This document shows, one piece after another, positions 1 through 64,000 of a stretch of DNA of 64,000 nt (position 1 is the first letter of the stretch; every line of letters begins with the position of its first letter). Made by a program: the position numbers and the translations under genes. This DNA is from an uncultured bacterium (GTDB lineage Bacteria; Patescibacteriota; Minisyncoccia; UBA6257; 2-01-FULL-56-20). The notes beneath the pieces are model-generated. The model was not told the DNA's origin and did no database searches. It worked only from the letters and a program-made list of their open reading frames with translations. The stretch is taken from contig CAWHOC010000005.1 in NCBI GenBank assembly GCA_963830935.1, positions 38,023 through 102,022 on the forward strand. The letters are read 5' to 3'.

Positions 1-313
1 CTTTAACACTGAACGTTGCAGGTAAAATTCCACCGTTCCGCCAGGCTTCTCCGAGAGATAAATATTGATGGCCAAAATCTTCACCAGCTTTGGTGGTATG
101 CATGAGTTGGGCTGTGTACTTTACTGAAAACGTATCCGATGGGATTATGTCCTGATGAATCCTGATCAGCAAATACAGATCGGCCATTTCTACTGAAGAA
201 TATAGCTCTTCATAATCCTGCAAGAACATGGCCATATCCATACCGTCGGTCATGTCGAAGCTCACAAAGACGACGAGCGTAGGGAGGCCTTGATGATTGG
301 CTAATTGAGACAT
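1..313 (-). CDS. hypothetical protein, 3' part only (runs off window start)
   Basis: On the minus strand an ORF begins at about 313 with ATG (MSQLANHQGLPTLVVFVSFDMTDGMD...) and has no stop before position 1. It is absent from the ORF track because it is truncated. No recognisable motif. Confidence 0.3.
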   Translation of the reverse strand, partial: MSQLANHQGLPTLVVFVSFDMTDGMDMAMFLQDYEELYSSVEMADLYLLIRIHQDIIPSDTFSVKYTAQLMHTTKAGEDFGHQYLSLGEAWRNGGILPATFSVK

Positions 314-425
314 CGCCTTACCGTGATGCCTCTCTAGTTTGCTTCTGTGATTTCGGTCCCTCTTTTTTGAAATTGCTGCAAGTTCCTCATATGAGATCTC
401 CGGATTATACGTCGGCACATTTGCG

Positions 426-680
426 TCAACGCAGTGATTTGACCTCACATATGGCGATGACCTCCCCGGCACTATTCAGGACCTCATAGTCGGGCGTCCT
501 TGTATCCTTAACTTCCAACACTTTCTTGAGTGTCAGAGCATACCAACGCTCGAGCACAATTTTGATTGCCTTTTCACCAAGCTCACTTTGATATTGTTCG
601 AGTTTCTCCATATGGAGAATATTCTTCCTCCGAACTTCCGCCCTTGCAAGGCGGGTTGCCCGATCGCCTGCGCGGGTCAT
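426..680 (-). CDS. hypothetical small protein
   Basis: 84-aa track ORF ending ...DYEVLNSAGEVIAICEVKSLR, which weakly resembles a (D/E)xK nuclease core motif. This is a weak call. Confidence 0.3.
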   Translation of the reverse strand: MTRAGDRATRLARAEVRRKNILHMEKLEQYQSELGEKAIKIVLERWYALTLKKVLEVKDTRTPDYEVLNSAGEVIAICEVKSLR

Positions 681-795
681 GGACCAACGTCCCTTGAACC
701 GCGCCCTGACTTGTGCCCCCGCGAAGAATCGAACTTCGATTACAAGATCCGCAATCTTGCGTCCTATCCGTTGAACGACGAGGGCAAACGCAACC

Positions 796-854
796 GGATG
801 TCCTTTTGAGACGGAAATGCCACGTTGAAACGTGACCGTCTCAAAAGGACATCT
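796..854. repeat. long-stem hairpin, copy C of the conserved-loop hairpin family
   Basis: 18-bp perfect inverted repeat gatgtccttttgagacgg / ccgtctcaaaaggacatc with a 21-nt loop aaatgccacgttgaaacgtga. The loop shares AATGCCAC...GTGA with the reverse-complemented loop of copies A and B. It lies about 60 nt past the 3' end of the minus-strand gene 914..1363. Confidence 0.5.
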
Positions 855-913
855 GGTTGTTTATTGTTGATAATAAAAGAACAAGAGAAGGATACTAGAA
901 TCTCAGGAATTTT

Positions 914-1363
914 TCAATGGAATCGACGAGGGTCGGCTGGTGCTCGATCTCTTTGAGCACCAGCTTCAGGTTCGCGCGGATCTCCGCCACTTTCGGCGCC
1001 GGCACAATAAGCGAGAGCGCCGGCCGGATGCGCGAGCGGAAATAGAACGACCACATCCGCCCATTCCCCGTCGTCCAGGTCCGCGCTCCAGCTCTCGAAC
1101 TCCTTCATGGAGTATGACTTGTATCCCCCGATATTGAGCTCGGTGTCCGTCAGCGTAAACGTGAGCGTTCTCGGCGCCTTGTTCCCCCACACGATGAAAA
1201 GCATTTCCGCGATCACAATGAAAAAGCCGAATAGAAAATCTTTCTGCCACACCGAGAACGCGATGATGAGCGCGGCAGCGATGATGGAGATCCAATACCA
1301 CGAGACCTCCTTCTCGCGATACTCGAATTCCGGCGCCTCCCATGTTGTTTCGAACTTTGCCAT
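914..1363 (-). CDS. hypothetical membrane protein
   Basis: Track ORF with N-terminal hydrophobic segments (WYWISIIAAALIIAFSVW, FLFGFFIVIAEMLFIVWG). The C-terminal 50 aa look like read-through and may not be real. Confidence 0.4.
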   Translation of the reverse strand: MAKFETTWEAPEFEYREKEVSWYWISIIAAALIIAFSVWQKDFLFGFFIVIAEMLFIVWGNKAPRTLTFTLTDTELNIGGYKSYSMKEFESWSADLDDGEWADVVVLFPLAHPAGALAYCAGAESGGDPREPEAGAQRDRAPADPRRFH

Positions 1364-1378
1364 GATCCTATTTTACCA

Positions 1379-1915
1379 CTATTCTTTTCTGAATCCCATC
1401 AGTGGCTTATCGTCTTCCTCCGGCGGTGGCCCCATCAGCTGTTTTAGAACCTCAAACACGATTTTAAATTTTTTATCGTAATTCTTTTCCATTTCCATCA
1501 CCTTTTCCGCCAGCTCCTTATTACTGGCCAATAATTGGCGCAAACGGACGAACGTCCGTATGATAGCGATGTTCACCGCCACCGCGCGATCGCTCCGCAG
1601 GACACTTGATAACATTGCCACGCCCTGCTCGGTAAAAGCATAGGGCATATATTTGATGTTTTCGCCTTGCTTCAAGGTCGCAATTTGCGACCTTGAATGG
1701 AAAATTTTAGCCTCTTCCACGCTTAACTGAAACATAAAATCATCAGGGAATCGCTCTTAATTCCTTTTTACCGCTTCATTGAGCCGTTTGGTTGGTACGC
1801 GATACAATTCCGCCAAATCATAATCTGTCATGACCTTGCGCCCTCTTATTATAAATATCCGCCGCTCGATGATATCAAGCGGAATCACCATATTCTCATC
1901 TTTTAAATTTTCCAT
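1379..1915 (-). pseudogene. ORF6N (KilA-N/antirepressor-like) DNA-binding domain protein interrupted by an in-frame TAA
   Basis: The N-terminal piece (MENLKDENMVIPLDIIERRIFIIRGRKVMTDYDLAELYRVPTKRLNEAVKRN*) and the track ORF 1379..1735 (ERFPDDFMFQLSVEEAKIF...RSQIATLKQGENIKYMPYAFTEQGVAMLSSVLRSDRAV) are in the same frame, separated only by TAA at about 1757-1759. Together they match the ORF6N domain pattern. Confidence 0.6.
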
Positions 1916-1951
1916 AACCGGATTATTACACGACCCACATTAAATCATTCT

Positions 1952-1990
1952 AAAACTTGAAGTCACAGATTGTGACTTCAAGTTTTTTGA
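1952..1990. terminator. bidirectional rho-independent terminator-like hairpin
   Basis: aaacttgaagtcaca-gat-tgtgacttcaagtttttt: a 15-bp stem with a 3-nt loop, flanked by A and T runs on both sides. Confidence 0.5.
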
Positions 1991-2043
1991 GATCGCACAT
2001 TGCGACCCCAAACACGCCTCACCCCCACATCTGCGTACGCCCC

Positions 2044-2082
2044 AACACAAAAACGACCGCCTCACGCGGTCGTCTCTGTTCT
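2044..2082 (-). terminator. rho-independent terminator downstream of hup
   Basis: On the minus strand: gacgaccgc-gtgag-gcggtcgt followed by tttttgtgtt, immediately 3' of hup. Confidence 0.4.
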
Positions 2083-2114
2083 TAAGATACTGAAGAAGGA
2101 TCCTTTTTCAGCAA

Positions 2115-2390
2115 TTACAGCACTGCTTCCTTGAGAAGCTTTCCGGCGCGGAACTTCGGTTTGATCGAAGCCTTGATCTGGATCTTTTCGCCGGTCTTGG
2201 GGTTGCGGCCTTCGCGCGCTGCGCGCTTGGCGACGCGGAACGTACCGAAGCCCGTGATCGCGACTTCCTCGCCGCGGCCCATGGTCTTTACGATCGTATC
2301 AAACACCGCATCTACTGCCCTCTCCGCGGCCGCCTTCGTCTCGATGCCGGTGGCCTTCTGAACCGCTTCCACTAATCCTTTTTTATTCAT
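2115..2390 (-). CDS. hup: DNA-binding protein HU
   Basis: 91 aa, MNKKGLVEAV...GFGTFRVAKRAAREGRNPKTGEKIQIKASIKPKFRAGKLLKEAV. This is the canonical HU/IHF fold sequence. Confidence 0.9.
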   Translation of the reverse strand: MNKKGLVEAVQKATGIETKAAAERAVDAVFDTIVKTMGRGEEVAITGFGTFRVAKRAAREGRNPKTGEKIQIKASIKPKFRAGKLLKEAVL

Positions 2391-2810
2391 GATGATGATA
2401 ATTAGTTTATTTCGCGACCTTTTGTGCTTTTAGCTCCCCTTTAGTATAGCAAAATCAGGGTTTTCTTGCACAAGGGGCGTCAAGCGGGTTATTAAATAAT
2501 GATTAAAAGGAATTTGACGCCTATATGAGATTTGCTATCCTTTTATTAAGATAGGTTTCCTGATTTTTCTCTTGATGGCAGAAAGGCGACACTGCGGGCG
2601 CCGGGGAGATCCCGGTGATCGATGAGGGAACTGCCGCCCCTCCAAGAGAAAAATGAGGAAGCCTATTTTATTTCTCGATATTGCCCCCTCAGCTTCTTTT
2701 CTGGACGATAATAGCAATTAAAAACGCTCTTGGCGCTCCCGTGAGGATCATAGACCACGATCAGCGCCTCATGCTCCTTCCGCGCCCACAATCGCTTATA
2801 TTTACTGATT

Positions 2811-3932
2811 TTACAAAAGCGCGTCAAGATAATTTTTGCGATTGATGACTTGAAAAGATGCATCGGGATATGATTCGCGCCATGAAGCCGGCGGGGATGA
2901 GCGGGCCTCCGACCACTTACATTCGATTGCCGCAAGTGCTCCGTTTGATTCCTTAATGATGTCCACTTCTTGCCCGGCATGCGTTCTCCAGAAATAATAC
3001 GAATCGGATGCGCCTTCGATGGAACTTTTTTTTACCAACTCCATAAAAACGAAATTCTCCCAAAGAGCGCCGATGTCGTTGCGCAAAGCGAGTGGGTTGA
3101 ACTGCGCGATCACCGCATTGCGCACGCCATTATCAAGAAAATAATATTTTGACTTTTTCGATATTTCATTCCGCAAGTTGCGGCTGAATCCCCTGATCCT
3201 TTTGATGATGAACATTTTTTCCAAAAGATCGATGTATTTCGCAGCGGTCTTTGCATCCGTTCTCGCCGTGCGGGCAACTTCATTAATGGACACTTCGTTT
3301 CCCATCTGAAACGCAAGGCACTTTACGATATCAAGGAGTGTATCGGGAGACCGCACCGCCTCGAGCGCGAGCGCGTCCTTAAAAAGATATGACGAAATGA
3401 GCTCGCTCAAAATCTTCCTTTTTCTATCCACATCAGGTTCGTTTAACACTTCCGGGTATGAGCCATAGATGAGGAACCGTTCAAGATCGCCCTCAAGCTC
3501 AAAGCGGCTGCCTTCCATTTCTCCTTGCGAAAACGGCAGAAGGGTCAGCGTAAAATGGCGACCGGTCAAAGGTTCTCCCACTTTGTTGGATAAATCGAAA
3601 GAAGACGATCCTGTCAGGATGATATTTTTTTCAGGGAAGGCGTCTATCATCATTTTTGCCCCAAGCCCGATTGAGGGAATGGATTGCGCCTCATCAATAG
3701 CGATAATGTCGTACGGGCTGGCGAAGTCAAGGATTCCGTTTCGATCTTCGGACTGAAAGATATTGCGCAAACGGATATCATCGCCAGTCGAAGAAAAAAC
3801 GTTTTTGCCCGACTGTGTTTTTAAATATTCGCCGAGTAATGTTGTCTTTCCCACTCTCCGTGGTCCATAAACAACCAAAACTCTCTTTGGTTCCAAAGCC
3901 TCGACAATATTCTGCTTTCTCTTAAATTTCAT
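2811..3932 (-). CDS. AAA+ ATPase (COG1373-like, AAA_14 + DUF4143)
   Basis: Walker A YGPRRVGKTT, Walker B IIAIDEAQ, and a C-terminal DUF4143-like region (FFLDNG...YFWR...EVDII). Confidence 0.75.
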   Translation of the reverse strand: MKFKRKQNIVEALEPKRVLVVYGPRRVGKTTLLGEYLKTQSGKNVFSSTGDDIRLRNIFQSEDRNGILDFASPYDIIAIDEAQSIPSIGLGAKMMIDAFPEKNIILTGSSSFDLSNKVGEPLTGRHFTLTLLPFSQGEMEGSRFELEGDLERFLIYGSYPEVLNEPDVDRKRKILSELISSYLFKDALALEAVRSPDTLLDIVKCLAFQMGNEVSINEVARTARTDAKTAAKYIDLLEKMFIIKRIRGFSRNLRNEISKKSKYYFLDNGVRNAVIAQFNPLALRNDIGALWENFVFMELVKKSSIEGASDSYYFWRTHAGQEVDIIKESNGALAAIECKWSEARSSPPASWRESYPDASFQVINRKNYLDALL

Positions 3933-4066
3933 TGAATTTATGGTATCATGATACTTCGAATTAAGTCAAATTTGTTCCTAAAACTCCCCAAAACAAAACA
4001 GCCCCGAAGGGCTGTTTTGTTCTCTGATCCGAAAGTCACAAGCTATCGGATCATGTGAGCGAACGA

Positions 4067-7000
4067 CTAGTTGGTAAACCAGTGATGTTCGTGGCTAGGA
4101 ACCGGGAGCGCGATGGACGGGCTGAGGCGAAGCTGATGCTCGTGCCAGTGCGTCGCCATCGCTGCCAAGTCACAGCCCGTCAAGGAGGATCTGGTAGCTG
4201 CCCGTGCTGCCACCTGGTGCTGCCGAATTGAGCGCCGGTCCGGGGCGAGTAGGTCTTCACGAGCAAGGTCTTCGAAGAGCTGGACGGGATGACCCACTGG
4301 TGTGTTGACTCGGCACCATAGTTGAATGTCGCCGTGATCCGTGCCAGTCAGCGTCGTCGAAGCCAAAGAGCACTCGACGGAGCCGAGGCATCATAGAGGC
4401 CAAGTTTCTCGTCGTGCTCGTCGGTGCGACCAACGATCCTGCCGTCTCCAAGGTGCACTGATATCACCTGTCGGGTTCATGTTGCCACTGCCTGCCGTGA
4501 AGGTGAATTCACCAATGGTGTTACCAACAGCCAGGAGAGCTGTTCGGCGTTGACCATCCGGTCGTACCGGCGACATTCAACGTCGTCTGGTAGATCGTGA
4601 AGAGGTTACCCATACCACTTGAGAGGGAAACGTACGTCGTCGTCGCGTTGGTCGCGTTGGTGTACTGGTAGCTCTGCAAGTCATACGCGTGCGTTCCGCC
4701 TGATGTCGCATACGGGTATGCATTCGTATCCGCCACCAAGTTCACGTACGTCGTGCTGTTCACAGGAACCGAGAGACCGGACAAGTTGAAGGTCAACACG
4801 CCGCTCTGCTCGCTCGCCGTGCTCAACACGTTTCCGCTCGTATCCGTCAACCGATAGTTGAAGAGATCCGAAGCATTGCCCTGTGGTCGAGGTGATTCGT
4901 CGTGGTCGCAGCGTCGATGATCGTTACCTGCGTCAATGTCTCGCTGCCGTTATTATCAGCAGCAAACTGGTATTGAGCCACGTTCACGCCCGGAACATTC
5001 ATGCCAAGCTATGAGGCCTGCGACGTGCCTGCCGAGAGCGATCCGGTCAAGGTGCCTCCCGTGTTGAAGGCGAGATCCTGACCCGGAACCGGAGTGGCAA
5101 GCGAGATCGCGTTGCCCGCCTGGGTTGACGCATTCACTGCATAGAGATCCGTCGCGCCGCCGCGGTCGTGGTCGTGCTCGCATTCGAGCTGATGTTTGCA
5201 TAAACATCAAGCGTTACGGAGCCGTTCGCGGCGATCGAGATCGGCGCGTTGCTGTTGAAGCTGTAGACGCCCGTGCTCGCGACCGTTGCATAGGTCTGGC
5301 CGAGCTGCGTGCTGCCATCCATCACTTCAAGGTTGGTCAACCAGCTCGGGTACGCAGCGAGAACCGTGCTCGTTACCTGGATGGTAACGCCGGTCAAATT
5401 GACCGGGTTAACCTGTCCGGCAGTGAGCGTGTACGATCCGATCTTCACCTGCTGTGCGCCAGCCGAAGCCGACACCGGGGTACCCAAGCCATAGTTCTCG
5501 TTCACAACAAGATTCGTGCTTTGAGGCAAGAATGTGAAGGGTGTTGCCCGGAACCAGAAGATACTCGGCCCGGACCGGTCAATACGTCGTGTAGCTCTGC
5601 GCGGCAGTGCACCGGTCGTACCGTCAAACGTCACCTGCACAGAACCCGTGGAGGTCGCATTGATATCACCGTAGACCGTCAAGACGCGGGTCGTGTTGGC
5701 CGGGATGATGTAGTTCAAGTTGCCAGTGCCTTCAGGGACAGCTGTAGTGCCAGGTCGCGTTGACCGTGGTGCCGATCTGGGCGCCCTGATCGTCAATGAC
5801 GCGGAAGTTGTTGATCGTCTGAGCGACGGTCGGCGTGATAGTGAAGTTCATTTGAGTGAACTTGATGCTGTCGCCGGAAGCCAAGACGTCAAACTTCGCG
5901 AGCACCTGGTTGGTGTTCCCTGCCACCACATTGGTGGTCGGGCTCGCCGGATCCCTGGATACTACGACGCCGCCGTTGTTGATCTGAACGTTGGAGAAGG
6001 TAACCGGGAAGCCTCCATTGTTAAGAACGTTCTGGATGCTTGCGCCGATGCCGACTCCATACGTGGTGTCAACCGCCTGAATGTCAGACGACTGCTGTAT
6101 GGAGAACTGGAACGTGCGGTTTACGCCGCCAGTGATGTCCGCATAGAGCGACAACACCGCCGATTGGCCGGAGGTCAACATGAGCGGCGCGCCGGAAAGG
6201 TCGAACGTCGCGATATTGTTGCTGCCAAGCGAGGAAAGCGTCGCGCCAAGCTGGGTCGAACCATCCATCAGTTTGATGTTCTGGAGATAGCTCGGCGTTA
6301 CGCTTCCGATATTCGTGAAGGTCAACGCGGTCACCTTGACCGGGTTGTTGCCGGCCTGAACCGTTACCTGACCGACGAGATCATTCAACTGGCCCGCATT
6401 ACACCGTTGTTAAGCGATGACGTCGCGCTCGTGATATTAAGCGTCGCCAAGTTATTGACCGATGCAATCGTGAACTGGGCGCTGTTCAACGGGAAGTTGC
6501 CCGAGAACGTGCCGCCGGTTACGTTAGCCGCGGAAGCCAAGCCGATCTGGAAGATGTGGCCTGAGTTCGACGCAGCCTGCGATCCGGTCTCTCCGCCATT
6601 GTTGACATCAACCGTGACGGTGACGACCATCGTGGAATTCGCCGGGACCGTAAAGAGTCCTGCGCCATTCGAGAAGGTGATCGCGCCATTGTTGAAGCCG
6701 AGGTTTGACGCCAACTTGGTCGCGCCACTGTAGAGGTAGACGTTGTTCAAGTCGGAATCCTGCGAAAGTCCTGAACGGGTCAAGACCAAGTTCGTGACGG
6801 TGACGGGTGTCGCGCCAGCCGTGAAGTCAAGCTTCAGGACCGGAGTGTTCGACCGCGCCTGCCGCTACGTTGACCGAACCCGGGGTCTGCGTGGATCGAC
6901 GGAGCGATCGCGACAACGGAGCGCTGAGCCCTGTCGCGAAGCACCGTTACGTCCGTGAACCGTGGTCACCGTGGTCGTGTACCCGTGCTCATCGAATTGA

Positions 7001-7412
7001 TGAAAGCGCGGGTCTTAGGACCAAAGTAACCAACCGAAGGGGTGATGCCGTTCGCTGCCTGGAATTTTCCGAGCGCTGCTTGCGTCAGCGCGCCGAAGTA
7101 TTCGGTCGGAGTGGCGAGACCGCCGTGAGATATCCTTGTTGAATCAAAAACTTCTGGAGGGCCGTGACTGCGCGCCTGTGGAACCAACGGTGAGGTCGCT
7201 GGTAAAGTCATAGGTCGTGCGCCGACCGAGGGCCGCCAGAAGCATTCAATTGGACTCTGGAGTGTCTGGATCTGGGCGAGCAAAGCCGCGATCTGAGCCT
7301 GAAGGCTCGACGTGGTCTGTGCGCTTGCCACAGGTACCAGCGCAGCTGCTCCTACCATCCACAATACTGTGGTGGCGGTGAGTGCCGCTGAAACCAATTT
7401 TTTAGAATTCAT
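4067..7412 (-). pseudogene. large secreted surface protein (signal peptide, PG-binding-like motif, Thr/Ser/Asn-rich repeat domains) fragmented into at least 6 frames
   Basis: The 7412 ORF begins MNSKKLVSAALTATTVLWMVGAAALVPVASAQ (signal peptide), has a coiled segment LQAQIAALLAQIQTLQ and GYFGPKTRAFIN (PG_binding_1-like). The downstream ORFs 6789-6385, 6388-5732, 5796-5134 and 4850-4521 carry repeated ...LMDGSTQLG... beta-rich T/S/N-rich modules, all in different frames. Confidence 0.5.
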
Positions 7413-7853
7413 TTTTATTTAATTTATCGATTTAATTATTGGTATCGACCTGTTCGCCCGTTATGGGCACTTTCAGCCGTCGACCTTTCCGTGCACCAAA
7501 TCACGTTTTTATTTTTTGTTGTTCAGGACCGTTTCCGGCACTTCACTCTATTCGCTCGAGCGGCCGCCTCGTGAGGGAAAGCGACGACCGATCAAATAGA
7601 AGAGAGTGGCGAAAACGGGGTTGGTATCGTATAAAAGAAAAAACTCGCTTTTGGCGAGGCTGAAAATGAACAAACAAGAAATTCGACCATAAAAAGTCTC
7701 CTCTCCTGCCTGCTGCGTGCGGTTCAGCCTCACACCGAACCTGTTACTATTATACCCTTATGCTACGTTTGCTGCCGCGGAAAAGGTGTGGAAAAGTATC
7801 CAACACTCCCCTCTCTGATGGCACATAGATAGAACGTCCCGCCGGGCGAAAGG

Positions 7854-8562
7854 TTACCCCGCCTCCGGCATCTCGGCCATCACGTTCGCGCGGTAGAAAA
7901 CCGACGGCCCGGCATTGCCGATCCGCTCGATAAGGCCCTGCTCAAGGAGCGTCTGGAGATCGTAGCGGATGGTCCGCTCGCTCGTATTCGGCAAAACATC
8001 CTGTATTTCCTTCAACCGGCAATTGCCGGATTGCCGGATTCGCTCCAGTATCATATTTTGCCGGATTGCCGAATCGTTTGCCGATTGCCGGATTGCCGGA
8101 TTCGCGCTCAAGCGTCGCTGCGGGCATCGTCATAGAAACCATGGCGGGCGCCACCTCTGCCGAATGCTCGGCAATCTCCGGCTTGGAGAATATTTCCGCA
8201 ACGCTGACCTCGTCCGTCTTGACCGCCGCCTTCCGCTCCACTATTGCTGCATCAAGCGCGTAGATCTCCCGCATCATCACTTCCACGTTGGGGCTGCCGA
8301 TCATGCCCACGTCTCCCCCGAACTTGACGAGACATTCCGTCACGCGGAGCGGGCGTTCTGTGGCGGCATAATCCTCCGCCGCCGCGGCGGCGAGGAGCGC
8401 CGTGCCGGACGCCCGGAGCGATTCGGCAAAGTCCTTTTCCTGCATCCGCTCCGCCAAACGGAATACTGCGTAGACGACCTCGTATGTTTTCGTGAGGATA
8501 AAGCGCTCTTTGCCGGTCTCTTTCATATGCCGGATTATAATCCGGCAATCCGGCAATTGCAA
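7854..8562 (-). CDS. two-domain protein (N-terminal helical domain + C-terminal winged-HTH), with frames joined across an octanucleotide repeat tract
   Basis: Track ORFs 7942..8562 (frame A; helical N-terminus, then the repeat-encoded SGNPAIGKRFGNPAKYDTGANPAIRQ) and 7854..8111 (frame B; ILERIRQSGNCRLKEIQDVLPNTSERTIRYDLQTLLEQGLIERIG, a wHTH). The frame switch falls inside the (AATCCGGC)n tracts. Confidence 0.35.
8016..8103. repeat. octanucleotide tandem repeat tracts (TTGCCGGA / AATCCGGC)n, two clusters inside the coding sequence
   Basis: ccggcaattgccggattgccggatt (8016-8042) and ccggattgccgaatcgtttgccgattgccggattgccggatt (8058-8103). Further copies lie at 8529-8558 (start/5' region of the same gene) and 8795-8812 (inside the upstream gene). 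Confidence 0.6.
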
Positions 8563-8565
8563 GGT

Positions 8566-9168
8566 TTAATGGTGCTGGGGAGGAAGCGGATGCTCTTTTG
8601 CGTAATCATCGCGAACCATCCAGGATGCGATCTGGAAAATAAGCGTAAGTGATTCATCTTCGTGATTCACCACATAGTCCTTCACTCGATCCATAATTGG
8701 ATCGTTCCGAAATGAACCGATTGCTAGCTCTGCTTCTTTCTCGTAATCGTAGAGTGTTCGCAGACGCAGTGATTCCATGTGTTTGAAAATTCTTTGCCGG
8801 ATTGCCGGATAGATCTCATCAAATCCAGAATCTTTAAGCAACTCCTTTCCTTTCTCGCTTGGGGTAGTCGGACTATTTCTTATCTGATACATCGTGTGCG
8901 ATGAAAGTGTTGTCGCGTGTGCCGCGAGAAGTTCCCCCTGTTCCTTCAAAACACCTCTCATCTCTTTAAACTCTGTCTTCGTCTCGACCTTGAACTCCGT
9001 CATCTCAACAATAAAACTACTCAATCGCTCATCAATGCGTATGATAAGTTCCCGCGTGTTGCCCAAAAGCAACGTGGCAATCCAGTTCCCAACCTTTGTG
9101 AACCTTGATAGATTTTGATCCATGATAAAGATTGTTTTTTTACGACAATCCCACCCTAGCACACTCAC
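8566..9168 (-). CDS. hypothetical protein
   Basis: 200-aa track ORF with no recognisable motif. It contains one copy of the CCGGATTGCCGGAT repeat (...DEIYPAIRQRIF...). Confidence 0.4.
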   Translation of the reverse strand: MSVLGWDCRKKTIFIMDQNLSRFTKVGNWIATLLLGNTRELIIRIDERLSSFIVEMTEFKVETKTEFKEMRGVLKEQGELLAAHATTLSSHTMYQIRNSPTTPSEKGKELLKDSGFDEIYPAIRQRIFKHMESLRLRTLYDYEKEAELAIGSFRNDPIMDRVKDYVVNHEDESLTLIFQIASWMVRDDYAKEHPLPPQHH

Positions 9169-9209
9169 ATTAAAAATATATTAAAAGAACTATGTCGAAA
9201 ATGCGGAGC

Positions 9210-9860
9210 TTAGAGCGTCCAGCGGGCGGATGCGGCAACAATGACGAGCAGCGAGAAGAGCACACTCCCCGTGGCGAGCACTTTCGCGCGCGTGAGTTCA
9301 CCGAACACGTATTGCGGCACGAGATCGATCAGAATGGCGGCAAGGAGGAATATAATCGCCGACTGATAGAGGAAATCGAGGGGGAGGAACAGCCCGACGA
9401 TGATCAACTGCCACATAAGGATGAACGTCATCCAGCCGAGCATACGGCGGAACGGCTGGGGGGCTTCGGAAAAATTCTTTATAAAACTCGCGACCATCGC
9501 GCTGATGGCCACTGCAGCGACCAGGCCGTACAGGAGCGCGCGCAAGCCGAACGATCCGCCGACGGTCAGGAAAAAACTTCTGAGCAGCAGATACGACAAG
9601 AAAAGCATAAGGATTTCATACGCGGAACGCCGGTCGATGATGAGAAGGTCTTTTACAAGGAGAATGAAATAGAAGATGGCGACGAAGATGATCGCGTCCA
9701 GAATCCCCTGGCTCCCCAGTAAGGATATTAAAAGCAGTGCGAAAAAGGGCGTCGCAACTTTGCCGGCGCCCGTGATCGGAATGAAATAGAGGAAAAGCGC
9801 GACGATGAGAAAAAGCCAGAACGGCAACGCCCACCATGCGACACCAAAAATGACGGCCTT
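9210..9860 (-). CDS. polytopic membrane protein, function unknown
   Basis: About 7 hydrophobic helices. The track ORF 9210..9956 overlaps the clpB 3' end, so the true start probably lies downstream of 9956. Confidence 0.45.
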   Translation of the reverse strand, partial: KAVIFGVAWWALPFWLFLIVALFLYFIPITGAGKVATPFFALLLISLLGSQGILDAIIFVAIFYFILLVKDLLIIDRRSAYEILMLFLSYLLLRSFFLTVGGSFGLRALLYGLVAAVAISAMVASFIKNFSEAPQPFRRMLGWMTFILMWQLIIVGLFLPLDFLYQSAIIFLLAAILIDLVPQYVFGELTRAKVLATGSVLFSLLVIVAASARWTL

Positions 9861-12510
9861 AAGAAGTGAAGACCAGTTCGTTCGCTTTAAAGTTGACCTT
9901 AACTTTTCCACCATCTTTGAATTCGCCGCGGATGATCTTGTCCGCCAGCTTATCAAGGATAACCTTCTGCATCAATCGCTTCAAGGGGCGCGCGCCGTAT
10001 TCCGCGCTGAATCCTTCCTTGGCGAGGTGCGCGCGCGCCGCCGCCTCGACTTCCAGCTTGATCGCACGGTCCGCGAGGCGCTTCTCGATCAGCTTGATCT
10101 GGATGTCCACGATCTTGCCGATGTCCGCTTTATGGAGCGGATTGAAGATGACGACGTCGTCGATGCGGTTCAAAAACTCCGGACGGAAGCTGCCGCGCAA
10201 TGCCTCCATCACCTTTTCGCGGTAATCCCCTTCCTCAAGCGACGCCTGCTGGCTTTCCGCGCTGAACCCGATGCGCGACATGGCTTTGAGGTATTCGCTG
10301 CCAACGTTCGATGTCATGATGATGATCGAGTTCTTGAAGTTGACCACTTTGCCCTTGCTGTCGGTGAGGCGGCCGTTGTCCAACACCTGCAAAAGCAGGT
10401 TGAACACTTCGGGATGCGCTTTTTCTATCTCGTCAAAAAGGATCAAGCTGTACGGCCGGTGGCGAAGGATCTCGGTAAGCTGGCCGCCCTCCTCGTGGCC
10501 AACGTAGCCCGGCGGTGAGCCGATCAGCCGACTGACCGCGTGGCGCTCCATATACTCGGACATGTCCACGCGCACGAGCGCCTTTTCATCATTGAACATA
10601 AACTCCGCGAGCGTCCGGGCGAGCTCCGTCTTTCCAACCCCGGTGGGACCGAGGAACATGAATGAGCCGATCGGGCGGTTCTCGTCCGAAAGCCCCGCGC
10701 GGGAGCGGCGCAACGCGGAGGAAACCGAGGCGATCGCCTCATCCTGGCCGATCACGCGTTCGCGCAACACGTCCTCAATACGGATCAGCTTATCAGTATC
10801 CGTCTCGAGCATGCGCCGGAGGGGAATACCCGTCCAGACGGCCACGATGGCCGCCACGTCTTCCTTGTCCACGGATTCCTTGAGAAAACGCTCGCCGATT
10901 GCGCCTTTTGCCCGCTTGCCCGTCGACGGCCCGCCAAAATTCTTCTTTTCGAACATTTGAAAATCCTTCTCGGCGGCCGGCTGTTCGCCATACATGATCT
11001 GCGCCACGCGCTCGAGGTTGCCTTCACGCTCCGCGATCTCCGCCTCGCGCTTTAAGTTATCCACCTTTTGGCGAAGCTGGTGCAATGTCTCGAATTTGAT
11101 CTTCTCCGAATGCCACTTGCTCGAAAGCTCGTCGTTCTGCGTCTTCAGCTTCGCGAGCTCCTTCTCGATCGCCTTTAAACGATCGGTGGTGACCGACTTC
11201 TGCCCTTCCTGCGAAAGCGCCTGCTTCTCTATCTCCAGGCGCGTGATCTCGCGGCGCGCCTTGTCTATTTCCTTCGGCAAGCTCTCCGACTCCAACCGGC
11301 GCGCCGCGGCGGCCTCGTCGATGAGGTCAACTGCCTTGTCCGGCAAGAAACGGTCGGTGATGTAGCGCGCGGAAAGATTCACGGCCTCAACGATCGCCTC
11401 ATCGCTGATGCGCATGCCGTGGTGGATCTCATATTTTTCCTTGAGCCCGCGCAAAATGGAAATCGAGTCCTCAATGGACGGCTCCTCTACTATGATCGGC
11501 TGGAAGCGCCGCTCGAGCGCCGGGTCCTTCTCTATATACTTCTGATATTCGCGGATCGTGGTCGCGCCGATCGCGTGGAGCTCGCCGCGCGCGAGCGCGG
11601 GCTTGAGCAAATTGGACGCGTCGATCGCGCCTTCCGCGGCGCCGGCGCCGACGATCGTGTGGATCTCATCTATAAATAGGATGATGTTGCCGGAAGCATT
11701 CTTCACTTCCTTCATAAATGCCTTCAAGCGGTCCTCAAACTCGCCGCGGAACTTGGTTCCGGCGATGAGCGAGCCGAGATCTAACATTAATACTTGCTTG
11801 CCCTTAAGAAGCTCCGGCACGTCGCCCGAGGCGATGCGCTGGGCCAATCCTTCAACAATGGCGGTCTTTCCCACGCCCGGTTCGCCGATAAGGCACGGAT
11901 TGTTCTTGGTGCGGCGCGAGAGCACCTGCATAAGCCGGCGCAATTCTTCCTCGCGGCCGATGACCGGATCAAGCTCCCCCGCTTTGGCCTTATCGCTTAG
12001 ATTGATCGCGTATTTTTCCAACACCTGGAATTTGCTCTCCGGCGTCTCGTCCGTCACGCGCACGGAGCCGCGCAATTGCGCGAGCACGCGGAACGCGCTC
12101 TCGCGCCGCACGCCGAACTTCTCAAGCAACGACTTTGCCGTACCGGCGACATCAAGCAGAGCAAGCAAAAGATGCTCGCACGAGACGAACTCATCCTTCT
12201 GTTGCGCGGCCACCTTCGCCGCCTGGTCGAGTACTTTCATGAGCTCCTGAGAAAGATAGAGCTGCCCGAGCGCGCTGTTGCTCACGATAGGCGGAATGCG
12301 ATCAAGCTCTACCTCGATCTGTTCGTCCAATTGCTCAAGATTGACGCCGCAACGCTCCAACACCGGAATGACGAGCGACTGCTCGTCCTCAAGCAGGGCC
12401 GCGAGCAGATGCACCGACTTCAATTCTCCGTGATTCTTTTTTGCCGCGATCTCCTGCGCGTTCTGCAATGCTTCCTGGGCTTTTATAGTAAAACGATGAA
12501 AGTTTGGCAT
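9859..12510 (-). CDS. clpB: chaperone ClpB (Hsp100, two AAA+ domains with a middle coiled-coil)
   Basis: 883 aa. Clp_N, D1 Walker A GEPGVGKT, a long M-domain ([36 protein letters not shown]...), D2 GPTGVGKT, and the C-terminal Clp D2-small domain. Confidence 0.95.
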
Positions 12511-12680
12511 TTCTGGATTTAATTTTATTTCTGATAATACGCCGCAGGAGGTTAAAAAGTTCTTAACTAAATTATACCTTTAATACCGTACCTTGCGCCG
12601 ATATCTATCAATTATAGCCGGAAAACGGTCATTGTCAATCTCAAGGGGAGATTGCTAATGATAGTGCCTCCGGCAAGATG

Positions 12681-13418
12681 TCACTCGCTGGCAAGCTTGT
12701 TCCACAGGGAATCGAAGATCAACTTCTGCGTCTCGGCAAGCCCCGCGTCCTCAATGACCACGCTGTGCGGCCGTCCCTGACTGAGCGAGATGATAGCCAT
12801 CTTCTTGGCGTAAATGATGATGTACGCGGGTGCGCCGCGTTTGGTGGTGATCCAGCGGCGTTCATCCAACCCGCGCACATCGCCGCCCGCGCCGATCGCG
12901 ATCACCTTCGCTTTGACCTTCGCCTTGATGCGCCGCTCCGAAAAACTGCTGAAGTTATAGTAGAGGTACTCGCGGATATTCGCTGCGGAGTATACGCGAT
13001 ACACTTTGTCCGCCTCGCTCGTCATTGTTTTTAAAACGTCTTCCAGTACGAGGCGCGTGCCGGTATGCCCGTCGTGAATCTTGATGACGGGGTCCTCGCG
13101 CTTCGTCGCGTAAAACGCCTCGAGCGCGGGAAGCGATTTCGTCAGCTCTTTCCGCATGCCGACCAACTTCTGCCGTTCTTCTTTAAAAAACGATTTCAAG
13201 ATGGACGGATCCTCCGGCACAAACTGCTGCCTTTGTTTTTTCTGCGAGTGGCTCACGAGGCCGCGATCCGATAGCTCTTTTAGTGCCTCATACACCGTGC
13301 CGCGATTGATCCCCGTGTCCCCCGCAATCTGGCGGATGGAGCCGGAGCCATTCTTCAACAGATGGAGGTAGACCTTTTCTTCGTTGTCCGAAAACCCGAG
13401 TTGTTCGAATATTTTCAT
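12681..13418 (-). CDS. TrmB-family transcriptional regulator
   Basis: MKIFEQLGFSDNEEKVYLHLLKNGSGSIRQIAGDTGINRGTVYEALKELSDRGLV is an N-terminal TrmB-type HTH. Start taken at the internal ATG, about 13418. Confidence 0.6.
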   Translation of the reverse strand: MKIFEQLGFSDNEEKVYLHLLKNGSGSIRQIAGDTGINRGTVYEALKELSDRGLVSHSQKKQRQQFVPEDPSILKSFFKEERQKLVGMRKELTKSLPALEAFYATKREDPVIKIHDGHTGTRLVLEDVLKTMTSEADKVYRVYSAANIREYLYYNFSSFSERRIKAKVKAKVIAIGAGGDVRGLDERRWITTKRGAPAYIIIYAKKMAIISLSQGRPHSVVIEDAGLAETQKLIFDSLWNKLASE

Positions 13419-13551
13419 GTGCTTGATATTTTTATTGTGCGACCGTACTTTCCAGATTACTCCAGCACCATGGACTGTCAAATGTTTTATTGACAATAAA
13501 ATTGACAACGCGGGCGGTTCAAAAAAAGAGGCCCGCGATATTCAGCGAGCC

Positions 13552-13866
13552 TTATCTATCCGGAAACGCGAGAACTGTTGATCGTGCTTTTTTGAGCTCG
13601 ATCTGAGTAAGAGGCCTTATCGCCCTCAACTCCACATACAACGACTCCCATGGATGCGCAGCCGACAGCGTGCCGTCCGCAAGGATCACATATCCTCCAT
13701 CAATGAGAGCCTGATTGATTTTGGCTTTGGCTTCGTCGTCATTCGCGGCCTGGAGTTCCAGGCAAACATTGAGGGTGGCGCCGTGATCATCTTGACCGAA
13801 CTTGCAACGAGCCGTTCCGACAATCTGGTACAGCATAGCGTATTCCTTTCCGAGTGCTCGTTCCAT
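13552..13866 (-). CDS. hypothetical protein
   Basis: 104-aa track ORF, acidic, no motif recognised. Confidence 0.3.
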   Translation of the reverse strand: MERALGKEYAMLYQIVGTARCKFGQDDHGATLNVCLELQAANDDEAKAKINQALIDGGYVILADGTLSAAHPWESLYVELRAIRPLTQIELKKARSTVLAFPDR

Positions 13867-13923
13867 TATCAGGCGGCTGGTCCGTGTACCAAGGGTCTCA
13901 TTGTCAAATAAAATGACAATATT

Positions 13924-15167
13924 CTATTTGGATCCCAGTACCCTTTCTACGATTTTCGCCGCGGCGGCGACGCCTCCCTTCGTCGTTCCCTTTCCCAAAC
14001 TGAAGCGAATGCTTGATCCGGCACGTTCTTTTGAATATCCCAGTGCCTCGATCACATACGACGACTCGACGGCGCGGGAGCGGCACGCGGAACCGGAAGA
14101 TGCGGCGAGGCCGGCGCGATCGAAGCGCGTGAGCAGATCCTGCGCGGCGAGGCCGGGAAAATAAATGTTCAAAATATGCGGCGCCTTCGCGTCCCCCGCC
14201 GGGCCATTGATCTCCGCCGCGGGTGCGGCGAGTTTTATGCGGCGCCACAGTTCGTCGCGCAACGCAGCGACACGCGTGGATGTTGTGCCGCGAGCGGCGG
14301 CGGCGAGCTCCGCCGCTTTTGCGAATCCCACGATGCCCGGCACGTTCTCCGTGCCCGAGCGCACGCCGAACTCCTGCCCGCCGCCGCTCACCTGCGCGAC
14401 TCAACGGAAATCCACCACTCTCGGAAAATATTTTTCTCATCGCGGCGAACATATAACGCACCGACTCCTTTCGGCCCGTACATTTTGTGCGCGGAGAGCG
14501 TCATCATATCCACGCCGAGCAATGCGACGTCACAATATAAATAAGGAAATGACTGCGCGGCATCGGTGTGAAGAAGTGGATACGGATCGGGATGTTCCGC
14601 GTTCGCGCCCGGCGCGTTCTTGCGGAATTCGTCGATCATAAATTTGATCTCGCGCAGCGGCTGGATCGTGCCCGTCTCGTTATTCACGTGCATGACGGAT
14701 ACGATGACGGTGTCCGCGTTCAGCGCATCCTTCAGCGCCACGATATCGATAACGCCTTCTTTATTGACCGGCAGCCGCACGACCTCTACGCCATCCTGTT
14801 CCAAAACTTGTGCGGTCTCGAAGATGGATTCGTGCTCAATGGCGGAGATGATGATACGCGATCGTGCGCCCGTAGCGACGCCTTCGCCCGCCGGGTGGTT
14901 TTTTTTGTAGAACTCCACCGCGCCGCGGAGCGCGAGGTTGTTCGCCTCCGTCGCCCCGCTCGTGAAAACGATCTCGCGGAAATGTTTCGCGCCGATCAGC
15001 TTGCCCACGCTTTCGCGCGCGGCGTCCACCGCCGCGATCGCCTTTTGTCCGAACGAATGGAGCGAACCGGGATTCCCGAACTCGCGCGAAAAATACGGAC
15101 GCATTGCGCGAAGGACGCGCGGGTCGACGGGAGTCGACGCCGCATGATCAAAATAAAGTCGGCGCAT
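13924..15167 (-). CDS. cysteine desulfurase (IscS/NifS family), frameshifted near 14390-14410
   Basis: The 14388..15167 ORF has the class-V aminotransferase N-terminus ([33 protein letters not shown]). The 13924..14391 ORF continues [26 protein letters not shown]...SSGSACRS in another frame. Confidence 0.8.
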
Positions 15168-15182
15168 AAGGATATTCTAACA

Positions 15183-15764
15183 CTAAAGCAGCGCCGGCGT
15201 TATCGCCAAGTTCGCGAATTCCACTTTCTCCACCTCGCCTGTCTTCTTGCTCGGCACCATCAAAAAATTCTGCTTGCGATAGAGGTCGTACAATTCCTTC
15301 GTTAACTTTACATCGTTCAGACAATATTCTTTAAGCTCTTCGATCTTTCCATCTCGATAGAGAGCTCCCGCCTCCGAACTAGGATGGGTCTTGTTCTGGC
15401 CGAGGTTCGCGCCCGCGAGGCGGTCCAAACTGATGCGCGAGCCCGTTGCCATCTCGATCTCCTCCAAAAGGTCCACACGCTCCATCTCCCACAGGCGCGG
15501 CGCGTTCTTCAAGCGCTGGAAATAATTGTTCAGCACGGGAATATCGTAACGGTTCATGCTAAATCCCACGATCCGGCGCGCGTCGGCGAATAAAGCCGCG
15601 AGCTTATCCATCTCATTCTCCTCATAGCAATAGTACCGGTCCTCTATATATGAATAAACGCCGACGACGGAGATCTTGAGCGCCGCATAGTTATCCCAGC
15701 CGACGTCCGGATCGGTGAAAAAGTTCTGTGTTTCGATGTCGAATACAAGGGTGTCGAGTTTCAT
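15183..15764 (-). CDS. RNase H-like 3'-5' exonuclease-fold protein
   Basis: MKLDTLVFDIETQNFF...GFSMNRYDIPVL...YCLNDVKLTKELY shows DEDD-exonuclease-like acidic motifs. Start taken at the internal ATG, about 15764. Confidence 0.5.
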   Translation of the reverse strand: MKLDTLVFDIETQNFFTDPDVGWDNYAALKISVVGVYSYIEDRYYCYEENEMDKLAALFADARRIVGFSMNRYDIPVLNNYFQRLKNAPRLWEMERVDLLEEIEMATGSRISLDRLAGANLGQNKTHPSSEAGALYRDGKIEELKEYCLNDVKLTKELYDLYRKQNFLMVPSKKTGEVEKVEFANLAITPALL

Positions 15765-15811
15765 GGTTTGTAGTTCACTATTGCTTATTATGCGGGAGCC
15801 CATACCTAACT

Positions 15812-15848
15812 TACATTTTAAAATCCCAAATTGGGATTTCAAAATGTA
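15812..15848. repeat. palindromic repeat element, copy 1 (GAAATCCCAA-N-TTGGGATTTC core)
   Basis: tacattttaaaatcccaaattgggatttcaaaatgta. A near-identical copy in inverted orientation lies at about 51489-51518. Both are intergenic. Confidence 0.5.
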
Positions 15849-15850
15849 AA

Positions 15851-16330
15851 TCAGACGTGCCGATCTGCGACATTCGTTGCAGCGTAACTGTCCGGCTTGA
15901 TCTTCACTTCAAAATTATTGGCGCGAATCATGCCGACGATCTCGTTGATGACCGCCTTTGTGGGACCGTTCATACCGATGTCCGCGTGGATCTCGAACTC
16001 GAAATCCGGAAGCGGGAACTTTTTGAGCTCGGCGAGGAGGCCCTGCGCGACCTCGAGCGAGATCACCGCCTCGCGGATCATCCGGTCGCGAAGCGTGTGA
16101 AACTTCCCAAGCTCGAAGCGACGGTAGAAATAGCGGCCGCCGTTGCCGATGCGGTGCACGACGACCGCGTTCACGAAGTCGGCGTTCTTATTTGAGAGGA
16201 GCTGGGAGTCGGTGCCGATCGTCACGCGATATTTGCGCAAAAGATCCGTTCCCATGAACGCGATGATCTCAGCCACCACTTCCGGCACCGTAAGGCGCAT
16301 TCCGAGCGAACTGATAAAGGTATCTGGCAT
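15851..16330 (-). CDS. DUF458/YkuK-like RNase H-fold protein
   Basis: ...RVTIGTDSQ...ADFVNAVVVHRIGNGGRYFYRR...TLRDRMIREAVISLEVA... matches the YkuK family pattern. Confidence 0.5.
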   Translation of the reverse strand: MPDTFISSLGMRLTVPEVVAEIIAFMGTDLLRKYRVTIGTDSQLLSNKNADFVNAVVVHRIGNGGRYFYRRFELGKFHTLRDRMIREAVISLEVAQGLLAELKKFPLPDFEFEIHADIGMNGPTKAVINEIVGMIRANNFEVKIKPDSYAATNVADRHV

Positions 16331-17143
16331 TACCCAGAGAATATACGCTTTTGATCAGCTCTGTCAATTATTTTTTTAATAATTCTGATCGTCTCCTTCG
16401 GGCCGCTCGTTGCAATCGTCTGCACGCCGCTCTTTTTTGCCGCCGCATCATTGCCGCCTTTATACAGCGCGTCGCCGATGAACACCATGTCTTTTATCGG
16501 GACGTGTAAATATTTTTCGATCTGGCGCACGCCATATCCTTTATCGATCCCTGGCTTTGTGATATCAATTGTCGTGAATCCTGCGGCATGCACCTCAAGG
16601 TCCGGGAGTCGCTTCTGCAAGAGACGTGTAATCTTCATTTTAAGCGGCTTGTTTTTTTTGATCCATTCTTCTTTCAAGTGAACTCCTTTCTTCCCAAGCT
16701 GTGCAACAACATCCTGCCCAAGAAATGAATACGACATTTGGGATTTCCGATCTTCCAGGGTCTTACCATAGATCTTTTTGGGAGGAACATAATGGATCTC
16801 ATGGAACACATCCGTAACGGCTTGCCTGATCGTTCTCTTTTGGGCTGTGGACAAAAAATGGGCATACACGTTCGTCCACTTTCCGCCCTTGTAGCGGTAG
16901 AATGCAGTGGAGGTGGTGGGGAAAAGAAAAAGATTCGCAAGTAACGGCCTTGGGCACGTAAGATTCTTTACGAGCTGATTGGTAAACACTTCGTATAGAG
17001 CCGCCACCAATCACTGCAACTTTTTTCTGCTTCAACAACGCCGTCAGTGCCCGGTCCATGCTGGGCGTGAGCGGTGATTTGCTCGGCGCGAGCGTGCCGT
17101 CGAGATCAAAGACGATGAGGGATTTCTGGGAGAGTTTTGACAT
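16330..17143 (-). CDS. HAD-IIB family hydrolase (Cof/phosphomannomutase-like), frameshifted
   Basis: The N-terminal piece (16799..17182 ORF) has IVFDLDGTLAPSKSPLTPSMDRALTALLKQKKVAVIGGGS. The C-terminal piece (16330..17010, a different frame) has ...GFTTIDITKPGIDKGYGV...VFIGDALYKGGNDAA. Confidence 0.6.
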
Positions 17144-17181
17144 TCCTCTATTATAACGTATCGGGCGGGGAATCATTACCA

Positions 17182-19435
17182 ATGCATAAATCCCAAAGTG
17201 ATGTTAAAATAAATCACGTAATGGCGAAGAAAAAGAAGAAAGGGAACAAAGGGAAGAGTGGCGGGTCGAACTCCGGGAACGAGAACGTGGGAGTTGGACG
17301 AAACGGCGGCGCCTCTTCCAAGAACGCGCGCGAGCCGCGCCTCCATCCCGAGACCAAGAACAGCATCTGGGCGATCGCCTTCATCTGCGTGGCGATCATC
17401 CTCGTCCTCGCGCGGTTCGCCGAGGCAGGCCCGGCCGGAGCGCTTATCTATCAAGGCCTCGACGCTCTCGTTGGTTGGGGCTATTTGATATTGCCCGCCA
17501 CGCTCCTCTTTGCCTCGGCAGTCTTCCTTCTTTCACGCCAGAAGCGCATCCTCGCGACCACGCTGATCGGCTCCACGCTCCTTATTCTTTCCGTGCTCGG
17601 CCTCATTGAACTGCTTTCCCCCACCCATGGCGGCTGGCTCGGCCTGGTCTTCGGATCGCTCCGCATGCCGTTCGGCAACATCGCGGCGACCACGATCGAT
17701 ATCTTTATCCTTATTATCTCGGTGCTCGTAACGGCGAACGTGCCGATCAAAGTTGAATGGCCCTGGAATGATGAGACCGACGCCGACGAAGATGAGGCGG
17801 CCAGAGAAAACACGACACCACTTCTCGTGACGGGCTCGGATGGCGAAAAAACCACCACGGAAAAGGTGGCGGGTGAAAAAGACGAAAAGAAAAAAGAATC
17901 CACGGGCGACGAACCTGCCGTCGTGCACGCAAAAAACGGCGAGGAGCTTGCTAAAACAAAAAAGCCAGCAAAGGCGCCTGTGTTCGCAAATTATGTTCCG
18001 CCGCCGCTCTCGCTCCTTAAGTCCGACACAGTCAAAGCCCACCACCGGCGACCTGCTCGCGCACGCGAACATCATCAAGCGCACGCTCGACAGTTTCGGC
18101 ATCCCCGTCGAGATGGGAGAGATCAACGTCGGCCCGGCGGTGACGCGCTACACGCTGAAGCCCGCGGAGGGCGTCAAGCTCTCGCGCATCGTGGCGCTGA
18201 ATGCCGACCTTGCCCTCTCGCTCGCGGCGCACCCGATCCGCATCGAGGCGCCGATCCCGGGCAAATCGCTCGTCGGCATCGAGGTCCCGAACAAGTCCGC
18301 CGCGCTTGTGCGCCTTGGTTCGCTCATGAACTATCCGGAATTCAATCAGTCGGGATTGCTCGGCTTCGTGCTCGGCCGTGACGTTTCCGGCGAACCGATC
18401 TTCGCGAACATCGAAAAGATGCCGCACCTGCTCGTCGCCGGCGCCACCGGTTCCGGAAAATCCATTTTGGTCCACTCGCTCATCACATCGCTCCTCTATA
18501 AGAACTCGCCCGCGACGCTGCGCCTCGTGCTCATCGATCCGAAGCGGGTGGAACTTTCCATGTACGATGGCATCCCCCATTTGATAGCACCCGTCATCAC
18601 GGAGAACAAGAAGGCGCTCGGCGTGCTCAAGTGGGCGATCCAGGAAATGGACCGCCGCTACGAGATCCTTCAGCATTCCGGCAGCCGCGATCTTAAGAGC
18701 TTCAACGCAAAAAATAAACCGGAGGACCAGCTCCCCTTCATTCTGATCGGCATTGACGAGATGGCAGACCTGATGAGCTCGTTCGGCCGCGAGGTGGAGG
18801 GCGCGGTCGTGCGGCTTGCGCAGATGTCACGCGCAACCGGCATCCATCTACTACTCGCCACCCAGCGCCCGTCGGTGGAAGTGATCACGGGCCTCATCAA
18901 AGCGAACATCCCCGCACGCATCGCGCTCCAGGTGGCGTCGCAGGTGGACTCGCGTACGATCCTTGATGGCGCCGGCGCGGAAAAACTGCTCGGCCACGGC
19001 GACATGCTCTTCCTCTCCGCGGAACTTTCCAAACCAAAGCGCATCCAGGGTTCGTACATCACGGAAGAAGAGCTGAGGAGCGTCGTTGATTTCATAAAAG
19101 AGCATAACAAAGTGGAGGCACCCGAGCCGTCCTCCGATGGCGAGGAAAACATCGATAAGGCCGGCCCGATCATGCCGGCGGGATTCGATCACTTCATCAA
19201 CGCGAGCGGCGAGAGCGACGATGGAGATGGCGATGACATGTTCGACGAAGCGGTCGCCGTCGTTGCCGAAGCCAAGAAAGCATCCGCGTCATTGCTTCAG
19301 CGCCGCCTCAAAGTGGGCTACGCCCGCGCCGCGCGCCTGCTCGACCTCATGGAAGCCGCCGATCTCATCGGCCCCGGCGACGGCGCCAAGCCCCGCGACG
19401 TGAACGTGGAGAAGATAGAGCAGCGGCTGTCTTAA
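17182..19435 (+). CDS. ftsK: DNA translocase FtsK/SpoIIIE, frameshifted near 18030
   Basis: The 17137..18381 ORF carries the N-terminal transmembrane helices and a linker. The 17840..19435 ORF has the motor domain (GATGSGKS, IDEMADLM, LLATQRPSV) and the C-terminal gamma wHTH (LLQRRLKVGYARAARLLDLME). Confidence 0.85.
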
Positions 19436-19777
19436 TTAGCTATTGACATATATAGCTTTTATATAGTATAATGCAGTCTGCGAGGTAAATTATGGCACTC
19501 GAATTCAGGTGTCTCCAGGAACTTGCAGTGGCCCATCCTGAACTTGAAAGCGAACTGCTTGGGCTTCAGGAAGATGCAAAAGCAACTATCGGCGGAGACG
19601 TTGAAGGATTCGTTGAGTCCGCCCTAGGGCTTTTAATTTCCCCTGAATATACGCCGTTTGCCGAACCAGAACTTACGTTTGCACGTCCCGCAAAAAAGGC
19701 GGAGCTAGGGTGGCCAAGAATTATGACTCGGAACGATTGACGGCCGCACCACCATGACCCATTCATTGGGCAACAGG

Positions 19778-19818
19778 AAAGAACCTGTCTGCTTTAGTGG
19801 ATGGGTTCTTTTATTTTT
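19778..19818 (+). terminator. rho-independent terminator-like hairpin
   Basis: aaagaacc-tgtctgctttagtggat-ggttcttt followed by tatttttg. Confidence 0.45.
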
Positions 19819-19965
19819 GCTATCTATAGATCGCCATATGTGTCATTCGAAGTCCGGCCCGCCATGCCTGCGAAAAATTTTACCTAAATTTAATCGCCTC
19901 TATGCTAGTGTCCTCGCGTGGTGGGAGAGGCACGGTTGCGGAACTCTTCTCGCCAGTCGAGTTCA

Positions 19966-19993
19966 AGGGGTTCGACTCCCCTCTCTTCCACCA
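19966..19993 (+). other. tRNA-like 3' terminus (T-arm + acceptor 3' strand + CCA) without a recognisable tRNA body
   Basis: agggg-TTCGACT-cccct, then ctcttcc-a-CCA. The upstream 45 nt do not fold into an anticodon arm or D-arm. Confidence 0.3.
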
Positions 19994-20162
19994 CGGCGAG
20001 GAGTTATTAAAAAATTATTAAATATAATTTGACGGGATATTATTTCCTAGTAAAATAGAATTACCGACTGGCGAGGAGGAATCCGCAACGTGTTGAACAA
20101 GCGCAATAGGCCCAGCAATGGGTCTTTTGTGTTTTTTTGCCCGACGCCGTATCATCAGGGTA

Positions 20163-20915
20163 ATGCCTCCCAACGACCTTCCCTTCGAACAATTCTTCGC
20201 GGAAAAGATAAAAGAGCGCGGCGTGTCGCTCAAGAAACTGTCCGAAATAACGGGCATCGCGCCGGCGCATATCGAGAATCTTTTGCGCGGCGATTATGAG
20301 AACATGCCGTCGGCGCCGTACTTCCACGGATACATGCTCCACCTCGGCGCGGTGCTCGACTTCGACGGCGAAGAGTGGTGGGCGCGCCTCAGAAAAGAAG
20401 GTGTCGTAAAGAACTCCGGCGAGCTCGACACGATGCCGCGCAACCGGTTCATCAAACAATCCCCGCCGAAATATTTGTGGTGGATCGGCGCGGGCGTGCT
20501 CGTGCTCATCTATCTCGCGTTCCAGGCGCCGCACATTTTCGGAAAGCCGACGCTCACCGTGATCTCGCCCGACGCGAATCCGTACGTGACGACATCGAGC
20601 ACGTTCACGCTCGCCGGCACCGTGGCGGGCGCTGACTCGCTCTACCTTGTGGGCGCGAACGGCGGCCAGGAACAGATCATCATCGCCGCCGACGGCTCAT
20701 GGCAAAAGGGGGTATTGCTCGGCATCGGCCCAAATCCCTTCGAAATATTGGCGAAGAAGTTCCTGGGCGGCCAAACGACCGTCACAGAACAAATATTCTA
20801 CCAGCCCGCGGGCGGCACGGTGCCGACGTCGACGGCCAGCTCAACAACAACCGGCTCCGCCCCGAACGGCGGCACGCCAAGTACCTCCACCGCCTCCGGA
20901 ACCCCCGCTTTTTAA
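20163..20915 (+). CDS. RodZ-like protein (XRE-type HTH + single TM + C-terminal domain with a T/S-rich tail)
   Basis: LKKLSEITGIAPAHIENLLRGD (HTH), a TM segment YLWWIGAGVLVLIYLAF, and a C-terminal domain with a T/S-rich tail. Confidence 0.5.
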   Translation: MPPNDLPFEQFFAEKIKERGVSLKKLSEITGIAPAHIENLLRGDYENMPSAPYFHGYMLHLGAVLDFDGEEWWARLRKEGVVKNSGELDTMPRNRFIKQSPPKYLWWIGAGVLVLIYLAFQAPHIFGKPTLTVISPDANPYVTTSSTFTLAGTVAGADSLYLVGANGGQEQIIIAADGSWQKGVLLGIGPNPFEILAKKFLGGQTTVTEQIFYQPAGGTVPTSTASSTTTGSAPNGGTPSTSTASGTPAF

Positions 20916-20964
20916 CCAATTTTTAACCTTTTCTTAATATAAATTTAACCGTGGCTCTGATATA

Positions 20965-22053
20965 ATGAAGCACATGAAAACAACTAAAAAAGGCGCAGCG
21001 GAGCAGAAGCCGGCGGTGACGGAGAATAAAAACGCGAGCAATAAACAGGTGGACGAGCTTCTCTCTTCGCTCCAGGATAAATTCGGCGAGGGCGCGATCA
21101 TGAAGCTCGGCGAGATGACGCACGTGAACGTGTCCGTCATCCCGACGGGATCCTTCTCGCTTGACCTCGCGCTCGGCGTCGGCGGCTTGCCGCGCGGCCG
21201 CATCACGGAGATCTTCGGCCCCGAATCGTCGGGAAAGACGACGCTCGCGCTGAACGTCGTCGCGCAGGCGCAGAAGCAAGGCGGCAAGGCAGCGTTCATC
21301 GACGCGGAGCACGCGATGGATCCGGAGTATGCCGCCAAACTCGGCGTGAACGTGAACGAACTCCTTATCTCCCAGCCGGACAGTGGCGAGGAGGCGCTGA
21401 ACATTTTGGAAAGCATCGTGCGCTCGGGGATCATCTCCGTCGTCGTCGTGGATTCCGTCGCGGCGCTCACGCCGCGCGCGGAGCTCGAGGGCGAGATGGG
21501 CGAACAGCATGTCGGACGCCAGGCGCGCATGATGGGCCAGGCGCTCCGGAAGTTGACCGCGATCGCGGCGAACAGCGGAACGCTCATCATCTTCATCAAC
21601 CAGCTCCGCATGAAGATCGGCATCATGTTCGGCAATCCGGAAACGACGCCGGGCGGCCGCGCGCTCCCCTTCGCCGCATCGGTGCGCATCGACATCCGCC
21701 GCATCGCGCAGGTCAAGAAGGGCGATGCCGTCGTTGGCAACCGCGTCAAAGCAAAAGTGGCAAAGAACAAAGTGGCGCCGCCGTTCCGATCCGCGGAGTT
21801 CGACATCCTCTTCGGCGAAGGCATCTCGTACACCGGCGACGTCCTGAACGCAGCGGTCAATCACGGCGTGGTCAAGAAATCCGGCGCGAGCTTCAGCTAC
21901 AACGGCGAGCGCCTGGGCGTGGGATTCGAGAACTCAAAAACAAAGTTGAAGGAAGACAAAAAACTTTTTGAGGAAATAAAAAAGAAAACTGCCGAAGCGT
22001 ACAAGAGCGGCGATGGCGTGGCGGAGAAGGCGGCGACGGAGGAGAAAGAATAA
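20965..22053 (+). CDS. recA: recombinase RecA
   Basis: [16 protein letters not shown], and the conserved L1/L2 regions. 362 aa with an N-terminal extension. Confidence 0.95.
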
Positions 22054-22720
22054 AGAAAGGAGATTAGAAAATAATAAGGCCACGACTATAAATTTTTCAG
22101 ATACGCTATCTCGATAAACATCCCATTCCGCCATAGAATAGTCTTAATCGCCATAGAGCGATGGGGACGTCGCCAGTCAAAAAGTAATATAGTGGCTGCA
22201 ATAATTAGAGTCCCCCTATAAATATTCAGGGAATGTGGGATGGTTTCCGTCCGCCAATCTTGATACGACTTACGAATTCGAAAAGATAGCGGATAAATTA
22301 TCATGTTGCGAGTAACAAGAATATCGTTGGTATTCTCGGATCTTTGGTAATACCCAAAGAACAATAGCTGAAGGAGTACGCTGCGCAACTTGTCTTGTCT
22401 GACCAGCTGCCCAAAAAACTGGCAAGAACATAAAAACCGCAGAAATAAGAATATTCCTGATAGTCAATATCCATGTGGAGGGATGCGCAAACGTCGAACA
22501 AAAAACTATGGGCCGCCGCCCGAGATCCATTGCCCGATAAAAACGATCGGCATATGCGAAGGATACGAAAAAGATGTGGCTACGGCTCGTCTTTAAGCAT
22601 CAATGATATCAGAAATTCAGCCCGACAATTTGCCAACCCGGCGGCAACCGCCCCAATGGTATCTTTAATATTCATCATTGGTAGGTAAACTAATTCCCTG
22701 CTGGAGACGTCGTGCTGTTT

Positions 22721-23110
22721 CTATTTTACGAATATAGTGTAGGCAAAGTACCCCACCACCCCAAGCGCGACAAGCCCCACAAGCCCGACGATGAGTTTCG
22801 GCAGAAGATCGCTCCCCGGACCTGCGTCCGAGACCTCCTGACCGAGCACCGGCCGGTCAACCGGCTGGTAGGGCTGCGGCGTATTATCCTCCGGCATGAC
22901 GATGCGGCCCGCTTCCGGGATGGGCGTCTGGACGAAGGTCGTCGGTGCCTTGAACTTTTCCTCGAGCGATAGCCCGGTAACGGCGACGTTCTGATACGAC
23001 GGCGCGCCTCCCCCGCTCTTCATCATGGAATTGATGTCGGAGCGCATGGTGCGCACCTTCACCTCCGATGGCGGTGGCGGCGCGGTGGTGATGACGGTTT
23101 TGTCTTCCAT
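22721..23110 (-). CDS. hypothetical tail-anchored membrane protein
   Basis: 129 aa, Pro-rich, with a C-terminal TM segment LIVGLVGLVALGVVGYFAYTIFV. Confidence 0.4.
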   Translation of the reverse strand: MEDKTVITTAPPPPSEVKVRTMRSDINSMMKSGGGAPSYQNVAVTGLSLEEKFKAPTTFVQTPIPEAGRIVMPEDNTPQPYQPVDRPVLGQEVSDAGPGSDLLPKLIVGLVGLVALGVVGYFAYTIFVK

Positions 23111-23274
23111 GTATTTATTTTAACATACAAAAACGAAAGGGCTCTCCATAAAACAATGGCCAAATAACAAAAAACATCCTATTCGAGGGGCATCGCGGAG
23201 GCACGAAGGTGCCGAGCGCTGAGGCGGCCGGTCAGCAGGCCGGAACGCCGTTCCTGAGAATAGGATGTTTTTTG

Positions 23275-25415
23275 TTATTTGGTTTCCAATTGTTTTATGG
23301 AGAGCCCGATCTTGCCGTTCTCCGCTTTGATGATCTTCGCGCGGACGTGGTCGCCGAGATGGACGACGTCCTCCACCTGCTTCACAAAACCCTGCTTGAG
23401 CTCGGAGACGTGGATCATGCCGTCGGCACCGCCGCCGAGGTCGACGATCGCGCCGAATTCCAGGATCTTCACGATCGGGCCTTCCACGATCTCGCCAACT
23501 TTCCATTCTTTCGTCATGCCCAGGATCTCCGCGACGGCCGCCTCCACCTTTGCGAGGTCGACGCCGGAAACGTACACGCCGCCGTCCTCTTCGATGTCGA
23601 TGCCCGCGAGCTCGTACTTGGCGATGAGGCCGTTGATCATCTTTCCGCCGGGCCGATGACGGTGCCAATCTTCAGCGGATCGATCTTGAACTGGCGGATC
23701 TTCGGCACGAATGGCGAGATCGCCGTGCGCGGCGCGGGAAGCGTCGCCACGATCGTCTTCAAGATGTGCAACCGCGCGTCGCGCGCCTGCGCGAACGCCT
23801 TCTCGAGCAACTCGATCGTAAGCCCATCCACTTTGACGTCCATCTGCATGCCGGTCACGCCATCGTTCGTTCCCGCAACCTTGAGGTCCATGTCGCCATG
23901 ATGATCTTCCGGTCCCTGGATGTCGGTCAGCACTTTGTAGTTATTCACGTCCGAGTGCCGTCCGGCGTGGTGCCCATCATGAGTCCCATCGCGATGCCCG
24001 CGGCCGGTTTCTTAAGCGGCACGCCGGCGTCCATGAGCGAGAGCGCGGACGCGCAGACCGTCGCCTGCGAGGACGAACCGTTGGAAGACATGATCTCCGA
24101 AACGACGCGGATCGTGTACGGGAATTCCTCCTTGCTCGGGATCAAACGCTCGAGCGATTTGCGCGCGAGGTTGCCGTGGCCGATCTCGCGGCGCCCGGGG
24201 CCGCGGAACGAGCCGACTTCACCGACCGAGAACGGCGGGAAGTTGTAGTGCAGCATGAAGCGGCGCTTGCCGGTGGTCTCCATCGTCTCGATCATCTGCT
24301 CGGCGCCGGGCGCCGCGAGCGTCGTGATGGCGAGCGCCTGGGTGTTGCCACGGACGAACAAGGCCGAGCCGTGCGTGCGCGAGAACAATCCCACTTCGGC
24401 ATCGAGCGCGCGGACCTCGTCAAGCTTGCGTCCATCCGGGCGCTGCTCTTTTTCCAAAATATTTTTATGGACGAGGTCGTTCACCATCTCGTCGTACAAG
24501 AATTCAACTGCTTTCCAGTTTATCTTTTCCTTTGTGGCGCCAAATTTTTCTTTGATGTGCAGATTGAGCTCATGATTCAGCGCGCCAACGGCGGTCGTGT
24601 GCTCCACTTTCGTCGGCTTATAGATCGCCGCCTCCAGCTTGTCCGCTAGGAACGCGCGGATCTCTGTTTTGATATCCTCGTCCGGCTCCGCGAGCGCAAC
24701 CTCCGCCTTCGGTTTGCCGATCTCGGCGCGGATCTGTTCCTGGAACGCGATCAATTTGTTGATCTCCTGCTGCGCGAGTTTGAAGCCCGCGACGACATCC
24801 TTCTCCTGCGCATCCAAACCGCCAAGCTCGATCATATTGATGCGATCCTTGGAGCCGGAAACGAACGCGTCGAAGATCGGCAGGTTCGGTTCGGCAAGAG
24901 CGCTGTTATCGGGATTCACGATGAACTGCTTGTCTGCCCGTCTATATCTGCGCGACGCGCACGCCGGCGACCGGGCCGTTCCACGGAATGTCGGAGATAA
25001 AGAGCGCGGTCGAAACGCCAAGCAATCCAACGAACTCCGGATCGTTCTGCTCGTCGATCTGCAGCACGGTGACGACCACCTGGATCTCGCGGCGCATCTT
25101 GTCGTTGAAGAGCGGGCGGATGGTGCGGTCCACCAAGCGACCGGCGAGGATCGCCTCTTCGGACGAACGGCCTTCGCGGCGCACGTAGCGGCTGCCCAAA
25201 ATTTTTCCCGCAGCGTAGAACTTCTCTTCGTAATCCACCTTGAGCGGCAAGTAGTCGATATCGCTATCTTTGCGCGCCATCACTGCCGTCGCGAGCACGA
25301 CGGTCTCGCCGTACTTCGCGATCACCGCCGCGTTCGCCTGCTCGGCCAACGCGGAAACCTCTATCGTCAACGTCTTTCCTGCGATCTCAACGGAAAACTG
25401 CTTTTTCTGTAACAT
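23275..25415 (-). CDS. pnp: polynucleotide phosphorylase (PNPase), split into 4 ORFs by about 3 frameshifts
   Basis: Track ORFs 24942..25415 (RNase PH domain 1), 23945..25030 (alpha-helical region and PH domain 2), 23637..23948 (KH domain) and 23275..23640 (S1 domain) are collinear with PNPase. Confidence 0.9.
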
Positions 25416-25560
25416 ATTTTTTTGATAGAACCGCGAACCCGGAGAGTTCTATCATCCTGAGCTTTAGGAAAGATCGCTGCGGCGGCGCATTTCGCCGCGG
25501 GATCTCGCGCAAAGCTCGGAATGATATCCCCTTTATCGCGCTTCGTTAATTAATTATTTT

Positions 25561-26253
25561 TTAATGATTATCCGACTGCGGCCGCTTCGCCCGTGCCATG
25601 TACCGCGGCTTCATGATCGCGCGCGGAAGCGCCTCTATATTCACGAACTCATCGGCGGCCTCCACAAGCTTTGTTGATGCACTCCTTCGGAACGAGGCGA
25701 TCTCGACCACTCGCCCACCTGCCCATTTTACGTAATTGACCAAGGGAATATAATCGCCGTCGCCGGTCACCAAAATGATCACATCCAGGAATGGCATCAT
25801 ACGGATGACGTCCACCGTGAGGCCCACATCCCAGTCGCCCTTCTTCAATCCGCCGGCGTAGATCTGTAAATCCTTCATGCGCAGCTCAAGGCCGGCTTTC
25901 TCCAGCGCTTCAAAGAAGCTTGCCTCGGAAGACATGCCGCCGTTCGCGCCGTCGCCGTTGCCGTTGCCGTTCGCGCCGTTGCCGGATACTGCCGACGCCG
26001 GCACGATGGACATCGCCGCCGCCTGATCCTTTTCCGCCATGCGCACGTGCCCGCGCGCCTGCTGCGGTTCCACGCCTTCGCTGCGCACCACGTACGCCAT
26101 CGCGCGGATCAGCTGCCGCCCCGCCACAAGATGCTTGATGAGCTCCGCGTAGTTCACCCGGCCCTGGTACAGGTTTTTCGCCGAGTGGTACAGGTTCGAC
26201 ACATCAACAAAAATCCCAACACGCTGGTTGGAATGGTTCGTTCCCGCTGCCAT
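25561..26253 (-). CDS. NYN/LabA-like (DUF88) PIN-fold nuclease domain protein
   Basis: VGIFVDVSNLYHS...IILVTGDGDYIPLV...RVVEIASF, with a low-complexity GNGANGNGNGDGANGG insert. Confidence 0.65.
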   Translation of the reverse strand: MAAGTNHSNQRVGIFVDVSNLYHSAKNLYQGRVNYAELIKHLVAGRQLIRAMAYVVRSEGVEPQQARGHVRMAEKDQAAAMSIVPASAVSGNGANGNGNGDGANGGMSSEASFFEALEKAGLELRMKDLQIYAGGLKKGDWDVGLTVDVIRMMPFLDVIILVTGDGDYIPLVNYVKWAGGRVVEIASFRRSASTKLVEAADEFVNIEALPRAIMKPRYMARAKRPQSDNH

Positions 26254-26519
26254 TATTTTTTAAGATCGAGCTTCTTCAAAAGTTTTTCGTACGAAGAAGG
26301 CTCGTGCTTCTTCATATACGCGAGCAATTTTCTGCGTTTGGATACCATCTTCAAAAGACCGCGGCGGGAATGATTGTCCTTCGGGTTTTTCTTGAGATGG
26401 GTGGCCAGCTCGTCGATCTGGCGCGAGGTCATCGCGATCTGCACCTGGGCGGAGCCGGTGTCTTTCTCGTGCGTCTTATGTTCCCCCACGATGCGGGATT
26501 TTACTCTCTTAGTAAGCAT
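26253..26519 (-). CDS. rpsO: 30S ribosomal protein S15
   Basis: MLTKRVKSRIVGEHKTHEKDTGSAQVQIAMTSRQIDELATHLKKNPKDNHSRRGLLKMVSKRRKLLAYMKKHEPSSYEKLLKKLDL. It is in frame with the upstream ORF, with no stop between them. Confidence 0.85.
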   Translation of the reverse strand: MLTKRVKSRIVGEHKTHEKDTGSAQVQIAMTSRQIDELATHLKKNPKDNHSRRGLLKMVSKRRKLLAYMKKHEPSSYEKLLKKLDLKK

Positions 26520-26522
26520 TAT

Positions 26523-28574
26523 AAGTGATGATACATCATTATCTAATAACTTAGCAAGGGGCACGGCCACTTTTCTATAGAGATAAAGGAAGAGAAATAT
26601 GCCGCCGCCGATGATGGAGGCGGTGATCGGCTGGATGATATCGGGCATGAGCATGAGGATGGCACAGGCGATCACGAATATCCCCGGCGAAAAAACGAGG
26701 AGGAGGAGTGGCAATACCCAAAGGACATACCACGGCATGAACCATGATGTCCCAAAAAAGAACAAAAACAGGAATGGGATGGAAAAACTTTCCGGAAGTT
26801 TTTTCTTCCGCGCGAAGATGACGAGGGAAATATAAAAAATGAGAACGCCGATCACACGCAAGATCAGTTCATTCCCCGAAAGCTTGTGAAGGAGGTCCGT
26901 GCCCAGGAGGGCGAATATGGGATCAAAGATATCGAGGGTCTGGTGAAAAAATCCGCCAAGGCCGACGACGGGACCGCCGAACGGAAGGTAGAATATCGCA
27001 AAGCCCGCGAGGAGCAGTGCCCCCGCGACGAGCGCGCGCCGGACCACCGCGCGAACCGGAAGGAGACCTCCGGAAAAAGTCATGAACACCGGGATCGGGA
27101 TAAGGAGCCATGGCACATACTTGAAAAATCCTCCGATCACGAGCGCGAGGATGCTCGCCCAGCCCTCATCGTTCAAAAAGAAATAGAATGCCAAAACGAT
27201 GGACGCGAGAATGAACACGTCCGCGTGGAGATCGATAAAAATTTCCTGGAACAGGAACGGATTCCATAGGATGAGCATAAAATAGTGCGGCCGGTTTTCG
27301 GCAGGGATGTTCATCCGGGCAAGTATCTTCCAAAATATCACGAGGGCGAAGCACGCCACGGCAAAGAAAAGTATCTTGAGCGCGACGATCGCCGCGAGCG
27401 GCGTTCCGAGGAGTGATGGCAGGAAAAGAGAAAAGACCCACAACGGGCCCTGGGCCATGACGAGGGTCGTCCACTGAGAGACCGGAGCGCTCCAGATGTC
27501 CATCGGGAGCATCGCGGGAGTGGTCGTATAGGGATTGAGATGGAAAAGCGAAAAGCCGCGCGTGAGGAGCAGATTCCAATACACGTCCTGTGACCGGTCG
27601 GGAAGCATGAGGAGGGTGATCAGGAAATACAGCGCGAAGAAAACGATAATGATGGTCATCGCGGTGCGCCATCGGGGACCGTTCGCATATCGCGAGGCTT
27701 TGAAAAGCACAAAAAAATAAAGAGTCAGCGCGAGCACCACCGCAAGGACGCCCCATGGAAGCTGTCCCGTCAGCATATCGTACCCCTGCCCGTAGGCCGC
27801 GATCACGTTGGCCGCGAACAAGATCGCGAGAATGCTCCCCGCGGCGATCAACGCATTCATATGATGGGAAGCCATCCTCCCAAAAAATCGCAAGCCGTGC
27901 ACGATCTCGAGCGGAGGGTTGGCAACTTTGCTTTTCCTTCCGGGAAATCTGGTTTCAATCCAGGAGACAGGGACTTCCGTTATGCGCAGGCCGTTTTCCG
28001 TTCCGCGGATGATCACCTCCGAGTTCAAAAACCATCCGTTCTCGGTGCATGATGCCATGATCTCCGCCGCGCGGGCATTTGCGGCGAAGACCCCGCATTG
28101 AGCATCGGACAGGGTCACGCCGAAGAGCGCTTTCATAAAGAACGCCCAGCCCCGGGTCATGATCTTTCGGTACCACGTGCGAAAGCCGGTGCGTTTTCCA
28201 AAAACAAGATCCGCGGTCTTGTTTTCAAGCGGAGCGGAAAGTCTCTGATGATCCTCCAGCTCCACCGGCAGGTCGGCATCGACAAATAGATAGTAAGAAG
28301 CGGGGTAGGATGCTACCGGCTTGGCGAAAAGCCGCGCCGCGGCCCGCTGCGGGAAGATGAAGATAATGGACATGCCGATTCCGGGCGGCGATCTCCTTCC
28401 TATATCGCCCGTGCCATCGTGCGAACCGTTATCCGCGATGAGAATTGCCCAGGAGGCGTCCTTATCCTGCCACCGAGAGGTCAGGAACGATGAAAGCTCA
28501 TGGATCGATCTTTCGAGTACGGGCGCCTCGTTATGAACAGGCACGATGATCAGGTGTGAGATCTTTTGATCCAT
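26523..28574 (-). CDS. GT2-family glycosyltransferase fused to a large polytopic membrane domain; 3' boundary undefined (no stop codon before rpsO)
   Basis: The N-terminus LIIVPVHNEAPVLERSIHEL...ILIADNGSHDGTGDI is GT-A/GT2 (DPM1-like). It is followed by about 12 TM helices. The track ORF 26253..28574 reads straight into S15. Confidence 0.65.
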
Positions 28575-28626
28575 GTAATAAAAGAATTATACACCCGTTT
28601 TGCGACAGATGCGGTATAATGAAAAA

Positions 28627-29564
28627 ATGCCCGAGGAAAAGAAAGACCGAAAACGGAGATCGACCGCCTGCTCCAGGATTATTTGAATTATTTGGAGATC
28701 GAGAAGAACCGCTCGCCGCGGACAAGCGAGAACTATAAGCATTATCTCGTCGAGTTTTTGAACTTCGCGAAGATATCATCCCCTGCGGAGATCACGGACA
28801 GTGTGGTGCGCGAGTTCCGCGTGTCGCTCGCGCGGCGCGAAGGCCTCAAGCGCGTGACGCAGGGATATTACGCGATCGCCCTCCGCAATTTTTTGAAATA
28901 TATGGCGAAGCGCGACATCAAAACGTTGTCCGCGGAAAAGATCGAACTTCCAAAAGTGCCGGGGCGGCAGATCGACACGCTGGAATACGGCGACCTTGAA
29001 CGGCTCCTCGCCGCGCCGAAGGGCGACTCGCTCCGCGACCTGCGGGACAAAGCGATCTTGGAAATGTTCTTCTCCACCGGCCTGCGCCTCGCCGAGCTCT
29101 GCGCGCTCCCCCGCGGGATCGACCTCAAGCGCGGCGAGCTCTCCGTGCGCGGCAAGGGCGACAAGCTGCGCGTGGTGTTCATCTCCGACTCGGCCCGCGA
29201 GGCGGTCCAGCGCTATCTCGCCGCGCGCGCGCGCGCCGGCGGCGCGGGCGACGCCGAAGATAAATTGTTCATCAGCTTGGATCGCGTGGGCAACGTGATC
29301 GGCCCCATCACGCCGCGCGCCGTCCAGCGGCTCGTCGCCGCGCGCGCCACGCAGGCCGGCATCCCGAACCACATCCACGCGCATCTGCTCCGCCACAGCT
29401 TTGCCACCGATCTATTAATAAATGGCGCCGACCTCCGTTCCGTGCAGGAGCTCCTCGGCCACGCGAACATTTCCACCACGCAGGTCTACACGCACCTCAC
29501 CAACAAACAGCTGCGCGAAGTGCATAAAGCGTTTCATGGAGCGCGGAGGGAGAATGAGAAATAA
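28627..29564 (+). CDS. tyrosine site-specific recombinase XerC/XerD family
   Basis: N-terminal SAM-like domain (LQDYLNYLEIEKNRSPRTSENYKHYL) and catalytic residues (...RHSFATDLL..., HLLRHSFA, LLGHANISTTQVYTHL). The track ORF starts at TTG 28683; an ATG at about 28627 is in another frame, suggesting a 5' indel. Confidence 0.85.
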
Positions 29565-31072
29565 CATGGACGCCCCTCTGCGCTATCGCGTCGTTGCCGG
29601 CATCCTGATCTTCTTCGCATTCCTCGCGGTGATCGCGAAGACCGTCGATCCCGATTTTTATTGGCACCTCCAGGACGGCGAGACGATCCTCGCCACGCAC
29701 ATGGTGCCGCGCGTGGACACCTACAGCTTCACCATGGCGAACATGCCGTGGGTGGATCACGAATGGCTCGTGGAAGCGGGGTTTGCGTGGATGTGGAACC
29801 ATGACCTCATGTGGGCGCTCGCCATTATCTTCGCCATCATGGCGTTCATCCCTTTTGTTGTCTGGCTCAAGCGATACCGTTCGTGGCCGGCCCTCTGGGC
29901 CATCGCCGCGGGGGCGACGCTTTTTATGTCATTCCTTGCCATCAGACCACAGATACTCCCCTATCTTCTTTTTTTCATCGTTTTCGAGCTGCTCTCCCGC
30001 TACTACGGGAACGGGCATGATCGCAGGTCGCGGAAAAAAATATATCTTTTGGTGATGCCGCTCGTCATCTTTCTATGGGCGAACATCCACGCGCAGTTTG
30101 TCTCGGGACTCGCGCTCTTCGCCGTATTCATGCTGACGGATGCGGCCGTCGCGTGGTGGCGGGAGAAAAAGATCCCGTGGCGCGCCGTGCCGTTCGCGCC
30201 CGCCATGCTCATTGCGAGCACGCTCACGCCACTCCTGAATCCCTACGGCGCCGGGCTGTACGGAGAAGTATTCCGCGTGATGTTCTCGGCAAACACCATG
30301 AAGTATATCCAGGAATGGCAATCCCCCTTCACTATGCGAGCGGCTTTTTCTCCGCAGACCGTCGCGATCGCAATCGTATGTTCGTTGTTCATCCTGCTCG
30401 CCGTGAAATATTATAAGCGCATCGCTCCGACGCAACTCGCCGCGGGAATCGTATTTTTCCTCCTCTTCGCAAAGTCGATACGCATGGGGCCGCTTTTCGT
30501 GATCATTGCCATTCCCGTCATATATGGTGGCCTCACGTACGCTTCCGTTGAATTTTCTTCCCGGTGGCATCTCGTCACGCGTAAAATAAAAATGCTTATC
30601 AAAGGGATAGGCACCGCTGTCTCCGTGGGCATGCTCTGCCTCGTCCTCGCCGTCCCGGCCGCGCTTGGCGAAACACAGATCACCGCGGCGCAATATCCGG
30701 CGGCAGCCGTGAACTTTCTGAACCACAGCGCGGCGCAGGGAAATAAGATCGTTATCCTAAATACATATATCTGGGGCGGCTATCTCATCTGGGCGGCGCC
30801 GGAAATAAAAGTGTTCATCGACGGCAGGATGCCGCACTGGATCGCGCCGGACGGCGTTTCGGCGATGGAGGACTATATTAAACTCTTTTTGTCGCCAACG
30901 CCGCCCAACACACAGCTCGCGATCTTAAAAAAATGGGGCGTGAACACCGTGCTTATTTCGTTTCAGGACGCGACCGGCGGCGACGCGGGCGTTCGTCGCG
31001 ACGCTCAAGTCGGCGGGATGGATTATTACCTACCACGACGCCACCGCTGTCATCCTCCAATATCGGCCATAG
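29554..31072 (+). CDS. polytopic membrane protein (about 12 TM), frameshifted near 30960
   Basis: The track ORF 29422..31140 runs into the tRNA-Leu gene. An alternative frame from about 30960 gives a clean C-terminus ...RAFVATLKSAGWIITYHDATAVILQYRP* ending at about 31072. Confidence 0.5.
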
Positions 31073-31091
31073 AACCTTGGCGGCTCTCTTG

Positions 31092-31172
31092 TGCCCGGGA
31101 GAGGACTCGAACCTCCACGCCTTGCGGCATCAGCTCCTAAAGCTGACGTGTATGCCATTTCACCACCCGGGC
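31092..31172 (-). tRNA. tRNA-Leu (anticodon TAG), type II with long variable arm
   Basis: Reverse complement reads GCCCGGG-TG-GTGAAATGGCATACAC-G-TCAGC-TTTAGGA-GCTGA-TGCCGCAAGGCGTGG-AGG-TTCGAGT-CCTCT-CCCGGGC-A. CCA is not encoded. Confidence 0.8.
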
Positions 31173-31333
31173 ATTGAACGGCCCTGCGGGCCATTTCCTG
31201 CTTATAATACGCCCTTTCCCGGCCTTTGACAAGGTTCTATATTATATGGTAGTATTGGGCCAGCCGAGATAGGTTCGGCAATCTGTCTTTTTGACATCAA
31301 CATCAACCAGCACAACAGAAAACGGAGGTCCTT

Positions 31334-32638
31334 ATGGACACAGCATTATGGATCATTCTCTTGATGTTCCTGGTCGCGGGTGCCATAAGCATTCCCGTGA
31401 TCGCGGCATTCGCGTTGACTTACAAGATGTGGACGCCCGCACTGGCGAAACGCAAATTGTTCGTCGCCACACCACAGGAAGGTACCGGGATGTGGATCTT
31501 GAAAAATGGCAGAGCGTGGAGATTTATCACCACCGATGCGAAAAAAGATCCGGATCCGCTTCACTGCGATGTCACTGAAAAAGGCATGGCAAAGTGGCCT
31601 AACCCTCAGGGAAAACTTAGAAACTCTGACGGGGGCTGTGAACCATGGTGGGTTCAGTGGCTCGATAGTATCCTGCCCGGCGGCATGCGTTGGATAGGAG
31701 TACCGTGGATATACACCATCTACGAATACAACTTTCGATGGAGCGTGCTCCGACAGAGCAAGCCATCCATCGAAGATGGGCTCATTGATTCGTACCAGTT
31801 AGAGAGCGGGAAATGGGTAGCATGCTTTGCAAAAAAGCTTGACTACGTGTTCCTCCGCAACTCTGTCTACTACCTGCGTGCCAGCAATTCGGAAACACAG
31901 GGAGCGGACAATGACGCGGCGGACAAGTCCGTCGGCATGGCAATTGGGATGGATCTTGTGCCCACGGTAAGAGTCATAAATCCCTACACTTCCCACTTCG
32001 TCATACACGACTGGCTGGAAAGCTCTCTTGATTTGGTTGGTCCCGCGCTTCGAAGCTGGATCGCAAACAATCCTTATCAGGTGATCAACCGGAAGCCCGA
32101 ATCAGCGCAGCGGCAGTTTGATGAATTTTTACAAACCGCCCTGGCAAAAGAAAATGATCGATGTATCCTCGACGTCTTGGAAGACGATTATGGCGTCAGG
32201 TTTGAGAGCGTCGGGATCGACAACATCATTCCACCCACTGAATATGCCGAGGCCACCACACGGCGTGCCGCGGCAGTACAGGATGCAGTTCGGATCGAGA
32301 CGCTTGCGCTTGCGAATTCCAATCAGTTGGCCATTCTTGCAAGAGGCCAGGGAGAGGCAGTGAGAACGCTTGCGGATGCTGATGGTTACCGCATCACCAC
32401 GGTCAATGCAGCCATCGACGAGGCGCCAGGAGGGAACGCATTTGCCCTCGAAGCGCTCGCGACGCTTAAGGATATTGGCGAGAACGGCAACACCGTTGTA
32501 TTAGGTGGAACTAATCCTGTCAATATGTTGATCAACGCTTCCAAAAATCCACAAACTCCCCCGCCTCCACCGACGGCTCAACCGCCGCGGAATCGAGGGG
32601 GTAACCAATCGCCCAGACAAGCAGGAGGTGGGCAATGA
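31334..32638 (+). CDS. SPFH/band-7 (stomatin/prohibitin-like) domain membrane protein
   Basis: N-terminal TM, and a C-terminal region GVRFESVGIDNIIPPTEYAEATTRRAAAVQDAVRIETLALANSNQLAILARGQGEAVRTL typical of the SPFH C-terminus. Confidence 0.5.
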   Translation: MDTALWIILLMFLVAGAISIPVIAAFALTYKMWTPALAKRKLFVATPQEGTGMWILKNGRAWRFITTDAKKDPDPLHCDVTEKGMAKWPNPQGKLRNSDGGCEPWWVQWLDSILPGGMRWIGVPWIYTIYEYNFRWSVLRQSKPSIEDGLIDSYQLESGKWVACFAKKLDYVFLRNSVYYLRASNSETQGADNDAADKSVGMAIGMDLVPTVRVINPYTSHFVIHDWLESSLDLVGPALRSWIANNPYQVINRKPESAQRQFDEFLQTALAKENDRCILDVLEDDYGVRFESVGIDNIIPPTEYAEATTRRAAAVQDAVRIETLALANSNQLAILARGQGEAVRTLADADGYRITTVNAAIDEAPGGNAFALEALATLKDIGENGNTVVLGGTNPVNMLINASKNPQTPPPPPTAQPPRNRGGNQSPRQAGGGQ

Positions 32639-33450
32639 AGGCTTGGAAATTCTACTTGTGGGTGATCGGTGGTGGGAGCGCAGTATTCGCCCTCATCATC
32701 CTCGCCGCAATCAGCATCGTCCATCACCTCAATGGCAATGGCAGCTGGGCTGGGCTCGGAACATTCATATTGCTCGGCATTGTGATGTTCTTCGTGGGAC
32801 TTGTGGTGCTCGTTTTTCTGAGCACACGCAATTTCCTGCGAAAGGAAAAGTCAAAGCCGCAAGCCATCGCCGTAACAGCAACAACAACCCCATCCACGCC
32901 CCCTCCACCGGCACCAACCCCAAAAAAGAAGCATGGGGTCGGGTATTGGATCAAGGCGACGCTCGTATGGGCCATCCTCATCGGAGCGATCAGTGTGGTG
33001 GGGTTCGCGCTGAAGCAGTGCATTTTTACATCCGGCCCTATCTCCAATGGGCCGATCAACTGGTCGTGGCCGGGTCAGACCCTCGCGCCGCCGGACATCG
33101 GCCTCAACTGTCCTGGCGTGGAGGATTTAGACAAAAACCACGCCGAGGATCACAGCCGAGACGATATGGACCAACCAGTCTATATCAAAACGGTTCCGGC
33201 TCCGGGATCGGAGAAGGCGCTCTGTTGGTCAGCTCGGGTGACCCTACCGCCCTACCAGGCGGAATGGCACCCAAAATTCCTCGACCCCAACCAGGTCAAG
33301 GGCGGATGCCTTGCGTACGTGCAGTACCAAGGTATCTCCCGGATCTACGGCCCCTACAGAGGCACCGTAGATATCGGCGAAAGTAACATGCCACACAACG
33401 ACTGGTTCCGTGTGGCAACCAATTGTTCGATTTACGTGTACGGGAATTAG
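32635..33450 (+). CDS. membrane protein with extracytoplasmic Cys-containing domain, operonic with the SPFH gene (4-nt overlap)
   Basis: Two N-terminal TM helices, a Pro/Thr linker, and a C-terminal domain. ATGA start/stop overlap with the upstream gene. Confidence 0.4.
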   Translation: MKAWKFYLWVIGGGSAVFALIILAAISIVHHLNGNGSWAGLGTFILLGIVMFFVGLVVLVFLSTRNFLRKEKSKPQAIAVTATTTPSTPPPPAPTPKKKHGVGYWIKATLVWAILIGAISVVGFALKQCIFTSGPISNGPINWSWPGQTLAPPDIGLNCPGVEDLDKNHAEDHSRDDMDQPVYIKTVPAPGSEKALCWSARVTLPPYQAEWHPKFLDPNQVKGGCLAYVQYQGISRIYGPYRGTVDIGESNMPHNDWFRVATNCSIYVYGN

Positions 33451-33537
33451 AGCACATGCTCTCTCCCATCAGCCCGGCAGCTTAAAAACTGTCGGGCATT
33501 TTTTATCTTTTAAAAAAAAGTGCGTGGGGCGCGGAAT

Positions 33538-33567
33538 TCAAAAAAGGCCCCGTGGGGCCTTTTTTGA
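33538..33567. terminator. bidirectional rho-independent terminator
   Basis: aaaaaaggccccgtggggccttttttg, located between convergent genes. Confidence 0.6.
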
Positions 33568-33585
33568 TATCGCACAAAAGATCTG

Positions 33586-33978
33586 TTAGCAGGAGCTGAC
33601 GCCTTGTGCGCCGAGGAAGCTTCCCACGACGAGCGGAACCGCGCGGGCCAAGAGGGCCACGCCGATGGCGATCGCCGCGTAGAGCAACGTTGCTCCGGCG
33701 CTCTTTACCTTCTCCGGATCACCGGCTGCAGTGAGATACTTGAATGCCGCGACGATGACGAAGATGACGGCGATCACAATGAGGAAGTAGAACGCCCACG
33801 CGAAAACCGTGCAGAGCGTCTGAAGAACTCCCTGTAAGCTCGTGATCTGACCCTGCGGAACGCCTACGTTCGTCGGCGCGTTCGGGAGGGGGAGATTCTG
33901 CGCGAACGCCATCGCCGGCAAAACCAAGGCCGCGATCGCGGGGGTGAACTCCTTCGCTAAACTAATTACTTTCTTCAT
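33586..33978 (-). CDS. small secreted pilin-like protein (VirB2/TrbC-like), paralog 1
   Basis: Signal peptide MKKVISLAKEFTPAIAALVLPAMAFAQ, followed by a C-terminal two-helix hairpin ...IVAAFKYLTAAGDPEKVKSAGATLLYAAIAIGVALLA. Confidence 0.4.
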   Translation of the reverse strand: MKKVISLAKEFTPAIAALVLPAMAFAQNLPLPNAPTNVGVPQGQITSLQGVLQTLCTVFAWAFYFLIVIAVIFVIVAAFKYLTAAGDPEKVKSAGATLLYAAIAIGVALLARAVPLVVGSFLGAQGVSSC

Positions 33979-34069
33979 AATCAATGAATTTTGAGGATTT
34001 TCGACCTTTCTGATGTACCTAAAAATGCTACCATACCGCTCTTTTGCCCGCAATATTGCTAGATGAGGC

Positions 34070-34465
34070 CTACCCGAGGCATCCGATGGTGAATCCGCCC
34101 GTGCCGTTGCCAAATAACGATGCGACGATAGAGGGAACTCCGGCAGCGAGCAATGCCACCAGTATTCCGATCGCGGCGTACGTTATCGTCTTCCGGCCCG
34201 TGGCAACTTTCTCAGCATCATCGCCCGCGGTGGCGTACTCGAACGCCGCGTATACGATCATGATGACCGAAACGATGATCACCACCCAAATGAACCAGTC
34301 GATGATATTGCACAAGAGCTGTTGGATATCCGCGGCGGAGTTCACCGGAGACGTGATATTCCCAACTGAATTTACGGTAGCCAGGGCGACCGAAACAGAC
34401 AGACCAAGCGAGGCCGACACCAGTGCCATTGATGGCACGACAAGAAACTTCTTAATCGAGTTCAT
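34070..34465 (-). CDS. small secreted pilin-like protein, paralog 2
   Basis: Signal peptide, followed by ...IVYAAFEYATAGDDAEKVATGRKTITYAAIGILVALLAAG. Confidence 0.4.
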   Translation of the reverse strand: MNSIKKFLVVPSMALVSASLGLSVSVALATVNSVGNITSPVNSAADIQQLLCNIIDWFIWVVIIVSVIMIVYAAFEYATAGDDAEKVATGRKTITYAAIGILVALLAAGVPSIVASLFGNGTGGFTIGCLG

Positions 34466-34551
34466 GGTGAAGTTTTATTTTAGTTCGACCATTTATTCTC
34501 TTTAATATCCCATATTGTATCCTAAAACGCCAGCAGGATGGAATGCTGGCG

Positions 34552-34916
34552 TCAGCTGTTGCCAAATAAGCTCTTTATGATCGAGGTGACCCCGGTGGCG
34601 ATGATGGCGATCACAAAACCGATCGCGGCGTACAAGATGGTCTTCCTCCCCTGCGAAAATTTCTCCGGATCGCCGGCGGACGTCGTTATCTGAAAGGCGC
34701 CGACGAGTACCATGATCGCGGTAAGCGGGATCGCGATGGTGGTGGAGATGAAAAAGATAACGTTATTCGCCACGGAGGCGAAGGTCTCGCCGCCGCCGAG
34801 CGGGTCGTTGAGCGCGATCGTCGCGTTGCTCAACGCCAGCGCGGACGCCGCGCCCGTCGGACGAAGATCACCACACTCGCCCATCCCGCGTTCAGCTTTT
34901 TTGCGATCTTCATCAT
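34552..34916 (-). CDS. small secreted pilin-like protein, paralog 3 (frameshift within the signal peptide)
   Basis: MMKIAKKLNAGWASVVIF is in one frame. ...AASALALSNATIA...VGAFQITTSAGDPEKFSQGRKTILYAAIGFVIAII is in the track ORF frame. Confidence 0.35.
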
Positions 34917-34937
34917 TATTTTCATTATAGCAGGTTA

Positions 34938-35479
34938 TCACTGCGCCACGGGCAACGTGGATGAGCAGAAGCTCAGCCCGAACGAATCTCCGTAGTACGA
35001 GCTGTTCTTGTCGGTAACTCCTTCGTCGACATTCAGTTTGCACGCGTCGCTTTCCGAAACGCCCAGCTGGCTCATGAATGCCGCTTCAGCGGCGGCGCGG
35101 ACGTCCTGGAGCGAACTCGTCACTACGGTAAGATCGATGATGAAGCTGCTGCCGGCGCGGACATAGTCGTCGCTATAGTCGCTAGTCTCCGCAAGCACGA
35201 CGTTCTCGTTGTCCGCCGTGATGTAATCCATCGTCTTGTAGAAGTTGTTTACCGTGACGGTCCCCTGATTCGTCCCTATCTGGAACGTGCTTCCCGTAGG
35301 GAAAGAGCTCGTGCCGTTCTGAACGGTACTCGATGTCGACGTTGCCGCCGGTGGAAGATTTCCTGGGGTATTCGTGGGAATCGTGCTCGGAGCCGCGCCG
35401 CGCAAGATAAAATATACGATACGCCGATCACAATGGCAATGACTACCAGCACGATGAGAATGATGATCCCTTTTTTCAT
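34938..35479 (-). CDS. secreted Thr/Ser-rich protein with N-terminal anchor, frameshifted
   Basis: MKKGIIILIVLVVIAIVIGVSYIL (35276..35479 ORF) continues in another frame as ...TIPTNTPGNLPPAATSTSSTVQNGTSS... (34938..35405). Confidence 0.35.
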
Positions 35480-35519
35480 AATGTTTCTTCTATGTATATA
35501 TTTATTATATCTCTATACT

Positions 35520-36470
35520 TCAAAATCCGCATTTTTTCCCATCCGCTTTCCACGGACCGAGGTTCGATCCACCATTGGATAACGTACACGCGACAAGGAT
35601 ATTATTCGCGCCTTGCTGGGCGGCAGCTACGCAATCATTATAGAGTTCAAGCATGATCTCGCTTCCACATTGGCCGTTGGATATCTGACATGCGACACCG
35701 TTGCCTTTGGATGCTGTCGTACATGGCCGACTTGCATCGGGACAGGAAATCGCTTGGCCGGTGAACGCGGCGCCACAATTCTGGCCATCCACGGTCTGCT
35801 TCCATGAATTCGTAAGGTTGATCTGGAAAAGCCCCACCGAGACCGGATAGAGGCCCGTGCCGTTCGGCCCAAGACAATTGTCGCTGCCGCTTTTTAAGCC
35901 CGCGTTGCCCTGGCTCTCATTCTTGCATATCCCCGACCATAACGCCGTATTGTTGGAAAAACAGGTGTTCGCCAGATTCGCGGTGGTGCATAGCGATCCG
36001 GGGCTGGTAACTGGGGGGCAGGAGTTGGGCTGCGGCGAGGGGCCGTTGTTGGGCGCATTACTGGGCGGTGGATTGGTGGCTGCCGAGATCGCGTTCAGCG
36101 TGGGTAGGTTGAGATTGAGCAATTGGGGATTGATCACTTCTAATATCAAGTATGCCCCAGCAAGAAGGAGTAGTCCGATAAGCGCTCCCCAGATCCATTC
36201 CTTCCCATCGCTTTGCGCGGAAGGATTCCCTGCGGAAGCGACATATTTGACTCCTCCGAACACAATGGCGCCGAACGCAAGGATCCCTCCTATCAATAAT
36301 GCAAACTGATAGAAGTTGGCGATATACGCGCCGGGGGCCGTGGAAGTGTTGTTGGCATAGCTCCCCGGAATTCCGACGGAGATCTGCGTCTGGGCAAAAG
36401 CGAGCGCCGGGAGGGCGAGTATCGCGAGAAGCCCGAGCGCCGCTGAAAATTTTACGAGGTTGTTACGCAT
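35520..36470 (-). CDS. pilin-like N-terminal module fused to a Cys-rich C-terminal domain with a lytic-transglycosylase (SLT)-like motif
   Basis: Signal peptide, then YQFALLIGGILAFGAIVFGGVKYVASAGNPSAQSDGKEWIWGALIGLLLLAG (same two-helix motif as the paralogs), a P/N/S linker, then ...CKNESQGNAGL...GLYPVSVGLFQINLTNSW (ES...GLxQ is SLT-like), with many Cys. Confidence 0.45.
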   Translation of the reverse strand: MRNNLVKFSAALGLLAILALPALAFAQTQISVGIPGSYANNTSTAPGAYIANFYQFALLIGGILAFGAIVFGGVKYVASAGNPSAQSDGKEWIWGALIGLLLLAGAYLILEVINPQLLNLNLPTLNAISAATNPPPSNAPNNGPSPQPNSCPPVTSPGSLCTTANLANTCFSNNTALWSGICKNESQGNAGLKSGSDNCLGPNGTGLYPVSVGLFQINLTNSWKQTVDGQNCGAAFTGQAISCPDASRPCTTASKGNGVACQISNGQCGSEIMLELYNDCVAAAQQGANNILVACTLSNGGSNLGPWKADGKKCGF

Positions 36471-36940
36471 GCGTTATTGCCAAACCCACCGATGCCGGTT
36501 ATGCCGAGGACGGTGATCGTCGTATTTACAATGAGATACGCGCAGAGCACGATGGCAAGGCCGATGACGGTGGCGGTAAGCGTCTTCTTCCCGGACTCGA
36601 GCATGCCGGGATTCGCCCCCGCGAGCATGACCATCACCGCTCCCACCACGATCATCACCGGTGCGAGAATAAATATGGCGAGCGACATGCCGAAGTAGAT
36701 GATGTTGATCGCCGTATCAATAAGGTCGCACAGGCTGGTGCAAGGAGGGGCCGCCGGCGAGTTATCGGGATTGGTGGACGGCGCGCCGACGTAAATGCCC
36801 GTGCATGAAACGAGCGGGCCCCAAAAACCGGGCGGCGTTCCCCAAAGATTCGGTGTCGTCCACGCCGACGCGACGAGCGGAAGCGTGAGCGAAGATCCGA
36901 CGATCATGATGAGCAATATTTTTGCGGCGGTGGTGTTCAT
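36452..36940 (-). CDS. small secreted pilin-like protein, paralog 5
   Basis: Signal peptide, followed by ...IIYFGMSLAIFILAPVMIVVGAVMVMLAGANPGMLESGKKTLTATVIGLAIVLCAYLIV. Confidence 0.4.
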   Translation of the reverse strand: MNTTAAKILLIMIVGSSLTLPLVASAWTTPNLWGTPPGFWGPLVSCTGIYVGAPSTNPDNSPAAPPCTSLCDLIDTAINIIYFGMSLAIFILAPVMIVVGAVMVMLAGANPGMLESGKKTLTATVIGLAIVLCAYLIVNTTITVLGITGIGGFGNNACVTTS

Positions 36941-36949
36941 GGATGTTGT

Positions 36950-38268
36950 TTAGTTTCCCGCCGAGTTCATCGCGGCCTGCGCCTGGGTGAGCGCCGTCGT
37001 GGAATCGGCCGCGCCGTTCAGGACGTTCTCTATCGCGGTGTTCATAATACTGTCGTATTGCTCGCTCACGTTCTCGTGCCACGACTTCGCGGTGAGCGCC
37101 TGCGAGGCGAAGACCGCCGTCGTGGGACTCCCGAGGTCCGCCGCGATCACCGACCGCAGCGCCGGCGGCGCGCCCGTGTCCTTCTGGTATATGTTCTCAT
37201 CCGCGGGGGACGTCGTCAAACTGATGATGAAGTTCCAGGCGCCGGCAAGGTTCGTAGTGTCCCGCGAGACCGCAAGGCCGTTATACTTCGCGTAGTTAAC
37301 GGCCACCCCCGCGTTCGCCGGCTGCGGCATCGCCGCGACGCCATAATTGAGGAACGGCGCCGTCGCCTTTATCTCCGCGATCGCCGAAGAGTAATCAAAG
37401 ATGACCGCGGTCTTTCCCTGCGTGAAGCTCGCGAGCGCCGTTCCCATCCCGTCATTCCAGGTATAGTTCGAATTGGCGGCGTTCGAAAATTGCAGATAAT
37501 AATTGAATGCGTTGAGACCGGAGGTGTCGTTGCCGTTCCCGGCGGCGAAGGTCGCGGTGGACCCGCCGGGATACGTCATCTGCGTGCCGTTCTGCATCAT
37601 AAGGAGAAAGATGATGTCGGGCGCGTTCGGGATGCTGGTCTCCGAACCGCCGAGCGCGAGCGCTGCCTGCGTGATCTGGCCCTGCGCGTTCGTCACGCGG
37701 AGCGCCGGGAATGTCGGCCTGGAGCGCTTCCCACGTGCTGGGTATCGTCGCGATGTTCGCGCTATTGAACATGTCCTTGTTATAGATCATCGCGAGCGTG
37801 TCGATGGAAAGCGGCAACGCATAAATAGTAGCCGTTGGACACAAAGTCCTGCGAGACAATATCCGGGAAATCATTCTGCAATGTGACCTGATTGAACGTC
37901 GTCGCGAGCGCGGCGGGGATCGGTATGGCGACGCTCGTCCATTGCGAGAGATCCCGGTTCGGGATCTCGAAAATGTCCGGGCCGGTGCCGGCGGCAAGCG
38001 CCGCGAGCAACTTGGTCCGATATTGGCTTGGATCGATCTCCGTGTATCTGATCTGCGCCTGCGTTCCCGAGCCGGGGCCGGAATACGCCTGGATCATATC
38101 GTTGAATGCTTTGGAGCTGTCCGTGCCCCAAATAGTAAGCGAAACAGCAGAACCGCTTCCGCCGCCTCCCGTGCGGATGCTCAAAAAGAACACCACCGCG
38201 CCAACGATCACCAAAAGTACGGCGGCCCCGATGATGATGATCTGCTTTTGAGTAAAATGTGTTGGCAT
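36950..38268 (-). CDS. ABC transporter extracellular solute-binding protein (family 1), with 2 frameshifts
   Basis: The 37780..38268 ORF has an N-terminal TM, then LTIWGTDSSKAFNDMIQAYSG...IRYTEIDPSQYRTKLLAALAAGTGPDIFEI. It continues in ORFs 37452..37997 and 36950..37696 (MIYNKDMF...IPSTWEAL...). Confidence 0.7.
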
Positions 38269-38295
38269 CTGTTTATATCTTCACCGCTCGTCATC

Positions 38296-38378
38296 TGACC
38301 GTATGCGCATATCCTTTTTTATGCGCTCACCGTCCTCGTGTGGCATTCGCGCATAAAAAGGATATGCGCATACGGTCA
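38296..38378. repeat. long-stem hairpin, copy A of the conserved-loop family; overlaps the gyrA stop codon
   Basis: tgaccgtatgcgcatatccttttttatgcgc - TCACCGTCCTCGTGTGGCATT - cgcgcataaaaaggatatgcgcatacggtca: a stem of about 31 bp with one bulge, and a 21-nt loop identical to that of copy B. Confidence 0.55.
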
Positions 38379-40814
38379 GATCACCACTGTTCCTGCTACG
38401 CGATCGCCGCTCTTAAGATCCATGATGTGCACGCCTTGCGCGGAACGCCCCGTCTTCCGCACCGTCGAGATCTCCGTGCGGATCATCTGGCCTTTCGCCG
38501 AAAGCGCGAATATCTCCTTCTCTTCCGACACAACGTGCGCGGAAACGACCGGGCCCGTCTTCGGCGTCACCTCGGCGGTCTTGATCCCCGACCCGCCGCG
38601 GCTCTGTACTTTGTATTCCTTGAGCGACGTCTGCTTCGCGAAGCCGTGCTCCATGACGACGAGCAGCATTGCCGCATCTCCTCTTATTATATCAAAGCCG
38701 GCAACCTCGTCGTTCTGTTTTTTCAATTTGATCGCGCGAACACCCGCTGCGGTGCGGCCCATCGGGCGCACCTGCTTCTCATCAAAGCGGATGGACTGGC
38801 CCTGCCGCGTGGCGAGCACCACCTGCTCCGCGCCCGTGGTGAGCTTGGCCCACTTGAGGTGATCGCCCTTTTTGAGCGAGAGCGCGATGATGCCGGTGCG
38901 GCGGATGTTCTCAAAATCCTCTAGTGGCGTTTTTTTGATGACGCCCTGCTTGGTGACCATCATGAGATATTTCCGCCCGGTTTTTCCTTCGGCCTTCGCC
39001 CCCTTCGCGGAATAGCTGACGATCGCGCTCACGTTCTCGTCGGCGGGGAGCTCCAAAAAGTTCTGGATGGCTCTGCCTTTGGAGGTACGCGTCGCCTGCG
39101 GGATCTCGTAGACCTTCGTCTGGAACACGCGCCCGCGGTCGGTAAAGAAGAGCACGTTGTCGTGCGTGTTCGCACTGAAGAAGTGCGAGAGGAAATCCTC
39201 ATCGGCCACTTCGGAACCGATCAGCCCCTTGCCGCCACGCCGCTGCACCTTGAACGTGCCCGGCGGCAGGCGCTTGATGTATCCCCCGCCGGAAACGGTG
39301 ACGATCGCCTCCTCTTCCGGAATCAAATCCTCGTCGCTCATCGCCTCCACCGCGCGGCCGACCACCTTCGTGCGCCGCTCGTCGCCATACTTGTCCTTGA
39401 GCTCCGTCACTTCGTCCTTGACGATCTTCAGCACCCGCGCGGTGCTCTTTAATATCGCCTTGAGCTCGTCAATGAGCGCGTGCTTTTCCTTGAGTTCCGT
39501 CTCAATCTTCAACCGCTCGAGCGCGGCGAGCGTCTGCAGGCGCATTTCCAAAATTGCCGTCGCCTGGAGATCGCTCAACTTGAAGTTCTTCATCAGGTTC
39601 GCGTGCGCGACCTCTTTGTCTTCGGACTTGCGGATCGTCGCGATCACCCTATCGATCGCGTCGAGCGCGATCATGAGCCCTTCCAAAATATGCGCGCGTT
39701 CCTCTGCTTTGCGAAGGTCGAACTTCGTGCGGCGCGTGATGATCGTCTTCCGGTGCTCAAGATATTCCGCCAGAATATCCTTCAGCGTGAGCAGGCGCGG
39801 CTCGATGCCGTTCACAAGCGCGATCATGTTGAAGTTGAAGTTCTTTTCGAGGTCGGTGTGCTTGTAGAGCCAGTTTAACACTTTCTGCGGAGCGACGTCG
39901 TTCTTGAGCTCGATCACAATGCGCATGCCGTCGCGGTCGGACTCGTCGCGCAGGTCGCGGATGCCCTCGATCTTTTTGTCCTGCGCGAGCTCCGCGATCG
40001 TGCTGATGAGCTCGGACTTGTTCACCTGGTACGGGATCTCGGTGACGATGATGTCGAACTGGCGGCTATTCTTCTTCTCCACGATCTCCGCCTTCGCGCG
40101 CGTGATGATGCCGCCGCGTCCGGAGACGTACGCTTCTTTGATCGCCTTATTGTCGTAAATGATCCCGCCGGTCGGGAAATCCGGCCCTTTGACGAACTGC
40201 AAAAGGTCCTCGCTCGTGGCGTCGCCGTTATCGGCAAGATAAAGGATGGCGTCGGCGATCTCGCCCAGATTGTGCGGGGGAATGCTCGTCGCCATACCGA
40301 CGGCAATGCCGAGCGCACCGTTCAGTAAAAGGTTCGGCAGCTTCGCGGGAAGCACGGTCGGCTCGTTGCGCGTGCCGTCGTAGTTCGGGATCCAATCCAC
40401 CGTTTCCTTCTCAATGTCCGAGAGCATCTCGTTCGCGATCGCGGCGAGCTTGGCTTCGGTATAACGCATGGCGGCCGGCGGGTCACCGTCCACCGAACCA
40501 AAGTTCCCCTGCCCGCGCACGAGCGGATAGCGCAAGGAAAAGTTCTGCGCCATGCGGACCATCGTGTCATATATAGAGGAGTCGCCGTGCGGATGATACT
40601 TCGCCATCGTTTCGCCGACCACATACGCGGATTTGCGAAACTTGGCGGTGGAAAGCACGCCCATGTCCCACATCGCCCACAACACGCGGCGGTGCACCGG
40701 CTTCATGCCGTCACGAACGTCGGGCAGGGCGCGCGCGACGATCACCGACATCGCGTAGCTAAGATACGAATCGCCCAGCTCTTTGGTAATTTCCTGTGGT
40801 TCCATGTCTGCCAT
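38376..40814 (-). CDS. gyrA: DNA gyrase subunit A
   Basis: 812 aa, with the active-site region ...AAMRYTE... and C-terminal beta-pinwheel repeats. Confidence 0.95.
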
Positions 40815-40826
40815 GAAGATAGATGA

Positions 40827-41150
40827 TTATTTTGGTTGGATGGTATATTGCGACGGTTTTCGGAAGATGTTCATAAAGGCCGCGAAGCCGTTCTCTATAT
40901 CTTGCCATATGCCGGGGCCGCTCGCCTGCGCCGCAGGAGCGGGGGCGGGCGCTGGCGTGATCGCGATAGGTACTGCCCCCGTGCCCGTGGTGGTGGTCGC
41001 CGGCGCCGCGTTCTCTGCCGCCCTCCCGAGAAGGATGCTGTTAAAATACGTGATCCATACTCCGATGACGATGATCATAATGATGATGGTGGCGACGACG
41101 AGTAATCTTTTTTTGTTCGCCTCGCTGAGCGATTGCAGTTCCTGGAACAT
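40827..41150 (-). CDS. small membrane-anchored hypothetical protein
   Basis: An N-terminal TM segment LLVVATIIIMIIVIGVWITYF and an Ala/Pro/Thr-rich region. Confidence 0.4.
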   Translation of the reverse strand: MFQELQSLSEANKKRLLVVATIIIMIIVIGVWITYFNSILLGRAAENAAPATTTTGTGAVPIAITPAPAPAPAAQASGPGIWQDIENGFAAFMNIFRKPSQYTIQPK

Positions 41151-41734
41151 CAGCTTGCTTTGAGGATCACCGCCCGGCCGCGGTCGGCGGCGATATCCTT
41201 TTGTTTGAAGACGAACTTGTCCATCTCCTCGCCCTTTTTACCGAACGCTTTCAGGAATTCCGCCGGATCTTTATAGAAGCTCGGGATCACGACGCGCGCC
41301 TCGAGCTGCTTCGCGATCTTCGCCGCCACCTCCGGTTCCAAAAAATGTCCGCCGCCCACCGGCAAAAACAGAATATCCGGTTCGGAAAATTCCTCCATCA
41401 GCGTCGCGTCCATCGGCTTTGAAAGATGGCCAAGGAACACGAACTTCATCCCCTCCCACATCACCGCGTACGCGGTCTTCAAGAATTTTTCCGTGGATTC
41501 TTCCGTCACCGGGAATCCGACGATCTCTATTTCTTTTTCCTCATATTCACCGGCGAATGAGATCACGATCTCGCCTTCGCGTTCATCTCCGCCCGACGCC
41601 GCGTCCTCTCCAGCCGCCACGAGCGTCTTCAGCGTCACATCCGCTTTTAGCCTGTTATTATCGGGGTTCACGAGCACGGACGTTTCCCCGCTTTGCAATC
41701 GAAAACAGCCGTTTCCAAAATAGTTGATGACCAT
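41150..41734 (-). CDS. MBL-fold (UPF0173-like) metal-dependent hydrolase-like protein
   Basis: The N-terminus INYFGNGCFRLQSGETSVLVNP resembles the beta-lactamase-fold UPF0173 family. The metal-binding motif is not clearly seen. Confidence 0.45.
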   Translation of the reverse strand: MVINYFGNGCFRLQSGETSVLVNPDNNRLKADVTLKTLVAAGEDAASGGDEREGEIVISFAGEYEEKEIEIVGFPVTEESTEKFLKTAYAVMWEGMKFVFLGHLSKPMDATLMEEFSEPDILFLPVGGGHFLEPEVAAKIAKQLEARVVIPSFYKDPAEFLKAFGKKGEEMDKFVFKQKDIAADRGRAVILKAS

Positions 41735-41819
41735 ATATGGATAGATTTTACCAAACTTTGAGGCAAATTTCCAGCGCCGGATACCGCAAAAACCGGCTTT
41801 CGTTTACTATTATAACCAT

Positions 41820-43097
41820 ATGGCAAAGTTCGGCAGGAAGACGAAGCAATTACTCAAGATCGTAGGGCCGGGGCTCATCACGGGCGCGGCGGACGACGAC
41901 CCGTCGGGCATCGCCACGTACAGCCAGACCGGCGCGCAGTTCGGCTACGGCCAGTTGTGGACGGCGCTCTTTCTGCTCCCCTTCATGGTGGCGATCCAGG
42001 AGGCGTGCGCGCGCATCGGCGCGGTGACGGGCAAAGGCATCGCGGCGGTCGTCAAAGAAAATTACAACCGCAAAATTTTGTATGGCCTCTTGGCACTTAT
42101 CCTCGTCGCCAACACGATCAACATCGGCGCGGATCTTGGCGCGATGGGCGCGGCGGCGCAGCTCATCATTCCGGTCAACTTCACCCTGCTCACGCTTTTC
42201 TTCACGGCACTCATTTTATTGCTGGAGATATTCGTTTCCTATAAGAACTACGCGCGCATCCTGAAGTGGCTCGCACTCGTTTTACTCTCCTATCCGCTCA
42301 CCGTGTTTTTGATCAGCGAACCGTGGATGACGATCCTGCGCGCGACCGTCCTGCCGCATGTGCAGTTTTCGTTCGCATTCCTCTTTATCATCACTGGCGT
42401 CATGGGTACGACGATCTCGCCGTACATGTTCTTCTGGGAGGCGTCGGAGGAGGTGGAGGAGGAAAAAGAAAAGCATTTGATAAAAGATGGCGCGGCAAAA
42501 CCGACAAAGTCGTTCATGCGCCGCCTTCGCTGGGATAATTTCCTTGGGATGCTCGCATCCGAAGCGGCCACGTGGTGCATCATCGTGGTCGCGGCGACGG
42601 TGCTCGCGACGAACGGCGTGACGAACATCGGCACCGCGGCCGATGCCGCGCGCGCGCTCGAACCGCTTGTGCGCAGCTTCCCGGACGCCGGCTACATCGC
42701 CAAACTGCTTTTTGCGATCGGCATCATCGGCCTCGGCCTGCTCGCCGTGCCCGTGCTCTCCGCCAGCGCATCGTACGCGCTCTCGGAAACGCTCAATTGG
42801 AAGGAGGGCCTCAACTTGAAACTGAAGCGCGCGCACGGGTTCTACGGCGTGATCACGATCGCCACGATCGTCGGGCTTATGATCAACTTCATTGGCATCA
42901 ATCCGATCAAGGCGCTCGTCTTCACCGCCGTCTTCAACGGCGTGGCCGCGGTGCCCCTCATCTTCATCATCGCGCGCATGGCCGCGAGCAAAAAGATCAT
43001 GGGCGAATATAAGAGCGGCTGGCTTTCCAATATTTTCGTCTGGGCGACGTTCGTACTGATGGCCGCCGCGGCCATTGCGATGTTCGCGACGCTGTGA
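41820..43097 (+). CDS. mntH: NRAMP-family divalent metal (Mn2+/Fe2+) transporter
   Basis: GPGLITGAADDDPSGIATYSQTGAQFGY is an NRAMP signature. About 11 TM helices. Confidence 0.85.
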   Translation: MAKFGRKTKQLLKIVGPGLITGAADDDPSGIATYSQTGAQFGYGQLWTALFLLPFMVAIQEACARIGAVTGKGIAAVVKENYNRKILYGLLALILVANTINIGADLGAMGAAAQLIIPVNFTLLTLFFTALILLLEIFVSYKNYARILKWLALVLLSYPLTVFLISEPWMTILRATVLPHVQFSFAFLFIITGVMGTTISPYMFFWEASEEVEEEKEKHLIKDGAAKPTKSFMRRLRWDNFLGMLASEAATWCIIVVAATVLATNGVTNIGTAADAARALEPLVRSFPDAGYIAKLLFAIGIIGLGLLAVPVLSASASYALSETLNWKEGLNLKLKRAHGFYGVITIATIVGLMINFIGINPIKALVFTAVFNGVAAVPLIFIIARMAASKKIMGEYKSGWLSNIFVWATFVLMAAAAIAMFATL

Positions 43098-43178
43098 CAC
43101 TCGCGCATTGACGGGTTCGCCTCCTAGGACTATATTTATTCCTTGGGCGGTAACTTCACATCACGAGGCAGAACGGAC

Positions 43179-43580
43179 ATGGCGAGCCAGTTAGCGATCA
43201 AAGACGTAGAGAAGCTGGAGCAGCTTCACAGAGAGTATCAAAACGAAACCGACAGAGCGGAGCGCGAGAAACGGAGAAATCGCCTCGGGTGCTTTGTCAA
43301 AAGACTCATCCGCAAAACGGACACTTCGGCAGGACTGGAGTGCATCCAATTCCTTATGGATGCCTTCGACCCGAGCCAAAAGTTCGGCCCTCCGATAGTT
43401 TTCCCCGCCGGTCTCTGGAAACACCTGGGGAGCAAGATCGCCAGTTGCAGGGTGATCGAGCGGAAACCGACCACTGACGCGGAACGGCGGGCGCGCAAGG
43501 CGCTCCGGAGGAAAGATCGGCATCCTCAACAACAGGCGCCAGCACCACAACTCACGCCGGCGGCGGCGCAGGCACAATAA
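43179..43580 (+). CDS. hypothetical basic protein
   Basis: Track ORF 43143..43580, with the start taken at MASQLAIKD. No motif recognised. Confidence 0.35.
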   Translation: MASQLAIKDVEKLEQLHREYQNETDRAEREKRRNRLGCFVKRLIRKTDTSAGLECIQFLMDAFDPSQKFGPPIVFPAGLWKHLGSKIASCRVIERKPTTDAERRARKALRRKDRHPQQQAPAPQLTPAAAQAQ

Positions 43581-43629
43581 GCGCCACCACACCCCGGACC
43601 AGAGAGCTCCCGCTCTCCGGTCCATTTTT

Positions 43630-45219
43630 TTATTTTCGGATGACCCGATATTCGGGATGCACCTCGAGCGGCAGGTCCTTGAACCGCGCAACGAGCGCCG
43701 GGACTTCGGGCGCGATGAATCCCCACTGCTTTACGAACGCGACTGCCTTCGCGTAATCCCCCTCCAGCTGCACCTTCACAAACTCTTCGCCGAGCGCGAT
43801 CATCGCCGCGAGCGTCTTCGTGGGATCGATGTCAAAGAATCCCGTAGCCTCGTCGTACCGCACCGCACCGTAATGCGTGAGCCAGTTGTATTCAATGAGC
43901 GACCCCGCGGAATGCGCCTCGGTGTAACTCGTGCGCCATCCCGCCACCAAGCTCGCAACCTCGTACACGGCGCACATTTCGAGCTCGTCGCGAGTCAGCA
44001 ATCCTTTTTTGTAAAAATAGTCGAGCAACGCGACGCCCACCATATCCGCCTTCGCTTCTTCAAGCATGGAATGGAGGTCTTTCAATAGAATTTCAAAACT
44101 TACTTCCCTGCCATCCACCTCCCGCACGCCCGGACCGATACCATGCGCAAGCTCGTGGCCAAGAACAAAAAGCATTCTGTGCCGTTGTTCGCATTTTTTC
44201 AAAATATCGGGGGCAAGAAGTCGCTCAACAATGGGGCGCGTGAGCATGGAAAACTTCGCATCCATCATTGTTTTTGAAAAAACCTTCTTTGAACCCTTCA
44301 CTTCGTGGATCCTACGATCGTTCGGAAGATTATACGCGACGAATTGTCTGCCAAACGCCGCTTCGCCGCCGCGGTAGATGTCGCGGGCGACGACCATCGG
44401 CGTCGCGTTATTTTTCGCCTTATATCCCAAGCGCGCCGCAAGTATCGCGTCAAACTCCGGCAGCGCCGCCACAAATTTTTCCATCTCCGCAGTCGCCGCT
44501 TTGTCCGGCAGGGCGACGAACGCCTCAAACGTCGCCTTAATGCCGAACAATCCGTCCGCGTACACCTCGTACGGACCGATCGTCACCTCGAACGGCTGGC
44601 CCGTGGTATCCACCCACGCGACATCACTCTCCCAATAATCGTTCGAAAGGAACGCGGCGGCGCGCAGCATGAGAAATTTTTTGAGAGGTCCTGCGGGCAA
44701 AAGCGCCGCCGCGCTTTTGAGCTCGGCCGACGCCGCTTCCAAAAACTGTTTATATTCCACGCTATACGGAACGGCAACGAGGCCGGCGGCGGCGTCCGCG
44801 CCTCTCTTTATAATAGTGGTGCGGCTTTCAAAACTTTCCCGATCGGCGGAATGCGCCACCAGCCACTCGTTCCATTCTTTCTCAGTAAGGTCGGCGGGGT
44901 AGAATGAGGCCGCCTTTGGCTTCGGCCCGACGCCGGAGATGAATGGCTTGTCTCCGTCAAAGCCGTCCCACGGCCCACCGTTCACATTGAAATATTTAAA
45001 AAGGTCCTTGCCTTCCTCGTCGGTGCGCGCGGCGAGCGCGGCGAGCGAGGCGCGCAGTTCCAGATTCTTGGGATCCATCTGGAGCAGATAGATGTCGGTC
45101 ATGATCTCCGCGGCGCGCACGCAATGGCGCAACGCTTCGCGCTCATTGTCCGAGAGGCCGGACAGGTCTTGCGCGGCGTCAAAAAACACTATTTTCCTGA
45201 GCGATTGTTTTATATTCAT
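43630..45219 (-). CDS. zinc metallopeptidase (HExxH; DPP III / M49-like)
   Basis: FVLGHELAHGIGPG (HExxH) and a downstream EEAKAD second motif. 529 aa. Confidence 0.5.
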   Translation of the reverse strand: MNIKQSLRKIVFFDAAQDLSGLSDNEREALRHCVRAAEIMTDIYLLQMDPKNLELRASLAALAARTDEEGKDLFKYFNVNGGPWDGFDGDKPFISGVGPKPKAASFYPADLTEKEWNEWLVAHSADRESFESRTTIIKRGADAAAGLVAVPYSVEYKQFLEAASAELKSAAALLPAGPLKKFLMLRAAAFLSNDYWESDVAWVDTTGQPFEVTIGPYEVYADGLFGIKATFEAFVALPDKAATAEMEKFVAALPEFDAILAARLGYKAKNNATPMVVARDIYRGGEAAFGRQFVAYNLPNDRRIHEVKGSKKVFSKTMMDAKFSMLTRPIVERLLAPDILKKCEQRHRMLFVLGHELAHGIGPGVREVDGREVSFEILLKDLHSMLEEAKADMVGVALLDYFYKKGLLTRDELEMCAVYEVASLVAGWRTSYTEAHSAGSLIEYNWLTHYGAVRYDEATGFFDIDPTKTLAAMIALGEEFVKVQLEGDYAKAVAFVKQWGFIAPEVPALVARFKDLPLEVHPEYRVIRK

Positions 45220-45821
45220 CTCCCCGGCAGGATGAAGTGTTCGCGACAGCGCGGCTCGTACGATTCTCCCGGCATCTTGATCGGGCTGTCGAACGGAGCG
45301 GGTTGACCATCAATGAGCCGCTGAGAGAACAATGCCTGCGCGCCGCACGAGCAGTACGAGACGCACCAGCTGATCGCGCCGCCGTAATAGTTAACGAGCC
45401 ACGTGAGCCCCAGCATATCGCCGAACGGGATCGCGCGAAAATCGAGGTCGAGCCCCGCCACGAGCACGTCGTACCCCGACTCCATCAGGTCTTTCGTAAA
45501 AAGGAAAAGGCCGTCCACGAACTGGCCTTCGTCGATCGCGATCGATTCCACTTTCTTGCCGATGTTCTTCTCCTCCGCCGCGACGCACTTCATGATGCTC
45601 CACGGATCGCTCGATTTGAACTCGAGCGCTTGCATCTTGCCGTGTCCGTGCGGATTGCGGCTCGTGACGAGCCCAGGCGCGCTCTTTGTATCGTCGCTCG
45701 GCTTGAAGAGCATCACGCTCTGGTGCGCGAACTCGCGGCGCATCGCCACGCGGCGCAAGAGCTCCTCCGTCTTGTTACTCCGCATCGGCCCCATCAGCAG
45801 TTCCAATTTCCCCTTCTGCAT
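45216..45821 (-). CDS. tdk: thymidine kinase
   Basis: GPMRSNKTEELLRR (P-loop) and a C-terminal Zn ribbon (CVSYCSCGAQALFSQRL...CREHF). Confidence 0.85.
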   Translation of the reverse strand: MQKGKLELLMGPMRSNKTEELLRRVAMRREFAHQSVMLFKPSDDTKSAPGLVTSRNPHGHGKMQALEFKSSDPWSIMKCVAAEEKNIGKKVESIAIDEGQFVDGLFLFTKDLMESGYDVLVAGLDLDFRAIPFGDMLGLTWLVNYYGGAISWCVSYCSCGAQALFSQRLIDGQPAPFDSPIKMPGESYEPRCREHFILPGR

Positions 45822-45883
45822 ACCTCACAGTCTATCGCGAAGGGAGGGAATGTCAAAAGATAGAAAAACCCTGTAGACAACTA

Positions 45884-45925
45884 GTTTACAACTTTGAATT
45901 TCTAATATACACTAAAGTTGTAAAC
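45884..45925. promoter_or_regulatory. 12-bp perfect inverted repeat 3 nt upstream of the start codon
   Basis: gtttacaacttt - N18 - aaagttgtaaac, ending 3 nt before the ATG at 45928. A candidate operator or translational control hairpin. Confidence 0.35.
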
Positions 45926-45927
45926 AA

Positions 45928-46986
45928 ATGAACCCCATAAAACAAAAGGTTTTCGATATCATCAAGTCCGAAAGGGAAGTTAAAGCGAGCCGCCTTGAAG
46001 GCCGACTTAACGTCAGCCGACAATATCTCCACAGGTTTCTGAAAGAGTTACGCGAAGAGGGCAAGATCGCCCTTTTGGGAAAAGCAAATCGGGCCGTGTA
46101 TGTCTTTGCGAATAAAGAGGCCTTACTTACTGCACGAAAAAAAATAAAGAAATTCCATCGTTTCCTGCATAATAAAGATATTTCCGAAGATATCGTTCTC
46201 GATTCTATAAAACGTGATTCGGGAATCTTCATCGACGTGCCCGAGGACATCGGCCGCATACTCAACTACGCATTCACCGAAATGATGAACAACGCCATAG
46301 AACATTCTCGATCGAGAGAGATCGAGGTCCTCATGATGCGTGACAGGTCTTATATTCGTTTCGAGATCACCGACTCGGGAATTGGAATATTCCATCATAT
46401 TATGGCAACACGCCATCTGCGGAATGAGCTGGAAGCGATACAAGACCTCCTGAAAGGAAAACAAACAACCGATCCCCAACACCATACCGGGGAAGGGATT
46501 TTTTTTACATCAAAAGTCGCCGACGCATTTACTATAAAAAGTTCTACCAAGGAATTAACTTTTAATAACCTTATCGACGACGTATTTGTCCGGGATATCA
46601 AGAATCGTAGAGGTACCAAAGTGACATTTACGATTGCTATTGATTCATCCAGAGATCTGCAGGAGGTTTTTGGTGAATATAGCACGAGTTCATACGAATT
46701 CGATAAAACCAAGGTTGCAGTACGGTTATATAAAACGGGAACTCTTTATATTTCCCGTTCCCAAGCCCGCAGAATCATGACTGGTCTTGAGAAATTTAAA
46801 ACCGTCATCTTGGATTTCTCGCATATTAAATCGGCTGGCCAAGGATTTGCCGATGAGATATTCCGCGTATGGAGAATTCATAATCCGGAAGTGAAAGTGG
46901 AGGCCATCAACACCAATGAAAATATTGACTTCATGATAAAACGAGCCCTTAAGGAAGGAGCGAAAACTCAACAGGGACTTTTTTAG
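45928..46986 (+). CDS. wHTH + GHKL (HATPase_c, RsbW-like) + C-terminal STAS-like (DUF4325-like) domain protein
   Basis: The N-terminus QKVFDIIKSEREVKASRLEGRLNVSRQYLHRFLKELREEGKI is a winged HTH. The middle region IFIDVPEDIGRILNYAFTEMMNNAIEHS...ITDSGIGI is a GHKL N-box/G-box. The C-terminus ...TVILDFSHIKSAGQGFADEIF is STAS-like. Confidence 0.55.
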   Translation: MNPIKQKVFDIIKSEREVKASRLEGRLNVSRQYLHRFLKELREEGKIALLGKANRAVYVFANKEALLTARKKIKKFHRFLHNKDISEDIVLDSIKRDSGIFIDVPEDIGRILNYAFTEMMNNAIEHSRSREIEVLMMRDRSYIRFEITDSGIGIFHHIMATRHLRNELEAIQDLLKGKQTTDPQHHTGEGIFFTSKVADAFTIKSSTKELTFNNLIDDVFVRDIKNRRGTKVTFTIAIDSSRDLQEVFGEYSTSSYEFDKTKVAVRLYKTGTLYISRSQARRIMTGLEKFKTVILDFSHIKSAGQGFADEIFRVWRIHNPEVKVEAINTNENIDFMIKRALKEGAKTQQGLF

Positions 46987-47284
46987 AATTTAGGAGAAAA
47001 ACTTGCGCGTGCCATAGTTCTCTTGTTATCTCCTTCCGTTCAATACTTCTCTCTCCACGAACCCAATCCCCTTCAAATGCTAATGCCCCCTCAGGGCCAT
47101 CCACGCTCTCTCTTGGCTCATCGCGAAGATCAATTCCTTCATTAAAATTTCCCTGATTCATAACAAAACTTTATCTCTGTTTTACTTTAAATACAATCCA
47201 AAGTTTGCCATTCCGCTCAACTCCCCTGTTTTCTCAAAATCCGGCAAACTCAAAAAACTCAATATCCATAGGGATATCAAGCTA

Positions 47285-48148
47285 TTATGGCTTGGCTAAA
47301 ACAAAAAGCGACTGGCCGTTATTCACGTCTCGATCCTTAGGAAATCCAATAAATCGCTCTTTTAGAATAATGAAGCCTGCCTTTTTAAAAACCTCCGCCC
47401 ATTCCTCAAGGGTCCGAAATCCAAATGGCATCGGAATATTTCTGCGTCCCGCGAGAACCCTATTGGCAATCCAATCAAATGCACTCATGACTTTCATTTT
47501 ACCCTGTTTATCCAGCGCCATAAATCGGCTATAAATGGCCTTTCCTTGTTCCGGTCGCAACTTTTCACTATAAGAATCCTCGAGTACAACGAGCCGTGAT
47601 CCGGATTTCAAAGTGTTAAATATGACTCTCAGATATTCTTCTTGCTCGACATAATTCATATGGTGTAACACCCACGTCATCACTACTGAGTCCGGCACTT
47701 CCTTTTTCATAAAAGTTTCAAACTCGCTCTCTGCGACAACTGCGGTTTTTATACCAAGGCCGTTCAGTTCATTCCAAGCAGGATATAAATTAACATCAAT
47801 CCCAATAAGCGTGCCGCCTCCCCTCTTAATCAACTCTTTTAGAAGTGTTCCCGTGCCACATCCAAGATCTAAAATCTTCCCATCCTGAGGAACTTCCGGG
47901 ACTACATACTTCTCAAATAATTTACCCGCCAATTCGCCAAGAAAATGTACTGTCTGGCACTGATAAAGCTCCTCGGCATGTTGCGTCGAATATTGTTCGC
48001 ACCCTCCATTTTTTATGGCTATGAATAGATCACTGATGAGCCCAGCTGGATAGCCAATATCCGAAAGAGATTGTGTAAGACTGTTCTCAATAAAAGAATT
48101 GAGAGCCGGACCAAGGACGATATCTTGGATGATATTTTCACCTTCCAT
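47285..48148 (-). CDS. class I SAM-dependent methyltransferase
   Basis: ILDLGCGTGTL (motif I) and a downstream acidic motif II. Confidence 0.7.
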   Translation of the reverse strand: MEGENIIQDIVLGPALNSFIENSLTQSLSDIGYPAGLISDLFIAIKNGGCEQYSTQHAEELYQCQTVHFLGELAGKLFEKYVVPEVPQDGKILDLGCGTGTLLKELIKRGGGTLIGIDVNLYPAWNELNGLGIKTAVVAESEFETFMKKEVPDSVVMTWVLHHMNYVEQEEYLRVIFNTLKSGSRLVVLEDSYSEKLRPEQGKAIYSRFMALDKQGKMKVMSAFDWIANRVLAGRRNIPMPFGFRTLEEWAEVFKKAGFIILKERFIGFPKDRDVNNGQSLFVLAKP

Positions 48149-48197
48149 AAAGGCATTATAACAAAGACTTGAGATGATAGGCGGCCAAAATGACCAT

Positions 48198-48215
48198 CTG
48201 TGGAAGCGGGCGGAA
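48198..48215. repeat. 18-bp direct repeat of the tmRNA 3' end (att-like)
   Basis: ctgtggaagcgggcggaa is identical to 48413-48430, i.e. the tmRNA T-stem 3' strand + acceptor 3' strand + 3 nt beyond. Confidence 0.6.
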
Positions 48216-48337
48216 GCTCACGCGCTCACTGCGTTCGCTTTTGAGAACCCTCGGTTCTCAATACTCTCCTACACGGGAGGGGCAGCCTGCCCCTCCCGAC
48301 CCCACCCCTCTCGTTCGATTCCCGTCTGCATCGAGCA

Positions 48338-48413
48338 GCAAGAAAACAAAAACAGGCATATTCGCCGAACGGTCCATCTTCGGGAGGCGAATATGCTGTT
48401 TTTGTTTTCTTGC
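48338..48413. repeat. 27-bp-stem hairpin immediately 3' of the tmRNA gene
   Basis: gcaagaaaacaaaaacaggcatattcgcc - 20-nt loop - ggcgaatatgctgtttttgttttcttgc. Located between the tmRNA 3' end and the att-like repeat, near a 25-bp perfect palindrome cgggaggggcag-c-ctgcccctcccg at about 48274-48298. Confidence 0.5.
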
Positions 48414-48415
48414 TG

Positions 48416-48732
48416 TGGAAGCGGGCGGAATCGAACCGCCGTGTAAAGATAATGCCGATGGGCCGTCTACGAGTGTAGTTTAGCTAGGCTAAGCGAAGTG
48501 ATCATATTTTCGCGCCGGGCGTATGATCGTCAACCTGGCGCTAGTCCCCTTATATAAGACCGGTATCAGTCCAAGGAACCCGGACCGGCCGATCCCGAAG
48601 GGCTAGGCGTAAGCCAGAGCGAACTTCGGAGCTGCAACTTTGGAGTTGGCAGTTATAGGTTGTGCAACAATAACGACGTTGCCAACGACTCGCAAACCCA
48701 TGGATTATCTTTATCGAAGCCAATGCGCTCCC
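48416..48732 (-). ncRNA. ssrA: tmRNA (ssrA)
   Basis: Minus-strand 5' end GGGAGCG-CATTG-GCTTCGAT (tmRNA consensus GGGGnnGnnnnGGnUUCGAC...). The 3' end GGCGG-TTCGATT-CCGCC-CGCTTCC-A is a T-arm with an acceptor that pairs with the 5' end. About 317 nt. Candidate tag ORF ...GCC AAC TCC AAA GTT GCA GCT CCG AAG TTC GCT CTG GCT TAC GCC TAG (ANSKVAAPKFALAYA*). Confidence 0.75.
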
Positions 48733-48856
48733 AGCGCAAGCGGCGTGCCATAAGGCAGCCCCTATTATACCACGGCGCATGGTAGAATAAAAGGGTACAA
48801 AAACGCAGCGCGAAAGGTCGAAGAAATTTGATTTAATCAATTTTTAATCTCTATTT

Positions 48857-49069
48857 ATGGAAGAAACACATGTAATGCCCGGCAAGGGCATGACCTGCAA
48901 GTGCCCGCATCACAAAGCGATACCAGTACTCATCATCCTCATCGGTTTGGACTTCCTTTTGGGAGCGACGGGAACCCTCTCATGGAACTTCGTTGACGTC
49001 ACCTGGCCGATCCTCTTGATGATCGGCGGCATCGTGAAGCTGGTCCGCTGCGGCTGCTGCAGCAAGTAA
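48857..49069 (+). CDS. small membrane protein with C-terminal CGCC motif
   Basis: 70 aa with two hydrophobic helices (AIPVLIILIGLDFLLGA; WPILLMIGGIVKLV), ending ...VRCGCCSK. Confidence 0.4.
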   Translation: MEETHVMPGKGMTCKCPHHKAIPVLIILIGLDFLLGATGTLSWNFVDVTWPILLMIGGIVKLVRCGCCSK

Positions 49070-49071
49070 AT

Positions 49072-49172
49072 AAAAACAGTCCGTCATTGTCTCGTTCCGA
49101 CGTAGCGACCGCAGGAAGTCCCGCGGGAGGACGTCCACTCGCTCGACAACAACGGACTGTTTTTATTTTTGT
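49072..49172 (+). terminator. large structured terminator-like element (10-bp outer stem enclosing about 60 nt, then a T-run)
   Basis: aacagtccgt ... acggactgtt followed by tttatttttg. The interior contains the palindrome tcccgcggga. Confidence 0.45.
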
Positions 49173-49223
49173 GGCGTGGGAGATTCGGGGGCTTCTTCTG
49201 TGACTTTCTGGATGTTGGCGCGC

Positions 49224-49768
49224 TTAAGCAATTCCGCCTGCATCCATTCCGGCGAGGTCTTTGTCGAGTGCGGGAAGGATTCCTTCCGTATCGTCGTCGC
49301 CCGGCTTCTCGTTGTCTTCATGGCCGGCGGTCAGGATGACGATGCGGGAGAGGCCAAGCATCTGAAACGAAATGTCGCGCCGGATGTCGACATCCTGGAT
49401 CTGCCGGTATGGGATCGCCACTTCCTCTTTGTTCAAGATCCCGCGCTTTATTTTCAATGAATCATCTCCGAGGCAGTATTTGTAATTCGCGTAGATGAGC
49501 CACGCGACGAGGAATGTGATGAGGAGTGCCGACGATAAAAAGCGCGAGTGCGAGCCATGCGCCGAGCATCGTGTATGCGCGTCAAGTCGCCGATCGGCGT
49601 CGTGACGAGGAACGATTGCCCGCCGAGGGCGAAGAGCACGATCGTGAGCAAAAGCAAAACGAACGCGGCATGGACACGCTCCAGGAAAAATATCCAGAAC
49701 GTCTTCTTCCCCATGGTGTGGTAGACATCTTCGGGGACGCCGGGATGGGTTATTGGATTCTCGTCCAT
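49224..49768 (-). CDS. bacterial PH-domain (bPH_2/DUF304, YdbS/YdbT-like) membrane protein, frameshifted
   Basis: The 49454..49768 ORF has the N-terminal TM pair (FWIFFLERVHAAFVLLLLTIVLFALGG). The 49224..49457 ORF (TTG start) has GILNKEEVAIPYRQIQDVDIRRDISFQMLGLSRIVILTAG, a bPH_2 core. Confidence 0.5.
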
Positions 49769-49806
49769 TTTGATTATTCTACCACAGCTGATATAATGGA
49801 GGCATT

Positions 49807-50309
49807 ATTAAGCCCCGCATCAACAATCAAATAACCGCACCGGAGCTCCGCGTCATCGGCGAAAAGGGAGAGAATCTTGGCGTCATGCCGCGCGCCGACG
49901 CGCTCGCGCTCGCCCGCCCGGACGACGGCATCGACCTGATAGAGATCTCCGCTCCGCGACGCCGCCCGTCGTGCGCCTGATGAGCTACGACAAGTTCCGC
50001 TACGAGGAAGAAAAACGGATCAAGAAGGAGCGCGCCGCGCAGAAGACCGCGTCCATGAAGGCCGTGCAGATCACGGCAAAGGCCGCGCATAACGACCTGA
50101 TGGTCAAAGTGCGCCAAGTGGAAAAATTCTTTGCCGAAGGACATCCCGTGGAGGTCGTCATGCGCCTGCGCGGCCGCGAAAAGCGCAACAAGGATTGGGC
50201 GATGGAAAAACTGAAAGAATTTTTGACGCTGATTCCCGTGGAATACAAGAAGCTCAACGAGCCGCGTTTTTTGGGCAACGGCCCGGCCGTGCAGATCGCG
50301 AAGAAATAA
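49807..50309 (+). CDS. infC: translation initiation factor IF-3, probable AUU start, frameshift in a C-run near 49960
   Basis: The frame opening after TAA at about 49795 reads (ATT)(ATT)[51 protein letters not shown], which is the IF3 N-domain, with no ATG. Track ORF 49971..50309 = [16 protein letters not shown]...[14 protein letters not shown]... is the IF3 C-domain. The junction cgacgccgcccgtc would be in frame with one extra C. Confidence 0.8.
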
Positions 50310-50354
50310 AAAATGGGCGTACAGTTTTCTCCCGTATGCCCGTTCGAGATTTTG

Positions 50355-50726
50355 CTAAATAAGATGTGCCGGAATCTGTCCGTAAAGACGCGTCGCGTAT
50401 TCCAATTCGTAGGTCTCCCATGATTTCTCGAGTGTGGATGATGTCATTTTTATCAGCTTCCAATAATTTGCGATGAACACAGTGCCGTTGGCAGCATTGG
50501 TGCCGATGCATTCTTCAGCATTGCCCCTCTTATATTTCACAAGAATCTGGTCGCCATCAATGACGAGGATGGTAAGTGTTGCGCCCTTCATGATCCACAC
50601 GTGTTCATTGAAAGCAAAGAAAACCTTTCCGTCGTTACGAATTCCGTTCGGATTTTTGACACGAACTTTTCGCGGCTCAAGATTGATGAATGAATCGCCA
50701 ACCTCAATCTTAGGTAGGTCCTGCAT
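50355..50726 (-). CDS. hypothetical protein (antisense insertion between infC and rpmI)
   Basis: 123-aa track ORF in a locally AT-richer stretch. No motif recognised. Confidence 0.4.
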   Translation of the reverse strand: MQDLPKIEVGDSFINLEPRKVRVKNPNGIRNDGKVFFAFNEHVWIMKGATLTILVIDGDQILVKYKRGNAEECIGTNAANGTVFIANYWKLIKMTSSTLEKSWETYELEYATRLYGQIPAHLI

Positions 50727-50881
50727 TAGATACTCCTTGATTGCTGTCGGTAATTATATCATTTATAATGCGCTCGTCAATTTTATCGAGTAAAAGGGGC
50801 GTGAGGAACACAAGGTATTGCCAATCTCAAAAACATATAGTAAGCTTACTGTCATTGAGCCACCCGGCTCTTTTTACTGAA

Positions 50882-51052
50882 ATGCCTTCCAAGAGCGTCA
50901 CCAAGAGGATCAAGATCACAAAGAACGGGAAGATCGTCCGCCGCCGCGGAGGGGTGGGTCATTTTAAGACCCGCAAGAGCAGCAAAATGAACCGCGATTC
51001 GCGTAAGAGCCGTTCGCTCAACATGCAGCTCAAGACACTTTTGAACAATTAA
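50882..51052 (+). CDS. rpmI: 50S ribosomal protein L35
   Basis: MPSKSVTKRIKITKNGKIVRRRGGVGHFKTRKSSKMNRDSRKSRSLN... Start taken at the internal ATG of track ORF 50741..51052. Confidence 0.8.
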   Translation: MPSKSVTKRIKITKNGKIVRRRGGVGHFKTRKSSKMNRDSRKSRSLNMQLKTLLNN

Positions 51053-51079
51053 TTTTCTCGATCACTATCCACTACCACC

Positions 51080-51433
51080 ATGCCACGCGCAAAAAGAGGA
51101 GTAAACGCACACCAGCACCGCGAGAAAACCCTTAAGTACACAAAGGGATTCAAGTGGGGCCGCAAGTCCAAGGAGCGCGCCGCCAAGGAAGCATTGCTTC
51201 ACGCGTGGAGCCACGCCTTCCGCGGCCGCAAGGAAAAGAAGCGCACCTTCCGCCAGCTCTGGACCGTCAAGATCAACGCCGCCATCCGCCCCGAAGGGAT
51301 GAACTACAGCAACTTCATCGCGGCGCTCAAAAAGGCGGGCATCAAGATCGACCGCAAGATCCTGGCCGACCTCGCCGAACACGAACCGGAAGTTTTCAAG
51401 AAAGTGGTGGCCGCCACGAAATCGGCAAAATAG
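51080..51433 (+). CDS. rplT: 50S ribosomal protein L20
   Basis: MPRAKRGVNAHQHREKTLKYTKGFKWGRKSKERAAKEALLHAWSHAFRGRKEKKRTFRQLWTVKINAAIR... Confidence 0.95.
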   Translation: MPRAKRGVNAHQHREKTLKYTKGFKWGRKSKERAAKEALLHAWSHAFRGRKEKKRTFRQLWTVKINAAIRPEGMNYSNFIAALKKAGIKIDRKILADLAEHEPEVFKKVVAATKSAK

Positions 51434-51488
51434 AACGCTACCCCGCGGGCGTTCTTCGTGAATTTAATATAGCCAGCATAAATTCGGG

Positions 51489-51518
51489 TTTTTGAAATCC
51501 CAATTTGGGATTTCAAAA
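51489..51518. repeat. palindromic repeat element, copy 2 (inverted relative to copy 1)
   Basis: tttttgaaatcccaatttgggatttcaaaa lies between the convergent rplT and NUDIX genes. It matches the reverse complement of 15812-15848 over about 26 nt. Confidence 0.5.
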
Positions 51519-51552
51519 GACAATAATATCCGGCACCACGAGCCTTTTGCTT

Positions 51553-52107
51553 TTAATGATTCTTTGGCTCTCTCGTGGGCGCGCTTGGTATCGGGTGCGC
51601 CGCCGCGCTTGCAGCTCTTGGCGCCGGGCGCTTATGCGCCGGCTTCAGATAATCGCTCGCCTGCTTCAATACCTTCCGCGTGTCGCCATACTTTTTGCCA
51701 ATCACGTTCAGCGCGTCGTGATAAAGGAACCAGCCGTAGCCGCTGTGCTCGCGCGGCTCGATACGGATGTCCGCCTTGTGCGTCTCCGCCAAAAATAAAA
51801 TGACTGTATCGTAGATCCCCTGGTTGCCGATCTTAAAATAAAATCGTTCGTACGCGCGGAAGTTCGGGAGCATGCGAAGTTCCGTTTTTTTGATCCCCGT
51901 CTCTTCCTCGAGTTCGCGCAGGGCGGTGTCGATGCTCCGTTCGCCGGGCTTGAAGTGCCCTTTCGGGAAATTCCAGTAATTGCCGCGCCGATAGAGCAGC
52001 AGGAATTTTATTCCGTCCGTCGTTTTGCGGTATACCACGAAGCCGGCCACCACCTGCTTCTTGGTCGGGATGCGCTTCGATTCGTCTATCTCACGGCTTG
52101 ACGGCAT
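51553..52107 (-). CDS. NUDIX hydrolase
   Basis: Nudix box GHFKPGERSIDTALRELEEETGI (GX5EX7REUXEEXGU). Confidence 0.8.
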   Translation of the reverse strand: MPSSREIDESKRIPTKKQVVAGFVVYRKTTDGIKFLLLYRRGNYWNFPKGHFKPGERSIDTALRELEEETGIKKTELRMLPNFRAYERFYFKIGNQGIYDTVILFLAETHKADIRIEPREHSGYGWFLYHDALNVIGKKYGDTRKVLKQASDYLKPAHKRPAPRAASAAAHPIPSAPTREPKNH

Positions 52108-52164
52108 GGGGATAGTTTACCATAAAACTATATTATGTTATAATCCCGGGCAGGAGGTAACCCC

Positions 52165-52590
52165 ATGCATTTGTGGATGGTACCGGTCTCGGCAGTGGTT
52201 ACGATCCTGGTGGGCATAGCTATTGCGGGCCTGAGACTCACCACCCCAATGACCCTTGACGAGTTGTTTGAGCGGATTCCGGCCGGCGAAATCGATGTCT
52301 TGTCCAGAATATGCGAGGCGCGCATGTACCATATCCTTGCTGATGGCATCGATGAACGTTCGCACTGTTCTCTGGTGGGGCCAACCCAAAAGCTCGTTCT
52401 TAAAGGAGAACTTCACCGGGGAAGGCTCGAAGCGTTCTTTGATAACGGTGCGCTGGTCAGCTGGGAAATAAACGGCAAGGACATACCACTGGGCAAAACG
52501 GCCTATCGCGAAAAATCGATGATGGAAACGATTCTCACGCGGGTCATGATCGCCATCGATAAACAAGAGCCGCTCCCAAAAGGCGCCTGA
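52165..52590 (+). CDS. hypothetical membrane-anchored protein
   Basis: 141 aa with an N-terminal TM segment VPVSAVVTILVGIAIAGL. Confidence 0.35.
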   Translation: MHLWMVPVSAVVTILVGIAIAGLRLTTPMTLDELFERIPAGEIDVLSRICEARMYHILADGIDERSHCSLVGPTQKLVLKGELHRGRLEAFFDNGALVSWEINGKDIPLGKTAYREKSMMETILTRVMIAIDKQEPLPKGA

Positions 52591-52612
52591 TGATCTTCAT
52601 CGGACGCCTCTT

Positions 52613-54403
52613 TTATTTCTTTTTTAAAAACGCCAACATTTTTTCGAGAGGCCACGCGTTGACGATATCTTTGCGCTCCGCCCAGCCGCGGCGCGCCTGC
52701 GCGATGCCGCATTCGAGGAATGCGAAGTGCGCCACGGCGTGCGCGTCCGAATCGATGCTCATCTTCACTTCGGCCTCCACACACTTGCGGATGTGCTCAT
52801 CTTTGAGATCGCTGCGCTCGGGAAGCGCGTCGATCTCCATGATCGTGCCGGTCTTCTTTGCCGTCGCTGATGATCTCGTCAATATCGATATCGATCGGCG
52901 GCCGCTTGTTGATGAGTCGTCCGGTGGGATGGAAGAGTATGTCCACGTGCGGGTTCGATATCGCGCGAACGACGCGTGCGGTCTGTTCCGCGCGCGGTAA
53001 AGTAAAGAACGAGTGCACCGACACACCGACGACATCCAGTTTTGAAAGCGTCTCGTCATCCAAGTCGAGCGTGCCGTCTTTCAAAATATCGCACTCGGTG
53101 CCTTTCAATATTTTTATTTTGCCCGCCAGTTTTTTGTTGACCGCGTCGATCTCTTTCCATTGCGCGCGGATGCGTTTTTCGTCGAGGCCGTGCGTCATCG
53201 CAAGGCGCTTCGTATGATCCGTGATCACGATATACTTCAGCCCGCGCGCGGCGGCGGCTTTGGCCATCGCTTCAATAGAATCGGCGCCATCGGTCCAGTT
53301 GGTCTGCGTTTGGAGATCACCTTGGAGATCACCGTAGCCGATCAGCTTCGGCAGGCCAGGTTTCTTCGTTCGAACTCGCGATCGCGGCCTGCACTTCGCC
53401 GGTGTTCTCGCGCAATTCCGGCTCTGGGTATGCCATGCTTTAATGCTTTATAAACGTCTTCTTCCGTGCGGCCTGCCACGCGCGTGCCCTCCTGCTCCGC
53501 GCCTTTTTTGGTAGCCCTTTTTTGATCTTGAAGAGGCCGTACTCGTTGAGCGTGAGGCCGAGGTCGTTCGCGCGCTTGCGGATCACGACGTTGTGATCTT
53601 TGGAGCCGGTAAAATAGTTGAGCGCGGCGCCGTAACGACTCCGCCGGCACGACGCGCAAGTCGATGTTCAGTCCCGGCGTACTTTGATCGATGACTTCGT
53701 CGGACCTTTCGCGATGACCGTCATGATGCCGGCGATCTTCGTCGATAAAATAATCCATGATCGCTTCGGGTTTGGATGGACACGGCAAGGATGTCGAGAT
53801 CGCCCATCGTTTCCTTCCGCCGCCGCGCGGAACCGGCGACGGTCACCTTTGAAACGCCCGGCACGCTCGCCGATGCCGCTTCTCAAGGTTGCGCACTCGA
53901 TTAAACATGTAACCGATGATGAACCGCACGCCCGAGCCCTTCGCAAACTCGATCCCTTTCAAAATCTTCTCCTCGCTCTTTTTGCCGAATCCTTCAAGCA
54001 CACCGATCTTCCCCTTCTTCGCGGCGGCCTCGAGGTCTTTCAGATTCTTCACGCCGAGTTCTTGATATAACTTCTGGATGGATTTTGGCCCGAGCCCTTC
54101 CACGCGGGCGAGCTCGTCCAGGCGCACCGGCGTTGCCTTCTTCAACTTTTCATATTCCGTACTGCGCCCTTTCGTCACAAGCTCCTCTATTATCTCCGCG
54201 ATGGACTGTCCCACGCCGGGAATTTCTTTCAGCGCCTTGATACCGCCGCGCGCGTAGATTGCCGACACTTCTTCCTCTAGCGCGCCCACCGTCTCCGCCG
54301 CCTTCTCAAACGCGCGCGGCTTGAATTGCACGTGTTGCATCTCTAAATATTCGCCGATCTGGCGCAGGACTTCGGAGACGGATTGATTTGAGGCGGACAT
54401 CAT
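52613..54403 (-). CDS. DNA polymerase X family with C-terminal PHP domain, fragmented by at least 4 frameshifts
   Basis: 53843..54403 has the N-terminal HhH/8-kDa and fingers region ([13 protein letters not shown]..., [22 protein letters not shown]). 53342..53788 has the palm ([10 protein letters not shown]...). 52797..53267 and 52613..53059 carry the PHP motifs ([24 protein letters not shown]). Confidence 0.75.
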
Positions 54404-54406
54404 TTA

Positions 54407-55399
54407 TTAATTTGCACTACAAGTAACATTACTGCACAATATCCCCGTTTTGGCGTTATATGATTTATTCAATGAGGAACCCTGTATATTCACATTCCAT
54501 ACTGGTGCGCCGTTATATACATTCAAACTAACATATAATGAAATACTAGAATTACCATTAAGTGCCGTCTTGAGATACTCTAGTCCCCCGGTAGACATAA
54601 ATTCATTAACTACTTCTGACGAACCAATCGTCCATGGAGGTATTTCTGTTTCAAATCCCTGAGCAATAGGGGGAGTGGCAGTATATTGGTCGGGAACTGT
54701 TCCTCCATTATCATTCCACGCATATCCAATTCCATCGGTAGCGGTTGTCGGAAAATAAAATCCGTAAGTCCTCTGAATGCCCTGAAATGAACCTATAGTG
54801 CAACGATAATCCAGTTGGGTGAGAGCGCCATTCGTGGCATCCAAATGATAATTTTCCATTATATTTTTTAATGCGCCGGCAATGTTTGCCATATCTTGCG
54901 AATAAGTTTGCCCTAATGAGTCACATACTGAGATAGACGCACTCGTGTCCGGGGTTGCTACGATCTCCGTTTTAACCGTTGGAGCGGGGAAAACCCATCC
55001 TGTCCAGGCGAACGAAGCCCCATAAACAATGACTGAAGAAATAATAATTACCCCGATGGCACCGACCACTCTTACCCAAGACCGAATACTTTCCGATGTC
55101 AAAACCGCGAGAGGGATTGCAGGCGAGATGAGTAAAACACAAATTGGGAAAAGAATAATAAAAAGGAGCCCTCCTACCCCCTGAGCGCCATTGGGACCCA
55201 AAGAGTTTACGAGTTCCACAAAGACCATGAGGATGGCCGTTATAATAATACCGACCTCCGAAGCCCTCAATAGAGGGAGGGTTTCTTTATGCCTTTTTGC
55301 GAAAATATAGAAAGCAAGAATAGTAATGCCGTAGCCTAAAATAAAACTTATGGCGAGACCATCCCAAGAAAAAGCTCCCATTAGCTTGAATAATAACAC
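54407..55399 (-). CDS. membrane protein with large extracytoplasmic C-terminal domain, function unknown
   Basis: About 5 N-terminal TM helices, then a T/S/N/G-rich domain. AT-rich 3' half. Confidence 0.4.
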   Translation of the reverse strand: MLLFKLMGAFSWDGLAISFILGYGITILAFYIFAKRHKETLPLLRASEVGIIITAILMVFVELVNSLGPNGAQGVGGLLFIILFPICVLLISPAIPLAVLTSESIRSWVRVVGAIGVIIISSVIVYGASFAWTGWVFPAPTVKTEIVATPDTSASISVCDSLGQTYSQDMANIAGALKNIMENYHLDATNGALTQLDYRCTIGSFQGIQRTYGFYFPTTATDGIGYAWNDNGGTVPDQYTATPPIAQGFETEIPPWTIGSSEVVNEFMSTGGLEYLKTALNGNSSISLYVSLNVYNGAPVWNVNIQGSSLNKSYNAKTGILCSNVTCSAN

Positions 55400-55407
55400 A
55401 CTGAGAT

Positions 55408-56085
55408 TTACGCCACCGTGTCCCCCGGCTTCCGCTCCTCTGCGGTCTCGGCGGCGTTCACCGCGGCGCGCGTTGAGGTCGTCGGCTTCGGCAGGATCAG
55501 ATCCGGCACGGCAAGGAGCACGAACGCGGCGATGAATGCCATGATGCCGGCGCCCACAAAGACCACATTGTAACCAAGCGTGCCGGCGATGACACCGCCG
55601 AGGAATCCGGCGACGCCCGCGCCCACACCACTCACCGACGAATCAAGCGACCAATCGAGCGAGATCGCATTCTTGTCCAGGTGCCGCGAATAGATAGTGG
55701 GCCACGATGCGTAATAGAACGCGAAAGCGATGGCCTGGACCGCGTGGATAAGATAGAGTTCCCACACCCGCGTGACCCAGCACATCGCGATCGCGGAAAT
55801 GCCGACGAGCAGCAATCCGCCGACGAGCGCCATAAAATCGTCATGTTCGCCGGGCGTACTGTCGAGATAGTTCGCGATGGGAATTTGTGCGACGGAGCGG
55901 ACGATCCAGTAGATCGCCGCCGCGATGCCGATGACCATGAGCGATCCTCCCACCACACGCTGGATGATGAACACGGAGAACACCGGATCGATCAGCCCCC
56001 ATCCGGCAAGTAAAAAGAAATCCGAGATCACGAAAAACTTCACCACCCGGCCCACCTTTACATTGATATTTACTTTAATGCGCAT
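55408..56085 (-). CDS. 6-TM membrane protein (MFS-half-like)
   Basis: 225 aa with six predicted helices. No signature motif recognised. Confidence 0.4.
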   Translation of the reverse strand: MRIKVNINVKVGRVVKFFVISDFFLLAGWGLIDPVFSVFIIQRVVGGSLMVIGIAAAIYWIVRSVAQIPIANYLDSTPGEHDDFMALVGGLLLVGISAIAMCWVTRVWELYLIHAVQAIAFAFYYASWPTIYSRHLDKNAISLDWSLDSSVSGVGAGVAGFLGGVIAGTLGYNVVFVGAGIMAFIAAFVLLAVPDLILPKPTTSTRAAVNAAETAEERKPGDTVA

Positions 56086-56115
56086 AGTTTCTTTCTCTTA
56101 TTATACTGATTAGCG

Positions 56116-56193
56116 AAACAGAAGCGATGTCTTTTTATACGCTCACCGTCCTCGTGTGGCATTTGCGTATAAAAAGGACATCGCTTCTGTTTC
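56116..56193. repeat. long-stem hairpin, copy B of the conserved-loop family; overlaps the stop codon of the Clp ATPase gene
   Basis: gaaacagaagcgatgtctttttatacgc - TCACCGTCCTCGTGTGGCATT(t) - gcgtataaaaaggacatcgcttctgtttc. It has the same loop as copy A and an unrelated stem. Confidence 0.55.
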
Positions 56194-58708
56194 ACGCTTG
56201 GTTTACAAAATCGAATTTGTCATCTTTCACCACGCACTGCACCTTCGCGCCCTTTGCGATCTTCTTGGAGAGCAACGCCTCGGAGAGCGGCGCGCGGATG
56301 TATTCATCGATGGCGCGCCGGAGCGGCCGCGCGCCGTACGCGGGGTCGTAGCCAAGCTTGGCGATTTTCCCGACGGCATCGGGACTGAACGAAAGTATGA
56401 TTCCCTGCTCGTGCAGGGCGGCGGTGAGTTCGCTCAAATTGATGTTCACGATCTGCGGAAGCTGGGCAAGCTCCAGGTTCCGGAACACGATGATCTTCGA
56501 AAATCGGTTGAGAAGTTCCGGCTTCAGTACATCCACAAGCCGCGCCCTCAAATAATCCGCGATCTCCGCCATGGACTGCCCTTTCGCGAGCGCATCGTTG
56601 ATGATGTCCGAGTGCGCGTTCGAAGTGGCGATCACGATCGTGTTCGTAAAATCGATGACGCGGCTCATGTTGTCCGTGAGACGGCCGTCATCCAATACTT
56701 GCAGGAACAAATTTAAAATATCCGGGTACGCCTTCTCAAACTCGTCGAGGAGCACCAGGCTGTATGGCTTTTCGCGCACGGCGTCGGTGAGCGCGCCGCG
56801 CACGGTGCCGTCCGGCGATCCGATAAAGCGGAAGAAGCTCGTCTTATCCTGATACTCCGTCATGTCAAAACGGACCATCAGTTTCTCCGAGCCGAATTGG
56901 ATCTCCGCGAGCTGTTTCGCGAGCTCCGTTTTTCCGACGCCGGTCGGCCCCACAAAAAGGAAGCTCGCAATCGGACCGCCCTTGCGCGCGAGGCCGCTCC
57001 GGTATTCACGCAATGCCTGCGCGACGGCCTTGACCGCCTCGTCCTGCCCGATGATGCGCTCGTGGATGATGTCCTCCATGTGCAACAGCGTCTCCGCTTC
57101 ATTTCCCTCCGCCTCGTGCATAGGGATGTTCACCTTCTCTTCGGCGACGGCCGTCACGCGGTCGGGCGTCACCACTTTCTCCCCGCGCCGCTCGGCGTCC
57201 ACGACGGCGCTCTTCAGCAGCTCCTCGGCGCTCGAGGGAAGGTGCTTATCGTGCAGATATTTCTTCGCGAGCACCACCGCGCGCTTGATCGCGCCAAAGC
57301 TCACCGCGATCTTGGATCGCCGCTCAAGCAAAAAACTTTCGTAGATCAGGATCTTTTCGGCGTCCGCCTCATTGATCTCGTTCACCATGATCGTCTCGAA
57401 GTTCCCGACGAAGTCGCTGCGCGGCTCGATGAACTCCTTGAACTCGTGCGGGTAGGACGTGCCCACGATCGGGAACCGGTTCGAGGTGATGACGGACATC
57501 AAGGCATCCGCCGCGGAAAGGTACGCGGCGCCCGAGGTGCGTACAAGATTATGGATGTCGGGAATAAAGAGGATGATGTTCCCCGCGGTAAGGATCTCAT
57601 CCACCACGTTCTTTAGGCGGGCGTTCAATTCCTCCGGCGCGGCGCCAGCGATAAGGTTCTGCATCTGCAGACCGACGAGGCGCCGGTCGAACAGTCCTTC
57701 GGGAACATCGTCCTTCGTCAGGCAATAGGCAAGATGCCGGATGATGGCCTCCTTCCCGCTTCCCGGCTCGCCGATGAGGATCGCGTTCGGATCGATGGGC
57801 TTGCCGATCGCCTCGATGAGATGCTCGTACTCCTGTTCGTGGCCGATGAGAAATCCCGCCTGGGCGTCCCGCGCGAGATCGGTATAGTCAATGCCATACT
57901 TGTCGAGCACCGGCGTCGGGCGCGATGTCCACGCGCGGTTCATGATGCGATGCGGGATCACGCGGTGGGTCTCCATCGCGAATCCGCCCACCACGTCCGG
58001 GAGCCGCGAGAACGGCCCGATCCTCGTGGCGAGCGCGCTGAAAATGAGCGCGCGCTCAAGATCGCCTTCTTCTATATTGAACAGCGAGAAGAGCCGGTCG
58101 AGCGACTCGTCCGCCATCGCGGGGAGCGCCGAAAAGAGGTCCGACGGCGTGATGAACTCGTGCCCCGCGCCCGCCGCGGAGGCGAACGCGCGCGCGGCGA
58201 GCGGCGTCATAACGTCGGCATACGCCTTCCCCGGCGGCGCGGCGGGGTCTTGCATCAGCGTGTCGAGTTTTGCCTTGAATGCTTTCGGGTCCACGTCCAG
58301 GCGCTGAAGGCCGTTCTGCACCTGGGGAAGTTCGAACAGGCGGCCGGTGAGCTCAAGGATGAAGTTCTTTTTTGTGATGATGCAACGGTCTACCGCGCGC
58401 TCGAGCATGGCGAACGCCGCCGCGTTCATCGTTTCGGCAAGATTCACCCTTCCCGCTTTCGGCAGTTCGGAGATCGGCGTATCACCTTCGCCGCGGTGGA
58501 TCAGGAGGTCGATGAGCACGAGCACGAGAAATATCCCGACATAGAACAGGGTGGGAATATCGCGGGCAAGGAGGAACACGAATGTCGCGACGACGATCAC
58601 AAGGTAGGAAACATAACTGACCACGCGGACGAGCATCCTTCCCGCGATCGTCATGCGCAGGCGCGCGTCGTCAAAATAAAGATCGTACTTAGAGATGTTT
58701 TGCGGCAT
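56192..58708 (-). CDS. membrane-anchored Clp/Hsp100-family AAA+ ATPase with degenerate D1 and intact D2
   Basis: N-terminal hydrophobic helices (RMLVRVVSYVSYLVIVVATFVFLLA, LFYVGIFLVLVLIDLLI). D1 has Walker A GEPGSGKE and Walker B ILFIPDIH, both non-canonical. D2 has GPTGVGKT and LVLLDEFEKA. C-terminal Clp small domain (ARPLRRAI). Start taken at an internal ATG to limit overlap with the upstream gene. Confidence 0.75.
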   Translation of the reverse strand: MPQNISKYDLYFDDARLRMTIAGRMLVRVVSYVSYLVIVVATFVFLLARDIPTLFYVGIFLVLVLIDLLIHRGEGDTPISELPKAGRVNLAETMNAAAFAMLERAVDRCIITKKNFILELTGRLFELPQVQNGLQRLDVDPKAFKAKLDTLMQDPAAPPGKAYADVMTPLAARAFASAAGAGHEFITPSDLFSALPAMADESLDRLFSLFNIEEGDLERALIFSALATRIGPFSRLPDVVGGFAMETHRVIPHRIMNRAWTSRPTPVLDKYGIDYTDLARDAQAGFLIGHEQEYEHLIEAIGKPIDPNAILIGEPGSGKEAIIRHLAYCLTKDDVPEGLFDRRLVGLQMQNLIAGAAPEELNARLKNVVDEILTAGNIILFIPDIHNLVRTSGAAYLSAADALMSVITSNRFPIVGTSYPHEFKEFIEPRSDFVGNFETIMVNEINEADAEKILIYESFLLERRSKIAVSFGAIKRAVVLAKKYLHDKHLPSSAEELLKSAVVDAERRGEKVVTPDRVTAVAEEKVNIPMHEAEGNEAETLLHMEDIIHERIIGQDEAVKAVAQALREYRSGLARKGGPIASFLFVGPTGVGKTELAKQLAEIQFGSEKLMVRFDMTEYQDKTSFFRFIGSPDGTVRGALTDAVREKPYSLVLLDEFEKAYPDILNLFLQVLDDGRLTDNMSRVIDFTNTIVIATSNAHSDIINDALAKGQSMAEIADYLRARLVDVLKPELLNRFSKIIVFRNLELAQLPQIVNINLSELTAALHEQGIILSFSPDAVGKIAKLGYDPAYGARPLRRAIDEYIRAPLSEALLSKKIAKGAKVQCVVKDDKFDFVNQA

Positions 58709-59036
58709 AGAAAAGGATGACGGCGGGAATGGCAATCCATATGATGTAGATGAAGGCGAACACGATCGCAATCAAGAGATAAAATATGCCGCCGATCGCC
58801 ACACGCCCCGCCCGGAACACGATTCCGAGGATCCTGCCGATCACGCTGTAATCCTTATAGAGCGGCTCGAAGAAATGCCGCAGGGTGATGGCGACCGCGA
58901 ACGATTGGTCCGCGGCGGTGATCGCTCCCATAAAACGCCGCGCGATCATGCGCGACCCGTCAACATACCAATGATGAAAAAAGTCCACAAAGCGGTAGAA
59001 AAACCGCCGGGCAAGATAGACGACCGAAAAATCCAT
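58689..59036 (-). CDS. small membrane protein
   Basis: 115-aa track ORF with two C-terminal TM helices. Confidence 0.4.
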   Translation of the reverse strand: MDFSVVYLARRFFYRFVDFFHHWYVDGSRMIARRFMGAITAADQSFAVAITLRHFFEPLYKDYSVIGRILGIVFRAGRVAIGGIFYLLIAIVFAFIYIIWIAIPAVILFYAAKHL

Positions 59037-59039
59037 GCC

Positions 59040-59618
59040 TTAATGATACCACTCTATCGCCCCAAATTCGCCCGAAAGCACGCTCGGGATCTTCTTGAAA
59101 TCGCCGCGAAGCGTCTCCATCATTTGCGTGGAACGGAGCGCCGCAGCGGGGTGGTATACGGGGAATATCGTCCTGCCGTCCACAAGGAGCAGCCGGCCGT
59201 GGTCACGCGTGATCTTCGCTTCCGGCAAAAAATAATTCATCGAGAACCGCCCGAGCGTGACGATCAGTTTCGGGTCGATCACCTCGATCTGGCGCGTGAG
59301 ATAGGGTTTATACGCTTCGATCTCATCGGGGAACGGATCACGATTTTCCGGCGGCCGGCGCTTTACGATGTTCGTGATATAGACTTCTTCGCGCTTCCAG
59401 CCGAGTCCGCGGATCATGTCGTCGAGCAATTGTCCGCCGCGCCCGACGAACGGCCGGCGCAGGCGGTCTTCGTTCACGCCCGGCGCTTCGCCGATGAACA
59501 TCACCGCGCAATCAATATTCCCTTCCCCGAACACAAGGTTCGCCGTATCGCGGAGCGGGAGCGCGGCGTTGGCCGCCATCTCGCTCTCGATCTTTTTCAA
59601 TTCCGCCGCTTTATCCAT
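59040..59618 (-). CDS. uracil-DNA glycosylase, family 4
   Basis: GEGNIDCAVMFIGEAPG (GEAPG motif A) and ...HPAAALR (motif B-like). Start taken at MDKAAEL. Confidence 0.8.
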   Translation of the reverse strand: MDKAAELKKIESEMAANAALPLRDTANLVFGEGNIDCAVMFIGEAPGVNEDRLRRPFVGRGGQLLDDMIRGLGWKREEVYITNIVKRRPPENRDPFPDEIEAYKPYLTRQIEVIDPKLIVTLGRFSMNYFLPEAKITRDHGRLLLVDGRTIFPVYHPAAALRSTQMMETLRGDFKKIPSVLSGEFGAIEWYH

Positions 59619-59693
59619 ACGAGCATTATAGCGTACTCGCGCCGCGATCATAAAAACACCCGCTCCAAAGGAGCGGGCGTTTTATTTTTATTG

Positions 59694-59942
59694 CTATTGC
59701 TGATAGGCCTGAAGCTTTTGCGAAAATGCGCTGAGGTCGCCGGAGAGCTGTGCCTCGCCCTGCGGGCTCGGGTTCGCGCTGTACTGCGCGTCCCACTGCT
59801 GCAACTCCGCGCTGAACTGCGAAAGGTCGTTATTGAGCGCCACCGTATCCACCTGCTTCGGTCGGGTAAAGATGTAGACCAGCAATCCGATCACCACCAC
59901 CGCAAGCACGATCGAAGTGTACATATAGATATTTTTTGTCAT
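59694..59942 (-). CDS. small N-terminally anchored protein
   Basis: 82 aa with a TM segment IVLAVVVIGLLVYIF, followed by a Q-rich coiled segment. Confidence 0.35.
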   Translation of the reverse strand: MTKNIYMYTSIVLAVVVIGLLVYIFTRPKQVDTVALNNDLSQFSAELQQWDAQYSANPSPQGEAQLSGDLSAFSQKLQAYQQ

Positions 59943-59972
59943 GCTATGTAATACGACGCACCGGCAAAAACG

Positions 59973-60851
59973 TTAAAGGTCCAAGGTTGAGGTAACCGCC
60001 ACGTCGCTGTCGTCGGCGTGTATGGGCGAGGAAGTGGCGCTGCCACCCAATAAATGATGATCGTGCCGGGTTCCGCCATATCGCGATTGCGAAGTGGGCG
60101 GGATGAACGAGGCCGGGCGCCCGGACGACGACGCGCTGTCACACTGCTCATTGAACTCGGCGAATCCGTTCGCGCGATGGGCGAGCGTTGCTTCCAAGTG
60201 TCCGATGAGAACGCCCGACGTGCTCACGTCGAACGCATTGCAATAGACACCGAGCGACCCTTCATCAGCCGATGTTGATGCCACCACTGGCGATGATGTC
60301 GCGAGTGTGGCCGCCATAATAATGGAGGATGTTGACGACGTCGCTTCCCCGCCGCCGGTGGAAGTGTTTTCCGCGAGTGCGCCGAGTGATGTATTAATAT
60401 CTTGATCGAGGTCGGACGTCAGTTGCGGAATGAGCGTGCTCGACGGCGCCGCCACCTGGAGCGCCGCGATCTCATCCGCGCGGCGCACGGCAAAGGTCGC
60501 CTGCAGCTGGGGCTTTTCGGATGCGGGCGCAAGAGCAACTTGCACGTTCTCGCTAAGCCGCTTCAGCGGATAGAGTGGGTTCGTGGCGGAAACATTCGCG
60601 GTATCGGCATATGCGGAAAGCCCCACACCAACGCAGAACATAGCAAGGGCGCCGATGCCAACCTTAAAGAAAGCGCTTATATATGTCGGTCGATCGGCCA
60701 CAGAACGGCGCGCGTTGCGTGCGCCCTCGCTCGCATCAAAAGCCGCCAGGAATCGTTCCTTGCCCTGTGCGACGAATTCCTGCCGCGGCGCGAGGCTCTT
60801 TTTCGCGTCGCGCGGAAGGTTTTTAGTTTTTGATGAAGTGAAAAATCTCAT
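59973..60851 (-). CDS. putative anti-sigma factor (single-pass membrane protein with T/S-rich extracytoplasmic domain)
   Basis: Immediately downstream of, and overlapping, the ECF sigma factor gene. Central TM segment IGALAMFCVGVGL. Confidence 0.45.
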   Translation of the reverse strand: MRFFTSSKTKNLPRDAKKSLAPRQEFVAQGKERFLAAFDASEGARNARRSVADRPTYISAFFKVGIGALAMFCVGVGLSAYADTANVSATNPLYPLKRLSENVQVALAPASEKPQLQATFAVRRADEIAALQVAAPSSTLIPQLTSDLDQDINTSLGALAENTSTGGGEATSSTSSIIMAATLATSSPVVASTSADEGSLGVYCNAFDVSTSGVLIGHLEATLAHRANGFAEFNEQCDSASSSGRPASFIPPTSQSRYGGTRHDHHLLGGSATSSPIHADDSDVAVTSTLDL

Positions 60852-61404
60852 TTTGTGAATTCTTTATGTATCTTTTCCCGGAGACGTAGCGCCGCCACCC
60901 GCAGCGTTCCTTCCGGTTTCTCAAGGATGTGTGCGATGTCTTTATAGGACATCTCTGCGGCAAAGCGCAACTCGAACAATTCCTGTTCTTCGGGCGTGAA
61001 TGTGCCGACGACCAACCGTAAGCGGCGATAGGCCAGCACATTGTCCGTGTCGGGGATCTCCCCCACCGCCATTCCGGCGACCTCGTCATCTTCGAATTGT
61101 GAAAATGGCACGGCTTTCTTTTGGCGATAGTGATCGATGAGCGTGTTGCGCGCCATCCGCCAGAACCATACCGTGAATCTGCCTTTCTTGGGGTCGAAAC
61201 TGCCGACGCGCTCGATGAGCTTTATGAAAATTTCCTGCGAAAGATCTTCCGCGGCTTCCCGGGATCCGGTGCGCGAAAAGATGAACCCATAGAGCTTGGC
61301 GGCAAGCTCATCGTACAGCGCTGCCCGCGGCCGTCCGGTCGCCTTTCTGCATCTTGATCACAAGGCGGTCGAGGCGGTCTCGCTGTATGTCTTTGAGTTC
61401 CATA
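60848..61404 (-). CDS. ECF (sigma-70 family) RNA polymerase sigma factor, frameshifted near 61320
   Basis: Track ORF 60848..61156 is region 4 (...YKDIAHILEKPEGTLRVAALRLREKI). Upstream, in another frame, is region 2 (AALYDELAAKLYGFIFSRTGSREAAEDLSQEIFIKLIERVGSFDPKKGRFTVWFWRMARN), preceded by MELKDIQRDRLDRLVIKMQKGD. Confidence 0.7.
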
Positions 61405-61554
61405 AAGTGGTACGTAGTAGGCGCTTTTTTGTTACTCAAATCTTACCACGCTAATCGGCCAAGTGAAGCGTGATACTCTTTTTTAAATATACCATTTAGG
61501 GGATAAAAGGGTTCATTCCCCTACTAATAACGGCACAGCAAGAAAGGTGAAGTA

Positions 61555-62316
61555 CTAAGAATTTATAATTTTAAGCAATGTAGGATGCAAATAATTATTC
61601 GCGGCCAAAGCTTCTCTGTCTTTCAAGGACCATGGTTCGCCTTTAAAGTTCGTAACTTTGCATCCTGCCTCCGACAAGATTAGGGATGTGGGGGCATAAT
61701 CCCACAAACCGCCACCCCTTGAAACCCTCCAATCCCTCCTGCCGTCGGCTTGGTACATAGCGCTCACTCCACCAGATCCTAAAGCACTCACCCAAAAAAT
61801 TTCTTCCTTCGAATATTTCAAAAGTTTATCTATGACTACCGCATTCCTTTCCGACAGATTTGAGCTGATAAGACCCCAGCTATCTTTCCATGTTTTTTGT
61901 TTAGAACAGTGCACTTTTTTGTTGTTTAAAAAGGTACCCTTACCCTTTTGGGCAAAAAATAATTCATTTGTACATGGGTTGTAGACGGTTGCCATTTTCA
62001 TTTTATCGTTCCGAGCCAATCCGATCATCACGGCGAACATCGGCGTATGCGTAGAAAAATTTCTCGTCCCGTCCAAAGGATCAATAATCCAGCAATATTC
62101 TGCACCAACTTGATATTCGCCTGTCTCTTCGGAAATTATCGCATGATCTGGATACTTCTCCTTTATTGCATTTATTATTATTTTATTCGCGGTCAAATCA
62201 GCCTCGGTAACAACGTCAGTAGCATCTTTTTTTGTATATTTAACCCCAATCTTCCCAAATTTTTTTAGTATTGCGCCACCCGCCTTTTTAGTTATCTCTT
62301 TTATAAATTTTTCCAT
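61555..62316 (-). CDS. suhB: inositol monophosphatase family protein
   Basis: EETGE...WIIDPLDGTRNF is an IMPase motif, with a C-terminal WDYAP. The gene is AT-rich. Confidence 0.8.
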   Translation of the reverse strand: MEKFIKEITKKAGGAILKKFGKIGVKYTKKDATDVVTEADLTANKIIINAIKEKYPDHAIISEETGEYQVGAEYCWIIDPLDGTRNFSTHTPMFAVMIGLARNDKMKMATVYNPCTNELFFAQKGKGTFLNNKKVHCSKQKTWKDSWGLISSNLSERNAVVIDKLLKYSKEEIFWVSALGSGGVSAMYQADGRRDWRVSRGGGLWDYAPTSLILSEAGCKVTNFKGEPWSLKDREALAANNYLHPTLLKIINS

Positions 62317-62450
62317 ATAAAATCATTATAACCGAATAATATGATTATTCCCTTCTGTCGGCTCACTCCTGCGATTGTGTACGAACAGGGTCGTCCCGTC
62401 CGATCTTAAGAAAGATAGCCTTTAAGCACCCTGGTCGGCCTCACTGCGTG

Positions 62451-62522
62451 TGCTCTCGACAGGAATCGAACCTGTACCACCTCCTTCGGAGGGAGATATT
62501 CTATCCATTAAACTACGAGAGC
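62451..62522 (-). tRNA. tRNA-Arg (anticodon CCG)
   Basis: Reverse complement reads GCTCTCG-TA-GTTTAATGGATAGAAT-A-TCTCC-CTCCGAA-GGAGG-TGGT-ACAGG-TTCGATT-CCTGT-CGAGAGC-A. The acceptor and T-arm are perfect. CCA is not encoded. Confidence 0.75.
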
Positions 62523-62575
62523 AATACTGCGCTAGGGCGCGACGCGGCGCATAAGGCGCACCTGCCGCGTCCTCT

Positions 62576-63712
62576 TTATACTACGAAATGCCAGATTTCG
62601 TAAACCGCGGCGAGGATGAACGCGATCGCGACAACGTCGAGCAGTACCTTCTCGCGCCGCGCGAGTGCGAGCGTCCGGCGTCCGACGGAGAGGATCAAAA
62701 GATATTGCGTGCTGATGAACACGCCTCCGGCGAGGCCGACGATCGCGAGGAAATTATTGAATCCCAACAACACGGCGCCGAGCGGGAGCAGGATGATGAT
62801 CGCGCGGGAGAGATAGCTGTTCCACCCGAGATCTTTTTCCATCGCGCCGCGGATCTCCCGCGCGATCGGCACCGACACGACCGCCACCGAAAAGAGCCCG
62901 ACCGCGGCGAGAATATCTTTCCTCCATACGGGCCAGCTCGCGATGCCGGAGATCGTATCGGACGTCACGTGCGACACCGTTCCGATCACGCCGGCGGCAA
63001 AGAGCCAGTAGAGCAGCCCCGCGAAAGCGGTGCCAAGAGCAAAGAGCCAGAAGGCCCCGGGGATAGCCGGTTGCTTTTCGCCATCGTGGACGATCTCTTT
63101 TTTATACGCAAGTTCGTACACCGGCTCGACGGCCGTCCATCCGGCGAGCGCGAATATGGCAACGCCGAACGGGAGAAAAAAATTGACGACTCCGGGAACC
63201 GCGAGGGGCACGCTCGCGAACACCGCGCCGGGATGGCCGGAGAAGAAGATAAAAAGAATGGCGAATGAGACAAGCGCGATGCCCACGCCCTCGAACCACG
63301 CGATCCGCCCCTCGCTTCCCCACACGAGGACCGCGAGCAGGAACCAGAATATGCCGAGTGCGGCGCCATGCGAGATCCCCGGGAAGAGTATCTGCAGGAA
63401 CTGCGTTCCGAGCACGAGATAGGCGACGAAGCTGAGCAACAGGCCGATCACGATCGCGACGAAGCCGATCCAAAATCCCGTCATGCCGAAATAGTTCCGG
63501 GCGAGGCCGAGCAATCGCTCTTTTTCATCCACCGCGGCGAGCGTCCGCAGATAAAGAATATGGGCAACGGAGATGATCGCGATGATCGCGATGAAGTAGC
63601 CGAGCGCGATCAGCCATCCCGACGACTGAATGACGTACGGCACCGCAAAGACGCCTTCTCCGATCGTCGCCGCAGCGACGATCGCCGCGATGGTCACATA
63701 CTTCATAGACAT
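62576..63712 (-). CDS. amino-acid permease-like polytopic membrane transporter
   Basis: 378 aa with about 11 TM helices, Gly-rich helix 1 and an APC-like fold. No definitive signature. Confidence 0.5.
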   Translation of the reverse strand: MSMKYVTIAAIVAAATIGEGVFAVPYVIQSSGWLIALGYFIAIIAIISVAHILYLRTLAAVDEKERLLGLARNYFGMTGFWIGFVAIVIGLLLSFVAYLVLGTQFLQILFPGISHGAALGIFWFLLAVLVWGSEGRIAWFEGVGIALVSFAILFIFFSGHPGAVFASVPLAVPGVVNFFLPFGVAIFALAGWTAVEPVYELAYKKEIVHDGEKQPAIPGAFWLFALGTAFAGLLYWLFAAGVIGTVSHVTSDTISGIASWPVWRKDILAAVGLFSVAVVSVPIAREIRGAMEKDLGWNSYLSRAIIILLPLGAVLLGFNNFLAIVGLAGGVFISTQYLLILSVGRRTLALARREKVLLDVVAIAFILAAVYEIWHFVV

Positions 63713-63728
63713 GCCGCAGTAGAGGCCA

Positions 63729-64000
63729 TTACGCTTTATAGACCATATCCCCTTCCCGCACGCGCTTTTTGAGCTTGATGCCGATCTGTTTCTTCGGCAT
63801 CGCCGCGGCCACGGGCTGGTGGTCGAACTGCATGGACTTGGACGCTTCCTTAAAATCGGTGGTCGCGCCTTTGAAATATAATTCCGTGCCGGTCTTCACT
63901 TTGGTATTGAACTTTACGATCGCCACTTTGATGTGGGCGTAATAATGCGTCACCTTGCCGATGGGCTTTACCTTCTTCGCCGCCGGCTTCTTATTCGATT
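63729..64000 (-). CDS. hypothetical protein, C-terminal part (gene continues beyond window end)
   Basis: ...KKPAAKKVKPIGKVTHYYAHIKVAIVKFNTKVKTGTELYFKGATTDFKEASKSMQFDHQPV...GDMVYKA is a beta-barrel-like C-terminal domain. The N-terminus lies outside the window. Confidence 0.3.
   Translation of the reverse strand, partial: SNKKPAAKKVKPIGKVTHYYAHIKVAIVKFNTKVKTGTELYFKGATTDFKEASKSMQFDHQPVAAAMPKKQIGIKLKKRVREGDMVYKA

Follow-up and report, generated by a model that had tools for sequence, protein, structure and literature searches.

The locus lies in a 64,000-nucleotide stretch of DNA (hereafter the window) from an uncultured, ultra-small bacterium of the Minisyncoccia (CPR), at the junction between two minus-strand genes (Table 1). 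The upstream gene had been read as a Clp ATPase in the first-pass annotation, and the name holds at the level of a ClpB/ClpC-type AAA+ protein; its true start may lie downstream of the listed TTG. The downstream gene encodes a transporter of the MFS family. Between them stands a long hairpin, copy B, whose end is 27 nt from the ATG of the MFS gene. The TATAAT box found in this interval is treated as the MFS gene's own promoter box, a TATAAT located 8-25 nt ahead of the ATG being the usual layout in the window. For this reason, the tail AATCAG-N-TATAATAA, common to copy B and to one public locus (L002; L numbers designate public sequences), was considered as a part of the element and discarded. 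The ORFs of the window are those of ordinary housekeeping (clpB, recA, ftsK, pnp, rpsO, gyrA, PolX, UDG, and pilin-like genes), and a Pfam scan of 50 of them detected no transposase, integrase, reverse transcriptase, or RAYT.

Table 1. Features of the clpB-MFS junction and hairpins of the window (forward-strand positions).
Feature	Position	Strand	Description
Upstream gene	56192-58771	-	ClpB/ClpC-like AAA+ ATPase; AAA_2 and ClpB_D2-small in homologues
Downstream gene	55408-56085	-	MFS_1 transporter (Pfam scan)
TATAAT box	56100-56105	-	14 nt upstream of the MFS ATG, 7 nt past the hairpin foot
Copy B, whole hairpin	56113-56195	- (putative sense)	5' arm 56195-56165, apex 56164-56143, 3' arm 56142-56113
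Copy B, left arm	56113-56142	+	GCGAAACAGAAGCGATGTCTTTTTATACGC
Copy B, unpaired apex	56143-56164	+	22 nt, TCACCGTCCTCGTGTGGCATTT
Copy B, right arm	56165-56195	+	GCGTATAAAAAGGACATCGCTTCTGTTTCAC
Invariant apical module	56143-56164	-	Sense AAAUGCCACACGAGGACGGUGA; same in copy A and 19 public loci
Conserved inner stem, 5' half	56165-56176	-	Sense CUUUUUAUACGC; partner 56131-56142; common to all copies
Site-specific outer stem, 5' half	56178-56195	-	Contains the Clp TGA stop; partner 56113-56130
Copy A	38290-38384	-	Same apex; stem includes the last two codons and TGA (38376-38378) of gyrA
Copy C, diverged	791-859	+	Apex AAAUGCCACGUUGAAACGUGA; model R1 65.2 bits
Other-apex hairpin, pnp 3' end	23140-23307		Stem about 46 bp, holds the last 11 codons of pnp
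Other-apex hairpin	49068-49168		Begins in the TAA of a small ORF
Hairpin adjoining tmRNA 3' end	48336-48415		Unrelated apex

Copy B is an 83-nt hairpin with a stem of 30 bp, interrupted by the single bulged base G56177, where 28 bp had first been counted. Its stem is 45% GC. Both strands fold with nearly the same stability (-48.3 kcal/mol for the plus strand and -49.0 kcal/mol for the minus strand; z = -9.3 and -8.9, respectively), which was matched by none of 200 shuffled sequences. As already noticed at first reading, the TGA stop codon of the Clp gene (56194-56192) is located inside the right arm, at the very base of the stem. There, U56194 forms a wobble pair with G56114 on the minus strand, where the plus strand has a C.A mismatch; the other two bases of the stop codon are engaged in G56193-C56115 and A56192-U56116 pairs. 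This G.U pair, present on the minus strand only, is found both in copy B and in the public locus L003. Over the whole element, the G.U counts on the two strands do not discriminate between them. Taken with the orientation of the family described below, these features lead us to read the minus strand as the probable sense strand of copy B.

The 21-nt loop sequence TCACCGTCCTCGTGTGGCATT occurs exactly twice in the window, at 38327-38347 (copy A) and at 56143-56163 (copy B). No further match is found in the window at up to three mismatches, and 100 dinucleotide shuffles gave none, with zero expected by chance. Alignment of copies A and B shows loops identical over the 21 nt, as had been reported. 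The stem of copy B had been described as unrelated to that of copy A, which is true of the outer part only (17 bp in B, 25 bp in A). Over the inner 11-12 bp, YTTTTTATRCGC, the two stems agree: the inner stem CTTTTTATACGC/GCGTATAAAAAG is common to both copies with one compensated pair, A-T in B and G-C in A, and reads CUUUUUAU(A/G)CGC ... GCG(U/C)AUAAAAAG on the sense strand. Loop, inner stem, and T/A tracts together make up a shared core of about 47 nt, and the flanks of the two copies are unrelated. The T5/A5 tracts and the bulge in copy B, as well as the T6/A5 tracts in copy A, may be indel errors, given that many genes of the window appear split. A BLAST of the outer stem of copy B against all the sequences gathered in the analysis returned no second copy.

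Like copy B, copy A is placed between two minus-strand genes, with its 3' end 21 nt ahead of a gene for a solute-binding protein (SBP). Recoding of the gyrA stop codon enclosed in its stem was considered and rejected, since this codon is TGA, TAA, or TAG depending on the gyrA orthologue, which makes the TGA a true stop. A third, diverged copy (copy C) lies on the plus strand. A covariance model, R1, was built from all copies; copy B scores 79.7 bits against it (E 2e-16). Copy C keeps the AAAUGC, the CAC/GUG pairs, and the 3' A, the remainder of its apex being replaced by a different 5-bp mini-hairpin; its stem has GAUGUCCUUUU in common with copy B. It is oriented opposite to the flanking minus-strand gene and tRNA-Arg. 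Run with filters off, R1 detects no further copy in the window. Hence the window contains three solitary copies in 64 kb, that is about one per 20 kb.

The first reading had proposed a family of hairpins sharing a loop on differing stems. This view is borne out by copy C and by 19 public loci with an identical loop on unrelated stems. The exact 21-mer is found in three loci of genome collections, two of them on contigs of a MAG that bears the label Saccharibacteria and one in the Minisyncoccia MAG SPRUCE_130, and in 16 additional metagenome contigs. The hairpin recurs in independent assemblies and is real. The 21-mer was found in none of the viral contigs or phage genomes searched, and a phage or plasmid origin was rejected on this ground. 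Because public copies were found by exact 21-mer search, the apparent invariance of the apex is inflated, and only a second copy in L009, found with the covariance model, is free of this bias.

Together, the window and the public loci define eight independent sites, at the 3' ends of gyrA, clpB/C, an MFS gene, a HlyD-like gene, ftsE, a FAD oxidase gene, a lexA-like gene, and a tRNA-Lys. The apex consensus across sites is RAAUGCCACACGAGGACGGUGA. Its orientation relative to the upstream gene is the same at all eight sites (two-sided sign test, about 0.008), so that in the main family, copy B included, the loop has a constant orientation with respect to that gene. The elements are 70-100 nt long. 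In the main family, stems are of 28-38 bp, almost perfect (-50 to -73 kcal/mol), and the first base of the hairpin falls on the stop codon or a few bases ahead of it, or, next to the tRNA, 2-13 nt beyond its end. Operon-like pairs are split by the hairpin, as in ftsE/ftsX and in the HlyD-like gene/EmrB-like MFS gene pair.

Pairing within the stems is strongly maintained. When 15 distinct copies are aligned on the model, 97.3% of the cells are paired and 19 of the 22 stem pairs are changed on both sides. This level of pairing and covariation was reached by none of 500 shuffles, and slid registers fall to 36-60% paired. Covariation extends to the inner stem (ATGCGC/GCGCAT, ATACGC/GCGTAT, GTACGC/GCGTAC, GACGCGC/GCGCGTC) and to the T/A tracts (CUUUCUUU/AAAGAAAG). 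The idea that stems could be remnants of earlier sites, accumulated in layers like those of an onion, was not retained, since a BLAST of the stems of 14 copies against 242 kb found no source for them. Scans with Rfam 15 returned generic miRNA-precursor hairpin models only, the best at 36.6 bits for a gathering score of 84, and nothing relevant was found in the literature on hairpin or palindromic elements of CPR bacteria. The best reading of this distribution is that of a lineage-restricted family of gene-end hairpins belonging to a clade of Minisyncoccia (Parcubacteria, CPR).

The conservation of the apex can be compared with that of neighbouring coding sequences. Between lineages, identity at 4-fold sites is only 0.5-0.7, even for the "closest" relatives (93-96% aa identity). 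The apex is nevertheless identical at 22 of 22 positions between the orthologous copies of the window (copy B), L003, and L009. With an expectation of about 2e-5 per pair (0.6^21), such identity cannot be neutral, and the persistence of an invariant apex where synonymous sites are near saturation points to selection. Moreover, if the apex drifted, the exact-match search could have found no diverged lineage. The least biased pair is formed by L007 and the second copy of L009 (L009 1030-1125), whose apex, AAAUGCUAUACGAGGACGGUGA, is not identical to the others. Their stems are homologous (GAGAAUACCCACCUC and AGGUAUACCCAUCUC), and they therefore represent one inherited insertion. At a 4-fold identity of 0.66, their apices differ at two of 22 positions, where about 7.5 differences are expected (binomial p about 0.008). 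Two further pairs, L001/L005 and L008/L017, have recognisably homologous stems and identical apices. As for the outer stems, which are wholly replaced from one orthologous copy to another, a near-neutral rate would give such turnover provided that pairing is maintained.

The structure of the apex is more tentative. We propose a long stem surmounted by an asymmetric 6/1 internal loop (AAAUGC opposite A) and a 5-bp mini-hairpin, in which the 5' junction AAAUGC would be followed by the mini-helix CAC-A-CG/AGGA/CG-GUG and by the 3' junction A. RNAalifold favours another small helix over this layout. In the second copy of L009, both C's of CAC are replaced by U, giving U.G at the positions proposed to pair (CAC/GUG). 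A coding role of the element was considered and rejected. The 11 codons ATGCGC...GCGCATAA are readable on both strands as a mere consequence of the palindrome, the start ATG becomes ATA or GTA in other copies, and the frame of the ATG within the loop is not conserved (P-H becomes L-Y in the second copy of L009, and copy C meets a stop).

Orthologues of clpB and gyrA were collected by protein, independently of the loop, which gives access to the same junctions in relatives. At the 3' end of clpB, three lineages carry the same apex on unrelated stems: the stem following the gene end is AACAGAAGCGAUGUCC in the window, GAUAGGGGUUUCUC in L003 (equal to L011 and L019), and GUAAGCUUUCCC in L009, a locus syntenic with the window including the MFS gene. 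In L024, L025, and L027, the clpB-MFS junction is a spacer of 3-21 nt without hairpin. Other clpB neighbours, again without hairpin, are found in L020 (94% aa identity to the window), L021, L022, L023, and L026. In L009 one copy follows clpB and another follows the MFS gene, two positions that are bare in its relative L024. A hairpin also stands at the MFS 3' end in L007, and is missing there in the window. At the gyrA-SBP junction, the closest relatives, which are hairpin-free, show an abutting TAA/ATG (L028), a TAATG overlap (L029), or a 25-nt spacer (L030), as compared with 107 nt including hairpin A in the window. The 25-nt spacer resembles the left arm of copy A (about 17/23), which fits a pre-insertion state as well as a remnant left by deletion. 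Synteny breaks coincide with copies, both between L003 and the window and between L007/L009 and L024. Relatives thus differ in whether they have the element, and its presence splits a gene pair that is otherwise tightly coupled. Gain and loss are not separable, since 4-fold sites are only 50-70% identical. The empty sites in relatives look like insertion and favour a mobile origin.

The junctions also inform on how the stems may be built. In 11 of the 12 copies next to protein genes, the stem takes in the last 4-13 nt of the ORF, stop codon included. Codons and the non-coding arm covary, with GTG...CAC in L003 and GCG...CGC in L009. Coding ends are the same at empty alleles: L024 and L009 both end with ...ANE*, and L028-L030, like the window, end with ...GTVVI*. 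Since empty alleles share these ends, the coding arm is ancestral and the far arm a derived, inverted copy of it. Intrastrand template switching is known to create, perfect, and extend hairpins by copying one arm onto the other (PMC8794818). At a palindrome located next to a gene, such an event would copy one arm onto the other and make the palindrome grow outward into the gene end. This process probably best explains the near-perfect, fast-diverging stems together with the inverted gene ends. The stems would then be an unusually clear natural case of palindromes that take up a stop codon and the last codons by inverted copying, with a bearing on how RNA hairpins arise and remain perfect.

In our preferred reading, copy B would form the 3' end of the clpB/C-like mRNA, transcribed from the minus strand. 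The RNA would form a 30-bp helix with the stop codon in its foot and the invariant 22-nt module as a cap. As a 3'-end structure, the long helix could block 3'-to-5' exonucleases, or serve as a point of termination or of RNase III-type processing. It may thereby uncouple the Clp gene from the downstream MFS gene, the latter having its own TATAAT box. As regards processing, T7-type RNase III hairpins are characterised by at least 20 bp of double-stranded RNA between cistrons, interrupted or not by an internal loop, and copy B offers a 30-bp helix between clpB and the MFS gene, with the proposed 6/1 loop. The invariant apex would be a sequence-specific recognition site for a trans-acting factor, protein or RNA, common to all copies. 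Transcription and action at the RNA level are suggested by the orientation, by a few wobble pairs, and by the pattern of a conserved apex on variable stems. Binding of a factor at the apex, an effect on the transcript, and the arrival of the core at new sites are further steps that we infer. The inverted position of copy C with respect to its neighbours and the empty sites of the closest relatives count against this reading. On balance, a lineage-restricted gene-end RNA hairpin with a factor-recognition apex and stems maintained by template switching is an evenly poised proposition, about as apt to prove right as wrong.

The main rival is a non-autonomous mobile palindrome of the REP/RAYT, MITE, or Correia type. 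Accordingly to this reading, the core of about 47 nt, or the core with its stem, would insert into tiny spacers, the apex being recognised by a mobilising enzyme (for example an HUH/Y1 enzyme acting on single-stranded hairpin DNA), and any RNA effect would be secondary. It has in its favour the orthologous sites that are filled or empty at three junctions (clpB-MFS in the window and L009 vs. L024, L025, and L027; gyrA-SBP in the window vs. L028-L030; the MFS 3' end in L007 and L009 vs. the window and L024), as well as the copies at synteny breaks. Moreover, the core hardly differs between unrelated sites or from one MAG to another, the three unrelated stems at clpB fit independent hits into a spacer of at most 21 nt, and near-perfect palindromes are expected of young copies. 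However, the scanned ORFs of the window hold no candidate mobilising enzyme, phage and viral sequences hold no copy, the density is low, and neither target-site duplications nor conserved terminal repeats are seen; variation is in fact greatest at the ends, contrary to what transposons show. In addition, the inherited copies (L007/second copy of L009, L001/L005, L008/L017) keep their apex at 35-45% 4-fold divergence, which is not expected of dead selfish copies. Finally, near-identical contigs carry identical hairpins (L010/L016, L001/L006, L003/L011/L019); this lack of polymorphism gives no sign of very recent movement. We consider this rival rather unlikely. The mobile and RNA-functional readings are not exclusive, REP and Correia elements being both.

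If the apex acts in RNA, its partner could itself be a nucleic acid. The apex would then be a base-pairing seed, within a 3'-UTR-derived small RNA or a decoy, directed to the 16S rRNA 3' end (AGGA-C-GGUGA resembles an extended Shine-Dalgarno sequence) or to mRNAs with complementary 12-mers. Near-total invariance over about 21 nt is seen more typically where nucleic acids pair than where a protein makes contact, GAGGA and GGUGA both lie within the apex, and 12-mers of the loop occur three times outside hairpins (window 36505 and 63320; L018 2264), where about 0.4-0.6 are expected. This excess is borderline (p about 0.01-0.02), however, and the three sites fall on different strands, in coding frames with no relation to one another. 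RNAduplex predictions of the loop against the window tmRNA, tRNAs, and a generic 16S 3' end are no better than those of shuffled loops, and copy C keeps the junctions with the Shine-Dalgarno-like part replaced. Such a seed appears improbable.

Slightly more doubtful still is a site acting in DNA, either as a cruciform or hairpin for a DNA-binding or recombination protein, or as an uptake-type signal, with the gene-end position reflecting tolerance to insertion. The palindromes are perfect in DNA, and the G.U asymmetry between strands is not significant. CPR bacteria probably rely on taking up DNA. GCGCATAA may resemble part of a Xer-type half-site, as in E. coli dif. The half-site-like motif is present only once, however, and in the wrong arrangement, and one copy per 20 kb is far under the density of uptake signals. 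It is here an asymmetric apex that is conserved, whereas attC and dif conserve the base or the arms, and the orientation fixed at eight of eight independent sites also argues against this reading.

Very improbable, finally, is a plain intrinsic terminator with a shared loop that would be a functionless relic of local duplication: the position between a stop codon and a promoter-like box is that of a terminator, but no U tract follows the stem (the T tract precedes the inner stem, the A tract follows it, and the two pair together), the flanks of A and B are unrelated, and the apex recurs across genomes with saturated synonymous sites. Indeed, a terminator scanner did not call copy B, whose sense 3' flank is UAAUCAGUAUAAU, and a consistent U tract is absent in other copies. 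Ordinary terminators in these genomes have short GC stems of the form AAAACAGCC-loop-GGCTGTTTT or AAAACAGCC-loop-GGCUGUUUU, with A/T tracts in the normal order. The GC-rich stem of 5-15 bp and the short loop of an intrinsic terminator are to be compared with the 30 bp, the 45% GC, and the 22-nt apex of copy B.

To return to the proposed gene-end RNA hairpin with a factor-recognition apex, its invariant tip, kept despite saturated synonymous sites, points to a specific trans-acting partner and to co-regulated housekeeping genes. A bolder extension is possible, if doubtful. Such "tagged" gene-end hairpins could form a class of cis-elements in which the apex would enrol gyrA, clpB, ftsE, lexA-like, and efflux genes and tRNA-Lys in one post-transcriptional regulon under a CPR-specific factor, and which would colonise gene ends without a transposase, the stems being built in place by fold-back or template-switch copying from the final bases of the host gene. 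Were this true, the hairpins with other apices at 23140-23307 and 49068-49168 would imply a general route for building 3' ends in reduced genomes. CPR/Patescibacteria represent a large share of bacterial diversity. To our knowledge, how their transcripts end and are processed and stabilised is almost unknown, and for this clade such questions are not yet accessible in culture. Model R1 could be used for annotating the elements, which mark split compact operons.

Several known systems share part of these characters. Template switching, as described for the origin of hairpins (Monttinen and Loytynoja, 2022, PMC8794818) and in quasi-palindrome correction, provides a mechanism for perfect stems, for simultaneous "compensatory" changes, and for palindromes that grow outward as one arm is copied; the inverted coding ends observed here agree with it. 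However, it is a mutational process and not a family of elements, and it leaves the invariant apex and the arrival at new sites unexplained. In attC sites, the R''/R' core sites are conserved at the base, next to cassette ORFs and an integrase; here the apex is conserved, the neighbours are housekeeping genes (gyrA, clpB, ftsE, tRNA), and no integrase is found. Uptake motifs (DUS/USS) occur about once per kb, often as inverted pairs forming terminators, in contrast to the single asymmetric apex found once per 20 kb or so.

Dispersed palindromes are closer. Like the present hairpins, the REP/BIME of enterobacteria and pseudomonads are found at gene 3' ends and in operons and are gained or lost between relatives. 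Co-transcribed with the gene ahead of them, they hinder exonucleases or terminate transcription in part, and they are associated with RAYT transposases. In REP, however, the stem is conserved and the loop varies, whereas the present hairpins combine an invariant loop with an outer stem peculiar to each site. REP also have a GTAG-type tetranucleotide on their 5' side, whereas the feet of the present hairpins are different gene ends with nothing shared. Moreover, REP are sequences of 20-40 nt present in hundreds of copies, often clustered in alternating orientation, as against single elements of 70-100 nt about every 20 kb, and no RAYT (a Y1 HUH transposase) accompanies the latter among the 50 ORFs of the window. 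The Correia elements of Neisseria (CREE) and MITEs such as ERIC and RUP are intergenic inverted repeats of about 100 nt that form long hairpins. They are co-transcribed, may serve as substrates of RNase III, influence how adjacent genes are expressed, and are polymorphic for insertion. Presence or absence between related genomes is also seen here, with gain and loss not distinguished. Correia elements end in conserved inverted repeats of 26 bp and duplicate a TA target. The present elements, in contrast, have site-specific termini and share their central 47 nt alone; no direct repeat is visible (L009 vs. L024; window vs. L028-L030), the flank being duplicated in inverted form.

Finally, T7 RNase III sites, iron-responsive elements, the histone 3' stem-loop, and lambda boxB all present an invariant apical or internal loop on a stem constrained only in its pairing. 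Two of them, the histone stem-loop and the T7 RNase III sites, are placed at message 3' ends and set their stability. None of these hairpins matches in sequence or structure, and the lower stem is here far longer and perfect. The element is thus a conserved gene-end element, undescribed so far, which belongs with dispersed gene-end palindromes or with protein-tagged 3' stem-loops, and whose unusual features are its inverted pattern of conservation and its apparently locally templated stems.

The architecture of copy B, the hairpin at the stop codon of the ClpB/C-like gene, recurs in the window with a different apex. In the very long hairpin at 23140-23307, the PNPase KH-S1 ORF (23275..23640) ends inside the sense 5' arm, which includes its TAA and its final 11 codons, and the apex is a 73-nt GC-rich module unrelated to that of copy B. 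The two hairpins have the same "stem absorbs gene end" architecture. Two further long hairpins are also found next to genes. The one at 49068-49168 starts inside the TAA of a small ORF (48857..49069, plus strand), and the one at 48336-48415 adjoins the tmRNA gene (minus strand, 48415-48732) at that gene's 3' end. The sense apex of the latter, UCCCGAAGAUGGACCG, is similar to AAUCCCGAAGGGUGAGCCC of a weak match to the hairpin covariance model in the public contig L011 (710-768).

Features compared, in window coordinates unless a public contig (L number) is named
Feature	Coordinates	Description
Very long hairpin	23140-23307	sense strand minus; stem of ~46 bp
Long hairpins	49068-49168; 48336-48415	AT-rich arms of AAAAACAG/CTGTTTTT type; structured, GC-rich interiors
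Genes broken into 2-4 ORFs or fused	36950-38268; 52797-54403; 13924-15167; 23275-25030; 26253-28574	solute-binding protein; PolX; cysteine desulfurase; PNPase; S15 joined to glycosyltransferase
Region 3' of clpB in hairpin-less orthologue loci	L020 1331-1384; L022 1423-1740; L023 1308-1530	

Within the hairpin family, two public copies are decayed (L005 3323-3366 and L017 8582-8647). Both preserve the apex and the 5' arm, and the 3' arm is deleted in the former and degenerate in the latter; therefore, palindromes of this family decay from one side. Pieces of the apex 12 nt long, CGAGGACGGTGA and CCACACGAGGAC, also occur within unrelated coding regions, namely those of a T4SS-pilin-like gene, an unknown gene and a lexA-like gene (window 36494-36505 and 63320-63331; L018 ~2264), a borderline excess of 3 observed vs. 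~0.4-0.6 expected.

In the three hairpin-less orthologue loci, clpB is followed by a conserved promoter-like box, AAAGATTAAAAAA...TTGACTT, then by a canonical terminator and a weak match to the tRNA model (35 bits at L022 1621-1692), and finally by the MFS gene. This whole segment is absent from the window, either because it was lost or because it was never present.

Several genes of the window are broken or fused, which suggests assembly indel errors or pseudogenes. The single bulges of copy B and of copy A, the hairpin at the end of gyrA, arise from unequal T/A tracts. Since these tracts are symmetric (T6/A6) in the public copies, their inequality in A and B may share a cause with the broken genes.

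Five small T4SS_pilin-like genes stand in a row (33586-36940) immediately downstream of the gyrA and solute-binding-protein gene pair, and L031 shows a matching arrangement. The CAZXCH01 MAG (L001, L002) is labeled "Candidatus Saccharibacteria". Its HlyD-like and flanking genes have ~80% identity to those on contigs grouping with the Minisyncoccia loci, which may reflect loose labeling or a mixed bin.

Two sub-threshold matches to known RNA families lie on the plus strand. The skipping-rope motif (RF02924) matches 2567-2650 near threshold (32.8 bits, E 9e-4; gathering score 36.7); this match is enclosed by an inverted repeat (2547-2670), with an AAA/DUF4143 gene on one side and an HU-like gene on the other. 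The tmRNA model matches 19923-19993 (34.3 bits vs. 47), overlapping an inverted repeat (19935-20089); distinct from the genuine tmRNA, this match may be a tRNA-like fragment. Finally, a perfect palindrome without loop, TTTTGAAATCCCAA|TTGGGATTTCAAAA, occurs at two intergenic sites (15806-15854 and 51490-51518) and looks like a repeated operator-type site.

Follow-up and report, generated by a model that had tools for sequence, protein, structure and literature searches.

A predicted membrane-anchored Hsp100/Clp paralogue of Parcubacteria with a degenerate D1 module and no aromatic pore-loop residues

Genes and features of the locus

The window, the whole 64,000-nucleotide stretch of DNA that was analysed, encodes two distinct Hsp100 paralogues, as originally predicted: a canonical ClpB and a second protein, named here TM-Clp (Table 1). 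The two proteins are 30% identical in D1 and 39% identical in D2 (BLASTP). Orthologues place the start of TM-Clp at an ATG codon (MPQ...), and the mechanical open reading frame extends to a TTG at 58771. TM-Clp is composed of a transmembrane (TM) hairpin, a putative diverged Clp_N-like domain, and two tandem AAA+ modules, D1 and D2, the second of which is of the AAA_2 type and is followed by ClpB_D2-small, the arrangement that characterizes class I Hsp100 proteins. Pfam recognizes AAA_2 (E 1.9e-48) and ClpB_D2-small (E 7.9e-23), whereas the AAA/AAA_lid_9 match in D1 is weak. The nearest solved structures are those of Thermus thermophilus ClpB (1qvr, E 2.4e-115) and Bacillus subtilis ClpC, both with E-values of about 1e-115 in a phmmer search of the PDB. 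The AlphaFold2 model (pLDDT 76) has ClpC and ClpB as its top Foldseek matches.

Table 1 Features of the TM-Clp locus and the canonical ClpB of the window
Feature	Position	Strand	Extent	Basis or remark
Canonical ClpB	9859..12510		883 aa	Clp_N, AAA_lid_9, AAA_2
Half-size (6-TM) MFS-like membrane protein	55408..56085	-	225 aa	Pfam MFS_1, 3.2e-15
Long perfect-stem hairpin	56113..56195	-		Begins one base ahead of the TM-Clp stop codon
TM-Clp (membrane-anchored Hsp100 paralogue) gene	56192..58708	-	838 aa, stop codon counted in the positions	ORF listing, Pfam, NCBIfam, PDB phmmer
D2 ATPase module and ClpB_D2-small	56195..57076	-	Residues 545-838	Pfam, alignments
D2 pore loop 1, IGSPDGTVRGALT	56786..56824	-	Residues 629-641	HMMER, BLASTP and MAFFT agree
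D1 module, predicted pseudo-ATPase	57149..57910	-	Residues 267-520	Alignments to ClpB and ClpC, family-wide motif states
Family-defining linker motif, HRIMNRAWTSRPTP	57911..57952	-	Residues 253-266	Conservation
Putative diverged Clp_N-like N-domain	58019..58456	-	Residues ~85-230	AlphaFold2, eight helices (96-227)
TM helical hairpin	58499..58648	-	Residues 21-70	Hydropathy, AlphaFold2, conservation in close and distant relatives
u115, single-pass (N-in) membrane protein, proposed obligate partner	58689..59036	-	115 aa	tblastn, AlphaFold2, topology

TM-Clp scores far below the cut-offs of all the NCBIfam Hsp100 models compared: 475.9 bits for ClpB (TIGR03346, cut-off 1232.1), 409.8 for ClpA (TIGR02639, cut-off 993), 362.6 for ClpV/TssH (cut-off 885), and 401.4 and 379.6 for ClpK and ClpG (cut-off 1900 each). 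Its full-length homologues (n = 120) are 62-91% identical to it. We are confident of the identity and architecture of TM-Clp as a Parcubacteria-specific membrane-anchored class I Hsp100/Clp paralogue. Databases list members of the family as 'ClpC' or 'Clp protease ATP-binding subunit'; these automatic names are misleading.

The TM hairpin consists of helix TM1 (residues 21-47), an outer loop of about four residues, and helix TM2 (residues 52-70), which contains the invariant Asp67. AlphaFold2 builds the two helices with pLDDT values of 79-87, and the Kyte-Doolittle profile peaks at residues ~28-48 and 51-70; no other part of the protein has a similar peak. Two strongly hydrophobic N-terminal helices had been predicted from the letters alone, and a hydrophobic region at this place is present in 147 of 153 full-length relatives. 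It lies in frame within the Clp ORF and is not a misassigned part of the upstream ORF, which is a separate conserved gene. The positive-inside count gives 4.4 Lys and Arg residues for the N-terminal tail and 4.4 residues for the outer loop. The hairpin is oriented N-in/C-in, with the AAA+ body in the cytoplasm at the face of the membrane and nearly nothing exposed outside the cell, in agreement with the membrane tethering first proposed.

The N-domain gives a weak match in register with that of ClpB (hhalign, E 0.07). Pfam detects Clp_N in 3 of 13 family members (best E 3e-4), and precomputed Clp_N matches exist for many relatives; the window protein itself has none. The linker motif MNRAWTxRPTP, which connects the N-domain to D1, is nearly invariant even in members that are 22-40% identical over the N-terminal region. 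Residues 230-233 and 235-261, just ahead of it, have low confidence in the monomer AlphaFold2 model.

The hairpin in the nucleic acid at the TM-Clp stop codon folds as RNA with a dG of -48.9 kcal/mol (z -9.35). It had been described as one copy of a hairpin family; the hairpin is real, but no sequence-related copy with ≤3 mismatches was found within the window. Comparably stable 3' structures occur in only 7 of 78 orthologous loci. The hairpin is lineage-specific and lies outside the protein system, and its link to TM-Clp in the original prediction is incidental.

ATPase modules, pore loops and docking elements

The Walker A motif of D1, GEPGSGKE (residues 313-320), aligns to GEPGVGKT and ends in GKE. 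The Walker B motif, ILFIPDIH (IPD at 382-384), aligns to ILFIDEIH, with DE replaced by PD. At the Arg-finger site, GNF takes the place of RRF, and both Arg fingers are gone. The D1 pore loop reads AGAAPEE, in which AAPEE stands for KYRGE and the aromatic residue is missing. The Walker A motif drifts among family members, and 5 of 36 lack the P-loop Lys. Judged from its motifs, D1 is a predicted catalytically inactive pseudo-ATPase. The original prediction had called both Walker motifs non-canonical and D1 inactive-looking; alignment to ClpB and ClpC bears this out, and the degeneration goes further, since D1 has also lost both Arg fingers and the aromatic of its pore loop. The substitutions are conserved under purifying selection and therefore are not sequencing errors that a corrected sequence would restore.

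The D2 module keeps its catalytic motifs: Walker A (GPTGVGKT), Walker B (LLDEFEKA), sensor 1 (TSN), the Arg finger (NRF), and sensor 2 (GARPLRR). These motifs are invariant even among members with 22-40% identity over the N-terminal region. The earlier description of D2 as fully canonical holds for all five of them and fails at pore loop 1, where DGTV-RGA replaces GYVG(Y/H)EEGG, so that the Tyr is substituted and four residues are deleted (GSPDGTV----RGALT in the alignment). The tip of this loop varies across the family (T, K, Q, E, S, G and others), and no family-conserved aromatic residue was found in the TM-Clp pore loops. A segment resembling pore loop 2 (EYQDK) and the GRLTD hairpin are retained.

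Aromatic residues of pore loop 1 grip and thread the substrate in Clp/Hsp100 proteins, FtsH, and Msp1. Neither ring of TM-Clp has an aromatic paddle, and the tip of the D2 loop is not conserved; for this reason TM-Clp is most likely not a processive threader of arbitrary polypeptides. The loss of the Tyr does not strictly exclude translocation, as one specific substrate could be moved through other contacts.

The elements by which Hsp100 proteins dock to their partners were sought in the same alignments. The M-domain, a long coiled coil set into the small subdomain of D1 that couples ClpB to DnaK and docks MecA on ClpC, was not found in TM-Clp: against 1qvr, the alignment of D1 runs directly into that of D2, with query residue 531 paired with residue 416 of T. 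thermophilus ClpB and query residue 511 with residue 519. About 100 ClpB residues (417-518) have no TM-Clp counterpart; the BLASTP alignment to the ClpB of the window agrees, and ClpA aligns to TM-Clp as a single stretch. A membrane-tethered ClpB-type disaggregase, working with DnaK and DnaJ on membrane aggregates, would fit the top sequence scores, which are to ClpB (476 bits for TIGR03346; 1qvr), and the ClpB-like region of the ClpP loop. However, the DnaK-binding M-domain is missing, D1 appears inactive, both pore tyrosines are absent, the score is far under the ClpB cut-off of 1232 bits, and the same genome already has a canonical ClpB. We consider such a disaggregase very unlikely.

The ClpP-docking loop, which follows sensor 1 of D2 in ClpA, ClpC and ClpE, was not found either: TM-Clp has a gap opposite 'krnkyvgfn' of B. 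subtilis ClpC, and the region aligns ungapped to T. thermophilus ClpB. An IGF/LGF loop had been suggested as a feature to look for, and the segment is deleted throughout the family, with no [ILV]G[FL] tripeptide at positions 697-730 in any member examined. An unfoldase of the ClpA/ClpC type that feeds ClpP would agree with the database names and with the ClpA-like D1-D2 junction, which has no M-domain. The family-wide deletion of the docking loop, the score of 410 bits against the ClpA cut-off of 993, and the absence of pore tyrosines make this role highly improbable. Pfam finds no Peptidase_M41 match in TM-Clp, which is thus without a protease domain of its own. The FtsH-like quality-control unfoldase of the original prediction is not upheld, given that the protease domain and the ClpP loop are lacking and the pore-loop-1 aromatics are absent family-wide.

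Conservation and neighbouring genes

Among 185,579 species genomes, a search with the linker motif as the pattern identified TM-Clp relatives in 215, none of them outside the Parcubacteria group; the named hosts are Wolfe-, Jorgensen-, Brenner- and Liptonbacteria and Paceibacterota. The family falls into 212 clusters at 50% identity. Full-length matches to the N-terminal 265 residues are all 780-851 residues long and always carry the region at the N-terminus. The architecture and the motif states are shared by 118 close and 36 distant relatives. We propose five features for the family, all of them present in the window gene: the TM hairpin, the MNRAWTxRPTP linker, a D1 without DE or RR, a D2 pore loop without Tyr, and the u115 gene directly upstream.

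The ratio omega is 0.05-0.24 in every domain of TM-Clp, indicating purifying selection, and 0.05-0.13 in D1, which is as constrained as D2. TM-Clp is an intact, conserved parcubacterial (CPR) gene. In principle, a frame error could have joined a hydrophobic N-terminus of the upstream ORF to TM-Clp, or the diverged motifs could come from sequencing errors or pseudogenization, and the window does contain at least one apparently fragmented gene, PolX (52613..54403), and one odd in-frame fusion ORF. Yet the same architecture of 835-850 residues with the same motif states recurs in hundreds of independent assemblies, all domains are under purifying selection, and the upstream ORF is a conserved gene in its own right, for a protein of 115 aa. 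An artefact or a decaying gene is refuted by these comparative data.

The gene for u115 lies directly upstream of TM-Clp on the same strand in 83 of 83 loci found by tblastn and in three of three further distant loci, 86 of 86 in total. In the window, the end of the u115 gene and the start of TM-Clp share 20 nt; overlaps of 4-20 nt are frequent among the loci, and the stop and start codons usually overlap. The homologues of u115 (n = 410) are all about 115 residues long and annotated as 'hypothetical', and u115 has no match in Pfam, NCBIfam or PADLOC. It is predicted with a pLDDT of 91 to form two helices (residues 2-46 and 65-113), and its topology counts are those expected of a single-pass protein with the N-terminus inside. 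The adjacency and overlap of the two genes are a sign of co-expression, not of physical contact. The idea of an adaptor-regulated unfoldase, put forward in the original prediction, is unexpectedly echoed by the constant presence of u115 directly upstream.

Downstream of TM-Clp, on the same strand, the half-MFS gene is adjacent in 43 of 75 loci and is thus a frequent but facultative neighbour. The gap between the two genes is mostly <40 nt, and they overlap in locus L086. TM-Clp occupies one fixed place in a conserved block of core genes in about 80 species; the wider block (UDG, PolX, NUDIX, L20) gives no functional clue. This fixed position, distinct from a variable island, bears on whether TM-Clp belongs to an anti-phage defence system such as Dodola (DolB) or the candidate system PDC-M37, both of which include ATPases resembling the D2 of ClpB. 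PADLOC does match TM-Clp to PDC-M37B (1.1e-33) and DolB (1.6e-29). However, the housekeeping ClpB of the window outscores TM-Clp on the same models (145 versus 115 bits), and the matches are therefore generic D2 homology; u115 has no match to any PADLOC model. A role in defence is accordingly improbable in the extreme.

Proposed mechanism and comparison with known systems

The best overall explanation of the data, to which we assign a probability of about 50%, is that TM-Clp is a membrane machine powered by D2 and scaffolded by D1, with a fixed small cofactor, and independent of ClpP and DnaK. A specific mechanism can be proposed somewhat more tentatively. TM-Clp would assemble as a hexamer, as expected from AAA+ enzymology and homology, in which D1 would be a rigid ring for structure or assembly, unable to hydrolyse ATP, and D2 alone would serve as the motor. 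The mouth of the channel and the face of the N-domain would be oriented towards the membrane. We speculate that u115 serves TM-Clp stoichiometrically as a cofactor or adaptor, that its cytoplasmic helical hairpin of about 80 residues docks on the N-domain/D1 side, and that the MNRAWTxRPTP linker is an interaction motif inside this assembly. The machine would work without ClpP and without DnaK. The ATP-driven movements of D2 would act on a dedicated client or complex associated with the membrane, remodelling, assembling, or releasing it; u115 itself could be part of this client, as could the half-MFS protein in loci that have it.

Alternatively, TM-Clp could be a threading extractase similar to FtsH or Msp1, a hexamer beneath the membrane that pulls membrane or secretory proteins through its channel by non-aromatic loops, the client then refolding or passing to a separate protease. 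The topology places the mouth of the channel at the membrane, D2 is a complete ATPase that retains its secondary channel elements, and membrane extraction is elsewhere the task of type-II AAA+ proteins whose D1 is inactive and whose D2 is the motor, Pex1/Pex6 being an example. The family-wide absence of both pore-loop-1 aromatics, the D2 loop shortened by four residues with its variable tip, the lack of a protease domain and ClpP loop, and an outer loop of about four residues, which leaves no FtsH-style periplasmic domain for sensing substrates, count against extraction, and we regard it as unlikely.

Returning to the D2-powered machine, the dead D1, the lost tyrosines, and the constant neighbour u115 together argue that TM-Clp probably works unlike any characterized bacterial Clp ATPase. 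It is possible, though doubtful, that TM-Clp, u115, and the half-MFS protein, where present, form an unrecognized ATP-driven membrane machine restricted to Parcubacteria, in which an Hsp100 ring that no longer threads by tyrosines would pass on the hydrolysis in D2, by way of the rigid pseudo-ATPase D1, to move a dedicated client or an assembly of 18 helices within the membrane. Such a machine could assemble, gate, or extract a specific component of the envelope. Parcubacteria have tiny genomes and a little-known envelope biology, and the TM-Clp/u115 pair points to a conserved membrane function specific to the clade.

Hsp100/Clp proteins are textbook soluble threading motors, defined by their pore-loop tyrosines and by M-domains or ClpP loops. 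In the TM-Clp lineage, the D2 engine was kept under strong selection, the gripping and partner-coupling elements were lost, and an anchor and u115 were gained. By sequence and fold, TM-Clp is closest to ClpB/Hsp104, with which it shares the tandem AAA+ modules, ClpB_D2-small, and the lack of a ClpP loop, and putatively a Clp_N-like domain. It differs in having a TM hairpin, a dedicated membrane partner gene, and a D1 predicted not to hydrolyse ATP, and in lacking the M-domain and both pore tyrosines, which in ClpB, whose rings are both catalytic, belong to KYRG in D1 and GYVG in D2. The N-D1-D2 order is shared with ClpA and ClpC, and ClpA, like TM-Clp, is without a long M-domain; TM-Clp, however, has a membrane anchor, an apparently inactive D1, and neither an IGL/VGF ClpP loop nor pore tyrosines.

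FtsH resembles TM-Clp as a membrane-anchored hexameric AAA+ protein in which each subunit contributes two TM helices and the ring lies under the membrane (the TM-Clp hexamer being presumed). The single AAA+ module of FtsH belongs to the classic clade and has an aromatic FVG pore loop; an M41 protease domain accompanies it, and the TM helices are separated by a periplasmic domain. None of these features is found in TM-Clp. In Plasmodium PTEX (HSP101-PTEX150-EXP2) and at the chloroplast Tic complex (Hsp93), Hsp100 proteins likewise operate at a membrane alongside membrane proteins, but these are soluble Hsp100s with active rings and pore tyrosines, which thread cargo and have no intrinsic TM anchor. 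Pex1/Pex6 is a type-II AAA+ complex with an inactive D1 scaffold and a D2 motor, held at the membrane by the small tail-anchored Pex15/Pex26. The inactive D1, the D2 motor, and the small membrane partner are the points of likeness to the proposed TM-Clp machine. Pex1/Pex6 and Msp1 differ from TM-Clp in belonging to another AAA+ clade, with aromatic pore loops in the D2 or the single ring and substrate threading (for Msp1, PMC7018516).

The function of TM-Clp is probably closer to that of Torsin-LAP1/LULL1 or Pex1/Pex6-Pex15/26 than to that of FtsH or ClpB, by analogy. Torsins, of the metazoan ER and nuclear envelope, are related to the D2 of Clp/Hsp100 proteins, have no aromatic pore loops, and carry an N-terminal hydrophobic membrane anchor (PMC5425593). 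In Torsins, the missing loops are accompanied by a mode of action that does not thread and depends on a cofactor (PMC5425593). Both systems pair a degenerate AAA+ module with an active one, and Torsins have a type-II single-pass membrane cofactor, the part proposed for u115 in TM-Clp. The differences are that the one AAA+ module of Torsin lacks an Arg finger of its own, which an AAA+-like TM cofactor supplies, whereas TM-Clp has two modules and its own D2 Arg finger (NRF); the degenerate module of TM-Clp, D1, is fused in cis; u115 is predicted as a helical hairpin and not an AAA+-like fold; and Torsin is eukaryotic and luminal, TM-Clp bacterial and cytoplasmic. The resemblance is one of design, not of ancestry, and is to be read as a functional analogy. 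TM-Clp is a naturally occurring test of what an Hsp100 ring can do without aromatic paddles, a question that Torsins also raise, and together with u115 it makes up a simple bacterial system of two genes that lends itself to heterologous expression and cryo-EM. If the proposed machine exists, bacteria would have evolved by convergence an equivalent of the Torsin-cofactor system, and its mode of action would be new to the Hsp100 family.

The TM-Clp protein and its membrane anchor

Besides a canonical ClpB, the window encodes a second Hsp100 protein, as originally predicted, which we call TM-Clp. TM-Clp is composed of an N-terminal transmembrane (TM) hairpin, a possibly Clp_N-like N-domain, and modules D1 and D2, which are 30% and 39% identical to those of the window ClpB, respectively. 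Its minus-strand reading frame extends from a TTG codon at position 58771 to 56192, and the first ATG, at 58708, gives a product beginning with MPQNISKYDL. We place the start at 58708 because nearly all of the best 120 database relatives (62–91% identity) are 815–862 aa long and begin at the equivalent MPQ. Pfam recognizes AAA_2 at residues 579–738 (1.9e-48) and ClpB_D2-small at 745–824 (7.9e-23); the first module gives only sub-threshold AAA/AAA_lid_9 signals, and the N-domain gives a weakly positive match to Clp_N at the profile level. ClpB is the nearest NCBIfam model (476 bits against a curated cut-off of 1232), followed by ClpA (410/993), ClpK (401/1900), ClpG (380/1900), and ClpV (363/885), all five scores being far under the cut-offs. 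The closest solved structures are those of Thermus thermophilus ClpB (2.4e-115) and Bacillus subtilis ClpC (8.4e-115), and ClpA matches residues 269–831 as one continuous alignment.

Features of the window discussed in the text
Feature	Position	Strand	Size	Content
TM-Clp	56192..58708	-	838 aa	TM hairpin, N-domain, D1, D2
u115	58689..59036	-	115 aa	single-pass membrane protein
half-MFS	55408..56085	-		half-size MFS-like membrane protein
Hairpin	56113..56195		83 nt	stem of ~30 bp
Canonical ClpB	9859..12510		883 aa	Clp_N, AAA, AAA_lid_9, AAA_2, D2-small; long insert between D1 and D2
330-aa protein	54407..55399	-	330 aa	hydrophobic N-terminal segments; no Pfam match
PolX region	52613..54403	-
PolX piece	53843..54403			HHH_8/HHH_5
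PolX piece	52797..53267			PHP fragment
NUDIX	51553..52107
Sigma-70 region 4 and DUF5667 genes	59973..61156	-		DUF5667 protein of 292 aa
Sigma-70 region 4-only protein	60848..61156	-	102 aa
SPFH/Band_7 protein	31334..32638	+	434 aa	membrane scaffold
GT2-S15 frame	26253..28574	-	773 aa	GT2 glycosyltransferase (9–131), long multi-pass hydrophobic region, complete S15 (692–771, Pfam 3.6e-28)

Hydropathy and structure prediction agree on the two hydrophobic N-terminal helices noticed in the sequence, which form the membrane anchor of TM-Clp. The Kyte-Doolittle value (19-residue window) exceeds 1.6 only near residues 30–48 and 52–66, with a maximum elsewhere of 1.22. The AlphaFold2 model, computed with a 68-sequence family alignment, has a mean pLDDT of 76 and contains helices 21–47 and 52–70 at pLDDT 79–87. 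In 118 orthologues, the N-terminal tail carries 4.4 lysines plus arginines, the loop connecting the TM helices has 4.4 residues, and TM1 is essentially uncharged. A near-invariant aspartate (D67) is located in TM2 close to the cytoplasmic end. According to the positive-inside rule, the charge of the tail places both ends of the TM hairpin in the cytoplasm, which matches the need of an ATPase, and almost nothing is exposed outside. The search for orthologues with the same anchor showed that at least 36 of the first 110 residues are hydrophobic in 147 of the 153 full-length relatives, and that 140 of the 153 have no other hydrophobic segment. The hydrophobic region does not stem from a frame error or from the upstream reading frame: it lies within the Clp frame downstream of the conserved start, the orthologues align collinearly from this ATG onward, and a separate conserved gene occupies the upstream frame.

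Catalytic motifs, pore loops, and family conservation

The motifs of TM-Clp were compared with those of ClpB, ClpC, and the window ClpB. D1 was predicted to be inactive, and it indeed lacks the Walker B acidic pair and the arginine fingers; its pore loop is altered too. The description of D2 as fully canonical holds for catalysis, for which all motifs are kept, but not for substrate engagement, as the pore loop is devoid of its tyrosine and shorter by another four residues. The loss is seen alike in three independent alignments (HMMER against two PDB chains, BLASTP, and MAFFT). Compensation by an aromatic residue elsewhere in the channel loops was considered and rejected, since Tyr396 in the D1 pore-loop-2 region is kept among close relatives only; no family-wide aromatic gain was mapped in the pore or channel loops.

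Motifs of TM-Clp and their canonical counterparts
Motif	Canonical	TM-Clp
D1 Walker A	GEPGVGKT	GEPGSGKE
D1 Walker B	ILFIDEIH	ILFIPDIH
D1 pore loop 1	AGxK(Y/F)RGEFE	AGAAPEE (shorter by one residue)
D1 Arg fingers	ERRFQ	VGNFE
D2 Walker A	GPTGVGKT	GPTGVGKT
D2 Walker B	LFDEIEKA	LLDEFEKA
D2 sensor 1	TSN	TSN
D2 Arg finger	NRI	NRF
D2 sensor 2	GARPLKR	GARPLRR
D2 pore loop 1		GSPDGTV----RGALT

The alignments of D1 and D2 with T. thermophilus ClpB abut, residue 531 of TM-Clp corresponding to ClpB residue 416 and residue 511 to 519, and leave no M-domain. We therefore reject a disaggregase coupled to DnaK, which is also contradicted by the missing pore tyrosines and by the presence of a real ClpB. The ClpP-binding IGF/LGF loop, proposed as a check, is absent: TM-Clp has a gap facing 'krnkyvgfn' of B. 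subtilis ClpC, and the same region aligns with ClpB without gaps. An unfoldase feeding ClpP is rejected because TM-Clp has no such docking loop.

In 118 relatives (at least 62% identity), the GKE, IPD, A(A/P)PEE D1 loop, G(A/N)F, and GSPDG--RG loop sequences are nearly invariant. The N-terminal 265 residues of TM-Clp alone, searched against 1.84 billion cluster representatives, retrieved 212 of them at E <= 1e-3. All full-length matches are 780–851 aa long with the query region at the N-terminus, and thus share one family architecture. We analyzed 36 of these members, 22–41% identical over the N-region. Their D1 Walker A drifts, GK being followed by E, D, T, S, Q, H, R, G, or K, and its lysine is lost in five of them; none of the 36 has the D1 Walker B acidic pair, pore aromatic, or arginine finger. 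The catalytic motifs of D2 are invariant among them, and its pore loop always misses the tyrosine and four residues, with a variable tip. All 36 also keep the linker motif (h)MNRAWT(S/A)RPTPxLD. Since the residues just N-terminal of this retained motif (230–233 and 235–261) have low confidence in the monomer model, we take it as a possible interaction motif. One very divergent family member, P0376, has lost the D2 catalytic motifs as well (GPIGVGKK, LLNNLEKA, TSH, LNQF, LGTKKINR); this lineage may have kept the entire protein as a non-enzymatic scaffold, or the gene may be a pseudogene.

Compared with seven orthologues by the Nei-Gojobori method, the TM, N, D1, and D2 regions have a dN/dS (omega) of 0.05–0.24; values for the short linker are noisier in the more saturated pairs. 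Because D1 is as constrained as D2, we interpret it as a maintained pseudo-ATPase rather than a decaying module. The conserved motif states and dN/dS also exclude a sequencing-error origin of the D1 motifs, whose restoration by indel or substitution correction had been considered, and the comparative data likewise exclude that TM-Clp as a whole is an artefact or a pseudogene.

Relatives of TM-Clp are encoded in 215 genomes of a scan for two family motifs in one genome from each of 185,579 species. The 80 loci retrieved from the scan all belong to Patescibacteria or Parcubacteria MAGs, labelled Paceibacterota, Minisyncoccia, and Liptonbacteria, some from one binning project being labelled generically as 'Saccharibacteria'. 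A profile of the distant members finds 544 proteins at E <= 1e-10, whose named sources (Wolfebacteria, Jorgensenbacteria, Brennerbacteria, Liptonbacteria, and Paceibacterota) all belong to the NCBI 'Parcubacteria group'. The closest genome is the soil MAG Candidatus Paceibacterota SMAG_U7734 (90% amino-acid identity).

Proposed partner gene u115 and genomic neighbourhood

The gene of u115, the proposed partner of TM-Clp, ends 20 nt within the Clp gene (overlap ATGCCGCAAAACATCTCTAA), and translation of the two is likely coupled. By tblastn, 83 of 83 loci have a u115 homologue immediately upstream in the same orientation, usually with a 4–20 nt overlap, and so do three of three further distant loci, including Wolfebacteria and Brennerbacteria. 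Complete genomes with both genes include OY970126.1, OY970175.1, OY970354.1, OY970358.1, and OY970382.1. All 410 database homologues are ~115 aa long and named 'hypothetical', with no Pfam, NCBIfam, or PADLOC match. The AlphaFold2 model (pLDDT 91) contains a long helix (2–46), a turn, and a 49-residue helix (65–113), the last ~26 residues of which (83–108) are uncharged. With ten lysines plus arginines on its N-terminal side and seven residues on its C-terminal side, the TM segment indicates a single pass with N-in topology, which leaves a helical hairpin of 80 residues in the cytoplasm.

Downstream of the Clp gene, 43 of 75 loci have half-MFS in the same orientation, with gaps mostly below 40 nt and an overlap in Brennerbacteria; it supplies a third membrane component that is common but dispensable. 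The larger gene block (beta-CASP, LOG, permease, UDG, u115, Clp, (MFS), PolX, NUDIX, L20, IF3) reflects clade synteny and offers no functional clue, as tight coupling is restricted to u115 and partly half-MFS. Matches of TM-Clp in PADLOC could point to a defence ATPase; we reject this reading, because the matches reflect generic D2 homology, the housekeeping ClpB giving stronger ones, and because the gene has a fixed core-genome location.

Several other features of the region were observed. PolX, intact at ~575 aa in orthologous loci, seems to be split here into several ORFs whose frames differ, as a result of either pseudogenization or indel errors; NUDIX comes next, as in orthologues. The 330-aa protein between half-MFS and PolX appears to be an insertion, specific to the lineage, in the conserved block, because PolX directly adjoins half-MFS in L085 and L086, the called-gene loci with half-MFS. 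Two genes upstream of the u115-Clp operon, beyond UDG, the sigma-70 region 4-only gene overlaps the start of the DUF5667 gene, and they look like a sigma/anti-sigma-like pair. Elsewhere, the GT2-S15 frame is uninterrupted, with no stop codon between its parts, and might represent a true run-on or fusion in frame, or the result of a lost stop codon or an assembly error. The window also encodes an SPFH/Band_7 protein; in other bacteria, SPFH proteins (HflK/C) cage FtsH.

A hairpin starting one base before the TM-Clp stop codon has dG of -48.9 kcal/mol (z -9.35; 0 of 200 shuffles fold as well). The hairpin is real, but the window contains no second sequence related to it (up to 3 mismatches) that would make it 'copy B' of a family, as proposed. 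A similar hairpin with a 35-bp stem occupies the same place in locus L005 and is absent in the closest orthologue, L004; comparably stable structures follow the stop in 7 of 78 orthologous loci. Not being conserved, the hairpin was dismissed as part of the TM-Clp system; it is a lineage-specific intergenic element, unrelated to the protein function and possibly a terminator or palindromic repeat. Between it and the half-MFS gene are a TATAAT-like box and a stretch rich in A and G.

Proposed mode of action

TM-Clp belongs to the Hsp100 superfamily and is thus not categorically new, and its sequences have long been publicly available, labelled generically as 'ClpC', 'ClpA', 'Clp protease ATP-binding subunit', or 'hypothetical'. 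It lies outside the defining features of every named Hsp100 subfamily. The full-text literature searched, of incomplete coverage, contains no description of this family or of a membrane-anchored bacterial Hsp100. The features not described together are the intrinsic TM hairpin, pseudo-ATPase D1, tyrosine-less pores, and dedicated small membrane partner.

By homology with its nearest relatives, TM-Clp would form a hexamer; D2 alone would drive it, and D1 would serve as a structural ring. Its N-domains and the mouth of its channel would face the membrane, u115 would be bound as a fixed cofactor, and the machine would operate without ClpP or DnaK. The proposal builds on the membrane topology, a D1 without every residue of hydrolysis and inter-subunit activation next to a D2 with all of them, the absence of an M-domain, ClpP loop, and aromatic pore loops, and the obligate co-occurrence with u115. 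A generic threading extractase similar to FtsH or Msp1 is ranked second and is improbable.

Because of these features and the parallel with Torsins, we favour, with a probability of roughly 0.4–0.5, that TM-Clp performs non-processive remodelling, assembly, or release of a dedicated membrane client. Torsins, which lack aromatic pore loops, associate with membranes through a hydrophobic domain at the N-terminus and require type-II membrane cofactors (PMC5425593). The parallel between a Torsin with its cofactor and TM-Clp with u115 is striking, although the details differ.
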